Source: Macrostomum lignano
Taxonomy: Eukaryota
Direction of reading: 5' to 3'
Length of the DNA: 64,000 nucleotides
Assembly: GCA_002269645.1 (NCBI GenBank)
Contig: NIVC01001427.1
Coordinates: 124,001 to 188,000 of the forward strand
Shown: positions 1-64,000 of the stretch, one piece after another
Numbering within the stretch: position 1 is the stretch's first letter
How the letters are laid out: every line of letters begins with the position of its first letter
Notes under the pieces: model-generated
What the model was told of the DNA's origin: nothing
The model's database searches: none
Seen by the model: only the letters and a program-made list of their open reading frames with translations
Made by a program: the position numbers and the translations under genes

Positions 1-84
1 ATCGTCACCACCGAGGCCGCCTACGTTAAGGACCTGGCCGTGCTGGTTGATGTGAGTGGTGGCCGCTGATCGGGGCAGACACTA

Positions 85-117
<33 letters not shown>

Positions 118-239
118 CAGACAGACAGACAGACAGACAGACACAGACAGACAGACAGACACAGACAGACAGACACAGACAGACAGACAGACAGACAGAC
201 CAGACAGACAGACACAGACAGACAGGCAGGCAGGCAGAC

Positions 240-286
<47 letters not shown>

Positions 287-309
287 GGCAGGCAGGCAGG
301 CAGACAGAC

Positions 310-343
<34 letters not shown>

Positions 344-466
344 CAGACAGACAGACACAGACAGACAGCAGACAGAACAGACAGACAGACACAGACAGAC
401 AGCAGACAGAACAGACAGACAGACAGACAGACACAGACAGACAGGCAGACAGACAGACAGGCAGGC

Positions 467-523
<57 letters not shown>

Positions 524-3500
524 GGCAGGCAGACCCAGACAGACAGACAGACACAGACAGACAGACAGACAGACAGACAGTCGGACTCACTGACACCCGT
601 CCCCATCCGCATCCCAGGGCTACATATCGCCCATGAAGCAGGAGCGGCAGCTGTTCTCAGAGGACACGGTGAACACGGTGTTCAGCAATCTCGAGAGCCT
701 GTGCGAATTTCATCGCGGGCTCCTGCGCCGCCTTGAGCGGCACCAGCGCAGCCTGCGCGACTTTTCCCAGGTGTTCGTGGACAGCCTGGCCGGCTTCCAG
801 CAGTACGGCGTCTACTGCATAAACTTCCCCAGGTGAGGCTCGGAGAGGAAGCAGAGAGGAAGGAGAAGAGAGGGGGTAGAAGAGGAATGGAGGGAGTGAG
901 AGGAAGGGGATGAGAAAGGGAGAGGATGAGGGAGAAGAGGGAGAGGGAGGGGATGAGAGAGGAGAGAGGGGAAGAGGGATGAGAGGGAGGGGATGAGGGA
1001 GAGGAGGGAGGGGATGAGGGAGAGGAGGGAGGGGATGAGGGAGAGGAGGGAGGGGATGAGGGAGAGGAGGAAGGGGATGAGGGAGAGGAGGAAGGGGATG
1101 AGGGAGAGGAGGGAGGGGATGAGGAAGAGGAGGGAGGGGATGAGGGAGAGGAGGGAGGGGATGAGGGAGAGGAGGGAGGGGATGAGGGAGAGGAGGGAGG
1201 GGATGAGGGAGAGGAGGGAGGGGATGAGGGAGAGGAGGGAGGGGATGAGGGAGAGGAGGGAGGGGATGAGGGAGAGGAGGGAGGGGATGAGGGAGAGGAG
1301 GGAGGGGATGAGGGAGAGGAGGGAGGGGATGAGGGAGAGGAGGGAGGGGATGAGGGAGAGGAGGGAGGGGATGAGGGAGAGGAGGGAGGAGATGAGGGAG
1401 AGAAGGCAGAATGAAGAATGTGAAGCGGGAAACTGCAGTCCATGCGGACTCATTGACGATACCGCATCACTAAGTCTATCGCATCCCCCCTGCAGCTCCC
1501 TGGCCCACCTAGAGGAGGTTCAATCTCAGTCCGAGGCCAGGGCCTACCTGTCTGCCCGCCAGCAAGCCCTGGAGCTGTGCCTGCCTCTGCAGACCTACCT
1601 GCTGAAGCCAGTGCAGCGGATACTCAAATACCACCTGCTGCTCATGGTGAGTCCTTGGATGCTTGCTTGCCGCTGCGCCAGTTCTCTTTGCTGTTTGCCA
1701 GCCCCTGGTAAACACGGGGCCGCGTGCCACTGGTTAAACTTTCCTTCGATGAACAACTGGCGATGTTTTCTAAACCAATTTGCCTTCAAATCTGCCCGCT
1801 CCGCCCCTTGTGGAAATCCGCCGCACTGAATAGAATCCGCCCCTGTTCCGCCCCCTAACGGCTTGTATAAATCCGCCCCTGTTCTGCCCCTAACGGCCTG
1901 TATAAATCCGCCCCTGTTCTGCCCCTAAACGGCTTGTATAAATCCGCCCCTGTTCTGCCCCTAACGGCCTGTATAAATCCGCCCCTGTTCTGCCCCTAAC
2001 AGCCTGTATAAATCCGCCCCTGTTCTGCCCCTAAACGGCTTGTATAAATCCGCCCCTGTTCTGCCCCTAACGGCCTGTATAAATCCGCCCCTGTTCTGCC
2101 CCTAAACGGCCTGTATAAATCCGCCCCTGTTCTGCCCCTAAACGGCTTGTATAAATCCGCCCCTGTTCTGCCCCTAAACGGCTTGTATAAATCCGCCCCT
2201 TTTCTACCCCTAACGGCCTGTATAAATCCGCCCCTGTTCTGCCCCTAACGGCCTGTATAAATCCGCCCCTGTTCCGCCCCTAACGGCTTGTATGAATCCG
2301 CCCCTGTTCCGCCCCTACCGGCTTGTATAAATCCGCCCCTGTTCCACCCCTAACGGCTTGTATGAATCCGCCCCTGTTCCGCCCCTACCGGCTTGTATAA
2401 ATTCGCCCCTGATCCGCCCCCTAACGGCTTGTATAAATCCGCCCCTGTTCCGCCCCCTAACGGCTTGTATAAATCCGCTCCTATTTCGGTCTTAGAAAGT
2501 TCTTAGAAATCCGCTACAATCCGCCCCTAAAGCTATCCATAAATCCGCTCCTGTTCCGCCCCTGCTTCTTCTAGGTTTGCTAAATCCACCCTGAATCTCA
2601 CCTTAGTAATATATGGATTTGCCTTCATAGCAATTCTATATTTTCAGCTATCCGCCCCTCCTCCGCCCCAGAGCCTGCAGAAATCCGCCCCCAGCGGCGA
2701 CGCCGATCGGCACATCAAGGCCGCCCTGGACGGCATGACCGGCATCGCCTCGGACATCAACGAGGTGCAGCGCCGGCACGAGCACGCGCTCCGGGTGGAG
2801 GAGCTCAAGTCGCTGCTGAAGTCCGCCCACCTGGACATCGGCAGCCTGGGTGAGCTGGTGCGCGAGGACAGCTTTCGCATCCACGGGCACAAGGGCGCCC
2901 GCCAGGTGTTCCTCTTCCACAAGGCCATCCTGCTCACCAAGCGGCTGCAGAACGGCTGCCTGGCCATCAAGGAGATCATCCGCTGCGCCAACCTCATGCT
3001 TATCGAGTCCATTCCCAAGGAGCAGCTCAGCTTCCACATTCTGCCATTCGACAATCCCAAATGCCAGCTCACCCTGCAGGCCCGCCGCATCGACCAGAAG
3101 GCGCAGTGGTGCCGCGACATCAAGCGGCTCATTATTGAGAACTACGAGGCCACAATACCGGAGAAGGCCAAGCACATTGTGCTCAACATGAGCGAGCTGT
3201 TGAACCAGAACTGCAACGGAGCCGCCGCCGCAGCCGCGCCTGCCACGGTCGCCGAGTCGCAGTCGCCTCCGCCATCTGGCCGGCGCCGCAATCATTCGTC
3301 CGGCAGGCGGGAGCTGCACATCTCCTCGCCTGAGCGGCCCGCTGCCGGACTGCGCCGGAACAACTCGGACGAGCAGCTGGAGGTGGCCGGCCCCTTGCAG
3401 CGGTCGCGCCCCGTCTCCCGCTGCTACTCCAGCACTGAGGACCTCGGCGACCTGCTCCGCTATCATGAGGAGGCGCTCAAGGAGATCTTCACCAGGACTA

Positions 3501-6096
3501 CCAGGTTTGCTATTCGAATGAATTTCGAGTTCGGGAGTTGTCCTTATATACACTGAGAATCGCCCCGAAGTCACACTGAGAACCGCCCCGAAGTCACACT
3601 GAGAATCGCCCCGAAGTCACACTGAGAACCGCCCCGAAGTCACACTGAGAATCGCCCCGAAGTCACACTGAGAATCGCCCCGAAGTCACACTGAGAACTG
3701 CCCCGAAGTCACACTGAGAATCGCCCCGAAGTCACACTGAGAACCGCCCCGAAGTCACACTGAGAATCGCCCCGAAGTCACACTGAGAATCGCCCCGAAG
3801 TCACACTGAGAACCGCCCCCAAATCACCCTGAGAATCGCCCCGAAGTCACCCTGAGAATCGCCCCGAAGTCACACTGAGAATCGCCCCGAAGTCACACTG
3901 AGAATCGCCCCGAAGTCATACTGAGAATCGCCCCCAAATCACCCTGAGAATCGCCCCGAAGTCATACTGTGAATCGCCACCCAAATCACCATGAGAATCA
4001 CCCGAAGTCACACTGAGAATCGCCCCCAAATTACCCTGAGAATCGCCCCGAAGTCAACACTGAGAATCGCCCCCAAATCACCCTAAGAATCGCCCCCAAA
4101 TCACCCTGAGAATCGCCCCGAAGTCACACTGAGAATCGCCACCCAAATCACCCTGAGAATCGCCCCAAAATCACCCTGTGGATGTCACCAAAATAATTGA
4201 CTGCGGTCCACAAACCTGTGCTCCCGCAGGTGCGGCTCCTCGTCGGACAGCTCCGCCGAGATGGACGGTGAAGCCGCCGCCGCCGCTGCCCCCGCCGGCT
4301 CGCCTGGCGGTTTCCTGTCCGGTCCAGACGCCGACTTCACCTCCATCGCCATCGAGATCAACGAAGAGGTTCTTGGCGCTTCCGGCACCTCAGCTGCCGT
4401 TGTCTACGGCACCTCGCCGCGGACTGCAGGCAGCGGCGGCGGTGGCGGTGGAGGCCACCGCAGGCAGCCGAGCGCCGGCCGCGGCAGCGACATCCTGCGC
4501 GCCGCCATCGACAAGTCGGCCGCTGTGTCGGCGGCTGCAGTGGCGGCAGCGGCGGCGGCATCGGCGGGCCCCTCTAGCGGAAACGGCAGCGGCAACGGCT
4601 GTTCAAAGGGCTCAGAGTCCTCGCCGCTGTACATTCACTGCCCCAAGGGCAACTACGACAACGTCGTGTTCGGCCGAGCCTACGATAAGTACATCGAGAA
4701 GACTAAAAAGAAAATTGCCCTAACTGAAACCGACATCGACGAGATTCTGCGGCCTCTGAGGCAGCTGCGCGTCGACACTGTGTCGGGCAACGGCGACCAG
4801 GCCGCTGGCGGCGGCGGCGGCGGCTCCCCGGGCAACACGCCGCCATCCTCCGCCGACTCCTCGCCGAGGCGCATCGTCAGCCGCATCGCCACCTCGTTTG
4901 GAGTCGGACCGGCAGCGGCCACGCCGACTCGAATCATCCAGGTGTCGGAGCAGCAGCAACAGCAGCAGCAACAGCAGCCCTCCAAGCAGCAGCGCAGCCA
5001 GTCGGTTGTCAGCGCCGTCCTCGGCGAGATCAAATCCGCCTGGCGCAAAAACTCTTCGGCCAGTTCGAGCAGCGCTGCTCCGGCAGCCGCCGCCGTTGCC
5101 GCGGTCCCGGCGGCGTCGCATTTGCACCTGAAGCGGAACGACTCGGCCTCATCAGATAGTGGCGTGTTCCTTCCGGCCCAGAAGCAGCAACAGCAGCGGC
5201 AGCAGCAACAGCAGCGGCAGCAGCAACAGCAGCGGCAGCAGCAACAGCAGCAGCAGCAGCAGCGGCGGCAACAGCAGCAGCCGACTCGGCGGGCCCGCGC
5301 ACCCGCACCCCCGGCTCCGAAAAGCAGCAACGGCAACGGAGGGGGCGGCGGCGAAGGCGGAGGCGACGGCAGCAGCGTGCAGAAGTTCATCCGCTCATTC
5401 GCCAACAAGGACGCCAGGGCCAGGCAGGAGAGCGACATCCTGAATGGCGCCATCGCGCCCAGCCGCCGTCTGCCGTCCGGCACTCGGCCGCCAGCCGCTG
5501 AGCCGCCGCCGCCGCCGCCGCAGTCGACATCGTCGAAATCCGCAGCCCGACAGCCGCACAGAAACGGCGAACAGCGGGGGTCGCAGCCGCAGGCGGCCGC
5601 CCCCACCAGCGCCCCGGTGTCCAGGCGCAGCGCCACGAAGTCCCGCAAGGCTCCGTCGCCGCCACCGCCGCAGCAGCAGCCGCAGTCCCCGTTGACCGCC
5701 GCTCACGTTCTGGACTCGCTGCCGTACGCGGATGATGAGGACTCCAACAAGTCCCAACATCATCAGCATCATCATCAGCAGCAGCAGCAGCAGTGGCGCC
5801 GCACCCAGGACTGGTCGCAGGAGAACCTCTACTGGAAGCAGGCCCTGCTTGACCCGCCGGCGAAGCCTCCCCGGCCCCCGGCCAGCGGCAGCAGCGGGCG
5901 GCCGCCTCCGCCTCCGCCACCATCGCAGCCGCCGTCGGCGCCGCTCGCCGTCAGCGAAGCCTCCGGGACGTCCTGTGCCGCCGCCGCGGCCGCCGCTGCT
6001 GCCGGCTCGTCAGAAGGCGGCGGGGATGTCGACGAGGAGGACCGGCCGCGCAGGGGCACCGTGGCCAACCTGGTGAACCGCTTCCAGCACAACTGA
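1..6096 (+). CDS. DH-PH Rho guanine nucleotide exchange factor, PLEKHG1/2/3-like (5'-partial)
   Basis: Exons <1-51, 618-832, 1496-1646, 2672-3504 (in-frame alternative acceptors start the exon at 2648 or 2681) and 4230-6096; all GT-AG and phase compatible. DH motifs [12 protein letters not shown] and [19 protein letters not shown]; PH region [10 protein letters not shown]...[12 protein letters not shown]...[15 protein letters not shown]...[13 protein letters not shown] matches my recollection of PLEKHG1-3. Long Q/A/G/P-rich tail. Confidence 0.9.
85..580 (+). repeat. (GACA)n microsatellite in RhoGEF intron
   Basis: Direct reading; occasional GGCA and CACA variants. Confidence 0.97.
845..1410 (+). 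repeat. Purine-only 21-bp minisatellite (GGGAGAGGAGGGAGGGGATGA) in RhoGEF intron
   Basis: Tandem units, most regular at about 986-1395. Confidence 0.95.
1832..2480 (+). repeat. 35-36-bp minisatellite (AATCCGCCCCTGTTCTGCCCCTAACGGCCTGTATA) in RhoGEF intron
   Basis: AATCCG recurs at 1870 and 1905 and onward. Confidence 0.95.
3551..4178 (+). repeat. 23-bp minisatellite (ACTGAGAATCGCCCCGAAGTCAC) in RhoGEF intron
   Basis: CTGAG recurs at 3553 and 3576 and onward; the array degenerates toward its 3' end. Confidence 0.95.
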
Positions 6097-6198
6097 GTGC
6101 GCCCTGCGACCGCGCCTTTACCACCGGCTTTCCTGCGTAATCCGTTATTCAGTTGCAGCCCTGACTGAAGCTAAATGAAAAATATCAACTGACCAGAC

Positions 6199-7540
6199 CC
6201 TCAGAATCGCCCTTAATCCCCACCCTCAGAATCGCCCTTAATCCCCACCCTCAGAATCGCCCCCTTTAATCCCCAACCAGAGAATCGCCCCCTTAATCCC
6301 CAACCAGAGAATCGCCCCTTAATCCCCAACCAGAGAATCGCCCCCTTAATCCCCCCACCCAGAGAATCGCCCCCTTAATCCCCACCCAGAGAATCGGCCC
6401 CCTTAATCCCCACCCAGAGAATCGCCCCCTTAATCTCCACCCAGAGAATCGGCACCCTTAATCCCCACCAGCGAGAATCGACCCCCTTAATCCCCACCCA
6501 AAAAATCGCCCTCCTTAATCCCCAACCAGAGAATCGCCCCATTAATCCCCCCACCCAGAGAATCGGCCCCCTTAATCCCCACCCAAAGAATCGCCCCCTT
6601 AATCCCCACCCAAAGAATCGCCCCCTTAATCCCCACCCAAAGAATCGGCCCCCTTAATCCCCAACCAGAGAATCGCCCCCCCTTAATCTCCTCCCAGAGA
6701 ATCGCCCCCTTAATCCCCAACCAGAGAATCGCCCCTTAATCCCCAACCAGAGAATCGCCCCCTTAATCCCCCCACCCAGAGAATCGCCCCCTTAATCCCC
6801 ACCCAGAGAATCGGCCCCTTAATCCCCACCCAGAGAATCGCCCCCTTAATCCCCACCCAGAGAATCGGCACCCTTAATCCCCACCGAGAGAATCGACCCC
6901 CTTAATCCCCACCCAAAAAAATCGCCCTCCTTAATCCCCAACCAGAGAATCGCCCCATTAATCCCCCCACCCAGAGAATCGGCCCCCTTAATCCCCAACC
7001 AGAGAATCGCCCCCCCTTAATCTCCTCCCAGAGAATCGCCCCATTAATCCCCCCACCCAGAGAATCGCCCCCCTTGATCCCCACCCAGAGAATCGCCCCC
7101 TTGATCCCCACCCAGATTATCGCCCCCCTTAATCCCCACCCAGAGAATCGGCACCCTTAATCCCCACCGAGAGAATCGACCCCCTTAATCCCCACCCAAA
7201 AAATCGCCCTCCTTAATCCCCAACCAGAGAATCGCCCCATTAATCCCCCACCCAGAGAATCGGCCCCCTTAATCCCCACCCAAAGAATCGCCCCCTTAAT
7301 CCCCACCCAAAGAATCGCCCCCTTAATCCCCACCCAAAGAATCGGCCCCCTTAATCCCCAACCAGAGAATCGCCCCCCCTTAATCTCCTCCCAGAGAATC
7401 GCCCCATTAATCCCCCCACCCAGAGAATCGCCCCCCTTGATCCCCACCCAGAGAATCGCCCCCTTGATCCCCACCCAGATTATCGCCCCCCTTAATCCCC
7501 AACCCGAGAATCGCCCCCCCCTTAATCCCCACCCCAAAAA
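6199..7540 (+). repeat. About 27-bp C-rich minisatellite (CAGAGAATCGCCCCCTTAATCCCCACC) downstream of RhoGEF stop
   Basis: Variable-length tandem units; blocks of variant units recur as higher-order repeats. Confidence 0.95.
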
Positions 7541-7707
7541 CCCCTTCAGTTTTAGTGAAGTCGCATGTATCGCACAGCACAAGTGAATGCATTAAGCGTC
7601 TGCTCTGCTTATTTCGCAATAACTCTCAGATATTTTTATTCCCAAATTTTGAGTTTTTTCCTCATTCAACCCTGCTTTCCCTCCGATCTCTTATCAGAAA
7701 GTAATTT

Positions 7708-7720
7708 AATAAATAAATAA
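7708..7720 (+). terminator. Candidate RhoGEF polyadenylation signal (AATAAATAAATAAA)
   Basis: First AATAAA cluster downstream of the stop on the + strand. Confidence 0.45.
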
Positions 7721-8577
7721 AACAGCTTGCATTGCTACTCGCCCTGTTGCTACTACTAGTCAGTAGTCTGCTGGGGTGGCCTTGTTTTACTCTGGCGCAA
7801 TGTCATGCCGAGCTCTCATCTTGTCTTTTTTTTCACACCGAAACTGCACGTTTATCTCTTTTTTATTTTTTAAAGTCTGCTTTTCCTGCTTTTGCTAAGT
7901 TTTGTTAATATCAGCTGATCCAAGTCAGTTTTTTTCTATAATTCAAACTGTTCTTTTGTCACCCTGATGCAATGCTGATGCATTTAACTTGTGCACTGGT
8001 TTGTGTTGATTGCCTCACTGATTCGCAATCGGCATCCCCGCAGTTCCCCTTTTGCTGTTGTCCCCGAGTTTTGCTTCCAGACCCAGCTTGCTTCATCTTA
8101 ATCTGTTGTTGTCTGACGTTTCCTGGAACTGAAATAGGCTAACTTTTTCTATGAAACAGTGTAAATTTGTTATAACTATGCTTATGAATTCTTATTAGGA
8201 ATTTATTGCTACATGCTCACCGGGCTGACAGGTGAAAAAAGATATTTTTAGCTCCCAGTTGCTGCCCCGTTGCCCCCCAGCTCTGAGTTGCTAGTAGTTC
8301 AATATTCTATAATTACTGATATGATTGCCTGCACTGTGCATGAGTTGTGTAACTAATGCCATTAGACTGGGGACCTGTGCGGCATCATCTACTATTCTAG
8401 TCTGTGGCTTATTCTTATTATAATTATATATTATTAACGTTATATTAATTCTCCCGCTCCGCATTCGTTAAATGTTTTGCTGTCTTCTCGCCTCTGTTGC
8501 TGTCAGTCAGGAATCTGACTGGTCTGAGCTTGCCCGCTTACTAGGGGGGGGGGGATAGTAGGGTGAGTAGGGTAATT

Positions 8578-8978
8578 AAGGGTGAGACATTGGATAGGGG
8601 AGACAGGGAGGGTGAGACATCGGATAGGGGAGACAGGGAGGGTGAGACATTGGATAGGGGAGACAGGGAGGGTGAGACATCGGATAGGGGAGAGAAGGAG
8701 GGTGAGACATTGGATAGGGGAGACAGGGAGGGTGAGACATTGGATAGGGGAGACAGGGAGGGTGAGACATTGGATAGGGGAGAGAAGGAGGGTGAGACAT
8801 TGGATAGGGGAGACAGGGAGGGTGAGACATTGGATAGGGGAGACAGGGAGGGTGAGACATTGGATAGGGGAGACAGGGAGGGTGAGACATTGGATAGGGG
8901 AGACAGGGAGGGTGAGACATTGGATAGGGGAGACAGGGAGGGTGAGACATTGGATAGGGGAGACAGGGAGGGTGAGAT
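8578..8978 (+). repeat. 30-bp minisatellite (GGTGAGACATTGGATAGGGGAGACAGGGAG)
   Basis: About 13 near-perfect tandem units. Confidence 0.95.
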
Positions 8979-9342
8979 AAACAGTCAAGCAGACTAAGAG
9001 AGATTCGCTAAAATTCATGCAAACGCGTTGCGGTGGTGTGGGTGCAGCCTTCTAGTTTTCTGCAGCCCAGCTCAATCCGCCTGTTTAGGCTCTGGGGCGG
9101 GCATTCGAACTTGGCAGGGGCTAATTGGGTCCGCTGATTGCTCTTTGCCGTATCTTTCTGCGTCCATTAAAGCTGAAGACTAGTTTTGCTACATCTGAAA
9201 CTGCGCTGGTGTTTACTGTATTGCAGGACTGGGGGCTCTGGTGGGCACAACTCTACACTTATTCTGTAGCAATTAGTTAACTGATCCGCTACTGATATCT
9301 CTTCCGATCGTCTGTTTACTAAAATTGCACTTGATCCAAGCC

Positions 9343-9846
9343 TGAGAATCGCCCTTGACCCTCTGCAACCCTGAGAATCGCCTTCGATCCGCCCCCACCC
9401 CTTTAGAATCGCCTTCAATCCGCCCCAGCCCCTTAGAATCGTCTTCAATCCGCCCCAGCCCCTTAGAATCGCCCACAATCCGCCCACCCCCTTTAGAATC
9501 GCCTTCAATCCGCCCCAGCCCCTTAGAATCGTCTTCAATCCGCCCCAGCCCCTTAGAATCGTCTTCAATCCGCCCCAGCCCCTTAGAATCGTCTTCAATC
9601 CGCCCCAGCCCCTTAGAATCGTCTTCAATCCGCCCCAGCCCCTTAGAATCGCCTTCAATCCGCCCCAGCCCCTTAGAATCGTCTTCAATCCGCCCCAGCC
9701 CCTTAGAATCGCCCACAATCCGCCCACCCCCTTTAGAATCGCCTTCAATCCGCCCCAGCCCCTTAGAATCGCCTTCAATCCGCCCCAGCCCCTTAGAATC
9801 GCCCACGATCCGCCCACCCCCCTTAGAATCGCTCTGAGAATCGCCC
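9343..9846 (+). repeat. 30-bp minisatellite (TAGAATCGTCTTCAATCCGCCCCAGCCCCT)
   Basis: Tandem units seen directly. Confidence 0.95.
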
Positions 9847-10489
9847 TCGATCCGTCTCAGAGAACCAGTTTTGGGATATCAGAGACTTCAAGAGACCGGG
9901 GCACATATCCATATATTTCAATATCCAGAAAATTCAGAACCGGCCTCGCCACAAATGCAAAAAGAACGAAAGCAAATTTTTAATTGAGCCATTGGCAAAC
10001 TCACTCGTTAACTAACTTTGTTTATTCATATCGCACGCATACCTGAAGGGGGTGGACTGAGCATTAGGATTTTGACACCTCGTGCATACAAAAAATAGAC
10101 TAATTTGGTGAGCTTGTTGGAAAGTTGTTTGACTCTGTTGAGTCTAAATCCACAACTCTTACGTGCTGCTTCTTGTGATTTGGTTAAAAGTTGTTTAATA
10201 AACCAGAAGTGAAAACGCACATTTTTTGATTAAATATTTCGCCAAAAATATCGATATTGAAGCCTATGGGCTGCACGATTTATGAGTTGGAAAGCGTTTG
10301 AAAAAATATAGTCAAATTTATTATTATGAAATAGCATATAAACGATACACTGATTTGGCTAAGCATAAAGTCTGAGAAGTTTTCTGCGACTGCGATCATT
10401 TAGGTCCTAAGGCTGCTGTGACATGTCCATGCCTGACCCAATCTGACCCTAAAACTTAAAAGCGAAATCGACCTTGACCCAAATGTGAA

Positions 10490-11075
10490 TCATGCTTGAC
10501 CCAACTGTGAATCACACTTGACCCAAATCTAGTCTAGGCTTGACCCAAATGTGAACCATGCTTGACCCAAATCCAGTCTAGGCTTGACCCAATGTGAATC
10601 ATGCTTGACCCAAATCTAAGCCATGCCTGACCCAAATCTGCATGAATCTAGTCCAGGCTTGACCCAAATCTGAATCATGCTTGACCCAAATCAAGTCTAA
10701 GCTTGACCCAAATCTAGTCCAGGCTTGACCCAAATCTGAATCATGCTTGACCCAAATAAATCTAAGCTTGACCCAAATCTAGTCTAGGCTTGACCCAAAT
10801 CTAGTCTAGGCTTGACCCAAATCTAGTCTAGGCTTGACCCAAATCTAGTCTAGGCTTGACCCAAATCTAGTCTAGGCTTGACCCAAATCTAGTCTAGGCT
10901 TGACCCAAATCTAGTCTAGGCTTGACCCAAATCTAGTCTAGGCTTGACCCAAATCTAGTCTAGGCTTGACCCAAATCTAGTCTAGGCTTGACCCAAATCT
11001 AGTCCAGGCTTGACCCAAATCTGAATCATGCTTGACCCAAATAAATCTAAGCTTGACCCAAATCTAGTCTAGGCT
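10490..11075 (+). repeat. 22-bp minisatellite (GCTTGACCCAAATCTAGTCTAG) downstream of TAL-like stop
   Basis: Tandem units, most homogeneous at about 10780-11010. Confidence 0.93.
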
Positions 11076-11114
11076 TGGCATTCGCAGTTGGTTGCTCAGG
11101 AAGCCAGGCCCAGC

Positions 11115-12146
11115 TCAGTAGTCCGGGGTTCGCCACACCAGAATGGCGAACCGGTTCACGAAGAAGTGGAACATGCAGCCGATCTCGTGCGTGCAGTAGG
11201 AGCCGTACTGGAATCGGCCGACGATGACGTGCCAGGCCCGCTGGTCGAGGCTGTCCAGCTCCGACTTGATGTACTTGGCAATGTCCTTCTCCACGGAGAA
11301 CTCGTCCTGGGCCTTCCTGGCCAGCCGGACGATCAGCCGCTGCAGGTCCTCGGGCATCTCCTTGTCCAGCGCGATGATCCGCACACCGTCCATGTCGTCC
11401 CGGTCGTCGTCAGCGCCAGCCGCGCCCGCTTGGACTCGCTGCTCCGTGACTTTTTCGCTGCAAGTTGGGTGGCATTGTACTCGTGTTGAATTCGACTTTA
11501 AGCATTTTCAGCCTACCAGAAAGGCCAACATGGTTAAAAGTACTGATAGCTCTGTTGCTCACATGTAATCTTCGTTGGGCTTCAGGCCGAGCACCTCGCA
11601 GTATTCCTCGATAGAAATGGTGCCTGAGTTGTCAATGTCGAACAGGTTCAGCCATTTCTGCGGACGGGTTGGCGGCTTTGTGTACTAAACTGGGGATCAC
11701 GTGACAGCTAGGTCAGAAACAGGAGATCCGAATAGCATGGATTCGAGGAAGCTGCAAAGGGTTGCTTAAATTGCTTGCTTCTCTAATCAGTGGATCCCCA
11801 GATAGCCAATGGATTGCTAATCTAGCTAGTGGATTGCTAATCTAGCTAGGGGATTGCTAATCTAGCCAGTGGATTTCTAATCTATCCAATGGATTACTAA
11901 TCTATCCAATCTATTGCTAATCTAGCTAGTGGATTGCTAATCTAGCCAATGGATTGCCGAATCAGAGGCCAAAATTGCGACGTTGCTAAGGCACACTCGG
12001 CTCTTAGCAACGGGCCACTCCGGCGTCACCTGCACGAAGTTCATGTCCAGCCCATTCTCCCGGCAGTAGTCCAGCAGCTCGTCCTTCGTGATGGCACCGC
12101 TGTGGTCCGTGTCGATGCACTCGAAGGCGCTGAGTAGGTCGCACAT
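11115..12146 (-). CDS. TAL-like protein; isoform using alternative first exon 1b
   Basis: Exon 12030-12146 (MCDLLSAFECIDTDHSGAITKDELLDYCRENGLDMNFVQ): 117 nt, phase-0 GT donor, joins the same downstream exons. Confidence 0.82.
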
Positions 12147-13188
12147 GACTCTGATTTGGTGCCACCAGAAGGGGCGGCCGCCCTTGGCTAAGTGACAGGT
12201 TTAGCCTAGCTAAATGCAGTCCGTGTTTACTGCTGGCCTGCACTGGACTTGGCCCGGCTCTGCACGCCTCGTGAGCCACTCACTCGCTCTGCAGCCAAAG
12301 CTGCATGAAGGCCCCGCAAGACAAGAAGAAATGGCAAATGTTCCGGTTGGGGTGGCTGCCCGCTTTCAACACACACCTATCCTCCAGCACATCTGCCCAC
12401 TCAATGGACCCCCATAGGGAGAGAGGAGTACGTCTGGGAAGACCAGCAAGGGGTCACGTGAGGTTAATGTACATTAGTAGGAGGCGCGAGCGTACACTGC
12501 GGGGAGATGCTACTTTTTCTCCCCAGCGTTCCCGTTCCCATACAGCCATGACATGCCAGACAATAGCATTTCTGTTCGGCTGTAATTTTGCCAAGGAGCG
12601 TCTTTTTCGGGCATTTGATACTGAAGGCCGAGTTAAAGGTATTAAAAGGTAGAAATCGGACACAAGTGACAGAAAGATGGGAGTCCAAGAAAGTGTCTGT
12701 TGGGAGTGACAGAAAGTGTCAGATGGGAGTGACAGAAAGTGTCAGATGGGAGTGACAGAAAGTGTCTGTTGGGAGTGACAGAAAGTGTCAGATGGGAGTG
12801 ACAGAAAGATGGGAGTCCAAGAAAGTGTCTGTTGGGAGTGACAGAAAGTGTCAGATGGGAGTGACAGAAAGTGTCAGATGGGAGTGACAGAAAGTGTCTG
12901 TTGGGAGTGACAGAAAGTGTCAGATGGGAGTGACAGAGAGTGTCAGATGGGAGGGACAGAAAGTCAAACGGAGTGACAGAAAGAGCCAGATGGGAGTGAC
13001 AGAAAGTGTCAGTTAGGAGTGACAGACAGTGCCAACAAAATGCTAGCTACAGAAATGTCAGTCTCGCACACCTGAGTGAACTTTTCGTCAAAGTTCTGCC
13101 GCTTGCAGTAGGCCTCGAGCTCCTCGCGGGTGATCTCGCCGCTAAAGTCGGTGTCGATGGACTCGAATGCTTTGAGAAAGTCGGCCAT
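11115..13188 (-). CDS. Tegumental-allergen-like (TAL) protein, 2 EF-hands + dynein light chain domain; isoform using first exon 1a
   Basis: Exons 13072-13188 (MADFLKAFESIDTDFSGEITREELEAYCKRQNFDEKFTQ), 11563-11657 (KWLNLFDIDNSGTISIEEYCEVLGLKPNEDY) and 11115-11457 (linker + DLC: EKDIAKYIKSELD...WHVIVGRFQYGSYCTHE...FFVNRFAILVWRTP). GT-AG junctions, phases 0 and 2, 184 aa. Confidence 0.85.
11800..11955 (+). repeat. 20-bp minisatellite (GCTAGTGGATTGCTAATCTA) in TAL intron
   Basis: About 7 degenerate units. Confidence 0.85.
12665..13020 (+). repeat. 23-bp minisatellite (GGGAGTGACAGAAAGTGTCAGAT) between the two TAL first exons
   Basis: Tandem units seen directly. Confidence 0.9.
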
Positions 13189-13803
13189 GGCTGAGAGTCA
13201 GGGGGGGCGAGCTGGTCTTGCTGAGGTCTTGCAAAAAGGCGAAGAGCAACGCAGCTTTGAGAGACTGGAAACGTGGAATTATAGAGAGAGAATTGGAGCC
13301 TCAAGGCGGGGCGTGGGCAGAGACTGACCCCCCCCCCTGACTGAGCGAGCGGCACAATGGGAGTTGCAAATTGCAAGAGTGAAGCTCGGCAGTTTGGACA
13401 ATCGCCAGCAGCACAGGTCTCTGCGTGTCTGAGCAAACAGGAGTCGCTGCCGAGTTGCCACTTGGCCGAGAGAGAGCAAACTCAGTGAGTGAGCAGTGAG
13501 TGAGTGAGATGGGGCCGGCGACTGCAAGGCAGACCACAGTGGTATGAAGTTGCAACAGCTCTGCTGCACCTGGCCACAATTTGAATGGAAAATACCATGC
13601 CATAAAAGACGAGAGAAGTTTTTAGAAAGACAGAGAAGAGCCCGCGTGCTTGTTTGAAAAACAAAAAGCAATTCGGGTGAGGGGGGCTTTTGACTGGGTT
13701 TCTTAAATTTTGTCTTTTTTGAGAATTTTGCTGAGCCACACAGGGCGCGCCGAGACAGCGCGGCGACCACAGGTGGGTGGGGAGGGAGATGGGAGAAGCA
13801 GAA

Positions 13804-14795
13804 TCTGCTGGTCAGTAGGCACACTGCAAATGTAAAGTAAAACACCAATACTACTGCTGGTGAGTAGGCACACTGCAAATGTATAGTAAAACACCAATAC
13901 TACTGCTGGTGAGTAGGCACACTGCAAATATATAGTAAAACACCAATACTACTGCTGGTCAGTAGGCACACTGCAAATGCATAGTAAAACACCAATACTA
14001 CTGCTGGTCAGTAGGCACACTGCAAATGTATAGTAAAACACCAATACTACTGCTGGTCAGTAGGCACACTGCAAATGCATAGTAAAACACCAATACTACT
14101 GCTGGTCAGTAGGCACACTGCAAATGTATAGTAAAACACCAATACCACTGCTGGTCAGTAGGCACACTGCAAATGTATAGTAAAACACCAATACTACTGC
14201 TGGTCAGTAGGCACACTGCAAATGCATAGTAAAACACCAATACTACTGCTGGTCAGTAGGCACACTGCAAATGTAAAGTAAAACACCAATACTACTGCTG
14301 GTGAGTAGGCACACTGCAAATGTATAGTAAAACACCAATACTACTGCTGGTCAGTAGGCACACTGCAAATGTAAAGTAAACACCAATACTACTGCTGGTC
14401 AGTAGGCACACTGCAAATGTATAGTAAAACACCAATACTACTGCTGGTCAGTAGGCACACTGCAAATGTATAGTAAAACACCAATACTACTGCTGGTCAG
14501 TAGGCACACTGCAAATGTATAGTAAAACACCAATACTACTGCTGGTCAGTAGGCACACTGCAAATGTATAGTAAACACCAATACTACTGCTGGTCAGTAG
14601 GCACACTGCAAATGTATAGTAAACACCAATACTACTGCTGGTCAGTAGGCACACTGCAAATGTATAGTAAACACCAATACTACTGCTGGTCAGTAGGCAC
14701 ACTGCAAATGTATAGTAAACACCAATACTACTGCTGGTCAGTAGGCACACTGCAAATGTATAGTAAACACCAATACTACTGCTGGTCAGTAGGCG
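13804..14795 (+). repeat. 48/49-bp minisatellite (TACTGCTGGTCAGTAGGCACACTGCAAATGTATAGTAAAACACCAATAC)
   Basis: About 20 units; the last ones are 48 bp (one A fewer), which produces spurious repetitive ORFs. Confidence 0.95.
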
Positions 14796-15012
14796 CTGCA
14801 AATTAAACCGTATAATTTGTATCACTTCGCCCAAAATCTGATCCAAAAAAGCAAAACGCCTGCGAGGCTGAAAAGGAAAGCAAATATTGATTGAGGCCCG
14901 AGCGCAGACCGTCGGATTGCGAAGCTTAGCAAAACTGCAGGTACAGGGCTTAGCCAAAAAACGATTAAAGAGAAACTCGATCGACTCCACGGCTAAAAAA
15001 CAGTCCAAGTCT

Positions 15013-15735
15013 CTAGCGGGTGGCGACCTCGGCCTGGTGCACAGTCAGGAGGAACCGGAAGTCATCGCCGGGCGGTGGCCGGTGCGCCAGCAGCCCCGTC
15101 AGCAACACCAGGAACTCCTCCTGCGGCTCGGCGCTAAGCAACTGCGCCGGCTCAACCTCCGGCGGCGGCGGCGGCGGTGGCGCCACCTCGACCGCGGGCT
15201 CCGGCGACGGCGGCGCCTCGTCTTCAGTGGACGGCTCCTCCTCCTCGGAGGTGGCCTTGCCGCAGGAGCTCTTGGCAGCTGCCCGCTTCTTCCTCGGCGC
15301 TGTGGGCGCGGACACCGACGGCGGCTCGGTCTCCGGATCGGCGTGCTCAAACTCCAGCGCTGCCGCAGAGACGTCCGCAGTCGGTGAAGTCAGCGGCGTG
15401 ACGGTCTCGACCTCCTGCGGCGCCGGTGGGGCCTGCCGGTCGGCGATGGTCAGGAGGAAGCGGAAGTCGCCCGCATTGTCGGCGTCGGCCTCGGGGACGG
15501 CGCGGCCGGACTGGCGCGCTTCGAACTCGGCGTTGTGCCGGCTGGTCGGGAAGCTGGCGGCTGAGCTGTTGGCCAGGCTGTCCGCGGCGTCAGTCGTGTC
15601 GTCCTCGTCGTCCTCGGAGCCGCGCTGGCAGGCAATGGGCCGTCGCCGGTCGCAGCCGCCGCCACCACCGCCGCTGCTGCCGCCGCCGCCGCCGCTGCCG
15701 CGGGTGCATCGGAAGCTCTTTGAGAAAACCGGCAT
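15013..15735 (-). CDS. Orphan single-exon 240-aa acidic, Pro-rich disordered protein with repeated DFRFLLT motif
   Basis: GC-rich open frame resembling neighbouring exons; GTTTAG acceptor 13 nt before the ATG; motif (G)D(D)FRFLLT(I/V) twice plus EEFLVLLT. No family recognised. Confidence 0.65.
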   Translation of the reverse strand: MPVFSKSFRCTRGSGGGGGSSGGGGGGCDRRRPIACQRGSEDDEDDTTDAADSLANSSAASFPTSRHNAEFEARQSGRAVPEADADNAGDFRFLLTIADRQAPPAPQEVETVTPLTSPTADVSAAALEFEHADPETEPPSVSAPTAPRKKRAAAKSSCGKATSEEEEPSTEDEAPPSPEPAVEVAPPPPPPPEVEPAQLLSAEPQEEFLVLLTGLLAHRPPPGDDFRFLLTVHQAEVATR

Positions 15736-16396
15736 GGCCGCTCGGGTTCTAAACTGGCGTCGGGGAGGTCAAAAAGTCACCTGGCAGGGGGACGGCAGCT
15801 CTGAGCGGGTGCCACTGCATCTAGTCTGCAGATGCTCATTCCATGTCTATGGCACATGCTGCGGTGAAGCTGGAGTTCTAAAAATAGCATCTGGAGTGAG
15901 AGCACTACGATCATGGATGAATAAAAATGACTACGATGGGCCACTTCCTTAGTTGCTCACAGATATCATAAAACCCTCGATACGGTAGCCTTCAAATAAA
16001 GCGATTTGCAAGCAAAAAAAATAGCAAATGTTTCCAAATTCTCTGAGCACTTCACGAGTCTACGAGTCTACAGTATTGTTTTCAGATGCCCCGTAGACGG
16101 CCCTGACCACCGCAGTATATTTCGGCGGAAAAGTTGATTTACAGTCGAAGTTGCTGCGCATGGCCAATTCACTTTCAGACAGAAGATCATAAACTGATCA
16201 GAATACTGAGCCGGGGTAGTCGATCAAGGTGCAATGCTTTTTCTGATATTTACGGAATAACAACAAGCATAATTGAGTACTAAACGTATAATGCAGAAGA
16301 TTAAATACCTTACGTAAAATTTACATTGCAGGACACGTTAAATTTAATAGAGATACTTCTATCGGCACTGTGCTAGCTTAATTAAATAGGCTGGTC

Positions 16397-16895
16397 TCCC
16401 GTATCCAAGGAAACAAACGGTTGCTATGTGACTACAACTGCCGAGGTCTCCCGTATCTAAGGACACAACCGGTCGCTATGTGGCTACAACTGCCGAGGCC
16501 TACCGTATCCAAGGAAACAACCGGTTGCTATGTGGCTACAACTGCCGAGGCCTACCGTATCCAAGGAAACAACCGGTTGCTATGTGGCTACAACTGCCGA
16601 GGTCTACCGTATCCAAAGTAACAACCGGTTGCTATGTGGCTACAACTGCCGAGGTCTCCCGTATCCAAAGTAACAACCGGTTGCTATGTGGCTACAACTG
16701 CCGAGGTCTCCCGTATCCAAGGAAACAACCGGTTGCTATGTGACTACAACTGCCGAGGTCTCCCGTATCCAGGAAACAACCGGTTGCTATGTGGCTACAA
16801 CTGCCGAGGTCTCCCGTATCCAAAGTAACAACCGGTTGCTATGTGGCTACAACTGCCGGGGTCTACCGTATCCAAGGAAACAACCGGTTGCTATG
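16397..16895 (+). repeat. About 52-bp minisatellite (CCGTATCCAAGGAAACAACCGGTTGCTATGTGGCTACAACTGCCGAGGTCTC)
   Basis: About 9-10 tandem units directly after the stop of the TSP1 gene. Confidence 0.95.
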
Positions 16896-16903
16896 CAGTT
16901 CTA

Positions 16904-17638
16904 TCAGGCCCGGGCATCATCCAGGCTGTCAGCGCTGCCGGAGTGCAGGGGGCTGCGGTCGTACTGCTCGAACCGAACTCGCGGCGCCGGCTCTGCAACT
17001 GCCGGCTTCAGCGGCTGCTGCGTAGGCGGCGCCTGCGGGTGCAGCGGCTCCGCTGCAACTTCGCGAAGGCCGGCACCTTCACGCCGTTGCCGGTGCCGGA
17101 TGTAGCAGAGGAAGGCGGCGATGGGGCCAGCTGCCAGGCAGGTGCCGCCGAGGAACACCGCCAGCATGCGGCCTGTCTCGGCGTTGAAGACCCTCGAGCA
17201 GGCGGCCACCTCCTCCGCGCCGCTCTCCGGGCAGCCCGCCCGCTCCTCGTCTAGCTCGTCTGGCCGGAGGAACGGCGCCGGACAGCCGCAGCTGCGCCGA
17301 CGGCGCGTCTCCGCGATGCGGATGCCGCAGGCGCTCCAGTCGGACCAGGTGCACCACCGGCCGTAGACGGCAGCCTCGGTGCAGGGCTCCGGGCAGGGGC
17401 CGCCCGAGCCCGCGGGGTGGCGGGTGGCCTGGCTGGTGGCCTTCCACAGGCAGCAGGTGCAGAATCGTGCGTCGGAGACCCGGCAGCTGCCGTTGACGGT
17501 GGCGCAGGCCATGAGCCGCCAGCTGCAAGTGTAGTCCTCCCCGACAGGCCGCATCCGGGGCACCATGGCGACCGCGGCTGCCGCTGCCAGCAGGAGGCCC
17601 GCCGCGGTGAGCAGCGGGCAGCGGCAGCTTGCAGACAT
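16904..17638 (-). CDS. Type I membrane protein with Cys-rich ectodomain and one thrombospondin type-1 repeat (244 aa)
   Basis: Likely start MSASCRCPLLTAAGLLLAAAAAVA (signal peptide); WCTWSDWSACG...RRRRSC TSR motif; TM segment MLAVFLGGTCLAAGPIAAFLCYI followed by RHRQRR; strong pyrimidine-rich acceptor at 17752-17770. Confidence 0.8.
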   Translation of the reverse strand: MSASCRCPLLTAAGLLLAAAAAVAMVPRMRPVGEDYTCSWRLMACATVNGSCRVSDARFCTCCLWKATSQATRHPAGSGGPCPEPCTEAAVYGRWCTWSDWSACGIRIAETRRRRSCGCPAPFLRPDELDEERAGCPESGAEEVAACSRVFNAETGRMLAVFLGGTCLAAGPIAAFLCYIRHRQRREGAGLREVAAEPLHPQAPPTQQPLKPAVAEPAPRVRFEQYDRSPLHSGSADSLDDARA

Positions 17639-18293
17639 GAGCAGGGGGATTTGGGATTGCGGTAGCGCAGGAGGGGAGAACCAAGGCTCCGTGACAGCTC
17701 CGCGGATTGCAACGGGAGAGACGGAAGTGAGGAATAAGAGAAAAATCCTTTCTAGGAGAGAGGGGAAAGGAATCCCAACAGACAGGCCTGTCCGCCCAGC
17801 CCTGCAGCACTGTACAACAGCGAGCCCACGCCCTGCAGTGCACGGCTGCCGCTGTACTCCGAATCCCGTCCACCACCCTCCCTCCCAGATCCCAGCGCAC
17901 TTGCGCACGTGGACTGCTCGGGGCCGACACCCCAGCCAGCACTGCACAGCCAGCATGCTGTACATCTTAAGACTGAAAGCTTGAAGAGCTTAAATATGCA
18001 GCGATAGACCCTCATATAATGACATACGCCTCAGCATTCCCAGCTCTGCGTTACAAGACATATAAGCTGAAGCCACAATCCGTACTGTAAACAAAATCTG
18101 TAATTGCAATGCAAAATCACAGCACTTGACGTTGACAATAAATAAAAAGGCAGCAGAAAAAGCAGAGTTCATCTCATCCAATATCTTCGGTGGCAGCTTC
18201 ACCAGAGCGTAAAGTGGCCTCTGGCAGGCTGAGGAGCTCGAAAGCCCAAATAAAAAATTATTATTTATTATATAGGGAAGAAATCCAAAGTTG

Positions 18294-18745
<452 letters not shown>

Positions 18746-19409
18746 TACAGTATGTATATTTTTGCCAGCAGAGCACTGTTGGCAATGCATAAAAGTATGT
18801 CAATAAATTCGATATAGCTCATGTTTTTTATACTTACTACTGACAATTAACAGAGTGATCAGTAGTATCATGAGGAAAAAAGCATTAATAATAAAGATTT
18901 GCTGATTTAGAATAAAAGCAGCAGCTGACTGGGCCGGGGCCGCCGCACGGAATTTCCCGCCGAAAAAAGCACTGTAAAGCGTAGACTGAACCGGAGGCAT
19001 TGGGCAGAGTTCCCAACGGCTCAACGATAGAAGACAAGCATCAATGATGAAGGTAAAAAAAGATGCAGATAAAAAATGAAACCAGACGCAATCCGGATCA
19101 CAAAATCAATACTATCGAGGTGATTCAGGCGCTGGTGCATAAAATATGGGTGCGTCGCTCTAACTGCCCTACTGTGAGTAGGCAAATTTGCTTTCTTATA
19201 AGCAACAATAAAAATTGAGTGCTAAAATTCGAATAAAAAATAGAAATGTATGAGATGGAACAGAGCTGAGTCCGTTTAAATAATGCGTGCTAGCAGGTAG
19301 ATTTGTATGAGGGAAGCTGAACCGTGATGCCAAACACTTCCAGAATGAATTTTATAGTCTTTATCAATTGATTGATGATGAATCTGTCGAGCATATGACC
19401 AATCTGTGG

Positions 19410-20400
19410 AGTCTATGACCAATTTGAAGAGTCTATGATCAACTTGAAGAGTCTATGACCAATTTGAAGAGTCTATGACCAATTTGAAGAGTCTATGACC
19501 AATTTGTAGAGTCTATGACCAATTTGAAGCGTCTATGACGAATTTGAAGAGTCTATGGCCAATTTGAAGAGTCTATGACCAATTTGAAGAGTTTATGACC
19601 AATTTGTTGAGTCTATGATCAAATTTTAGAGTGTATGACCTATTCGTAGAGTCTATGACCTATTCGTAGAGTCTATGACCTATTCGTAGAGTCTATGACC
19701 TATTCGTAGAGTCTATGACCTATTCGTAGATTCTATGACTTATTCGTAGAGTCTATGACCTATTCGTAGAGTCTATGACCTATTCGTAGAGTCTATGACC
19801 TATTCGTAGAGTCTATGACCTATTCGTAGAGTCTATGACCTATTCGTAGAGTCTATGACCTATTCGTAGAGTCTATGACCTATTCGTAGAGTCTATGACC
19901 TATTCGTAGATTCTATGACTTATTCGTAGAGTCTATGACCTATTCGTAGAGTCTATGACCTATTCGTAGAGTCTATGACCTATTCGTAGAGTCTATGACC
20001 TATTCGTAGAGTCTATGACCTATTCGTAGAGTCTATGACCTATTCGTAGAGTCTATGACCTATTCGTAGAGTCTATGACCTATTCGTAGAGTCTATGACC
20101 TATTCGTAGAGTCTATGACCTATTCGTAGAGTCTATGACCTATTCGTAGAGTCTATGACCTATTCGTAGAGTCTATGACCTATTCGTAGAGTCTATGACC
20201 TATTCGTAGAGTCTATGACCTATTCGTAGAGTCTATGACCTATTCGTAGAGTCTATGACCTATTCGTAGAGTCTATGACCTATTCGTAGAGTCTATGACC
20301 TATTCGTAGAGTCTATGACCTATTCGTAGAGTCTATGACCTATTCGTAGAGTCTATGATCTATTCGTAGAGTCTATGACCTATTCGTAGAGTCTATGACT
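19410..20400 (+). repeat. 20-bp minisatellite (GAGTCTATGACCTATTCGTA) abutting the PAK stop codon
   Basis: Near-perfect units at 19630-20400; a diverged variant (GAGTCTATGACCAATTTGAA) at 19410-19630. Confidence 0.97.
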
Positions 20401-20401
20401 G

Positions 20402-23153
20402 TCACGACCGCCCCTTGGCAGCCACTATGAGCGGCACCAGGCAGGCCACGGGCGGCGCCTCAGCAACCAGCGGGTGGCGAAGGAGGTCCCCGGCGCTGGG
20501 CCTCAACTCAGCGTCCACCTCCAGGCAGGAGTCGGTGAACTCGGATAGCCGGCCGGACACTCGGTGGCGATCGCGGGCCAGAGGTCGGCCATTGGCCGCA
20601 ATGAGGTAGAGGGCCCGCAGAGGGTTCTCGTTGAGGTAGGGCGGCTCGCCGTCCACCATCTCGATGGCCATGATGCCAAGCGCCCAGACGTCCACCTTGG
20701 GCCCGTAGGACTTGCGGGTGATCAGCTCCGGCGCCATCCAGTAGGGCGTGCCGACCATCGTGTGCCGCTGCCCGCTGCCGCCGCTTTCCAGCTGGGCGCA
20801 GAAACCGAAGTCCGTCAGCTTCACGGAGCCGTCCACGCCTGTGGAGGGGAGGGGAGAGGGGGAGATTCGTTGAGAGTCCACACTGAGAATGAGGAGAGAT
20901 AGGCAACCCTACCGAAGGGTAGATAGGCAACTCCACTCAAGTGGAGATAGGCAACCCCACTGAAGGGGAGATAGGCAACCCCACTCAAGTGGAGATAGGC
21001 AACCCCACTGAAGGGGAGATAGGCAACCCCACTGAAGGGGAGATAGGCAACCCCACTGAAGGGGAGATAGGCAACCCCACTGAAGGGGAGATAGGCAACT
21101 CCACTCAAGTGGAGATAGGCAACCCCACTCAAGTGGAGATAGGCAACCCCACTGAAGGGGAGATAGGCAACCCCACTCAAGTGGAGATAGGCAACCCCAC
21201 TGAAGGGGAGATAGGCAACCCCACTGAAGGGGAGATAGGCAACCCCACTGAAGGGGAGATAGGCAACCCCACTGAAGGGGAGATAGGCACTCCTACTGAG
21301 AAGCCTTGTTCACTGAAGCAAAGCAGAAAATGACACCCGGATCAGCTGGAATTCGTTCAGCACCGAGAGGCCGACCTCCACAGTAATTGAGGCGGGCATT
21401 CGGGAGGCTGATGAGCCCCGAGGCAAAGGGCGCAGGGGAGCAGAAAGCGGAGACTCTCTGTGCCGGGAATGGCGGCCGGGGTTCGCGCGCCTTCGGGCTG
21501 GGAATTCAGACTGATCTGCCGGCTGACGAGGATGGGAAATGGAATCGAGGGTCGAGGGGAGGCGAGTAAAGGCTAGAGGGAAATTTATCCCCTTGAACAC
21601 AAAAAGCAAAACTTGTTCGCAAATCAGTTGGGCTCAAAGCGAAGCGAAGTTGCAGTTCTTTTAAAGGTCCCGGGTTTGATTCCTCCTAATCAACTTCGCG
21701 GCTTACGAATATGATGCTAGCCTGGACTCGCTTCCTGTACTTATGTGAGCGCGAATGCACAAGACAAACAGCTGTCGAGTTCACAAGCACGCGCACAGGC
21801 GTATACTCACGCTTGAGTACAGGCACACTTAAGAAGTTGGCCCTCAAGAACATTAATTGCACGAGCAGAGCCAAGCCGAGATTCCAATTAAGCCTACGGC
21901 AAGCCTAGGCAAGCCTAGGCAAGCTTGTGAAAGCGAGTCACAAAGTTTTAAATAAAAAGTTATGAATTATAAGCCTAAAATCTAAAGTTTATGAAATTTC
22001 GATCTTAACGAGACCCCCCCCCCCCCCCGGGCAGACGCGCCCCCGACGGCCACCCACCCAGCAGCACGTTGTCGCTCTTGATGTCGCGGTGAATGACCCG
22101 ATTCTCGTGCAGGAAGTGCAGCGCGCCGAGCACCTCCCGGCAGACGGCGCCAATCTGGTCCTCGTCCATGCAGGTCTCCGTCACCACGTCCGTGAGGGAG
22201 CCGCCGCCCAGGTACTCCATCACCACCCAGAGCTCGTCGCCAACCAGGAAGCTGTCCAAGAAGTTGACGATGTTGGCGTGCCGGGTCTCCTTCATCACGA
22301 CTATCTCGTTGACGATGAGCTCCTTCTTGGGCTGCTTGGCGATCAGCATCTGCTTGATGGCCACCTGACTGCCGGTGCGCAGGTCGCGGCCCGCGTGCAC
22401 CACGCCTGAGGCGCCGTGGCCGATCTGTTCGAGCCGCTCGAATCGGCCGGCCGGCTGGCCACCGGACACCACCGAGCGCAGCCTCTCCAGCACCTCGGCA
22501 TCCGTGGCCGCCTTCCGCCTGCGCTGCTGCTGCCGAATTGCCGGCGGGGCTTCCGGCGCCGGCGCCACTCGGTCGCCCTTGGCAACGCCGCCGGGCGACT
22601 GCGGCCGAGGCAGCAGAGGCGCCGGCTGTGGCGGCGGCGGCGGCGGCGGCGGCGGCGCGGGCGGAGGCGGCCGAGGCCGGAGAAACTTGTCCGAGCAGCC
22701 GGCGGCCGGCTTGGCGTCAAGGAAGCGCAGCGCCTCGATGAGGGCCTGCGGGTTTTGCTGCTGCTCCTGGCGGGTGATGTTGGCGGCACTGAGCAGGCGG
22801 GTCCACTGCTCCGGCATGCCGCGGAACTCGCGTCTGTCCTGGTCGAAGGTCACGTGCATCGTGTGCTTAAAGTTCCTCGGGCTGGAGATGCTCGGCTTGT
22901 CTGTCGGCGACAGGCCCGAATCTGCTGCGGCCGGCGGCGGCTGAGGCGGCGGCGACTTTGGCGACTTTTTCTTCTGTCGTCGGCGGCCAGTTGGGGCGGG
23001 CGGATTCGGCAGCGGCTTGTCGGGCGGCCGGAGCGGCGGCTGCGCGCGGGCCACGTCGCCGCCAAAGCTGGCCATCCGTAGCGGCGGTGCTGGCGGCCTC
23101 TCGTCATCCTCGGCTGTTGGAGGCGGCGAATTCGCGGTAGCAGCGCTGGCCAT
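20402..23153 (-). CDS. PAK: p21-activated kinase, group I (PAK1/2/3-like), 510 aa
   Basis: Exons 22058-23153 and 20402-20838 (phase 1, joining [20 protein letters not shown]). N-terminal [24 protein letters not shown] plus autoinhibitory segment, kinase motifs [41 protein letters not shown] acceptor 3 nt before the ATG. Confidence 0.95.
20895..21297 (+). repeat. 24-bp minisatellite (GAGATAGGCAACCCCACTGAAGGG) in PAK intron
   Basis: Two interspersed unit variants. Confidence 0.95.
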
Positions 23154-25766
23154 TTGCTGAAATACTGCTGATTGTAGCATTTACATATATAAGGTACATA
23201 GAAAATCAATCAGCATATACAAAAATGGCAATTAGGTTTAAGCCCAAGCCAAAAATAACAAAACTTTGTCTTTACAATATACTTATTATGGGATACAAGG
23301 GCTATAATAATAATTACTTTATATAAATTCCTTTACAATAGACAGAGCTAATCATACTATAAGTCTCCAACACTATTATGTTGCAAATGCTTTTTAGATA
23401 TACTATGCATATTCTTTTAGGAATAATATCGAAAATATGATTAGAATGCATGGAAATCTCAAATCCAATTTGCAACAAAAATTATAAATTTTAAAGCTTT
23501 TAAAGCTTTGCCTCTTTTATGCATATATGTACTATTCAATGATATAATGCTAATTGTATGTTATATTAATATAAACCCCTAGACTAAATCATGACGTTTT
23601 TAGCATTTTTTAGTACACATACTTTACTTATTATATTGATATACTGATATATAGACCCAATCTTTATTAAGTTTTTAAAGATTATTTATTGTATAAGACA
23701 CCTTGTTTATCTAGACTTTCAGAATATGAAATATGAAACTTTCAGAATATTTAACTTATAATTTAGAAAATTTAAATTCAAATTGATGAAAGTGCCAAAC
23801 CATTAAATTTATGAATATATCAGAATCTACTTATTTCCTGCATTTATTTATCAAATGCAGGAATTAATCCAATTAATCCAATACCATTAGCTTTGATTCC
23901 CTCAGTGAGCCAATGACGTATGGGCTGTATGCCCAGAAAGGCTTAGACTATATGTCCAAATTCGTTTGAATTTGGACTTTAGGACTTTATCAGGACTTTA
24001 CCACTGATATTATTGATAGATATATGATCTATGTCTTAGAATCCAGTAATTTTGAAATAAACCGAAACATCTTCGCCTAAAATAGTAGTCGCTTTTTTAA
24101 AAACATTGATTTTTGTGTGTAACTTTTTGCGGAAATACACATTTTCACGGTAAGTTTTTTATTGTTCATGGGAAGTGTATATTTTTCTTTTGTTTGTTAA
24201 GGCTTGTGCAACGATCGATGTACACATTTAAAAAGTACACGATACCGTAAGAATTTAACACGCGCATATATTATGGGCAAATTATCCACCACTCAGTACC
24301 GTGAGAATAACCTTTAAAGTTTTAACTTATTGGCACGGTACGCTACAAAGATATATTATGCAGCAAGTGTTGCGCCACATTAAATTTTTAGAAAGATGCT
24401 TTTGATTTTTTAATAGACCTAGGGCAATGCGCATGCATGCAATGCAGGATCAGGATGCAATGCAAGTCCGCCTAAAAATTTAAGTGCCTAATAAATATTT
24501 GATAAGTTGCTTCAGTGTCTTTGTAGGACTAAAACTAAACGAAAGTGGAAGACTGAGGAATAGTATGGCTTAGTCTTAGGCCTAGCTATGTGGAGCTCTA
24601 TTATATCGATAAAGCCAAGGTCATGATGGACTTTTTTAATGGCTCTATATATTTATATTTTAAATAGTATCTAGACCTAGTGCTTGATAAGTTGATATAG
24701 TTAAAATAGATAGATTTTTTTATTTATTAAATTCCAAATCCTTTCAATATAGTCATAAAATATAGAATGATCCTAGATCTACTAAAATATGTCATTTAAA
24801 ATCACTTTTATTGGTTCTTCAACTTTGAATATATGCTTATACCATATCAATTTTGGTATTTATGGCTTTTCCTAATTTGCAAATTAGGAAAAGACTTGTA
24901 TATCCTTGTAAGCTCTGCAATATTCCTAGATCTAATAGTAGCAAAAGTGATGACTAGATTGATAATAGGTGGCTTTTCCTTAATTCATTTAATTGGAGCT
25001 GAGTTGTTTTATACAAAAATTAATAATACTCAGCAACATACATGCGCAACCTCCAAAATTTGGTCGGCCGTGCGACTTAGTTTTAACAAAAATGCGACGT
25101 AGTTTTCGGCCAAAAATGCGACTTACATGAAAAAACCTGAAAGCAAAATTAATGCAACTTTGGGTAAACGGCAGGAGTAACTATGACTGTCTTTATTAAG
25201 GCAAAATGCTTCGTCAGCTACTTAATACTACTTTGGTATTTATTTGGGTGGGCATTTTTGCAACTTACCTTGGTTGGCCGCCAAATCAGTCGTCTATATC
25301 GGCCAACTATTGTGCATGTATGGTTTTGACTCTTGTCATTCCTTATCGTATTTGTACCCCATGTGGCACTAGAACAGTACACTTGACACGGAGTGTTTTA
25401 GGCATGATTGTACAGTGTAAGGTTGCAAAAGTGGGGAGTGGCAGAGATACATATGTATATATAGCTGTATGAGTATGATGGCACAAGCTAAGGCTAAGTC
25501 AATGCATGCAGCGATAAAAGCAGTCTGTAAAGCCAAATAGTGAAAGTTAACCTTAACTTATAGCACCTTGGCAGCCTATGCTGTCTGCCTGCATCTGATA
25601 CGAGCATATAACTAAACTACCAAGGCAATTGGTTGTATTTACACTTACTTTCTGTACATGAATTGGTAAAGGTAAGGGCTTTTAAATGTTTTATTTATAT
25701 AGTAATACTCATAAATCAATTTTATTTTATCACCAAAATCATATACTCGACTTAATCTTTCACAGA

Positions 25767-27356
25767 ATGATGTACAGCCTTAGTTGTCTTTGCCTACTGA
25801 TTCTAAGTGGCATCCTAGCTATCAATGGTATTCTAGCTAAGAGTGAGTGCTCAATTGTTATAAATGAGTTAAATACTGATGAGCCTAATATTGGATCTCA
25901 AGAATTTTCAGAGTTCATTGAGCTGAAGAAAGTTTGTTCCACAACTGCAATGCTATTAGGATCAGTGCCAGTGAGACTCCATGATTTTCTTCTGATTGGA
26001 GTTCAAGAATATAGCGGCGATTTTAGACGACCTGTGGTTTCATTTTCTGCTGACTTCTATCGGTCCTCGGGCTTCAAAACGGACAGCAGTTTCTTTGTTA
26101 TTGCATCAAAAGGGAAGCAGGAAGCAGCAGATATGTTTTTTACCGATACATCTATTGGGTATCAGGGAAAAACTAGACATGGGCTGCCAAGTTCCGCTCC
26201 TAGTAGATCATCGCAGTCATCCATCATTGATTTTTTCAAGTCTGCTAGTAAGACAATTCCAACAGAACCAAATGCATTAAAGAATGGGAATGGTAAAAGT
26301 GCTATGGCCATTATTCTCTTGTATCAACGAGACTTTTCTAGATCAGAATCGGACAGTTCAAGTTCCACAACTGCCAGTAGCATTGGAAAACTGCGACTAG
26401 CTAAAATGCATGCAACACAAAGAAGACCTGTTTATGAAGATTAAAAATTATCATTGATAACTCATTAGCTGAAATTATTAGGAACAATAACAGGTGCACA
26501 TTTTTGAGTCCATTTATCGTAGGCTAAGAGACAAGCCCAACTACATCTTAAAGCCAGCAAGAGAATGGGATGAACTTGGTCATGAGGACTATTCAATAAA
26601 CCGGTGCCCTGAATCCAGCAGTGAGTTACGAAAGCCTTTGCTTTTTACAAGGTGGAAACTTGGACAGTTGACTCCAGGTAGATAAAATGACTGCTCAGGT
26701 GCTCATTGGATTTTAGAGGACAATATTGAAGCCATCATAAATACACCTTCAAGAGAAGCATGTACATTGGCAGACTCAGCATTAGCATCTGCTTCATCAG
26801 CAACAGAAAGAATCGAAATGCGACTAGCTCCTGCTCCAGCTCCATGTTCTGAAAGCTCACACCGTAGTGAATTGGCCAGGTCCTATGAATTTTCAGAGCA
26901 AATAGCAGCTAATCGAGATCATGCTGTTCAAACTGCTGCTGCAGAAACTTCTAATTTTTGCTCTGCTGCAAATGTACAGGAAAGAAGAGAGTTGTTGGAG
27001 AATGACCAGCAAACAAGCAAACTACAAGTGGAAATTATTAGGCAAGTAAATATTCAAAGACAATCAACGAAACGATCACTTTGCCAAAGTCCTATTGTTG
27101 ATTTAGATTCGAGCGACTCAAGGGGTTCAGGTGATGTTGAAATAGTACAAGTAAATACTGCAGAAGCAGGGCCATCGCAAAGAAAAATACCATGCATAAG
27201 CACATCTGCAGACGCATGTCTAGCCACTTCAGCATCAAAGCCCTCGTCTTCCTCTATGATGGGCGAAAATATTGAAGTTTTCCCTAAAAAGGACTGGGAG
27301 GATACATCTGGTTTTCGAGAGGAGTGGTTACATTCTTTGGAGATGCACCAGTCACA
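25767..27356 (+). pseudogene. Signal peptide + lamin-tail-domain-like module and linker, disrupted; apparently the N-terminal part of the hAT transposase transcript
   Basis: TTTCACAG acceptor 1 nt before ATG 25767; hydrophobic leader SLSCLCLLILSGILAINGILA; IVINELNTD...EFIELK motif; C-terminal DYSINRC...TPGR*NDC with a single in-frame TAA at 26683-26685; apparent frameshifts near 26442 and 26495; GTAAGT donor at 27357. Confidence 0.6.
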
Positions 27357-27487
27357 GTAAGTAAATGGAAACTGATGAACTGTAAATTAATGTATAGTGT
27401 ATTGTGTATTGCACTTATTAGCATATTGCTTTTAGATACTCACAAATAGTCCAAATCCCAAAATATTCTCTAATTTGACCATTGCAG

Positions 27488-29875
27488 ATCATTTTCAAGA
27501 AAATTTGTGTCACAAGAAATGAAGACATGGTTTCAATATGTTCAAAACACCAAAGATCTATCAAGATCTGGAATACAATGTCGGATCTGCAGAAAATTTT
27601 TGAATGCACATAAGAAAAAGGAGACAAATCTAGAGAGCCAACGTAAGTTAACTTTTGCAACAGAACAAGGCTACATTCCCAAAGGTCATGCAAAAGATAG
27701 CGTACGAAGAAAACTACAGGAACATTCATCAAATACACTTCACAGTGACGCCATAAAGTGGATGAAGGAAAAACATACTTCAGTTCTTGCAAAGCAACTC
27801 AAACAGATGAATGAGGCCGCTAGACTAGCTAAAACTAAACGAGATGAAATAACAGCCCGAGTTTTGACAACAGTTTTTTCGCCGAAGTCAAATCTAATAT
27901 TCCATTCAGTGCTCATCCAAATATGATTGATTTACAAGTAAAAAATGGGTTGGATATGGGGAGCCATCATAAGCATCGCAAAAGTGCCGCAGCAATGGTG
28001 GAATCAATCAGTAATACAATGCATCGGACATTTGTGAATTACATTAAAAGTGCTGACAACCTTCCGATTTCTATTGTACTAGATACAACGTCTGATATTC
28101 ATTCAAACAGCTACGTCATGATATACTTCAGAGTTCTTGAAAACAGCCAACCTTTGATGTTTTTTTATCGGTTTAAACGTCTGACTGAAGTAGAGACTGG
28201 ACGAAGCATTTATGAACTTCTCATCCGTTTATTTTCGGATGACAAGCTAGAAGATGAAATCAAACGAAGGCTATGGGGGGTGACAACTGATGGTGCATCC
28301 GTAATGACAGGAAGTCGAGTGGGATTAATAAGTCAACTGAGGCCTTGGGCTAGCAAACAATTTTTTCAGCACCATTGTGCAGCGCATAAGTTAGAACTTT
28401 CAATCTATCATGCCTTTGAAATCTTCCCATTTATGCAACATCTCGATAAGAATATAAATTCTCTACACAAATTTTATATGAGCCACGCTGTTAAACGTAA
28501 GGCATCTTTGGCACAAACTTCGGAAGCACTCAACTTGGTTTTCTATGAATTAAAAAGAATATATCGTATCAGGTGGGTTGCATCGGAAGTGTCTGCTCTT
28601 GATGTGATTCGAAAGTCATACTACTTGCTTCTGACAAATTTAGAAAATATCAAATCACCTTCCTCAGGCTTTGATGACGAAAGTAAAGCAACTGCCTCTG
28701 GATTATTGAAAACATTGCAAAATGTCCGGTATTATTCATTACATCTATTTCTCATGGACATTCTAAAATTACTGGAATTTGAGTCCTTGCAGTTTCAAAG
28801 AGCCAAGGGTACATTTATTGGCTTGCAAGAACGCCACACTAACCTTATCCATTCACTAGAAACCTTAAAAACAAACAATGGTCCTCGCATTGTGGACTTT
28901 TTGGCTTCCTGCAAGTGTCGTCGAGTTTTGGGAACTGCAGATGGATATCCGCAGCTGGAATACCATTCAGGATGTCACACAAGAGACCTATCTTATTCTA
29001 ACTTTGCTTGTCCTTCCGGCCCTGGAAGCAGCGATCCAACAGAGAGGTTTGAGTTGAAGCAACCAGGTTCTGCTGCAGACAGATCTCTAAGAAATAGATT
29101 ATTTGATGCTAGTGGACGTGGCAGTGTTGTTGACATGGGAGCTTATCCAGCACTGGATGAGATTCGCAGTCGAATCATTGATAGCATAATTGATCAGCTG
29201 CGTAATTATTTTCCTGAGGATGACTACTCAATATTTAATGTGCTCAACCCAGTGTTATTGCCTAATGCTGAAACATTACATACTGTCTTTACATACAGTT
29301 CGAGAATCATACCTCTTGCTAGACGGTTTGGAATGGAAGATGACAGCTCTGAATCTGAAACAGAGGACCATCTTTCTGATTCAGACTCTAGAGATGCAGA
29401 TGCTTCAGAACGCGCTACAGAAAGGACAATCTCTGGTCAGTTCGGTCTACTCCTAAAAAGTTTGATCACTTCGCATAGTGTTGACTTCTGTGCCTACAAA
29501 GGCAAAGGTCCGGTGAAATTTTGGAGTCACTTTCTAGAGACAAGAACTGTTGAATGGCTGCCCAGAATAAAGAATCTAATTATGGTTGTGTTAACTTTGC
29601 CAATATCATCAGCTGAGGCTAAAAGAGGGTTTTCTATCTATAAGCACATTGCCTATGACAGGAGAACACGCTTGGCACCAAAAACATTGGAGCATCTACT
29701 ACGGATTCGAATAAATGGGCCTCCGCTGATGAAATTTAAGCCGGATATTTATGTCAATGATTGGCTGAAAAAACACTGGCGTTCTGATGCTCCTGGAGGT
29801 CAACGGCAAAAAGAATCCAACGTAGACGAGGAAAATAAAGATTCTGATTCTGATTTGCTAAGTGGACTATTTTAA
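27488..29875 (+). mobile_element. hAT-superfamily transposase (ZNF862/KIAA1586-like), inactivated
   Basis: TTF-type zinc finger (WFQYV...CRIC...EH...H); one-base frameshift in the T6 run near 27875; catalytic-type motifs SIVLDTTSD, TTDGASVMTG, HCAAHKLEL, RWVAS; hATC region LPISSAEAKRGFS with K where the catalytic E is expected. Confidence 0.88.
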
Positions 29876-30224
29876 AAGTTTTTTATCAGTTTTAATCTGC
29901 TACAATTTTAATCAATTATTACAATGGTACATGCATAATCATTAAGACTACAGTTCTTCTAAGTTCATATATAAGACCGTTAGAATCTTGCAGTTTTAAT
30001 TTGCTAATTAAATATTATTAAAAGTATGATTTGCAATTGTAATAGGGCTGAAAAATTACTGCTTATAAGTTATTCTATCCCTATTTCTATTCCTTAGCCA
30101 TTTCTGGCTTCGTAATTCTTAATTTTTCAAATTGATGCGTTAATGCACACGTAGCCTACACCCTAGTAAGGGATACATTAAATTCATCCTAAACTAATCC
30201 CAACCTAATAATCCTAAAGATGCT

Positions 30225-30778
30225 CTGCGACTTAACTCAGTCCTGCTGCGACTTACCTCGGCCCTGCTGCGACTTACTCGGTCCTGCTGCGACTTAGCTC
30301 GCCCTCGGTGCAACTTAGCTCTCGCTCGGTGCGACTTAGCTCGCCCTCGGTGCGACTTAGCTTGGTCCTGCTGCGACTTAGTGCGACTTAGCTCTCGCTC
30401 GGTGCGACTTAGTTCGCCCTCGGTGCGACTTAGCTCGGTCCTGCTGCGACTTAGCTCGCCCTCGGTGCGACTTAGCTCGGTCCTGCTGCAACTTAGCTCG
30501 CCCTCGGTGCGACTTAGCTCGCCCTCGGTGCGACTTAGCTCGGTCCTGCTGCAACTTAGCTCGCCCTCGGTGCGACTTAGCTTGGTCCTGCTGCGACTTA
30601 GTGCGACTTAGCTCTCGCTCGGTGCGACTTATTTTGCCCTCGGTGCGACTTAGCTCGCCCTTAGTGCGACTTAGCTCTCGCTCGGTGCGACTTAGTTCGC
30701 CCTCGATGCGACTTAGCTCGGTCCTGCTGCGACTTAGCTTGCCCTCGGTGCGACTTAGCTCGCCCTCGGTGTGACTTA
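30225..30778 (+). repeat. 21-bp GCGACTTAG-core array (two unit types), possible subterminal repeats
   Basis: Units GCGACTTAGCTCGCCCTCGGT and GCGACTTAGCTCGGTCCTGCT; the GCGACTTA core also occurs at 25070-25125, upstream of the transposase. Confidence 0.9.
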
Positions 30779-30959
30779 CCTTGTCTTCAGTGCTGCAACT
30801 TACAGCACTTACAACTCTTTTTGTGTTTTTCTCTTTCTCTTTGCTCCCTTTTTCTCGTTTTTTCCTTTTCCTTTCCCCTTTTTCGTCTTTTGTTTTTCGT
30901 TTTTTTTGGCGGTTAATCAATTTTGCGACTTACTTGGTTGGCCGCCAAATCGGAACATT

Positions 30960-31601
30960 CTCAGCAACATTCAAAAGTTCCACCCACCAAGCAAGATAAA
31001 AATTTTCTCACTTATTGCAACAAATTCTCACTCACAATTCAACCCTAGATTACGCAACTAAGCTGCAACAAAGAAAGGAAAGTTGACTATATCAATAACT
31101 TGTAGCCTAATAAATGTCAGTTGCACAAAATCATAAAAAATTTTAATGCAATATTTAGTTAGAATTGCAATGCTTAATAATGCATGTGGGATCCCCTTGC
31201 ATGCAAAAGTGCGCAATTCTGCAGTGTATCCCCAGGATGAGGCAGTGCAGAAAGTCCTAGAGAAGCTGCTACCAAGCATTTTCAATGGTATGACATAGCT
31301 CCGCAACATTCTGTGGTGGATTCTTTTTTCAAATACTGCATTTTAGAAAGTTCCAGACATGCTCGATGGGATTCATGTCTGGGGACTGGGAAGGCCAGTG
31401 CAGAGTGCGCAGCTGTAACTATTCTTTCAGTTGACTAACAGCATTGGCTCGGTGTGGTGGTGCCTTGTCCTCTTGGACCATTAAGCAGACCCAAGCCACC
31501 CCCAAGTGGCAATAAGATTTGTTTGTGTCGTAAGTTGCGTCACTTGCAATGAGTAAAAAATCATCTAACTTAGTGGGATGGAACTTTTGACTGTTGCTGA
31601 G
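30960..31601. mobile_element. MITE-like element with about 60-bp imperfect terminal inverted repeats
   Basis: 30960-31020 CTCAGCAACATTCAAAAGTTCCACCCACCAAG... is the inverted match of 31544-31601 (reverse complement CTCAGCAACAGTCAAAAGTTCCATCCCACTAAG...). No clean TSD seen. Confidence 0.7.
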
Positions 31602-31984
31602 TATATATGGTTGAAGCCTATAATATTCTATTTATAATTATTTGGTATAATAATCCAAATGTAATGACTTTTTAATAATATTATATAGGATACAAAATGG
31701 TACTTTTTGAGTCATTTCTTCAAATTTAATTAAAAAGTTTTACCAATCTTTTTTATCTTGAAAACTCTTATTAATGTATTTTTACCAGATTGTAATAATA
31801 ATATTTTTATATTAAAGTTGTATATAAGTCATAAAAAAATTATATTGTAATCATTTAAATAGGACAATTTAATTTTAAAAGAATTGCTAATAGAGTTTGT
31901 TTATTATTATAGCTTTTAGCAATATGAACTATACTATAACTGATAGTGATATTATTTCTATATTAACTATACCAACTTTAGTGT

Positions 31985-32220
31985 TAGATCATACTATACC
32001 ATATGGTACTAAGTCATACCATATAGTGCCAGATCATGTTATATAATAATAATTTGGTCCCAAATAATAAGTTAGTCTAGATTGTGCCATATATTGCCAG
32101 ATCAATACTATATAGTACTAGATCATACCATATGGTGCTAGATCATACTATATTGCAAGATCATATTATATAGTGCTAGATCTGCAAATCATACCATATG
32201 ATGCCAGATCATGCTATATA
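31985..32220 (+). repeat. Degenerate 20-bp repeat (AGATCATACCATATGGTGCC); related block at 33265-33430
   Basis: GATCAT-CCATAT-GTGC recurs with many transition differences. Confidence 0.7.
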
Positions 32221-34250
32221 GTGTATAGCAGTGTATAGTTATAGGTCTATATTATTATTGCTTTGTTAATAGAGATTCTCACTAAGTAACCTCTGCTGCC
32301 ATAGAAAATAAAATAAACAAAATATGAATTTGCACTTTGTAAACACTTTGTAAACTTTAACATTGACATTAAAAAGCATATCAACAAACTAATTTATTAG
32401 TCACTTATAGTCATAATGAATAATATTAGGCCTATTTTATATTCAATCATATCTACCTCAGGATTACTAGGAAATATTGATGGTAGTTAGTCCATAGAAA
32501 ATTCATTATAGGTGCTTCCCATTGTTGATATATAGATATCACACTTTCTATCTTTATTTTGTTATTTGCATTGGTAGATGATAGTTCTAGATAGCTATAT
32601 AGAATTGTAGACATTTGCTTTTTATGTGAGCTCATGTCAATTTAGGCTTGATCCAATTGGTCTTTGTACTAGCAAACTACTATTGCTAATATGTATAGTA
32701 GTGATTAGAATTGTTAGCTATCAGTCTTGAAAAACTGTCTCTGGTATATATGCCTATTGGCTACATTTGGTACAAGATGCTTGATATTAGTTTCTTTAGT
32801 AATATAAGATAAAACATTTTACAACCTTATTGTCTATGGCTCTCAGGGCAATAGGCAACATATGACTTGTATATTAATACAACATAATAGTATTGTATAG
32901 ATTATTTTATAGATAGATCTATATAGTCTTGGGCTCCATATATACCTTGCAAAGTCCAATCTTGCTATTCTTGGATGTTCTTTTGGTGTAAACTAGCACC
33001 TCATCACTTCCAATGATCACTAGTTTAAGCTATAATAGATTACAATGTTGTGTGGCAGATGTTTGGCAGACAGCCTCATGGATACATTGATGCACTGGCA
33101 GGTTCTTGAACATGCTTAGATGCAACCTAGGGATTCACCTGGCTATTTCTATTGGCAACATACCCATGTAAGTTGCTATTGGACAGAATAGTAGTCATGT
33201 GACTGCTCTCAGCCAATAGTAACTTTCACATGTGTGTGTTAAAATCAGATCAGAAATCAGAATCTAGATCATGCCATATGGTGCCAGATTATGGCATATG
33301 GTGTCAGATCTTGCTATATGATACTAGATCATACCATAGTGCTATATCATGCCATATGTTGCTAAATAATAATAATAATATAGTACAAAATAATACTATA
33401 TAGTGCTAAAATCCAGATCATGTCATATGGCTTGAAATTATAGTATAGGAGATAGCCCTATAAGTTGCTGTGAAAACTTGCTAACATTAGTTAGATTTCT
33501 CAGATAGGACAATTAGCTCTATAACAGCTGGTGGAATCAGTAGGATTAATTTTAAGGGTAGAAGCAAAACACACTATAACAAAATGAATACATTTATATA
33601 TATTATATTTTGGCCAAAAAATAGAACAGCTTAAAACAAAAATGATTAATTACCATTTATTGGCATTTAACATTTGTAGAAATAATATCCTATATAATAA
33701 AAATGGTTTATCCTTATATAAATATTCCAAATGGTTTTGATAGGTAAAAAATATAAATAAAGTTGGCTAAATATAATATAATATTATTCAGATAAAATAT
33801 ATCAGAAGCAATTATTTTATCAAGTATACCTACTTGTGCCTACCTTTGATTTGCACAAGCACCAGTTGATTTTGAAGTATGGATTCTACTATTGTGGCAC
33901 ACAAACAATTTCATAATATTTAAGCAAGGGTTAAAAGAAACTTTAGGAATTTGGCATTGAGATTTAGCAATTATATGAGTTTCTTTAATTTTAAGATTAA
34001 AAGATTAAAGTCTGGTTGTTATCATATAATCATGTAAAAATAAAGTCTATTCTAATATGCTAAGTATGCTATAAAAGAAATTCTAAACTGCTAGTCTAAT
34101 GAACATCTGTGCCTATCAAACAGGCAAACCTGTTTGTCTAAAGTGTGATCCATTTTTTTTAATTTCAAACATTGAAGCAAACACGTTTGGCTATTTAAAC
34201 TGATTAACTTAACAACAAAAATCCTCAGCGCTGCAAGTAGAACCGCCAGA

Positions 34251-34817
34251 ATGTCAGACAATCAGCGGCCAGTCATGGTGTCGCCCTTCTTGAACTTTGA
34301 CCCAGCCCTCATCAATGTCAACCAAGGCAATGAGCAGCAGTACATCTTTGCTGAGGGCGGCCAGGGCCGCGGCCGCTTCGAGCGGGCCTTCTCCGCCATC
34401 GGCGGCTGCGTCCTTGGCGGCGTCTCCGTTGGCGGAGCGCGCGGCCTGTACTCCGGCCTGACGGACGCCCAGATGAGCAGCTTGAGCAGCAGCACGCTGC
34501 GGCGCAGCCACCTGCTCAACCACATGGTCCGCAGCGGCGGCTCCCTGGCCCAGACGGCCGGCTGCATCGGCCTGTTCTACGGCATCTACGACTTCACTTT
34601 GTCGAAGGCGCGCGGCGATGTTGACGACAATGCGAACACCATGGCTGCCTCAGTGCTCACTGGGCTCACCTACAAGCTGCCCGGCCTGCTTAGCGGCGAC
34701 AGGCGTGCCGGCCTGATGGGTCTGGCCAGGGGCGGCGCCGCCGGTCTCGTGGTTGGCGCCTCCCTGGTGGCGCTCACCACTGGCGAGGGCGCCAGGCGCC
34801 TGCTTGGCGGAGACTGA
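34251..34817 (+). CDS. TIMM23: Mitochondrial inner membrane translocase subunit Tim23
   Basis: SPFLNFDP, RGRFERAFSAIGGC, LLNHMVRSG, KARGDVDDNANTMAA and LARGG match recalled TIM23 family motifs; single coding exon, 188 aa. Confidence 0.93.
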   Translation: MSDNQRPVMVSPFLNFDPALINVNQGNEQQYIFAEGGQGRGRFERAFSAIGGCVLGGVSVGGARGLYSGLTDAQMSSLSSSTLRRSHLLNHMVRSGGSLAQTAGCIGLFYGIYDFTLSKARGDVDDNANTMAASVLTGLTYKLPGLLSGDRRAGLMGLARGGAAGLVVGASLVALTTGEGARRLLGGD

Positions 34818-35442
34818 TTGAATAGCCGTAGCTTCGGGATTGTTATATTTGAGATCAACAAAAGTCTAGTTTTAGGCCAGCCACTTGACCCAGAAGTTCT
34901 TTTTAGTAACAAGGACTATCAGTATATATTGTTGGATCTGACGGGTTTTGCAGCAAATTCCGTGAATTCGCTTTTATCATCTCAATATGCAGCCAGTGCG
35001 GCCGTTTGAGCTTTAAATTGGCTTTGTTTAAGCTAGCTGTAGCCTTTTATATTGCTCCTGCTCAAGTATGTGCCCACCTATTGATTGAGTTCAGACTAGC
35101 GTATGCGACAACATCTACTAAAGTACTTTTGATTAGTAAACTACAGCTCGTGAACAACTGGGCTGTCATGCAATGCAGTGGACAGGTTATGCATGCTTGC
35201 TTCACAGACAGGTGCGTCCAAGTCATCTGTGAATTCCTTCAAATGCAACTTAATATATTACTATTATTGCAAATCGCAGAACTGAGTCTGAGATTAACTG
35301 TATTTTAATCGCTTCAGTTCGCTTTGGTCTTGCATTGCTATTTTTTATGAAAGTTTCAGTAGCAAAACTGATTTACCAAACTGAAGTTTACAGACAAAGG
35401 CATACTTTTAATTTCTTAAATTGCTTGTATAGTTTATACATG

Positions 35443-35652
35443 CACGAGTAGCCTAGTAAGGGGTTGTAGCCTGAAAAGTCGGGAGTTCGATTCTTGACCC
35501 ACTGGGAACAATTTGTGTCCTTGAGCAAGATACTCTGCATTCCTTCAGTTCAGTAAAATGGGTGCCAGCATTAGCTGGGTTAATTGGGGTGTGTGAGGCG
35601 ACCCCCCAGTCCTTGGACTGAACAGCCGTACGCAGCCATCAAAACAAATAAC
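35443..35652 (+). mobile_element. tRNA-derived SINE with conserved central domain (V-/CORE-SINE-like)
   Basis: A-box-like TAGCCTAGTAA (35449), B-box-like GAGTTCGATTC (35483), then TGTGTCCTTGAGCAAGATACT...GTAAAATGGGT resembling recalled V-SINE/MIR cores; A-rich end. Confidence 0.65.
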
Positions 35653-36190
35653 TTCTAGGTTCAATAACGTGCAAACACTTTCTTTTATTGTTGCTTCTAA
35701 AAGAAATGGCAGAAAACAAGCAAATTCGAAAACCAAAGAAAGCGCATAAGAGGATGCAAGTTAACAATAAGTGCTGAACAGAATCCAATAAAAAAATTGG
35801 TACCTCGACGAAATTGGGTTCTACAAAAAGTTTACCAAAACTCCTTGCGAAAATTTCAATCCGAAGTTTATCTCGAAACGGTAGACTTTGGAAAATCAGT
35901 TTCTGATTTATGCGGCTTAAAGATGAAAAAATGTTCTTTCCTGAGGTTACGTAAAACCAACCTTAGAGCTATGCACTTTTAAATTGTGCTATTATAGTGC
36001 GCTTACAGTACAGATGGAAATTTATTGAAACTGCTTCGTTTAGAAGGAGCCGGCCTTCTTATAATTAAAATTTTATAGATCCGGCAGAAGATTTAGTACA
36101 GAAGATTTACAAAACAGAACACTTGAACTTCTTGGCGAATTCGAAGCCTCTCCATCAAGTTTCTAGTCAAGTCGAACTTCCGCTTAAAAG

Positions 36191-38824
<2,634 letters not shown>

Positions 38825-39757
38825 GATCTGTGCGTCTCCTGGACTGAGAAACTTGCAGTAAGCGAGCGCTGCACTCCGTTTGAGCAAGCTCTTGAAAACT
38901 CGTGATTTAAATTCGAATGGGTCAACTAGATACGGCCAAACTGCATGAGTTCAGAAGGGTGCGCTAGGGGCTGAGGGCCAAGGGCCAAAGGTCCAAATTT
39001 TGCTGGGCTAGGAGGGGTGGAGCTATACTTGCATTCTTCTGAGGGGTTGGCGGGGCCAGTGCACGGCAGTGGGTGTAACAATGAGTTGGTTTGCCCAGGT
39101 ATAAACGCAGTCCCTATACGTTCGGGCTAGATTTTGCGGAAAGGAAAGAGAGTGCCAACCAACCAATCTTCCACACTATCAATGGAATAGAAACATGCCC
39201 CTGCCATAAGTGTACACTAATATGCCAGGGGTGTTGCTGGCTTCAATTAGGGCAGTGGAGCCTAATAGGCTTGTGCGACATCACGTGGCACATTTATAAT
39301 CACCGGCCTGCACTCTTATTAGCCTGCCCTGCAGGCAGGTGTACTTTAAATTTCTTAGGCAGGAGAAATATGCACTTGTGGAAGCTGAGAGGCTGAATGA
39401 AATTTTGCTCAACGCAATTAATCGAAAAATGTAGTTCCCATAAGCTGGAATTGATACAGTATAACACTTAACTCGAGCAGATTCCAAGATTCAAAATTTC
39501 TCTGGATCTTGTGAATAAATTACTATAAAGTACCTTACATTAATACGACGCACTTAGCAGCTAATGATCAGCGGGTTTGTCTATGGCCCGCAAGCCGAGT
39601 TTAGAATGTCTATGGCCTGACGGCCAGTACAGTCAGTCGTAGGAGGGTCAGCTTAAAACAGATCTTAACAAGTGCGACAGATACCAGCTGCCTCAAATCC
39701 CAAAGTGTCTCTGAATTGAAACTGATTTTTCCGAGTCTTACTTGAACAAGCAAAACT

Positions 39758-39978
39758 ATGGTTCAGCTTCAGCTCCTTATGCTGCTCATTGCCATCATCG
39801 CGTTGCTAAGTGAGTAATCCTTTCTTTGAATTTCATAATTTCTCATTCAATCATCAACCTCATTGTCTAACGCGCGATTTGTCCGTCTGCAGTTCCAGGT
39901 CTCGCCGAAGGCTGCTTTGAGCGCAGCATCAACAGACTGGATCAGGACGAGGATTTCAGAAAGAAGCGATCAGTATGA
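39758..39978 (+). CDS. Small secreted peptide precursor, copy 1 (45 aa)
   Basis: Exons 39758-39809 and 39893-39978 (GTGAGT...CTGCAG, phase 1): [51 protein letters not shown] near 40095. Confidence 0.8.
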
Positions 39979-41410
39979 GCGAGCCGTGTCTGCGGTCCAT
40001 TGACTATTAAGACGATTGATGAATTTCAATTGTTTTTTCGAGTTCTTTTTTTGTTCCTTCAAGCTTCCTGTTTAGCCAGTCTATTATTCATCCAAATAAA
40101 ATACTTAACCTGGTTAAATATTTCTTAAAACCGTTTAAGCTAAAAGTGTTGTAAATGGTTTGTTTTCTATTTATTTCGCTGTTGAGACGCATGAACCAAT
40201 TCATTATATTCCTTCATCCATTATAGATTATGTGTGACGTAAGATTATTTTGATTTTAATATCCATGTGGCGCTGGTACTATCGGCATTCCTGGATTCAA
40301 TCCTGAAACATCAAAATTCTCTATTTTCAAGAAAGTTGTTTGGGGGAGCCAGATCAAAACTGCTGCAAAGTTGAGAATACTTAAGACTTAGCTCGTACTT
40401 TTACGACTGATCAACCCAATCGAAAAAATGTAATCCTGAGAAGCTGGAATGATCCTATTTGTTAAGATATTTGTAGACAACATCAGAAAAAGCTCAGAAC
40501 AAGAGCAACGAATCTCATCGATATTTTATCAATCAACCAAACACTCAAGCCGCCCTCACTGCTTAAACTAGTCAACACTCACTGGAAGGTCAACCAAAAG
40601 CTCTTTCTTTGAACTCCAAAGAACTATATACAGTGTTCCTTGCTCCATAGCTTCTCATTCAATCATCAACCTCATTGTCTGATGCGCGATTTCTTGATGG
40701 ACTCAAGGACAACTTAAGTAGAAGGACGCAACACTCGAAATCTATCGTAAAAGTTTTGAAGGCCGATTATTTCGCCTAAAAATACACTACAGAGATAGGA
40801 GGTTTTAATTTTTTCAGCACAAAAATTGTTATTGCTTTTGATAGGAGGCAGATCCAGTGTTCATCTTTTGATTTGTTGTGCCCTTCTTATTGCTCTATCG
40901 ATGTTCATAAAGCTTTTCGTTCAGAAACAGTTTTAAAGGCAGGTTTCACCGGAAAAATACACTACCGAGATAGGAAATTTCACGATTTTCAACACTAAAA
41001 CAGTGATTGGGTCTCTTAACAGTGTCAGAGAAAGTCCTAATCACACTATTTTGTGCCTCACATGCTGCTCTAACGACGCATTAATCGATTTTTCTTTTTA
41101 AATTGGTCTCTCATTATTTTAAACGCTTTTTCTTGATTTCTTTTTCTTTTCTTGATTTAGTCAAAAGAAAGCAACACTTAATTAAAGAATTGAAAACTCA
41201 TTCAGAAAAGCGTCTATCACATTTGTGTCGAGCACTAAGATTGTATAGTAGTGCTCAGATTGCCACAAAATTATGCTCATCAGTCGACAGACCCCTAATA
41301 CCCGGCTCAATGATGCTTTTGTAATTCGGCATGGTTGGTTCATTTGTTAGCTTTGTAACGATGTTAATATTTAGTTATTCGTAAATAATATGGTATATTT
41401 AATGTCTTCT

Positions 41411-44400
41411 GGCACAGCGACCTGAGCCAGCTGACCTTCGCCCTGGAGGGAGAGCGGCCGAAGACCATCCGCCATCGGATTTGGGTCCCGGCCGACAGTG
41501 CAATCAAGTCCGGGGAGCAGCTGCGGCAGCTCCTGCTCAAGCGGCACCCGGATCTCGACGCCAGTGGTCTTGTGTACCACAACACGGTCCGCAAGGGCAC
41601 GACCGGGGCCACCGTCATCCTCGGCCTGACGGAGGGATGGGCCAAGCGGCTACCGCATGGCTCAAACCTCCACCTTGGTCTCCATCAACTGACCAACCTC
41701 CGCTGCGAGGAGGGCAAGGTGGAGACCAAGAACGATGGGCCGCACCCGGAGCTGGGGCCCAGGCTTCGCCGGCCAAGCGGCAGCAGCAACCCGATCCCGA
41801 GCCTAACAAGGCCATTCGCACTGCTGAGTCCGCCTCGCGCGGACGTAGACCCGCCCGCAGTAACCGGCGGTCCGGGCTAATCCAGCGCGCACTTGACGAA
41901 GCTCAGTCTCTGAGACTTCACCTCGAGCAGACTCGTGCTGCTCGCAAAAACACTGAAAGCCAGCCGAGGGAACTGGACGACGGCATGGCTCAGCCTTCCA
42001 ACTGGTGGGATTACCACCAGGAGGACCTGCCGGCCGAGCTCAGACTCCCGACGGCGGGGCGCAAGGCGAAGGCAGCAGCCGTACCCCAGTCGCTGGGAGG
42101 AGGGCGGTGTAGCGAGGCTAGGTGACTCACCTGCCGTGGGCGCCGTGTCCGCCTCCGCGGCGGCTGGGGAGGCGGCTGAGCCTGAGCCAATGGAAATTGG
42201 CGACTCAACTCTCACCGATGAGGTTAAGAATGAGTTGCTTTTCTCCTCCCCTGGACAGTAGACATGACCGTCTCCCAGGGCATCCACTGCTTGCAGGTCA
42301 ACCTGCAGCACAGCACTGCTGCTTCAGTCAACCTATTGAAGCAAACTGACCAATACGCACCAGGGATTATCCTTATCCAGGAACCTTGGACGCTAAGGGG
42401 CAGCCCCCAGCATGTCCCCACCGGCTTCCAGTGTTTAACCGCTGGCACCCGGGAGGGAAACCTGGCACCAAGATCTTGCATAATGGTGTCTAGCTCCATT
42501 AACGCATGGCTCAGATCGGACCTGTCTACCAGGGACATCTGTGTCATCCAGTCTGAAGACATACTCCCTGGGAGGACTAGCCTCATCGCCTCGGTCTACC
42601 TACCAGGCGACGGCGAGATGATCCCAGGAGAGCTTCAAGGCACCTTGCTTTGCTCCACCAGGAATTATGAGCTGCTTGTGGCAGGCGGCATCAACGCCCA
42701 CCACACCCACTGGGGCAGTTCTGATATTAACCAGAGAGGTGAAGACTTCCTGGCTTATATTGCTACTACAACCCTTGAGTTCTGTAACTCGGGTAGTACC
42801 CCTACCTTCAATAACGGACGCCGATCGGAGGTGCTGGATGCCACCCTCGCCACGCCCAGGCTCTTCCAGAGCACTAGGGAGTGGCGGGTGCTCTCTGAGG
42901 CGTCCCACTCCGATCACAAGCTCATCTCCTTCACGCTGGCCAGCGCCCGAAACGCAGGCCAGGATTACTGGAAACGAAATGCTAGGAATACCGATTGGAC
43001 TGCCTTCAGGCTTGCCTTGGAGGAGACCTATCGATGCACTAGCTCTCCAGTCTCCATCAACACCTGCGAGGAAGCAGATGAATTTGCGGCCGTACTTACG
43101 GACTCGCTTACTGCTGCCTTAGAAGCCTCATGCCCACTAAAGGCATATAAAGGCAAACAGTCGGCCCCATGGTGGAACCCGCAGCTTGGCGACCTCCGCC
43201 GCAGAGCCAAAAGGCTTCACCGTACGGCCCAAAAAACTAAAAATCCGGCCGACCAAACCGCCTACCTGAACTCAATCCACGAGTTCAAGAGGCAGGTTAG
43301 GAACGCCAAAACCAATAAGTGGCGCGAATACTGTGAGGAACTTGAGGGCTCCCGCCCCACCTCCAGAATCGTTAATGTCCAAATGTCCAAAATGTCCAAA
43401 CTCTCCTCAGTCAAGAGAGCCGACGGCTCGCTCACTGAGAACCCAGGAGAAACACTGGAAGCGATGCTAACAGCGTTTTTCCCGTGCGAGCCAGCCAGGC
43501 CCGACCCCCCTGATCACTCAGTGGGCGGTCACGTACTGGCTGACTTAATCATCACGGAGGACCGCGTTGCTAAAGCTGTCTCCTTCTTCAAACCCTTCAA
43601 ATCCCCAGGACCGGACGGCATTGTGCCAGCTTTCCTCCGAGAGGCGGTGAAATGCACCGGTTTTCTGCGGAACCTTTGCCAGCTCTTGAAAGCTTGCATT
43701 GTACTCGGCTTTGTTCCGAAACCCTGGACCGAGGCCAAGGTGGTTTTTATCGCCAAGCCGGGCCGACCGGACTACCGGTCCATTAAATCCTTCAGACCAA
43801 TTAGCCTCACCTCACTGGTGAAGCTGTTAGAGAGACTGGTGCTCTGGCGCCTCCTCTCTGTGGAACTGAAGAACAAGCCGCTCAGTGGGAACCAGCACGC
43901 CTTTCGGGCAGGCCGGTCCACGGAGAGCGCGCTTCACGTTTTGGTTGACATGCTGGAGAAAGCCGTTCTTGGTAATGGCTACGCTCTCGCTGTCTTCCTC
44001 GACATTGTTGGAGCCTTCGATAATGTCCTCTTCGAGGCCTTTGACAGAGCTCTACGTGCTAGAGGAACCCACTCGCACCTCACCCGGTGGATCATGTATA
44101 TGATCAGCCACCGCACTGCCACCGCACACCTGCTGGGCCACCAACGGACGGTAACCGTCTGCAAAGGCAGCCCCCAGGGCGGTGTCCTTTCTCCAGTTCT
44201 CTGGAACATGGTCATCGATGAGCTCCTTCAGGACAGCCATCTGGACCCCATCCTTAAGGTCGGTTACGCCGATGATGTCACAGCCGTAGCATCCGGTCCG
44301 TCACCCGAAACCCTCAGGGATCTTCTGCAAAACTTTATTCGCTCTGCTGAACAATGGGCGGACAGGTGCGGCCTCAGACTCTTCGAGACCAAAACTGTCG

Positions 44401-46063
44401 CGATCATGTTCACCAGCAGGGTCAACTGGCGTATTCGCCCACTAAAGCTTTACGGGGTGGAAATCCCATCCTGCAAGCAAACCAAGTGTCTCGGCGTTAC
44501 GCTGGACCACCGGCTGAGCTGGTCCACCCACGTTCAGGCCAAAACCAAAAAAGCCCTCGCGATTCTTGTGCAGCTGCGCAGAGCCGTCGGCACCACCTCG
44601 GGCCTCACCCCGAAACGGCTCTGGTGGATCTACACCGCAATGGTCCGGCCGGCCGTCACTTACGCCGGCCTGGTCTGCACCAGCGCCTTGCAGATTAAAA
44701 CCTGCCACGAAGCCCTCAAAAAGGTGCAGGGACTTGCGTGCCGCATGATCCTGAATGCCCCGCTCTCTGCTCCCTTTGACGGCCTCAACGCCTTTCTCTG
44801 CCTCCCGCCCCTGGACATCTTTGTCCGTCGCGAGGCTGCTAAAACCACCCGCCGGCTCATCGAGGCTGGTGTTAACTTCAAGCCACAAAGAGCGATGGCG
44901 AAGCGCAAGCTATTGCCGCACTCTGACCTGTGCCTTAAAGTTCTGGAGGAGAGTGGGAGTGCGGCTGTCCTTTCGGACGCTAAGCCGCGCTCCCTCAATC
45001 TCTACCAACGCTTCAAGGTTACTATCCCCTCCAGGGAGAACGCCAACGACAGCTGGGCCCCTCAGGAGGTTCACTGCTTCACTGACGGATCCTCCAAAGA
45101 CAGTTTATCCGGCTTTGGAGTCTGCATCCTTACCAACGGCCGCGTGATCGCCACTCACGCCCAACACACTGGCAGACTCTCCAGCGTCTTCCAGAACGAA
45201 GTCCTTGCCATCAGCTCCTGTGCAGCTGAGCTTCAAGGACTTCAAGGACAGAAGAATTCTATTCCACTCTGACAGTCAGGCCGCTTTGCAGGCCCTGTGT
45301 CACACCACTACGAATTCTCGAACAGTCCACGACTGTATCGGGCAGCTCAACAAGCTGGCTCGGAGGAAAACCGTCCGGCTCACGTGTATCCCAGGACACG
45401 CTGGGTTCAAAGGTAACGAGCTCGCCGACTCCCTCGCCAAGGCGGGTAGTTCTGGCTCGCTCCTTGGCCCCGTGCCCCTGGCCCCCATCCCTGCCACGGT
45501 CATTAATCGTGAGATTAATGCTGGGCGGACATCCTGCACTTAAGCAGATGGGTTGGCATTTCCAACTGCCGCCAGTCCCGTGCTGCAGTGCCCAATCCGT
45601 CCCTCAAGCTGCGGAAAATTCTTTTGAATCAAATTCGAAAAGATATCCGCGCTCTCACTATGACCTTCACAGGTCACGGTTGCTTTGCCAGGCACTGCTT
45701 CCTCCGAAGTATTCGCCGGAGCGAACTCTGCCCCTTCTGCAGCCTTGAGAACGAAGATGCCATGCACTTCATCTGCTACTGCCCGGCCTTCAACCGAGAC
45801 CGGCTCAATCACCTCGGGCCCAACCCGTCCCTGGACGACGTTTGCCGGCCCGAGAACATCCCACGGCTCATCCGGTTCCTCCGGGCTACCAAACGAGCCT
45901 CCGTCTTCCCCACCGAAGACAACGCTGCAGACAGAACCGGCAGACCTCCCTGACCGGCCCCGCGCCCTAGCCTTTGCAGGTCTTTCAGGGATTAGCGGAA
46001 TGGGCGACGCTCGCCTCCTCGCTGCGTCTTCGGACCGCCCTGCAGCTAAGTCAAGTAAGTCAA
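41411..46063 (+). mobile_element. LOA-clade-like (I group) non-LTR retrotransposon, 5'-truncated in ORF1, ORF2 frameshifted
   Basis: ORF1 remnant ends 42261; ORF2 from 42264 with APE (LQVNLQH, LIQEPW, SDH), RT (PQGGVLSP, YADD), RNase H (FTDGS, EVLAI, SDSQAAL, GNELAD) and C-terminal CxxC...H...C; frameshifts near 45250 and 45530; tail TAAGTCAAGTAAGTCAA; candidate TSD AAT[G/C]TCTTCT at 41401 and 46062. Confidence 0.9.
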
Positions 46064-46816
46064 TCTCTTCTTAGTATTGTATTAATTTATCTACTACTAT
46101 TCATTAGCGAATTTTAAAGTTATTCAATATGTACGCTTAAAATTTGTTTTACAGTATCTTTCATAGAAGTATTGTATATTATTTAAAGACTGTTCAATCG
46201 CGATTTTGCGCTCATCGTCTCTTGTGTTTTTCGGGTGGTCCGCTGCTTTGTGCCCGTCTGCAGTAGTTTACCATCAACAATTTAACGGCGATAAAACTAA
46301 AAGTGTATCCTATCTGTTCAAATATATAGAATAAGACAAGTCAACTCGATTCGCCGTAAGACTGTCTCTTACTACGAAGACTCAATTTATTATTGTGCAT
46401 AGCCGTCAGTCTCGAACTCAGAAGGGTCTCGTCACAGCTAGATTTAAAGTTGCTTATAACCTCTAGCTAAGTTTTGTCTGTAAGTCAAATAAGTTTGAAA
46501 CTCTGAGCCCCGATTATTTACGATGCACTTTACTGCATACTGAATTTCACTACTAACTATACTGTATCGACGGTTAAGGCAGGCTGCATTTTTAGCTTGG
46601 CTGAAGCGGCTCATGCACCGATAAACTGTGAAACACTTGTCTATGGCCCGCAAGCCGAGTTTAGAATGTCTATGGCCTGACGACCAGTACAGTCAGTCGT
46701 AGGAGGGTCAGCTTAAAACAGATCTTAACAAGTGCGACAGAAGCCAGCTGCTCAAATCCCAAAGTGTCTCTGAATTGAAACTGATTTTTCCGAGTCTTAC
46801 TTGAACAAACAAAACA

Positions 46817-47037
46817 ATGGCTCAGCTCCAGCTCCTTATGCTGCTCATTGCCATCATCGCGTTGCTAAGTGAGTAATCATTTCTTTGAATTTCATAACTT
46901 CTCATTCAATCATCAGCCTCATTGTCTAACGCGCGATTTGTCCGTCTGCAGTTCCAGGTCTCGCCGAAGGCTGCTTTGAGCGCAGCATCAACAGACTGGA
47001 TCAGGACGAGGATTTCAGAAAGAAGCGATCAGTATGA
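46817..47037 (+). CDS. Small secreted peptide precursor, copy 2 (45 aa)
   Basis: Exons 46817-46868 and 46952-47037; identical to copy 1 except V2A and one silent change; AATAAA near 47154. Confidence 0.8.
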
Positions 47038-48081
47038 GCGAGCCGTGTCTGCGGTCCATTGACTATGAAGACGATTGGTGAATTTCAATTGTTTTTTCGA
47101 GTTCTTTTTTTGTTCCTTTAAGCTTCCTGTTTAGCCAGTCTATTATTCTTTCAAATAAAATATTGAATATTAGAAAGTTGAGTCAAAAATGGTTGGCCAT
47201 AAGCGCATATGTTTCTTTGACGCGTTTGAGCTACAAGTGTGGTAAATGTGTGTTTTCAATTTATTGGCTGTCAAGACGGATGAACTAATCCATTGCATAT
47301 AATATTCCTTCATCTAGGATGGTGGAAAATATTGCACAATTAATAATCATGTGACATAAAATAGATCATTTTGTGTTTAGTATCTGAGGCGTTGCTATGG
47401 TTGGCATTTTTGAATTCAATCCTAAAACAGCAGCAGTCTTTATTTTCATGAAAACTGTTGATGGGGCAGCGAGAGCTCGGCTTTGCTGGAAATTTGTTTT
47501 TGCCTGTTTTTCGTGTCCGCAAGCCCAACGAATCCTGCATCGATTTTTCATCAATCCACCCAAACACGAAGGTCGCTCTTGCTACTTAAAGTAGCAAACA
47601 CTGCAAGGCCAATCGAAAAGTAAAAGAACAAATGCAGCACAAGGCAAGAGAGGCCAGTTTTCGGTCTCTGATGAACTGCAGGGATGAAAAAGAAACTTTC
47701 TGTGAAAAAGCAACAGTTACAAAAAATATCGGCATCTTAAGAGTTGCAGCAAATGAAGGCTGACTTTTTACCACTGCCAGCCCAGTCTCACCTGTACTGC
47801 TCTGATGGATCTGCTCGGATAATCAAAAATCTATTCCCGACTTCCTTTCCTGGAATCTGGGTGTCATGGATACGAATCAATAAAAAACTGTAGACAAACA
47901 ACCCCTGCTCTGCTATCTAAACGGTTAGGGTTACATTAAAATTCATACTCTGCCAAAACTTTTTTCTAATAAAAAATGGATTGCATTTCATATGAAAGAT
48001 TTCATCACAGGCAGTGCCCGCCACGGGAAGGCTCTCAAGTTTCCCCTGGAGCGGCAACGGGAATGAGTTTCTATTTATTTT

Positions 48082-48878
48082 GAGAACTGCACAATATCAC
48101 TAGAAATCTCTTTGAAAACTACACAATCTCACTAGAAATCTCTATGAGAACTGCACAATCTCACTAGAAATCTCTTTGAAAACTACACAGTCTCACTAGA
48201 GATCTCTATGAGAACTACACAATCTCACTAGAAATCTCTATGAGAACTGCACAATCTCACTAGAAATCTTAATGAGAACTGCACAATCTCACTAGAAATC
48301 TCAATGAGAACTACACAATCTCACTAGAGATCTCTATGAGAACTACACAATCTCACTGGAAATCTCTATGAGAACTGCACAATCTCAGTAGAAATCTCTA
48401 TGAGAGCTACACAATCTCACTAGAAATCTCTATGAGAGCTACACAATCTCACTATAAATCTCTATGAGAACTGCACAATCTCACTAGAAATCTCTATGAG
48501 AATTACACAATCTCACTAGAAATCTTTCTGAGAGCTACAAAATCTCACTAGAAATCTCTATGAGAACTGCACAATCTCACTAGAAATCTCTATGAGAGCT
48601 ACACAATCTCACTATAAATCTCTATGAGAACTGCACAATCTCACTAGAAATCTCTATGAGAATTACACAATCTCACTAGAAATCTTTCTGAGAGCTACAA
48701 AATCTCACTAGAAATCTCTATGAGAACTGCACAATCTCACTAGAAATCTCTATGAGAATTACACAATCTCACTAGAAATCTTTTTGAGAGCTACAAAATC
48801 TCACTAGAAATCTCTATGAGAACTACACAATCTCACTAGAAATCTCTATGAGAACCACACAATCTCACTAGAAATCTC
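48082..48878 (+). repeat. 32-bp minisatellite (CTAGAAATCTCTATGAGAACTACACAATCTCA)
   Basis: About 25 tandem units. Confidence 0.95.
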
Positions 48879-49125
48879 TGGTCGCAAATCCGAGTGCGCG
48901 AGAGATTCCAGCTTACAACCCAGCGCTACGCCTGGTTGGATCTTAGGCTATTCAGCCATTTCAGCCACCCCCTCCAGCAAGTCGCAGTCAGAGTGGCCCA
49001 GAGATTTGCGTCGCTCTTTATAAACACAGGAGCTTGCAAGAGGACTGTCGTGAATGCCCTGCTGGAGCCCCGTTGCAATAAGTCAGACATTTAAATTTCA
49101 ACAAGTCAGATCGAGGAACTCCAGA

Positions 49126-49890
49126 ATGCTGCCGCACACCCTGCTGCTGCTGCTGCTGTGGGCGGCGCCTCCGCAGCTGCTGTCCGAGTCCTGCAGCTCC
49201 CCCAGAGCCGCCTTCCACCCAACCACTGGGCTGGACTGCGTGAGCTCCGACTTCACTCGGACACTGTCCGGTCTGTGCTCACCGCTCGAGTGCAGCCACG
49301 CCTGCGCCAACAAGCGAAGCTGCCAGGCCTTCACGGTGAGGAGCAGCGGTGCCTGCCAGTGCAGGCTGTTCGAGTTCGACAAGTGCAGCCACCGCGTGCA
49401 GTCGGTGCCGAACTGCACCAACCAGGTGACTGTGTATGTGAGGTCTCTGCCTGGCGTGCCTCCGGGCCACCTGTGCCCGCCCGGATACCGGCATGCCAGG
49501 TACGGCACCTCCTACAAGCTGGTCACCGCGGGTGCTGCCACCTGGAGCGCTGCCAGCCAGAGCTGCAGCTCGGATCCCGGACTGTCCAAGTTCGCTGACG
49601 CAATCGACCTGGACGAAGCCGAGTACCTGCAGCTGCTGCAGCACCGAATCGCCAGCTCCAGCAGCTTCTTCATCGGCGGGCGCGCTGAGCAGCCCAGAAA
49701 CAAATCGAACTGGTTCTGGACGGCCTGCCAGCTGCCCGTTGACCCGACCGTCTGGCACTCCGGGGAGCCGAATACTGACGCACCGTCTGCCTGCGCCAGC
49801 CTCTACAGCGGTTTTTCGTCCGGTGGCCAGGACGATACACACTGCGATGCGGTCCATGGATTCGTCTGCGAGTGCCAGTCCGTGTTCTGA
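49126..49890 (+). CDS. Secreted PAN/apple-like + C-type lectin domain protein (254 aa)
   Basis: Signal MLPHTLLLLLLWAAPP; CSHACANKRSCQAF PAN-like Cys pattern; CTLD TWSAASQSC...FFIGG...WHSGEPN...C...C...FVCE. Confidence 0.85.
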   Translation: MLPHTLLLLLLWAAPPQLLSESCSSPRAAFHPTTGLDCVSSDFTRTLSGLCSPLECSHACANKRSCQAFTVRSSGACQCRLFEFDKCSHRVQSVPNCTNQVTVYVRSLPGVPPGHLCPPGYRHARYGTSYKLVTAGAATWSAASQSCSSDPGLSKFADAIDLDEAEYLQLLQHRIASSSSFFIGGRAEQPRNKSNWFWTACQLPVDPTVWHSGEPNTDAPSACASLYSGFSSGGQDDTHCDAVHGFVCECQSVF

Positions 49891-51407
49891 AGTGATAGCT
49901 AATAATGTCTTGTCGTTTTGTTCTGTGCACTTGTGGTATTCTGCTGCATCGTCATTGTTATCGTGACAGAGTTGTTATAGGATGCAGAAGATGCAATATC
50001 GTTATGTCGACTCACTTCGCTTTTGTCCTTCTACAAGCCTGTGGAGGCACAGGGTTAAGGCTGAGAATGAGAATAGCCGCTCGAATTGCATTTTTCAACG
50101 CAAAAGCTTTCAGATTTCACTGGTAGAACTGCCTGTCTCTTTACTGAATTGAGGTTCAACTGCAGACGAATTTCTACTTCAAAGCACGCATCAGTGAGCT
50201 CGTTGCAATCAAGCTGTGTTGAAAAACCTTTGTTGCAACCAAGCTGTGTTGAGAAAACATTGTTGCTCTGTTCAAAAACCATTGTTGCAACCAAGCCCTG
50301 TTGAGAAACCATAATAAAAGCATGAGCAGTCAGCTGTCACTGGCAAAAAAGCATGTGTTCCAGATGTTTTCATCGTTTTTCAATTTGATGAAAATAGAAT
50401 TTGTGAGGCGTATGGTGAGAGTACCTCCAAAAGTAACCTGTTCGCGTGGGTCTGTAGTACCGTCTCTGTGTAGCGGATCGAGACTCAAAAGTTAGCTAGC
50501 TGGATGTGGCATTGTCACTTCTTTGTTTTTCCATAACCCTCAAGTAATAACGTTTTATGGCGCATTGGAGAAGTTAGAAACGGATATGGTACCACTTTCG
50601 ATCATGCAGGTGACTGAACATTATACTCGTCCGAGTATCAAGTTGTCTACTGTTATCGGTACGCTCGTAGTTGAAGCGCCCTACGCTGGACATTCCTGGA
50701 CTTTATCAAACAGACTTGGGTGACAAATCCGGGCAATAAAAGGATTTATGATCATACGCTCGTATAACAAATCAGTGTAGTGAAAAATTCATTGAAGACA
50801 CGACTAGAAACCAAGGACCACTAGGAACTCTTCTTTCAAGTCTAGTAGTCCTTGCTAGAAACACAGGCGCAGGTCCGGGTCCCTTCCGGAGCGTTTTTAA
50901 GCTCCATTCTAGAGCCCTAGTGAGAAACGGATCGGATGTGTCGTTGTTTCTATCTATAAACAGTATATACATGTACAGACTGCATGTGTATTGAAATCCT
51001 ATTTACTTTTTTACTCGCTTTTTGAACTTCTGAAAGGCAAATGAAGGCATGAACAGGTTGATATGACAAAAAACAGGAATGCAACAGAATGGCTAAAAAT
51101 CTGAATTCAAGTAAACTTGCCGACCAACCATCCAGTCGCAGACAAGCGTCACTACATACATGTATGCTCTCAGAAGTATTAAAAAACGGAAATACTTCTT
51201 CCGTTTAGAAAAAAAACAAATTCAATGAAACTTCAAAGAGAGGTGTCTATATTTCGGATGCTAAAGTCCTGCAGTAAGAGCGCGGAGGTAAGTTAAAAGC
51301 AGAATACACCGTTTCTTAGTGAGGCACCACTAAGATAATCTCACTGCATCACCGTCGCATCCATGGATTCCAGTCGTTATTTTTTTGCTTGTCTTGGCAG
51401 TCCGCTT

Positions 51408-51892
51408 GACTTACTTGACTTAGCTGCAGGGGGCTTCGCGCGTCCGGAAACAGCGAGGAGGCGTTGCCGCCCATTTCGCTAGCCCCTGGCGACCACGGGC
51501 AGCTAGTGCTGCGGTGTCGCGCAGGGAGTTCCGGTGGTGCCGGCGTCCGCAGCGCGGTCCCCCTCCGGAGTGTCCAGGAGGTGGATGTTCGCTCGCCCAG
51601 TAGCCCTTAGGTAGCGGACGAGCTGGCAGAGATTCTCGGGCCTGAAAACGTCGGAGAGGTCCGGGTTTGGGCCGAGGTAGGTGAGCCTGTCCTGAGTAAA
51701 GGCGGGGCATTCACAGATGAAGTGCTCCGCATTCTCGACACCGGAGAGGCAGAAAGGGCATTCCTCACTGCGGATTTTCTCCTGGAGGTAACGATGCCTG
51801 GCAAAGCAGCCATGACCCGAGAGGGCCATGGTCACCGCCCTGATGTCCCTGCGGTTAAGTCCAAGCAGGGCCCTGCGTAGGGCGGAGGAGGG
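51408..51892 (-). mobile_element. 5'-truncated LINE fragment related to the 41411-46063 element, with 13-bp TSD
   Basis: Encodes GHGCFARH...CPFC...HFICECPAF; same 3' tail CTGCAGCTAAGTCAAGTAAGTC; TSD TGGCAGTCCGCTT at 51395-51407 and 51893-51905. Confidence 0.9.
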
Positions 51893-52652
51893 TGGCAGTC
51901 CGCTTAGTTCTTCAGAAGCTTCTAGAGTTCGTTTTTTAGCTCGGAAGACCAATGATCGCGTCGGTTCGGTTTGTGACTGCTGCCTCTCATGGAATGGACT
52001 ATTCAAAACATTTAGCAAGTTTTACAAGACAGACTTTACATTACGGACAGACGTAAAATCCGCGTAAGTTTTCCGCGTTCACAGGTCTTCTGGATAGAAA
52101 CTACCGACAAACGGAACTACTAAGGTAACACTTCAAGGAATTGACTGAAGTGGGTCTACTTGGGCCTTAAAAAAACAACTGAGCACGTGTTGCATGTAAC
52201 GAGCGAACCTCTATCGCTCCATCGATGAAAACCTGTGTGTACTTGTGGATATTTGATAGTATATGTTAAATATCGAATATAGGATAGTGGAGATTGAGTA
52301 TGAACTGGAGTTTAATCATCGGTGAAAGTGCACAGCAGAAGATGCTTCCATGCAGCGAATGACCCGTGTATTATGACCGTAAATGAGTTTTTAATTGCGC
52401 TCATTTATAGATTGAACTGCTTGGCGTTACTGTATTTTAGGCGACGCTGGATATTTATTTAGGTGTCATTGTAAAATTTTTAGCTTTTCTCAGCTCGTTT
52501 CCAGTCTAGATGAGTTCACGGAGCTCCTACGAGTACTTTAGCCTTATCAGTCATCAAGGGATTCTAATTCTAATGGGAATTGTCAGCAGTCAGTTTGCAG
52601 CTCCTGGTTAACATAGGTAATGCTCCTGTCAGAGAAATCTATTGAGCAGCCG

Positions 52653-54102
52653 TCAATGACCAATGCAATCGGCGAATAGGGTGAGCAGTCTCAGTCGAAC
52701 CCAGCCGTGCTCACTGCCTACACTGGCAGCAGCTACTGTGGAGCAGTTGCTTCCGCCACAGAAGGAGCCACCGCCGCCTCCGGCATGCTGCGGACTCACT
52801 CCAGCTCCACCTCCGCAGTAGCCGCCGCCGCCGCCGCCCGCCCCAGTCGAAGAAGCTCCTCCGCCCCCACCGAATCCGCCATGGCCAGCGCTGCCGGCTC
52901 CGGCGCTGCCGCCGATCCAGCCTGCAGTGCGGCCGCTTCCTCCCTCGCCTTGTTTCTCATCGGTTCTCCCTCAAGAAGCGCTGTCCATCCAGCCAGCTCC
53001 GCAGCCACCTGCGTCCTGAGAGCTATTAGCCGGACCATTGCTTCCTGGGTTGCCGCCAGCTCCTCCAGATCCCCTTTTGTCGTTGTCATTGCCAATCGAA
53101 TCGCCTCCTTGGATGTTAATCTCCGTTCCACCTAAAACAAATTCGATCTTATTGGATTTCAGCTGTAAACTTAGCAGCGTCTTGTCGAAATAAAATTTAC
53201 CTTGGTTGAAGCGCGAGGCGCCTCCGCCTCCGCCCGCCGCGATCAGAAGCTCGCTGTTGTCACTCCGGTACGCGAAGCTGCCTCCACCTCCGCCAGCTCC
53301 TGAGTTTTTATCGTTGACCGAGCCTCCAGACTGGCCAACCACAATGACCAGCTGGGTGCCGGCGCTCAGGTTGAAGCTGCCAGCAGTGAAGGCGCCGACG
53401 CCTCCGAGCTTGGACTCGAAGGAATTCGCTCCACCATTCGCTCCCGCGGCTTCGATGCGATAGCAGCCTGTCAGGATGATTTCCATCGTCTGGATTGAAC
53501 CGTTTCTTCCCGTGCTGCTGTCTGCAACCATCGGGTTCGAGCTTATGTTTAATTACTATTTAAAGCTTATCAAGATCGATGGCACACTTGCATCCGCTCA
53601 TTACTCACTCGAGAAAGTCCTGGTGAATGCAGACGCGTTCAGAGCTCTAGACTGGATCAGCTCACGCAGATCCTTCGCAGTCCACGTCCGAGCTCCGGGC
53701 TCCGACCCGAGCAGTCTCTTCACGTGGCTCTCCGGAGATCCAGGGACCTGAGACGCGTCATTCACGATGGCGAGTTGGCAGACGCTGTCCGTCTCGATGA
53801 CAACGGCCACCGCGCAGTGGCGCATTCGGCACAACATCAGGCAGCTGGGCACAGAAGCGACACCCGTGATGTTATGAGCTTGCTGCTGGTGGTTGCGTTA
53901 AGGAGAAGGGCGCCGTCATGGGGTAGGTAGTTCACGCTGCAGGCTGCAAGGTGCAGTTAAATCAATAAGCCTCGACGTTAATCATGAAATTAATGTCATT
54001 AAAAAGCTTGACTGCATGCATATTGCAATCCAAAAAATAACCTTGTCCGACTCCAATCAGCAAAGGTTGAATCGCAAGCACCAGCCATAACACTGCGACC
54101 AT
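52653..54102 (-). pseudogene. Secreted PAN-like + ALK/LTK-type glycine-rich domain protein, disrupted
   Basis: Exons 54042-54102 (signal peptide), about 53605-53943 (PAN-like SCLMLCRMRHC; frameshift near 53878), 53201-53541 (YRIEAAGANGG, LVIVVGQSG, LLIAAGGGGG) and 52653-53131 ([22 protein letters not shown]) with an in-frame TGA at 52971-52973. Confidence 0.72.
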
Positions 54103-54702
54103 TTTTCCGTCTGTCAGATATGCCATGGACTCGTGATGCAGCAATCGTGTGTTTTGCAGAGGTTTTCGGAGCGGGGCTGTCTCTCGCTTCGAGGCCTACT
54201 CTTAATATACTTGTATTAAAGAAGGTCTGTGATTGATGTCACTAATGATTCTGTAGCCAGTTGAATGAGGGCAGAAGTTCAATCTGCTAAAATGCTCATA
54301 TACGAGTGTGACTGGTGACATGTGACTTGAGGTGACTTGATGTGGCATGTAAACTCAAAAATGCTTATATTCAAAGACGACATATGAATTCACAAAAATG
54401 AATTCATTCTAGTCGGCGCGAACTATTTGCAAATAAGAACCTCATCCTTACAATTGAGAAGACCCTTCAACTGAGATGACAGATCACATCAGGTCACCTA
54501 GCCTGAGTTCAAGCTGAATTCGAAGTACGAAAATCGCATATATACACTACATCGTTGAAACTTAAATTGTGTACCAGCGACTATGTTTGACATGTTGTAT
54601 TTTATATTAAGTACTATAAAAGTTGAAAGGTTTAACATGCTGTCAGTATCGCTCCTGTCTCCTATCGCGCTATCTATCTATCTGCTTCGTGGCTTGCTGA
54701 GC

Positions 54703-55208
54703 CAGGGAGTCAGGGACTATACTTAAACTAGGGACGGGAAACTGGCCAAAAACTGGCTTGAAAAAAGTTGGCTGGCTAGAGTTTGTTTCGTCTTCAGCTA
54801 CGCTCGTCATTCATTATATCAGGCTCTATCAGTCATCAGACAGACTAAAGCCAAGCCTTCGTTGCATGCTCATGCAATTGATACACAAGTGTTATAGTGA
54901 TGCGTTTTATACCATATAGACAACAAGCCGTCTGACTGCAGATTTTTTTAGGCATTCTCTATACAAAACACTGTGAAAAAATGGGGTTCTGTGTACAAAA
55001 AAGCTCACACTGCTCCTCTCAGAATGAAGATTGACAAACATCGAGTAGTGCAGTGCAGCTTGTAGAGGGATAAATTTTGTACAGGAAGGCGAAGTAAACA
55101 GCTTTCTACGCTCAATAATAAATTCTAGGGAGTAATAGAAAAAACCAGCCTCCAACTATTTTCTGCATGATTTGGCCAGTTTCTCGTCCCTAGTTTAAGT
55201 AGTCCCTG
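54703..55208. mobile_element. Non-autonomous DNA transposon (MITE) with CAGGG termini
   Basis: CAGGGACTATACTTAAACTAGGGACGGGAAACTGGCCAAA (from 54711) is inverted at 55170-55208; direct repeat CTGAGC at 54697-54702 and 55209-55214 (TGCTGAGC if it overlaps the terminus). Confidence 0.8.
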
Positions 55209-56089
55209 CTGAGCTTCATCTTGCTCTGGTAGAAAGCATGCATGTATGTTTGTGCGATTCTCACAGTTTTTTAGCGTCGTACAGCCTGACAGCCTAAACC
55301 ATCGGTACATGTAAATTGCAGCCCTTTCACTTTAACTGGTGCTTTTGACCTAGATGTACACATACTATGTATAAATTTAGGACATGTGCATGTGCGAGAC
55401 TGCATGCATTGCAATGCCTTTGCCTTTTAACAATTTGTTTTTTCTCAATTACATTCATAAATTTGTTAACCTTAAGTCTTGTACGCCTTTTCTTTTTAGG
55501 ACCTTCTGTAATATTCTGTCACGGGGCCCCTGCATGCGCATCGCGCTACATATGTAACAGTAGTGTATTTTATAAAGAATACATTGTGAGGGTCTCCGGC
55601 CAAAATATGCATGAAAGAGACATAAGTGTAATGATTTAGATTTAAAATTGATGAAAATCAATCGCTGATCTCTGTCAATAGTGGGAAACCACACTCATTC
55701 AGTTTTGTTGCAATGTCCGGATTGGGTCCTGCTACATAGCTTTACGGTCAACTTTAAAATAAGCTAAACTTTAAGCAGGAAGAGAATACTTGAGAATAGG
55801 ATAAATATTTTTCAACAAAAAAATTTACGAAGATTTTTAGGTACAATACGCTCTTGGAAACTAAATTTATCATGTCTAATTTAGTTTAAACACTAACTTT
55901 TTTTGAACTCTAAACTTTGCTAGAAATAATCTAGATCTAGATCCAAATCATGGATGGTTGTCTGCCAATCTACAAACATTCAAACATTATGTAATACAAA
56001 TTTAATTGGACGCTAATATAGAAAACTGCCAAATACAACTTTCTATCGCAGATGCCTTGATTTTTCAAGAAAAGTCTGAATATATTGTC

Positions 56090-58634
56090 ATGTCGGCATC
56101 GTCATCATCGAACTTAGTTGACAAAGTTGTCCGAATAAAAATTTCACGTGGACTCAACGACGAAGTTACAGTTGATCCCGAGAATTTCGAAGATTATAAC
56201 TTGTTTGATAAGTCAAATCTACCAATCCGATTTCATGATATATACAAAGAAAAAAAGACCATCATTGTGTTTTTGAGGGTAAGTTTTTAGTATATTTTAT
56301 ATTATACATGTATTTTTAGGCAGTTGTTATTGTTATGGTGACCATATAAACAAAAAATGTTTTTTTGTAGGCCTATAGTCAACACATTAAACAGTTACTA
56401 TCTAAACTAGGTAACGAAATTGTGAGTGTGTATATAATATGAGGCTATAAATACAGTAATTAAAAAATAAAGAAATGAGTTTTTAATTATTGATAGGGGG
56501 CCTACAATGTGACTAGGTGACTGGTGGTTCATATAATTGACTTTAACTAGCTTAAATTTTGAACCTAACTTTAAATGTTTATGAAAATTCTTCCAACATA
56601 AAAATAGCCATTTTGCTTCTAATTAAAAATAGATATTTTTTTAAACCAAGTGTAAAGTTGCCAACTTTTTGGCCAACTTAAGTTGCCAACTTAAAAAAAA
56701 ACTATTAGAATTTTTATTTTGGCATACACTTATTATAATCTAGACTATAGGGTCATATACTTTGTAGTAAATGATAAAAGCTGCCTTTTTATTGAACCAA
56801 CCTCTACTTTGTTCTTTTTCAAAGCTTTCAACTATCTGCTATACCCCTAGATATTCTATAATAAGCTTATTAGTATTATGTATAATTATGATAGCCTAGT
56901 AATATTCTTATACTATTGGCAATATTGATAATACTTTTTGGGTATTAAATATCAGAAGCCTTATAAGTCTATACTTTTAAAAGTATTAGACTTTATTAAC
57001 TTCTAATACAATTTTTCAATTTTCCAATAGTTTAACAGTCCTATACCATTCCCATTGAACCCAGTTGGAATAAGTGGACAAATAGTCAAAGAACTAAGCA
57101 ATTTAATTTGTTTAGTGATAGCTGCCTATACATTTTTTGAAAATGTTATATGCATCTTAATATATACTTGGTTTAAACAACTTAACCTATGTAGCTATGG
57201 TCAATGCTTAGAAAAATGATAGAAGATTGCATCTAAATAATAAAATTACCTTCTCTGATATTTTTGTACTAAAGAAAATGATTTACCTTTTTTATATTTA
57301 GAAAACTAAAGAAAGCTAATCCTCATCAAACACTTTAGCACCCACAGTGCTTTGCTGCCAAAGAGTACATGGAGGACTTGGCAACAATACCTGATGGTGT
57401 CCTGCAGCAAGCCAACGTTCAACTTGTTGCGGTTGTGCCCAGCATGCCTGAGCTGCTGTCGGTATGTCTGATTTGTGTTGCTTTTCATGAGTTTCACCAT
57501 TGCTGTTCTTGTCTTTATTTATCAAATTGCTTAAATATTTTTCCTAGCTGAGAGCAATTCAACACTTTGCAGGTGTTCAAAGAGGAGACTGGCTTTAGGC
57601 ATGCACTTTACTGCGACCCCAGTGCTAACATCTACAGAAAAATTGGCTTTAAATGCGGAGTTGTGCCGCATGACCAATGTGAGTTATTGAGAACTGCATG
57701 ATAACACTTGAAAAAGGACCGCATATTTGAAATAGCTCTCTAATCCTCTCCCAGACCCTCAGTTGCTGGGCCACTCACCCTCCCAGATGCTTAGTTGCTG
57801 GCCAGCCACTCTCTCACTCTCTCAGATCCTCAGTTGCTGGCCAGCCACTCTCTCACTCTCTCAGATCCTCAGTTGCTGGCCAGCCACTTTCTCACTCTCT
57901 CAAATCCTCAGTTGCTGGCTAGCCACTCTCTCACTCTCTCAGATCCTCAAGTTTCTGGCCAGCCACTCTCTCATTCTCTCAGATCCTCAGTTGCTGGCTA
58001 GCCACTCTCTCACTCTCTCAAATCCTCAGTTGCTGGCTAGCCACTCTCTTACTCTCTCAGATCCTCAGTTTCTGGCCAGCCACTCTCTCACTCTCTCAGA
58101 TCCTCGGTTGCTGGCCAGCCACTCTCTCAATCTCTCAGATCCTCAGTTGCTGGCCAGCCACTCTCTCACTCTCTCAGATCCTCAAGTTGCTGGCCAGCCA
58201 CTCTCTCACTCTCTCAGATCCTCAGTTGCTGGCCAGCCACTCTCTCACTCTCTCAGATCCTCAGTTGCTGGCCAGCCACTCTCTCACTCTCTCAGATCCT
58301 CAAGTTGCTGGGCCGGCCATCCCAGATCCTCACTCTCAGCAACAGACCCGCCGCCCCTGAACGCCCAGCAGACCCGGTCAACAACAAGCACGTGAAGTCC
58401 AGCTGGATGTTAGGCGTCCTGCGCAGCACCTACCGCACGGCCGTGCTTTACCGGGACTTCAACGCCGACATGCTGGTGAACGGCGGCTGCCTGGTGCTGG
58501 GGCCGGGCCGGCAGCTGCACTGCAGCCACCTGGACAACGGCATGTTCGACCAGATGCCCATCAACAGCCTGCTGGAGCGAGTCTGCGGAGTCACCATGAG
58601 CTTCCCCAAGGACCGGCGCGTGCTGCACCTCTGA
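56090..58634 (+). CDS. PRXL2C: Peroxiredoxin-like 2C / AAED1-like (AhpC-TSA_2) protein, about 226 aa
   Basis: Exons 56090-56278, 57339-57461, 57573-57678, 58372-58634, phase consistent. IIVFLR-HPQCFAAKEYMEDLA, QANVQLV, YCDP...IYRKIG, KHVKS, GGCLVLGPG, MPINSLL match recalled AAED1 motifs. Confidence 0.88.
57765..58340 (+). repeat. 39-bp minisatellite (CTCAGATCCTCAGTTGCTGGCCAGCCACTCTCTCACTCT) in PRXL2C intron 3
   Basis: About 14 tandem units. Confidence 0.95.
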
Positions 58635-59398
58635 TTCACCGAGGCTGTCATCAATTTTTTCAGGTCTGCTGCGTTTATTGACAAATTTGTATTGCGGTAA
58701 GCAAAAAGTCAAGTCCTAGTTAGTCAGCAAGATTTCCAGTATTCTCATCATTTGTGTTTCTCTGATAGATTTTAAATACAAGTGCAATGAAGTATTGTTT
58801 TGTTCGGCAGTAAATAAAATATCTTTAATTGCATTAAGCTCTTTGATTCATTTCTCTCATCTCTCATCTCTTCTCTCCCGTCTCTCCTCTCATCTTCTCT
58901 TACCGTATTTTGTGTCTGCTCTCTTCTCCTTTATTCCCTCGCCTCGCCTGTTCCCTCCCTCTCCTCCCGTTCTGGAGAGCACTTTTGCCAGACGCGGTCT
59001 CTCACTAATGGGCAGCTGCAGCTAAATGCACTTCATGCAGCGATAGGACAAATGTGCCATACTGGGCTCTGGTTCATTTCTAAGATATCGAATGCAATGT
59101 CCTGCTTCATTATTGTCACTAGAATAGTGGTGCACTTGAATTCCACTCACTCTAGTACGTGCAAATACTTGCTACTGTAAGTTTAGGTCTGTTTCATGTT
59201 TATACAGTAATGGTTTTAATAAAGATGCATGATGTAAAGAATTTCAAACTGAAAACGAAGACTATAGAGCTTTTCAGTTTTATTAACTTCCTGTAGGAAA
59301 AGATCTGGCCATGCAGCCAAGCTACACGCGCGTCAGAATGTGAAATTAAATGAAATCATACTATGCATGCTTTCATTGCATTTTGAGCTGGCTAAAGG

Positions 59399-59996
59399 TC
59401 ACGGGTGGCTCTTCGCAGCCAGAGGCGGTGGGAAGCCTATAAATGTTCTTTTCAGGCCGTGGAATAAAGGCGCTTGAGTTTCCTGCTGGCGTAACTCCAC
59501 CTTCAGATCGGATTTCTCCCGGACTATTGAACACCTTCCGGGTTCAGTCGGGGCCTGACGCTGTCGCTGGTCGGTGCATTCGCTTTCAGCCGGCTGCAGT
59601 GGCTGCTGCTGACTGTCCAGTCTGAGGACTGCCATTCTTTTCGTCAGCTCGTCAACCTGAGCCGCTTCGAACTGCAGTCGAAATCGATCAAACTGTACCG
59701 ATCTGCTCGTTTAAATTTCAATAAACTAAATAGCCTCGATCAGCTCCTTACCTGACGCCGACGGACTTCGGTAGAATCCTCCACGAGCTGTCCACCGTGC
59801 CGCAGCTGATTCGCCCACAGTCTAGCAGTGAGCTGCTCAAATATTCAAAGGATTTATCACTATTCAAAAGAGGCTTTAAGGTCATCCAGCTACACGTTTT
59901 GCTAGGGATACAGGCTGGAAGTGTGGCGAGACTTACACAGAGCTGGTAACAGTGCGAATTTCGCGGTGGCAACGGCGGCTGCATGGTGTCTGACAT
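59399..59996 (-). CDS. Hypothetical three-exon gene (about 119 aa)
   Basis: Possible exons 59937-59996, 59752-59821, 59399-59628 with two GTAAG donors and compatible phases; last acceptor is purine-rich; no recognisable domain. Confidence 0.3.
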
Positions 59997-62159
59997 TCTG
60001 ACACGGCGAGAACTGTTGAACTCGGGGCGGCCTTAATTGCATAATAAATTATGCACCAGCTGTAGATAATGGCTCACTTCCACGTTGCCGATGCCAACTG
60101 CGTTTCGTGATAGACTTTGCAGCACTACATGTATGTCAAGGACAACTTGATAACTAGTTATCAAGTTGTCCTTGATGTATGTACTACTTCAAACGCAATT
60201 GATAATTACGAGTATATGATTAACTAATTCAAGCCATAGACAGCTGGACCAAATGAATGTATAGAGTAGTGCATTTTATCGGATCCCGTTCATGTACATT
60301 TTTGAGCTCCATGGTGGGTCATATTTAGATAGAAATGGGTCTGGGTCTTTATCGAGTGACTGTTCTTGGTCATGACCACGAGCTACATGTATAACTTAAA
60401 GTTTCATTGTACAGTAGTCAAGCCGACAGTCGATCCACAGCCGTTGTCACGCACGTTTCGCGCTGATGAGCAACTCACCCGCTAGCTCAACTTGAGCAGA
60501 AAACGGAACACTTTAGAGGTAGTGAAAGGACGAAGGAATTATATTATGAGCACCTGGTGCGACGCCTTCGGCGAAATCATCTCTTAGTGCGATATGGATC
60601 CAGGATTTTTCCGGGAGTCATTCACCCTCTAATTTTTTCGAACCCCTAGACTTCCCTGAATCTGGATTCAAGCCCTGCTAATGTATATGGCCGGCCACAA
60701 GGTAGAAGTTGATTGCATCTCTCTATTGCAATTTTTGCGCCAGGCACGATTTTCTAAACAAAGCTTCCTAAGCCCTGCGTGTCTACTCGTAGAGTCTTCG
60801 CGTGACAGCCCATGTCTCGTAAATACTTTAAAGCCAGGTTCGGACACTTACACTTACTCGAAAGCGTGGATCACAATTAAGCCGCAGACCACTCTTTTAT
60901 CAGAAAAGGCCACGACAAAAAAAACTTTAGAAATTAAAAATTAATAAATCAGTCAACTACAGCCTTGATCAAAGTGACTGCCCCCGCTTTCACTGGTGGT
61001 GCCTCTTGTCACTCTCTCCTTGATGTACTCTATTGAAGTCTTCTAATCTTGTTCCTTTGAGGACTTGTTTCACTTTGGGGAAGAGGTCCAACTCTACAAG
61101 CTGTCTTTGGCTTTGGCTCACTGGAAACGCCTTGTGCGATGTGGCAGTGTAGTGATGTAGCAACCAGCCATTGTTCTCCCATTGTTCGCAATATGTAAAA
61201 TAGATGCTTTGACTTTAACTTTGAATTTGACGATCTTTGACATTGTCCCGCTTCCAATTTGAAATAAGCATACACAGCAAGCAGGTCAATGACACTGTTT
61301 GATCTATATGATACTATGATAGATAATTGATTTATTTATTTAATTTCTGTTCTAATGTACAAAAATTAAATCGGTTTTTAGTAGTTGTCGCCTTGAGTCC
61401 AGCAAAAGTAAAAAAATAATTAAGCAAACAATATGCCAGCTACAGATAATTATGAATTAATAATTTTAGTCACGTGACAGCAGCCATGGCACACAGCTGC
61501 TGGATAGCGGTATATATAAGTCCAGAAGCAAGTTAAGTTAGTATGCAGTCAGTTGCGGATTTGAACTGCTCAATTAAAAGCCACCTCTTCGACCAGTGGC
61601 TCCAGTGAATCTTCGAGCAGTTCAAATTCCGACACTGATACTCTCGACAGATTAAGCAGAAAAAACAGGCCAGATAGCTGTGTATAACGGATTTTCTATT
61701 TTTAATGTACAAACAAAAATGTTTTCGAAATCTAGCATTTGTAAATAAATAAATATAACGCATAGACCACCGATGAAAAACGGTAACCCAGGACAAGAAG
61801 CGTCTCAGAGTCGTTGCAGGTAACACAGGTAAAATAGGAAAGAACTGACTCTAAAGTCATCTAAGAGAAGAAAGACTCTGTTAAGTCTACTTGAGTAAGT
61901 AGAATGTTAAGCGCTAACAATGACTCTTGTACGACTCTTCCGTGACTCAACAGTACAATCGTTTTGAGTCCTTAAAACAGTCGCCCCAGAGTGCGTTGTT
62001 TGCAATGAATTCTTGAACGATTCTTGTCCCAGTAACGTTTTTAACGCATAGGAGAAAGATTACAAATATACTATTAATAGATGTTCTACTAGCAATCTAC
62101 GCCCCCCGTTGGGGAGCCAAAGAAATGCAATACACGTTTTTTTAATAAGCTAAATGTAT

Positions 62160-63060
62160 CCTTGAAATCTTAAAAAATCTCCTGTCAAACCTTGTAAGCC
62201 TTGACTTGTCAGTTATCCCACCACAAGCTTTAACATATCAACTTCCCCCCTTGACATCTCAGCAATGCCCCCAATAAGCCTTGGAAATCTAAAAATATCT
62301 GTCAACCTTCTAACCCTAACCCTAGCCTAACCCTAACCCTAACCCTAACCCTAAAGCATTGAAATTTCAGTAATTCTCTCTAAGAGTCATTATAGCACTA
62401 CTACAGCATTATAGCGATTCCTTGCAAGCCTCAACATCGTAGGGATTCCCCAATGAATCTCTTAACTTCGACATGAAGCTTCTTTTATTCTTTACATTAC
62501 GCTTTTTTATCAGCGATCCCTCCCCTGAGGAGGCATCAAATAATGTAATAAAAAGTTTTCAATAAACTACATGTAGCTTCTGACTTTAGCCTTGAAATCT
62601 CATTTATACCCCCGTGAGCCTTGACATCTCAGCTATTCCCCCCGTAAGCCTTGACATGTCAGCTATTCCCCCCCGTAAGCCTTGAAATCTAAAAAATCCC
62701 CTGTTAACCTTGAAACCCGATAAAATATAACCCTCAACCCACACCTGACCTAAACCTAACTTTAACCCAACCTAAAGCCTTGAAATCTCAGCAATTCTTC
62801 TCCCCTAAGCCTTGACATTTTAGTGATTCTTTCTTTAAGAATCACAGCACTATAACGATTTCCACCAAGCTTTGACATCGTAGCAATTCCCAAATGAATC
62901 TTTTAACTTCGACATGACTTTTCTTTTATGTATAAATAGTGCTACTTTTATTTTTTACATGACTTTTCTTCTATCAGCGCCCCCCCCCGTGACGAGCCAA
63001 CAAAGAATGCAATAAAAAATGGAGTAAAGTACATGAACTTTGAAGTAGCTTCTGACTTTT
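62160..63060 (+). repeat. Tandemly duplicated, diverged unit of about 450 bp containing a telomere-like (AACCCT)n tract
   Basis: Shared blocks AAGCCTTGAAATCTAAAAA and AATGAATCT.TTAACTTCGACATGA in both copies; near-perfect (TAACCC)n at 62310-62354, degenerate at about 62728-62775. Confidence 0.75.
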
Positions 63061-63254
63061 GCTTTGACATCTCAGAAACCCCCCCCCCGTAATCTCAGTT
63101 ATTCTCTGAGAGCCTTTGCGTCTCAGTTTTTCTCCCCAGCACAGCATTATAGTTGCATTTAATTTTTACATGAACCCTTCATGTCTGACATGACGTTTCT
63201 TTTATTCTACCGTGACGCTTCTTAATTTTTTAAATGACACTTTCATTAGTTTTA

Positions 63255-64000
63255 AATGAGGCTTCTATGATTTTTTCTTGACGCTTCTATGATTTTTACA
63301 TGACGCTTCTATGATTTTTATATGACGTTTCTATGATTGTTTACATGACGCTTCTATGATTGTTTACATGACGCTTCTATGATTGTTTACATGACGCTTC
63401 TATGATTTTTTACATGACGCTTCTATGATTTTTTACATGACGCTTCTATGATTGTTTACATGACGCTTCTACGATTTTTTACATGACGCTTCTATGATTG
63501 TTTACATGACGCTTCTATGATTGTTTACATGACGCTTCTATGATTTTTTACATGACGCTTCTACGATTTTTTACATGACGCTTCTACGATTGTTTACATG
63601 ACGCTTCTATGATTTTTACATGACGCTTCTATGATTGTTTACATGACGCTTCTATGATTTTTTACATGACGCTTCTATGATTTTTTACATGACGCTTCTA
63701 TGATTTTTACATGAAGCTTCTACGATTGTTTACATGACGCTTCTACGATTGTTTACATGACGCTTCTATGATTGTTTACATGACGCTTCTATGATTTTTA
63801 CATGACGCTTCTATGATTGTTACATGACGCTTCTATGATTTTTTACATGACGCTTCTACGATTGTTTACATGACGCTTCTATGATTTTTAATGACGCTTC
63901 TACGATTTCTTACATGACGCTTCTACGATTTTTTACATGACGCTTCTATGATTTTTTACATGACGCTTCTATGATTGTTTACATGACGCTTCTACGATTT
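63255..64000 (+). repeat. 22-23-bp minisatellite (TACATGACGCTTCTATGATT[T/G]TT), continues past the window end
   Basis: Direct reading. Confidence 0.97.

Follow-up and report, generated by a model that had tools for sequence, protein, structure and literature searches.

The minus-strand gene BOX15_Mlig009106g1 on Macrostomum lignano contig NIVC01001427.1 encodes a 184 aa protein with an EF-hand pair followed by a dynein-light-chain domain. We found that its first coding exon, comprising 39 codons and the entire EF-hand 1, is present in two copies, 1a and 1b, and appears to have been tandemly duplicated 1042 bp downstream. As judged from its sequence, exon 1b strongly resembles a coding exon that has been maintained, and for that reason its use as an alternative 5' coding exon, taken instead of 1a, is the most economical reading and a probable one. 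The features of the locus in the 64-kb stretch of DNA analysed (the window) are given in the table.

Features of the BOX15_Mlig009106g1 locus in the window (slashes mark splice boundaries)
Feature	Position	Strand	Remarks
TATAAT, TATA-like	13278..13283	-	95 nt upstream of 1a ATG; candidate core promoter for 1a transcript, by motif match alone
AG 2 nt upstream of 1a ATG	13191..13192	-	preceded by strong C/T-rich tract, tcgccccccctgactctcAG/cc; possible spliced-leader or cis acceptor
Exon 1a	13072..13188	-	117 nt, 39 codons; EF-hand 1, loop DTDFSGEITREE; annotated first coding exon
1a donor GT	13070..13071	-	CAG/GTGTGC, phase 0; deviates from M. lignano consensus GT[G/A]AG
23-nt minisatellite, intron 1a	12665..13031	-	about 16 copies; sense-strand unit CTTTCTGTCACTCCCATCTGACA
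In-frame AG upstream of 1b	12183..12184	-	ccaAG/GGC; exon start 12182; would add linker GGRPFWWHQIRV
Two overlapping AGs	12149..12152	-	cAGAG/tc; 4 nt and 2 nt before 1b ATG; out of frame from 1a
Exon 1b	12030..12146	-	117 nt, 39 codons; diverged duplicate of 1a; EF-hand 1, loop DTDHSGAITKDE; GC3 0.92
1b donor GT	12028..12029	-	CAG/GTGACG, phase 0; off consensus at +5
20-nt minisatellite, intron 1b	11803..11957	-	
Exon 2	11563..11657	-	95 nt; EF-hand 2, loop DIDNSGTISIEE; acceptor ccgCAG/, donor consensus GTGAGC
Exon 3	11115..11457	-	343 nt including TGA stop; linker and dynein light chain type 1 domain

The coordinates, the 117-nt lengths, the separate ATGs and the phase-0 GT donors given for the two exons in the earlier note proved right to the base on the minus strand. 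Translation of exon 1a (13188-13072) yielded MADFLKAFESIDTDFSGEITREELEAYCKRQNFDEKFTQ, which is the N-terminus of PAA68045.1 (BOX15_Mlig009106g1) with no mismatch, and translation of exon 1b (12146-12030) yielded MCDLLSAFECIDTDHSGAITKDELLDYCRENGLDMNFVQ; CDLLSAFECIDTDHSGAITK is an example of a peptide found in 1b but not in 1a. The two exons share 75/117 nt (64%) at the DNA level and 21/39 aa (54%) at the protein level. When one exon peptide was compared by tblastn with the whole window, the other exon alone was recovered (E about 1e-8), and the likeness is thus far beyond chance. Being adjacent, homologous and equal in both length and phase, 1a and 1b are tandem duplicates, whereas exons 2 and 3 occur in one copy each in the window. 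Either exon, when joined in frame to exons 2 and 3, gives a product of 184 aa. The claims that both EF loops are canonical and that 1b is richer in cysteine and 1a more basic were also borne out: the Ca2+-ligand positions are identical in 1a and 1b, with 3 Cys in 1b as against 1 in 1a, and net charges of -7 (1b) and -5 (1a). The 18 amino acid substitutions lie mostly off the conserved ligand and core positions, and account for the two additional Cys of 1b and for the greater acidity of its exiting helix. An Rfam scan of the window gave no match, and none of the opposite-strand ORFs of the 1b region was gene-like.

Despite 42/117 nt differences, exon 1b has neither a stop nor an indel and keeps its ATG, its GT and the ligands D1, D3, S5, T9 and E12. 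Direct comparison of the peptides revealed that the hydrophobic EF-hand core (L/F4, A7, F8, I11, I19, L24, Y27, C28 and F37) is conserved as well. The GC content of 1b at the three codon positions (0.56/0.32/0.92) resembles that of exons 2 and 3 (0.60/0.32/0.87), with the introns at 0.44-0.54 GC. In simulations of neutral decay, the ORF, ATG, GT and loop were kept together in 2.6e-4 of the runs with 42 substitutions and in 0.019 of the runs with 21 substitutions, while a GC3 of at least 0.92 was kept in 1e-4 of the runs or fewer.

These data bear on the view that exon 1b is an unused or abandoned relic of a partial duplication, or enters only frame-shifted, non-productive transcripts, isoform A being the single protein of the gene. 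Some of the evolutionary data agree with it. The 1a-1b dN/dS of 0.51, over 39 codons, is not significantly below 1, and dN between 1a and 1b (0.43) exceeds that of the 1a-paralogue pairs (0.08-0.23), so that 1b has evolved 2-5 times faster than 1a at non-synonymous sites; other paralogues manage without such an exon. However, the synonymous divergence of about 0.8 implies that the duplication is old, and yet ORF, ATG, GT, length, ligands, core and GC3 have all been kept, an outcome with a neutral probability of at most 0.02 for ORF, ATG, GT and loop and of at most 1e-4 for GC3. Nor would a poison exon need an intact EF-hand. We therefore regard a relic as unlikely. The proportion of synonymous differences was 0.50 for 1a-1b and 0.55-0.62 for 1a-paralogue pairs, values which rest on ~22 sites, are confounded by GC3 bias and leave the dating ambiguous. 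We also considered 1b as an ancient variant nearer to distant family members, and rejected it, as its mean identity to them is 15.8/39 as compared to 16.7/39 for 1a. The genome holds three near-identical copies of the locus, all of which keep exon 1b with identical sequence; intron 1b likewise shows zero differences among the three, and a selection test on these copies is powerless, the introns being no less identical than the exons.

The earlier note had proposed that one gene makes two proteins differing in EF-hand 1. The coding signatures of 1b favour this proposal, but the annotation has only one of the two forms: in each of the three genome copies the GenBank model is of the 1a form, which is a further point for a relic, and the junction between 1a and exon 2 is present in this RNA-seq-based annotation. 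The models were built from RNA-seq assemblies with a setting that discards minor isoforms. A collection of 5.8 billion proteins contained solely 1a-type products for BOX15_Mlig009106g1 and its copies. No metagenome contig matched either exon 1/exon 2 junction, and a scan of metagenome contigs for 1b-like proteins returned just one generic EF-hand locus, 31% identical. A word-indexed protein search with the EF-hand domain of isoform B gave no candidates, but as it also missed a protein with 35 identical residues, this negative is uninformative. Neither Mlig009106 nor Mlig001654 was mentioned in the searchable literature text or in supplements of four M. lignano papers.

In the scheme that we prefer, both copies of the exon were retained as coding sequence. 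Joining of 1a to exon 2 would give the annotated isoform A. A transcript with its 5' end just upstream of 1b, in which 1b is joined to exon 2, would be translated into isoform B, which would differ from A in EF-hand 1 but not in the rest of the protein or in the Ca2+-ligand positions. An internal start site in intron 1a may supply the 5' end of isoform B, as may spliced-leader (SL) trans-splicing at the CAG that precedes the ATG by 4 nt. An mRNA that took in both exons by way of the proximal acceptors would be shifted in frame and hence non-productive. The fuller proposition, that both isoforms are made, are chosen by alternative SL trans-splicing or an internal promoter, and differ in function (in the targets they bind, say, or in sensitivity to redox state through the two extra Cys of 1b), is put forward only tentatively.

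An ATG is absent from the 400 nt that precede the 1a ATG and from the 160 nt before the 1b ATG, and no TATA-like element was found within 400 nt upstream of 1b. The SL acceptor motif of M. lignano is [T/C]TNCAG (PMC8629364), to which the 1a acceptor conforms at 5/6 positions and the 1b acceptor (AATCAG) at 4/6. The pyrimidine tract before the 1b acceptor is mediocre, and this acceptor context, together with the want of a recognisable promoter element upstream of 1b, again fits a relic. By our own reading of the sequences, the M. lignano SL ends in ATG and, trans-spliced at either acceptor, would open an out-of-frame upstream ORF. The donors of 1a and 1b are both weak by comparison with those of the paralogues, as donors of alternatively used exons typically are. 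The AG before each ATG, to which the earlier note drew attention, is indeed present, but it is not independent evidence, since the duplicated unit includes the 4 nt ahead of the ATG (AGCC vs AGTC) and since such AGs are frequent by chance.

The same AGs, with the excellent pyrimidine tract at 1a, would also suit classical internal mutually exclusive exons, in which 1a and 1b are spliced from a shared non-coding upstream exon and the choice is made by splicing alone; a CAG lies 2-11 nt before the ATG in three paralogue groups too. The donor consensus in M. lignano is GT[G/A]AG, and no such donor occurs between the TATA-like element and the 1a ATG. Complementary sequences for RNA 'selector' pairing were likewise absent, with 0 inverted repeats in 11400-13300, and the AGs are explained equally well as spliced-leader acceptors. 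Such an arrangement thus appears improbable. We also asked whether the pyrimidine-rich minisatellite of intron 1a might be an array of splicing-regulator sites, but arrays like it fill the whole window, so that it is probably generic repeat DNA.

The argument that splicing of 1a into 1b is out of frame, used earlier against a product with three EF-hands, is true for the -2 and -4 acceptors, where the joint leads to a frameshift and a premature stop, but is incomplete because of a weak in-frame acceptor at -36. Upstream of the 1b ATG the frame stays open for 54 nt, a stretch with a single in-frame AG at a distance of 36 nt from the ATG; by our own count, G or C occupies 10/12 third positions of the 36-nt extension. 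With exon start 12182, both exons could be joined in one mRNA encoding a 235-aa protein. Such a protein would have three EF-hands, in the order 1a, GGRPFWWHQIRV as linker, 1b and EF-hand 2, followed by the dynein-light-chain (DLC) domain. The context of the in-frame AG is weak: it reads AAG, where M. lignano usually has CAG, and hardly any pyrimidine tract precedes it. The stronger out-of-frame CAG and AG acceptors 32-34 nt downstream would compete with it. EF-hands normally function as pairs, and a third EF-hand at that place occurs in 0 of 47 aligned family members. Furthermore, an internal exon needs no ATG aligned with that of 1a. A protein of this kind is therefore very improbable. The alternative use of 1a and 1b as 5' coding exons remains the reading that we favour.

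Assignment of the gene to the TAL/CaBP family on the basis of its architecture was upheld by domain content, homology and a common exon plan. Pfam EF-hand_7 matched isoform A with 42.6 bits and isoform B with 48.8 bits, against a cut-off of 30, and Dynein_light was found in both predicted isoforms (E 1.6e-24, residues 102-181), LC8 structures being matched too. Isoform B could be aligned over its full length (residues 5-183) with the CaBP4 structure 9voa (E 3e-19), and an Opisthorchis/Clonorchis cluster named 'Tegument antigen [Clonorchis sinensis]' was matched over residues 2-182 (E 1.2e-19). In O. felineus, exon 1 is also of 117 nt, with a phase-0 end at the same alignment position, and exon 2 carries EF-hand 2; both species thus have a 117-nt exon 1, a short exon 2 and the remainder in one exon. 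Named relatives include SmTAL1 (Sm22.6), the Clonorchis 'tegument antigen' and Tegu20.8, and Fasciola/Opisthorchis CaBP1-4, with structures 9voa (CaBP4) and 5x2e. The M. lignano protein is about 30-35% identical to the fluke members. It belongs to a free-living macrostomid that lacks a neodermatan tegument. The label TAL is therefore apt in so far as the gene is a homologue of the family, but 'tegument allergen' describes the relatives and not the M. lignano gene. The family is said in the literature to be confined to parasites (PMC4300400, PMC3317908). The present gene sits in Macrostomum lignano, which argues that the claimed range is too narrow rather than that the gene is unrelated. Among the TAL/CaBP relatives examined, a duplicated exon 1 was absent throughout, and even at relaxed thresholds neither the loci of five paralogues nor that of an Opisthorchis homologue contained any relic of a 1b exon. 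The earlier statement that diversity arises by exon choice rather than by gene duplication went too far, as M. lignano also has at least 6 TAL-like paralogue groups.

TAL/CaBP proteins of flukes are studied as drug, vaccine and allergen targets and are usually called parasite-specific. With this locus the family, its exon plan unchanged, is placed in a free-living model that can be made transgenic, where the EF-hand/DLC fusion could be dissected. If 1b is used, it would offer a natural swap of EF-hand 1 on an otherwise identical protein, and hence a clean tool for the contribution of EF-hand 1. Were both isoforms real, diversification at the level of exons would be described for the first time in the TAL/CaBP family, and the free-living host would show the family and its diversification to be older than parasitism. 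The general significance is limited, since the mechanism, duplication of exons in tandem followed by mutually exclusive use, is well known, with tropomyosin and Dscam among its many examples.

The nearest functional parallel among such genes is alpha-actinin, in which mutually exclusive NM/SM exons exchange part of EF-hand 1 and alter Ca2+ sensitivity. Exons 1a and 1b are likewise adjacent, homologous and of equal length and phase, double inclusion via the nearest acceptors breaks the frame here too, and the segment swapped is again an EF-hand. In contrast, neither the 1a loop nor the 1b loop lacks any of its Ca2+ ligands, and an on/off Ca2+ switch of the alpha-actinin kind is therefore not predicted. 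The duplicated M. lignano exon differs also in being the first coding exon with its own ATG, and because each exon has one, the choice would require alternative 5' ends (promoter or SL) or a shared non-coding upstream exon. In having a start codon each and a common downstream body, 1a and 1b resemble the alternative first exons generated by promoter choice or SL trans-splicing in flatworms and nematodes. No promoter motif was found upstream of 1b to support a 5' end there. Trans-splicing is widespread in M. lignano, about 30-39% of whose genes receive the SL, but the 1b acceptor fits the published SL motif poorly.

The minus-strand gene BOX15_Mlig009106g1, which encodes an EF-hand pair and a dynein-light-chain (DLC) domain, carries two copies, 1a and 1b, of its first coding exon. 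Re-reading of the minus strand confirmed this duplication, and every coordinate that the earlier note had assigned to the gene and its duplicated exons was found to be correct. Joining either exon 1a (isoform A) or exon 1b (isoform B) to exons 2 and 3 gave an open frame of 184 codons. The encoded peptides are MADFLKAFESIDTDFSGEITREELEAYCKRQNFDEKFTQ for exon 1a and MCDLLSAFECIDTDHSGAITKDELLDYCRENGLDMNFVQ for exon 1b, and ungapped comparison revealed identity at 75 of 117 nucleotides and 21 of 39 residues. When the whole window was searched by tblastn, each peptide had the other as its sole match (E ~1e-8), and exons 2 and 3 were single copy. Independently of tblastn, a repeat finder returned the pair as an 88-nt direct repeat of 72% identity, 1042 bp apart, reaching 4 nt upstream of the ATG in both exons. 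The window is dense with minisatellite arrays of 20-50-nt units, besides two 4-nt arrays, and about 20 arrays score above 400 in its whole length; this crowding accounts for the unusual skews in GC and AT seen at 1-8000. Two arrays lie in introns of the EF-hand gene, and a 600-bp array begins ~40 bp past its stop codon.

Exons of the EF-hand/DLC gene and example minisatellite arrays
Feature	Position	Strand	Length	Content
Exon 1a	13188-13072	minus	117 nt	EF-hand 1, donor CAG/GTGTGC
Exon 1b	12146-12030	minus	117 nt	EF-hand 1 duplicate, donor CAG/GTGACG
Exon 2	11657-11563	minus	95 nt	EF-hand 2
Exon 3	11457-11115	minus	343 nt with TGA	linker and DLC domain
Example arrays	85-580, 917-1406, 1834-2482, 3550-4178, 6203-7534			minisatellites
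Example arrays	10473-11077, 13805-14794, 19394-20399, 48081-48879, 63213-64000			minisatellites

The 42 nucleotide differences between 1b and 1a include no stop and no indel, and 1b retains the ATG, GT donor and phase of 1a. Its loop keeps D1, D3, S5, G6, I8, T9 and E12, and in both helices the hydrophobic residues are either unchanged or replaced conservatively (F4L). Loop position 4 is Phe (DTDF...) in 1a (~13155-13120) and in all M. lignano 1a-type paralogues; the 1b loop reads DTDH..., and Pfam scored both as EF-hands. We take the PROSITE EF-hand pattern to exclude Phe at this position and to fit 1b. GC by codon position in 1b (0.56/0.32/0.92) follows the pattern of exons 2 and 3 (0.60/0.32/0.87); flanking introns have 0.44-0.54 GC. 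A neutral simulation introduced 42 random substitutions into exon 1a at intron-like composition or, alternatively, 21, placing half of the divergence on each branch. Reading frame, ATG, GT and loop were all kept in 2.6e-4 and 0.019 of the runs, respectively, and GC3 of 0.92 or more arose in at most 1e-4. The dN/dS between 1a and 1b was 0.51 (dN 0.43, dS 0.84), which over 39 codons is not significantly below 1. Judged by these sequence signatures, 1b is likely to be translated now, or to have been so very recently; that it is an unused relic, or included purely non-productively, appears less likely.

Exon 1b is about equidistant from exon 1 of every paralogue and those exons are much closer to one another, indicating fast evolution of 1b at the protein level. 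Neither a second exon 1 nor a relic of one was found in the M. lignano paralogue loci examined or in the Opisthorchis gene, and the duplication appears to be specific to this gene. Two more copies of the gene (Mlig001654g1 and g3), on other contigs and 99% identical, agree with the hidden polyploidy already known for the sequenced M. lignano line. Exon 1b is identical in all three copies, but since intron 1b is identical among them as well, they provide no test of selection. The copies form a mosaic: over the 5' half the window copy (L001, 11115-14189) equals one of the others (L002), and in the 3' half L002 equals the third (L003) and the window copy differs from both, which points to recombination or gene conversion among them. 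L003 lacks one nucleotide 9 nt ahead of the stop, which alters its C-terminus (PAA48706.1, 190 aa), and the window copy has 3' flanks strongly unlike those of the other two.

Alternative use with 1a is the simplest arrangement for 1b, and we somewhat favour the reading that such use would yield two 184-aa proteins that have identical Ca2+ ligands and differ at 18 residues, all in EF-hand 1. The donors of 1a and 1b both deviate from GT[G/A]AG (paralogue donors are GTAAAT, GTAAGA, GTGAGT and GTGAGT), which, for two sites only, would fit competing, alternatively used exons. The earlier claim that 1a-to-1b joining is out of frame held for the acceptors 4 and 2 nt before the ATG, which lead to a frameshift and early stops, but not for an in-frame acceptor. 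An open frame of 54 nt precedes the 1b ATG and contains one such site, CCAAG/GGC (exon start 12182); splicing there would produce a protein that has three EF-hands and a 12-residue linker. This site is, however, a poor AAG without a pyrimidine tract and has better out-of-frame sites just downstream; the acceptor consensus in M. lignano is CAG (PMC8629364). A three-EF-hand product is thus unlikely, and we would hardly expect one.

As a first coding exon, 1b needs its own 5' end. TATAAT is present at -95 of 1a, and no TATA-like element was found within 400 nt upstream of 1b. The last 160 nt before the 1b ATG are free of ATG, as are the 400 nt upstream of the 1a ATG (13189-13588, minus), where ~6 would be expected in random sequence; the latter stretch is rich in CTCA and CACT repeats. 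In M. lignano, 30-39% of genes are trans-spliced to a 35-nt leader (PMC8629364, PMC5730564). Preceded by a strong C/T tract, the AG ahead of the 1a ATG agrees with the published spliced-leader acceptor motif at 5 of 6 positions; for the CAG before 1b, the tract is mediocre and 4 of 6 positions agree. That an unseen upstream exon is spliced to either 1a or 1b in the classical mutually exclusive manner is quite unlikely, and no inverted repeats were found as candidate RNA selectors. The upstream same-strand neighbour (15013-15735, minus), a gene in the GenBank annotation, is a single-exon 240-aa ORF of low complexity, rich in Gly, Pro and Glu, with no Pfam hit on record, ending 1.8 kb before the 1a ATG; an operon of the two genes is conceivable.

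Exon 1a starts every deposited product of the three gene copies. Since the GenBank annotation derives from genome-guided RNA-seq assemblies (PMC5730564), isoform A is transcript-supported. The assembler isoform fraction of 0.75 discards minor isoforms (PMC5730564), and the lack of isoform B from the annotation is therefore weak counter-evidence. Scans of a metagenome collection for exon 1/exon 2 junctions and 1b-like proteins gave nothing relevant, and the gene identifiers were absent from the M. lignano literature searched (paper texts and supplements).

The window sequence matches contig NIVC01001427.1 of GCA_002269645.1, and isoform A shows 100% identity to PAA68045.1 (BOX15_Mlig009106g1, Macrostomum lignano). 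Pfam revealed the EF-hand pair and Dynein_light in both isoforms, the EF-hand pair scoring slightly higher in isoform B. HMMER, run in full against 1.84 billion representatives, returned ~1500 relatives, many of them proteins of ~175-190 aa aligned end to end; named relatives include 'Tegument antigen' of Clonorchis sinensis and Opisthorchis, and proteins of Paragonimus and the monogenean Cichlidogyrus. The top solved structure was CaBP4 (9voa; residues 5-183, E 3e-19), followed by 'Tegumental protein 20.8 kDa' (5x2e). At least six paralogue groups in M. lignano have the EF-hand pair and DLC architecture. Ribosomal protein eL6 takes the place of DLC behind a TAL-like N-terminal EF-hand pair in several proteins of flatworm or environmental origin. 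The pair in this group (P0037, P0042, P0070, P0143, P0062/P0169, P0038) shares 46-55% identity with residues 1-76 of the gene product. Ribosomal_L6e was detected by Pfam in P0037, P0042, P0070 and P0143 (E 1e-27 to 2e-34); for P0062/P0169 of Mesocestoides corti the eL6 link comes from the database name of cluster-mate P0169, and P0038 of M. lignano has the EF-hand pair only. Several proteins of this group are encoded on contigs of 1.1-2.7 kb, which are probably transcripts.

Duplicating an exon in tandem and using the copies as alternatives is an established source of protein diversity, and the interest of the locus is accordingly modest. An O. felineus tegument-antigen gene has the same exon plan as the M. 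lignano gene, and its first coding exon, too, is 117 nt long and ends in phase 0. The M. lignano gene is a true homologue of the TAL/CaBP tegument protein family of flukes, in which the first coding exon has been duplicated in tandem. The family and its EF-hand/DLC architecture have been described as confined to parasitic flatworms (PMC4300400, PMC3317908); in contrast, the host here is a free-living flatworm.

Follow-up and report, generated by a model that had tools for sequence, protein, structure and literature searches.

Anatomy of the duplicated unit

The window analyzed here, a stretch of about 64 kb, is identical in sequence to part of contig NIVC01001427.1 in the assembly Mlig_3_7 of Macrostomum lignano; the species was recognized by means of Tim23. 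This flatworm is a simultaneous hermaphrodite and serves as a model in research on sexual conflict. A comparison of repeat families within the window revealed a unit of about 530 bp in two direct copies, which are about 97-98% identical and start 7,059-7,060 bp apart. Copy 1 (W1; 39577-40107) and copy 2 (W2; 46637-47166) are both located on the plus strand and each consists of a 5' region, two putative exons, an intron, a 3'UTR and a poly(A) signal. On the contig they occupy about 163,577-164,107 and 170,637-171,166, at a site bordered by an acyl-CoA-synthetase-like gene and a C-type-lectin-like ORF. The initial annotation had described a two-exon micro-gene at this place, duplicated together with its promoter region, 83-nt intron and AATAAA, with an identical exon 2 in both copies and with tandem acceptors that allow a product shorter by 2 aa. 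This structural reading holds in all details.

The putative promoter and 5'UTR of W1 (39577-39757, plus strand) open with two exact copies of TGTCTATGGCC at 39578 and 39607, a motif that occurs in the window only inside W1 and W2. The 5' edge is sharp and no similarity between the copies exists farther upstream. The 144 nt ahead of the start codon (39614-39757) are free of ATG, and the ATG at 39758 carries an A at -3 and a G at +4. The coding part of exon 1 (39758-39809) comprises MVQLQLLMLLIAIIALL and the first base of codon 18, which gives a phase-1 junction at A|GTGAGT. The intron (39810-39892) is 83 nt long and extends from GTGAGT to CTGCAG; a second in-frame acceptor, TTCCAG, is located 6 nt downstream, ends at 39898 and would lead to an 89-nt intron and a 43-aa product. 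The coding part of exon 2 (39893-39978) reads (I)PGLAEG|CFERSINRLDQDEDF-RKKR-SV and closes with TGA at 39976-39978. It is followed by a 3'UTR (39979-40107) with AATAAA at 40095-40100, 117 nt past the stop; all of these W1 features are on the plus strand. The gene model of W2, on the same strand, has its ATG at 46817, an exon 1 extending to 46868, an intron at 46869-46951, exon 2 at 46952-47037 and AATAAA at 47154-47159. Splicing of the hydrophobic exon 1 of 17 codons to the exon 2 of 27 codons would result in a product of 45 aa, MVQLQLLMLLIAIIALLIPGLAEGCFERSINRLDQDEDFRKKRSV, or in the shorter form of 43 aa (...ALLSLAEG...). Base by base, exon 2 of W1 and W2 is the same, and the W2 product differs from that of W1 by V2A (MAQ...). 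Donor and acceptor of the unit agree with the splice consensus of M. lignano, which is GT[G/A]AG for the donor and CAG for the acceptor (PMC8629364).

Considering the two strands of the window together, 815 ATG starts are open, and the exon-1 start ranks first among them in hydropathy. A gene-model scan combining a hydrophobic start, a GT[GA]AG donor, a CAG acceptor, R-x-K/R-R and AATAAA, which was devised after the finding had been seen, matched only the two units within the window and gave 0 matches in 40 shuffles. No other ATG ORF of more than 38 aa was found in the unit region, and a TTAAAA-like upstream element was not conserved among the copies. Trans-splicing of the gene was rejected, as reading of the sequence upstream of the ATG revealed no [T/C]TNCAG acceptor (consensus from PMC8629364). 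We also rejected exon 1 as a signal exon of the C-type-lectin-like ORF downstream of the unit, since a signal peptide is already encoded in this ORF and since exon 2 terminates with a stop codon and AATAAA comes after it.

Homeologous copies and history of the duplication

For comparison we included two homeologous contigs, L001 and L003, so that four copies of the unit could be compared (W1, W2, L001 and L003). L003 carries copy 1 and a LINE and ends inside this element; it therefore gives no independent view of copy 2. On L001 a single recombinant unit is present, which has the upstream flank of W1 and the body and downstream flank of W2. The copies group as (W1,L003) and (W2,L001), and thus two distinct lineages of the unit exist. 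Non-syntenic copies were not seen in the window of about 64 kb or at the two other loci of 20 kb. A search for further decayed fragments at 46064-46636, 40700-41400, 39000-39576 and 47170-48080 yielded Smith-Waterman scores that were not above those of shuffles.

The upstream flanks of W1 and W2 are unrelated, and the downstream flank of W1 (40118-40600) is about 67-73% identical to its counterpart at W2 (47209-47620, both plus strand). As judged from this similarity, the downstream flanks are the remnant of an older, larger duplication. Identity is about 97% from 181 nt upstream of the ATG through about 8 nt past AATAAA, where the high-identity tract of W1 ends, and then falls abruptly to 67-73% over the next ~500 bp, so that the homogenised tract ends at the predicted transcript end. 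Because the downstream flanks are only about 70% identical, the transcription unit was probably homogenised by gene conversion, a reading drawn solely from the identity step; the informative sites were too few for a formal conversion test. The weak homology beyond the 3' edge of the unit argues for a DNA-based duplication, and a retrocopy origin was rejected given the retained intron, the lack of a poly(A) tail and the continuing downstream homology. An uncollapsed haplotype, a possibility raised in the initial annotation, is contradicted by the position of both copies on one contig, their differing flanks and an arrangement that is partly repeated on a second contig. Long near-identical sequence on both sides of W1 and W2, as in a false duplication, is absent. 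The duplication is very probably real DNA and not a haplotype artefact.

Between the copies lies a degenerate non-LTR retrotransposon (41411-46061, plus strand) with APE endonuclease, RT, RNase H and a C-terminal Cys/His-rich tail. It is bordered by an imperfect target-site duplication of 10 nt (AATGTCTTCT/AATCTCTTCT) and contains a frameshift near 45260 and a stop at 45541. The insertion is common to L003 and absent from L001. A lone copy of about 57 nt of the intron interior (40636-40692, plus strand; 91% over 47 nt), with unrelated flanks and no exons, is also present in L003; since this piece was copied alone, small patches appear to move around the locus. The locus is very repeat-rich, and a spliced-leader-like fragment adjoins W2, together with the LINE, just upstream. 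No TE ORF (transposase, RT) was found to be encoded in the unit.

An old DNA-level duplication would have preceded the separation of the three subgenomes of M. lignano and produced two units at a distance of about 2.4 kb. The transcription unit of about 530 bp would later have been homogenised, probably by gene conversion, with flanks that decayed to ~70% identity, and the LINE would have inserted between the copies after the homogenisation. Unequal crossing-over somewhere in the initial ~100 bp of the unit would account for the single recombinant unit of L001.

None of the four copies has lost the ORF, the donor, either of the acceptors, RKKR or AATAAA. Over these copies 5 of 138 sites vary in the CDS, 5 of 83 in the intron, 9 of 182 in the 5' region and 8 of 126 in the 3'UTR; with four copies and few changes, the variability of the CDS was not significantly below that of the intron or UTRs. 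Three of the variable CDS sites are synonymous and two are non-synonymous (V2A in the signal peptide and, in L003, F to L at position 2 of the mature peptide). The divergence of the unit between homeologs is 1-2%, as is that of the flanks, with no extra constraint visible, and it is on par with the genome mean of 2.2% (PMC10733133). The four copies thus give no significant signal of coding selection, for which a divergence of 1-3% is too low, and four intact ORFs out of four are weak evidence.

Predicted product and searches for relatives

The predicted signal peptide has a hydrophobic core of 14 residues, Pro at -6 and A-x-G at -3/-1, followed by Cys (LQLLMLLIAIIALL-IPG-LAEG|C). By hydropathy and the (-3,-1) rule, inspection points to a textbook cleavable N-terminal signal peptide. 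RKKR is an exact R-x-K/R-R convertase motif located 2 residues ahead of the stop and is conserved in all four copies. Cleavage at both sites would leave the acidic 15-mer CFERSINRLDQDEDF, with a monoisotopic mass of 1885.83 Da and a net charge of about -3. Some features of the precursor count against a prepropeptide: the n-region of the signal contains no basic residue, and an amidation Gly is missing, as the initial annotation had pointed out, with Phe preceding RKKR. In known flatworm neuropeptide families, a Gly that precedes the basic site and allows C-terminal amidation is typical but not universal. In size, too, the 45-aa precursor falls at the very low end of what is seen among secretory proteins.

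No protein relatives of the 45-aa precursor were found in a word-indexed search of 5.8 billion proteins. The query for exhaustive HMMER searches was the contiguous 35-aa frame of exon 2, including the part translated from the intron, and both matches were rejected as spurious: one covers only the intron-translated part and the signal c-region ('AVPGLAEG' repeats of a 1220-aa protein) and the other could not be aligned. Back-translated pattern scans of metagenome contigs gave 0 matches. The peptide string was not found in the literature searched, and it is absent from those parts of the supplements of a M. lignano seminal-fluid screen (PMC5977470) that were available. In the general neuropeptide literature no M. 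lignano neuropeptide catalogue containing the peptide was found, and protein and literature searches revealed no similarity to known flatworm neuropeptide families (npp, spp, NPF/NPY, FLP and others). At the RNA level, the intron, the intron fragment and the 5' region had no Rfam match at gathering score or E <= 1 and were negative in a tRNA search, and the intron and 5' region folded no more stably than shuffles. Readings of the unit as a mirtron, SL RNA or snRNA were rejected on the basis of these Rfam, tRNA and folding tests.

The annotated records of this contig and of its two homeologs contain no gene call at the unit, in agreement with the claim that the ORF track had missed the gene. 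The GenBank annotation of M. lignano left out transcripts that TransDecoder called non-coding (PMC5730564), so an ORF of 45 aa could be lost from it even if expressed. The absent annotation may simply reflect this pipeline.

A candidate prepropeptide and its alternatives

The reading we lean towards is that of a Macrostomum-restricted, unannotated micro-gene in two copies, which would encode a lineage-restricted secretory prepropeptide cut at RKKR. Each copy would be transcribed from its own promoter inside the ~180 bp upstream of the ATG, one intron of 83 or 89 nt would be removed at the consensus sites seen in the sequence, and polyadenylation would take place just past AATAAA. The 45/43-aa product would be directed to the ER by a signal peptide of 24/22 residues that is cleaved, as its textbook features suggest, after A-E-G. 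A furin/PC-type convertase would then cut after RKKR and a carboxypeptidase would remove the basic residues to release the acidic 15-mer. The single N-terminal Cys of this peptide could give rise to a disulfide dimer, and the peptide would act extracellularly as a signalling or reproductive/secretory peptide; the candidate roles named in the initial annotation were those of a neuropeptide, pheromone, seminal-fluid or defence peptide. It is a rather unlikely extension of this reading that the acidic 15-mer, maybe as a Cys-linked homodimer, is a Macrostomum-specific orphan signal with a reproductive, pheromonal or neuroendocrine role, released from a prepropeptide that would be among the shortest known in animals, with 4-5 near-identical copies over three subgenomes kept by gene conversion.

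The gene-like features could also have come about by coincidence, or be left over from a gene that has died, in a recently converted intergenic block of 530 bp, so that the ORF would be a chance product of duplicated non-coding DNA. We consider this doubtful, but a serious possibility. It fits with CDS, intron and UTRs that vary alike, a homeolog divergence equal to that of the flanks, the lack of a homologue in protein or metagenome searches, the lack of annotation at three loci and a repeat-rich locus with a lone intron piece at 40636-40692. However, a number of independent gene features follow each other in the right order, phase and spacing, the exon-1 start ranks 1/815 for hydropathy, 40 shuffles yielded no match to the combined model, the high-identity tract stops at the poly(A) signal and the annotation pipeline may explain the missing gene call. 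A real gene with another product seems unlikely to us. This product would be a membrane-anchored micropeptide whose hydrophobic N-terminus stays on as a signal anchor, still joined to a charged tail of 21 residues, CFERSINRLDQDEDFRKKRSV, or a secreted 21-mer that is left uncut at RKKR. Pro at -6 and A-x-G at -3/-1 constitute a canonical signal-peptidase site, R-K-K-R agrees exactly with the furin/PC consensus and a hydrophobic stretch of 17 residues is short for a stable membrane span, all of which speaks against such products, whereas they would suit the very short precursor, a hydrophobic run of 14-17 residues without a charged n-region, the nearly neutral uncut 21-mer (+0.8, pI 8.2) and a basic cluster at the extreme C-terminus as in many single-transmembrane micropeptides.

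Two further explanations concern the DNA itself. Homeologous or haplotypic versions of one locus could have been joined in tandem in a polyploid PacBio assembly, with one copy per chromosome. In Mlig_3_7, which comprises three homeologous subgenomes, chimeric scaffolds make up 36% of the length (PMC10733133), the single unit of L001 joins the upstream flank of W1 to the downstream flank of W2, and L003, ending in the LINE, does not independently show copy 2. Nevertheless we regard such an artefact as very unlikely, because the unrelated upstream flanks and ~70% similar downstream flanks are unlike stitched haplotypes, two lineages, (W1,L003) and (W2,L001), are present and the 7-kb interval fits within one long read. 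Lowest in probability, and extremely unlikely in our view, is that the unit belongs to a mobile element or to a gene of greater extent, for instance as a captured piece or as a set of alternative first exons spliced to distant exons. The very sharp 5' edge, which abuts different sequence in W1, W2 and L001/L003, would be in line with it, as would the LINE and the spliced-leader-like fragment just upstream of W2; but every copy seen is syntenic, the unit encodes no transposase or RT, the weak homology past the 3' edge indicates a DNA-based duplication, exon 2 closes with a stop codon ahead of AATAAA, and the lectin-like ORF downstream has a separate signal peptide.

Several known systems resemble the favored prepropeptide gene in part. 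In insects, small secreted-peptide genes in tandem duplicates are known from Drosophila (Bomanin-type immune and Sex Peptide-type seminal peptides), with precursors of ~45-55 aa that consist of a signal peptide and one short peptide, in local duplicated clusters and of taxonomically restricted range. The candidate would share the tiny precursor, the local duplication and the restricted range; it has no sequence relationship to them and no Bomanin CxxC motif, and the predicted net charge of its peptide is negative, unlike that of most antimicrobial peptides. Concerted evolution by gene conversion limited to the transcription unit is known from hsp70 and globin duplicates. Similarly, the unit is ~97% identical from promoter to poly(A) compared with ~70% in the adjacent duplicated flank, and the homeologs carry it in different copy numbers, as unequal exchange would predict. 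Transmembrane micropeptides encoded by smORFs have a CDS of <50 codons, below annotation thresholds, and one hydrophobic helix with a short charged tail. Here, too, the CDS has <50 codons, one hydrophobic segment and a short charged tail, but the segment is N-terminal and comes with a signal-peptidase site and a furin motif, and secretion is therefore favored over membrane residence. Flatworm peptide prohormone genes are often missed by automatic annotation. Among them, the planarian spp ('secreted peptide prohormone') genes with their expanded 'Planarin' paralogs are small and lineage-restricted (Collins et al. 2010, PMC2953531), and like these prohormones the candidate shows a predicted signal peptide, then a short peptide bounded by a basic convertase site, in a small lineage-restricted duplicated gene. 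Unlike them, it lacks sequence similarity, has one peptide per precursor and is with 45 aa much shorter than typical; the missing C-terminal Gly and the strongly acidic predicted mature peptide also set it apart from typical flatworm neuropeptides.

If the unit is expressed, it would be a concrete peptide gene that is invisible to the M. lignano reference annotation, from which TransDecoder-non-coding transcripts had been removed, and because of this removal other very small secreted-peptide genes of M. lignano may be under-annotated. The function of the candidate peptide would be directly testable, as it is short enough for synthesis and RNAi knock-down is available in this laboratory animal. 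If the unit is not expressed, it would be a useful warning that DNA rich in repeats may acquire or retain the anatomy of a gene. In addition, the locus illustrates on a small scale how unequal exchange and the insertion of a LINE make the subgenomes of a neopolyploid differ in copy number.

Anatomy of the duplicated unit

Repeat and alignment analysis revealed a direct repeat of about 530 bp on the plus strand, whose two copies W1 (39577-40107) and W2 (46637-47166) show about 97% identity and are separated by 7,059/7,060 bp. Each copy of this unit begins with about 181 bp of 5' sequence, followed by an ATG (39758 in W1, 46817 in W2) in a good context with A at -3 and G at +4. The exon-1 coding stretch comprises 52 nt in either copy and encodes M-V/A-QLQLLMLLIAIIALL. 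In both copies the intron is 83 nt long, with the donor GTGAGT and the 3' end CTGCAG, and a second acceptor, TTCCAG, is located in frame 6 nt further downstream. The predicted junctions are 39809|39893 or 39809|39899 in W1 and 46868|46952 in W2. Exon 2 consists of 27 codons, ends with TGA and is identical in sequence in W1 and W2. An AATAAA is present (40095 and 47154) within a 3'UTR of about 120 nt. The predicted spliced products are MVQLQLLMLLIAIIALLIPGLAEGCFERSINRLDQDEDFRKKRSV (45 aa) or a 43-aa form with ...ALLSLAEG.... The initial annotation had described a duplicated gene for a 45-aa secreted peptide, and our reading of 39000-48000 together with the repeat and alignment analysis confirmed all of its structural statements. 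From its interpretation the anatomy and the duplication could be demonstrated, whereas processing and function stay at the level of prediction.

Homeologous loci and origin of the two copies

The Tim23 ORF of the window (34251-34817) shares 99% identity with a protein of Macrostomum lignano; after this, the best matches are trematode proteins with about 50% identity. The three-member Tim23 protein cluster of this species provided three annotated loci. L002 (NIVC01001427.1, 148230-168817) is the locus of the window itself (24230-44817, 100% identity), and the homeologous loci L001 (NIVC01000301.1) and L003 (NIVC01004077.1) are collinear with it at about 93-99%. This fits the three homeologous subgenomes (S, L1 and L2) published for Mlig_3_7, which differ by about 2.2% in SNPs and by numerous indels (PMC10733133). 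The genes called in all three loci are Tim23 and a minus-strand AMP-binding (acyl-CoA-synthetase-like) gene, with a hAT transposase or a PAK kinase in the loci that extend to them. The window interval 25025-31602, present in L002, contains a hAT-family transposase ORF of 650 aa (27923-29875), and L001 carries a shorter unrelated interval of 2.8 kb with a different called gene instead (4485-7331), so we regard this difference as a subgenome-specific insertion or replacement. No gene is called at the unit in the annotation of L001, L002 and L003, and, as stated in the initial annotation, the ORF track did miss it. Coding potential in the M. lignano genome annotation was assessed with TransDecoder, and transcripts classed as non-coding were left out (PMC5730564); a transcript with a 45-codon stretch as its sole ORF could therefore have been discarded even if abundant. 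The missing annotation says nothing on expression.

At diagnostic sites the units cluster as (W1,L003) and (W2,L001), and the two unit lineages are therefore, on this grouping, older than the subgenome split. L003 carries W1, the sequence downstream of it, an isolated intron fragment and the degenerate non-LTR retrotransposon that separates W1 and W2 in the window, and the contig stops inside this element. L001 has a single unit and no counterpart of 39577-46636. Its upstream flank is of the W1/L003 type, but from about alignment column 144 onward the body, and likewise the downstream flank, is of the W2 type, an arrangement which would be the expected product of unequal crossing-over in the first ~100 bp of the unit.

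Upstream of 39577/46637 no similarity between W1 and W2 was found in the alignment, and past about 40104/47163 their identity drops sharply from about 97% to 67-73%, with the weaker similarity running for about 500 bp. We infer an old duplication in which gene conversion subsequently homogenised a core the size of the transcription unit; the converted tract would end no more than about 10 nt from the poly(A) signal. The retrotransposon (41411-46061) appears to have inserted between the copies after this homogenisation. It has a target-site duplication with a 9/10 match (AATGTCTTCT/AATCTCTTCT), endonuclease and RT domains, an RNase H domain split by a frameshift near 45260, and a stop at 45541. 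Without this element the distance between W1 and W2 would be about 2.4 kb. A stitched haplotype as the source of the pair was rejected because the contexts are distinct, unrelated upstream and diverged downstream. These flanks, the two unit lineages and the inserted element thus argue that W1 and W2 are real paralogs.

Several further features were found in the surrounding sequence. The same retrotransposon family is present twice, at 41411-46061 (+) as a 5'-truncated and broken copy and at 51406-52018 (-) as a short 3' fragment coding for the C-terminal zinc-finger part, with the common 3' end ...CTGCAGCTAAGTCAAGTAAGTCAA. A lone patch of the unit intron (about 57 nt, 91% over 47 nt) is located at 40636-40692 (+), 812 bp downstream of its W1 position, and also at L003:16546-16592; the sequence on either side is unrelated, with nothing resembling an exon in the vicinity. 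Indels cluster at both unit edges, with two (about 40 and 50 nt) directly upstream of W1 between the window and L001/L003 and, just 3' of W2, about 217 bp (47227-47444) that L001 (16163-16165) lacks; inside the unit the four copies differ by only two 1-nt indels. Minisatellites are very dense in the window (42 TRF rows, with units of 20-70 nt in 10-50 copies, for example 48081-48879, 6203-7534, 13805-14794, 19394-20399 and 63213-64000), and one array, 25 copies of a 32-nt unit immediately 3' of W2, varies in length among homeologs. A C-type lectin domain ORF of 278 aa (49054-49890, +), 2 kb downstream of W2, has its own signal-like start from Met25 (MLPHTLLLLLLWAAPP...) and is not among the called genes of L001.

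Evidence for and against a gene

An alignment of the four unit copies (W1, W2, L001 and L003) showed that ORF, donor, both acceptors, RKKR, stop and AATAAA are intact in all four. Variable sites amount to 5/138 in the CDS, 5/83 in the intron, 9/182 in the 5' region and 8/126 in the 3'UTR, a trend in the direction expected of a coding gene but, with four copies, far from significant. Three of the CDS changes are synonymous (Leu5, Ile11 and a Gln) and two non-synonymous (V2A in W2/L001 and, in L003, F to L at residue 2 of the mature peptide). In 200-bp bins, divergence of the unit between homeologs is 1-2%, indistinguishable from the flanks and the genome mean. No measurable constraint on the unit was visible in either comparison, and these alignments neither confirm nor deny selection.

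On balance we lean towards a real, translated gene for a secreted peptide. The exon-1 start ranks first in hydrophobicity among the 815 ATG starts of the window with 17 open codons. The donor and both acceptors agree with the M. lignano splice consensus (donor GT[G/A]AG, acceptor CAG; PMC8629364), and downstream of the splice sites come the reading frame, the stop and the poly(A) signal, in the expected order. A scan for the whole architecture, devised post hoc, matched only W1 and W2 and nothing in 40 composition-preserving shuffles. The tract of high paralog identity coincides with the predicted transcript end. The unit contains neither a competing ATG ORF of more than 38 aa nor an RNA family match or a stable fold. 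Against a gene count the extremely short precursor (45/43 aa), the failure to measure any constraint and the negative outcome of protein, literature and metagenome searches for a homologue.

Predicted processing and relation to known peptides

The product would enter the ER, and at such a size translocation would probably be post-translational, as is the case for very short precursors. Signal peptidase would cut after A-E-G, a textbook cleavage site with Pro at -6, Ala at -3 and Gly at -1. Cleavage by a furin/PC-type convertase after R-K-K-R and removal of the basic residues by a carboxypeptidase would yield CFERSINRLDQDEDF, with a computed monoisotopic mass of 1885.83 Da, a pI of about 4.1 and a charge of about -3. 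The lone N-terminal Cys may join two peptides as a homodimer, with a computed mass of about 3769.6 Da for the disulfide-linked form. For the L003 variant with F to L the computed mass is 1851.84, and for the 21-mer left uncut at RKKR it is 2640.32 Da. The marked acidity of the peptide speaks against a cationic antimicrobial peptide of the classical type.

No trans-splice acceptor [T/C]TNCAG was found upstream of the unit ATG, so the gene would run from its own promoter. Non-conserved genes of M. lignano are enriched among non-trans-spliced genes (PMC8629364). Exact copies of the 11-mer TGTCTATGGCC are confined, within the window, to the two units, which each carry a pair of them at the 5' edge (39578-39588 and 39607-39617 in W1, 46638-46648 and 46667-46677 in W2), and with up to one mismatch the window contains 10 matches versus about 1 expected. 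A related copy, TGTCTATGGCCTGCC, is located about 150 nt upstream of the L001 and L003 units in an indel missing from the window. The paired motifs are candidate cis-elements, or they may mark a hot spot of recombination at the edge of the duplication.

About 240 nt upstream of W2 a spliced-leader-like sequence was identified (46363-46402, +). Over 27 nt, its part TCTCTTACTACGAAGACTCAATTTATT differs at 1 position from the 35-nt M. lignano spliced leader (PMC8629364; chance expectation 0). Beyond this part the sequence diverges (ATTGTGCATAGCC); it is without a GTAAG donor, and its fold is no more stable than that of shuffles. It probably derives from an SL RNA gene that has decayed or from the 5' end of a trans-spliced mRNA that was retro-copied.

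The unit resembles a minimal prohormone or secreted-peptide gene, like the planarian spp genes and the expanded 'Planarin' paralogs (PMC2953531), and is similar in size to the smallest insect secreted-peptide genes, but the usual amidation Gly is absent. A comparison with described peptide families revealed no sequence similarity. Taken together, the unit belongs to no described family and is a candidate orphan micro-peptide gene, which in a model flatworm would be useful, testable and unsurprising.
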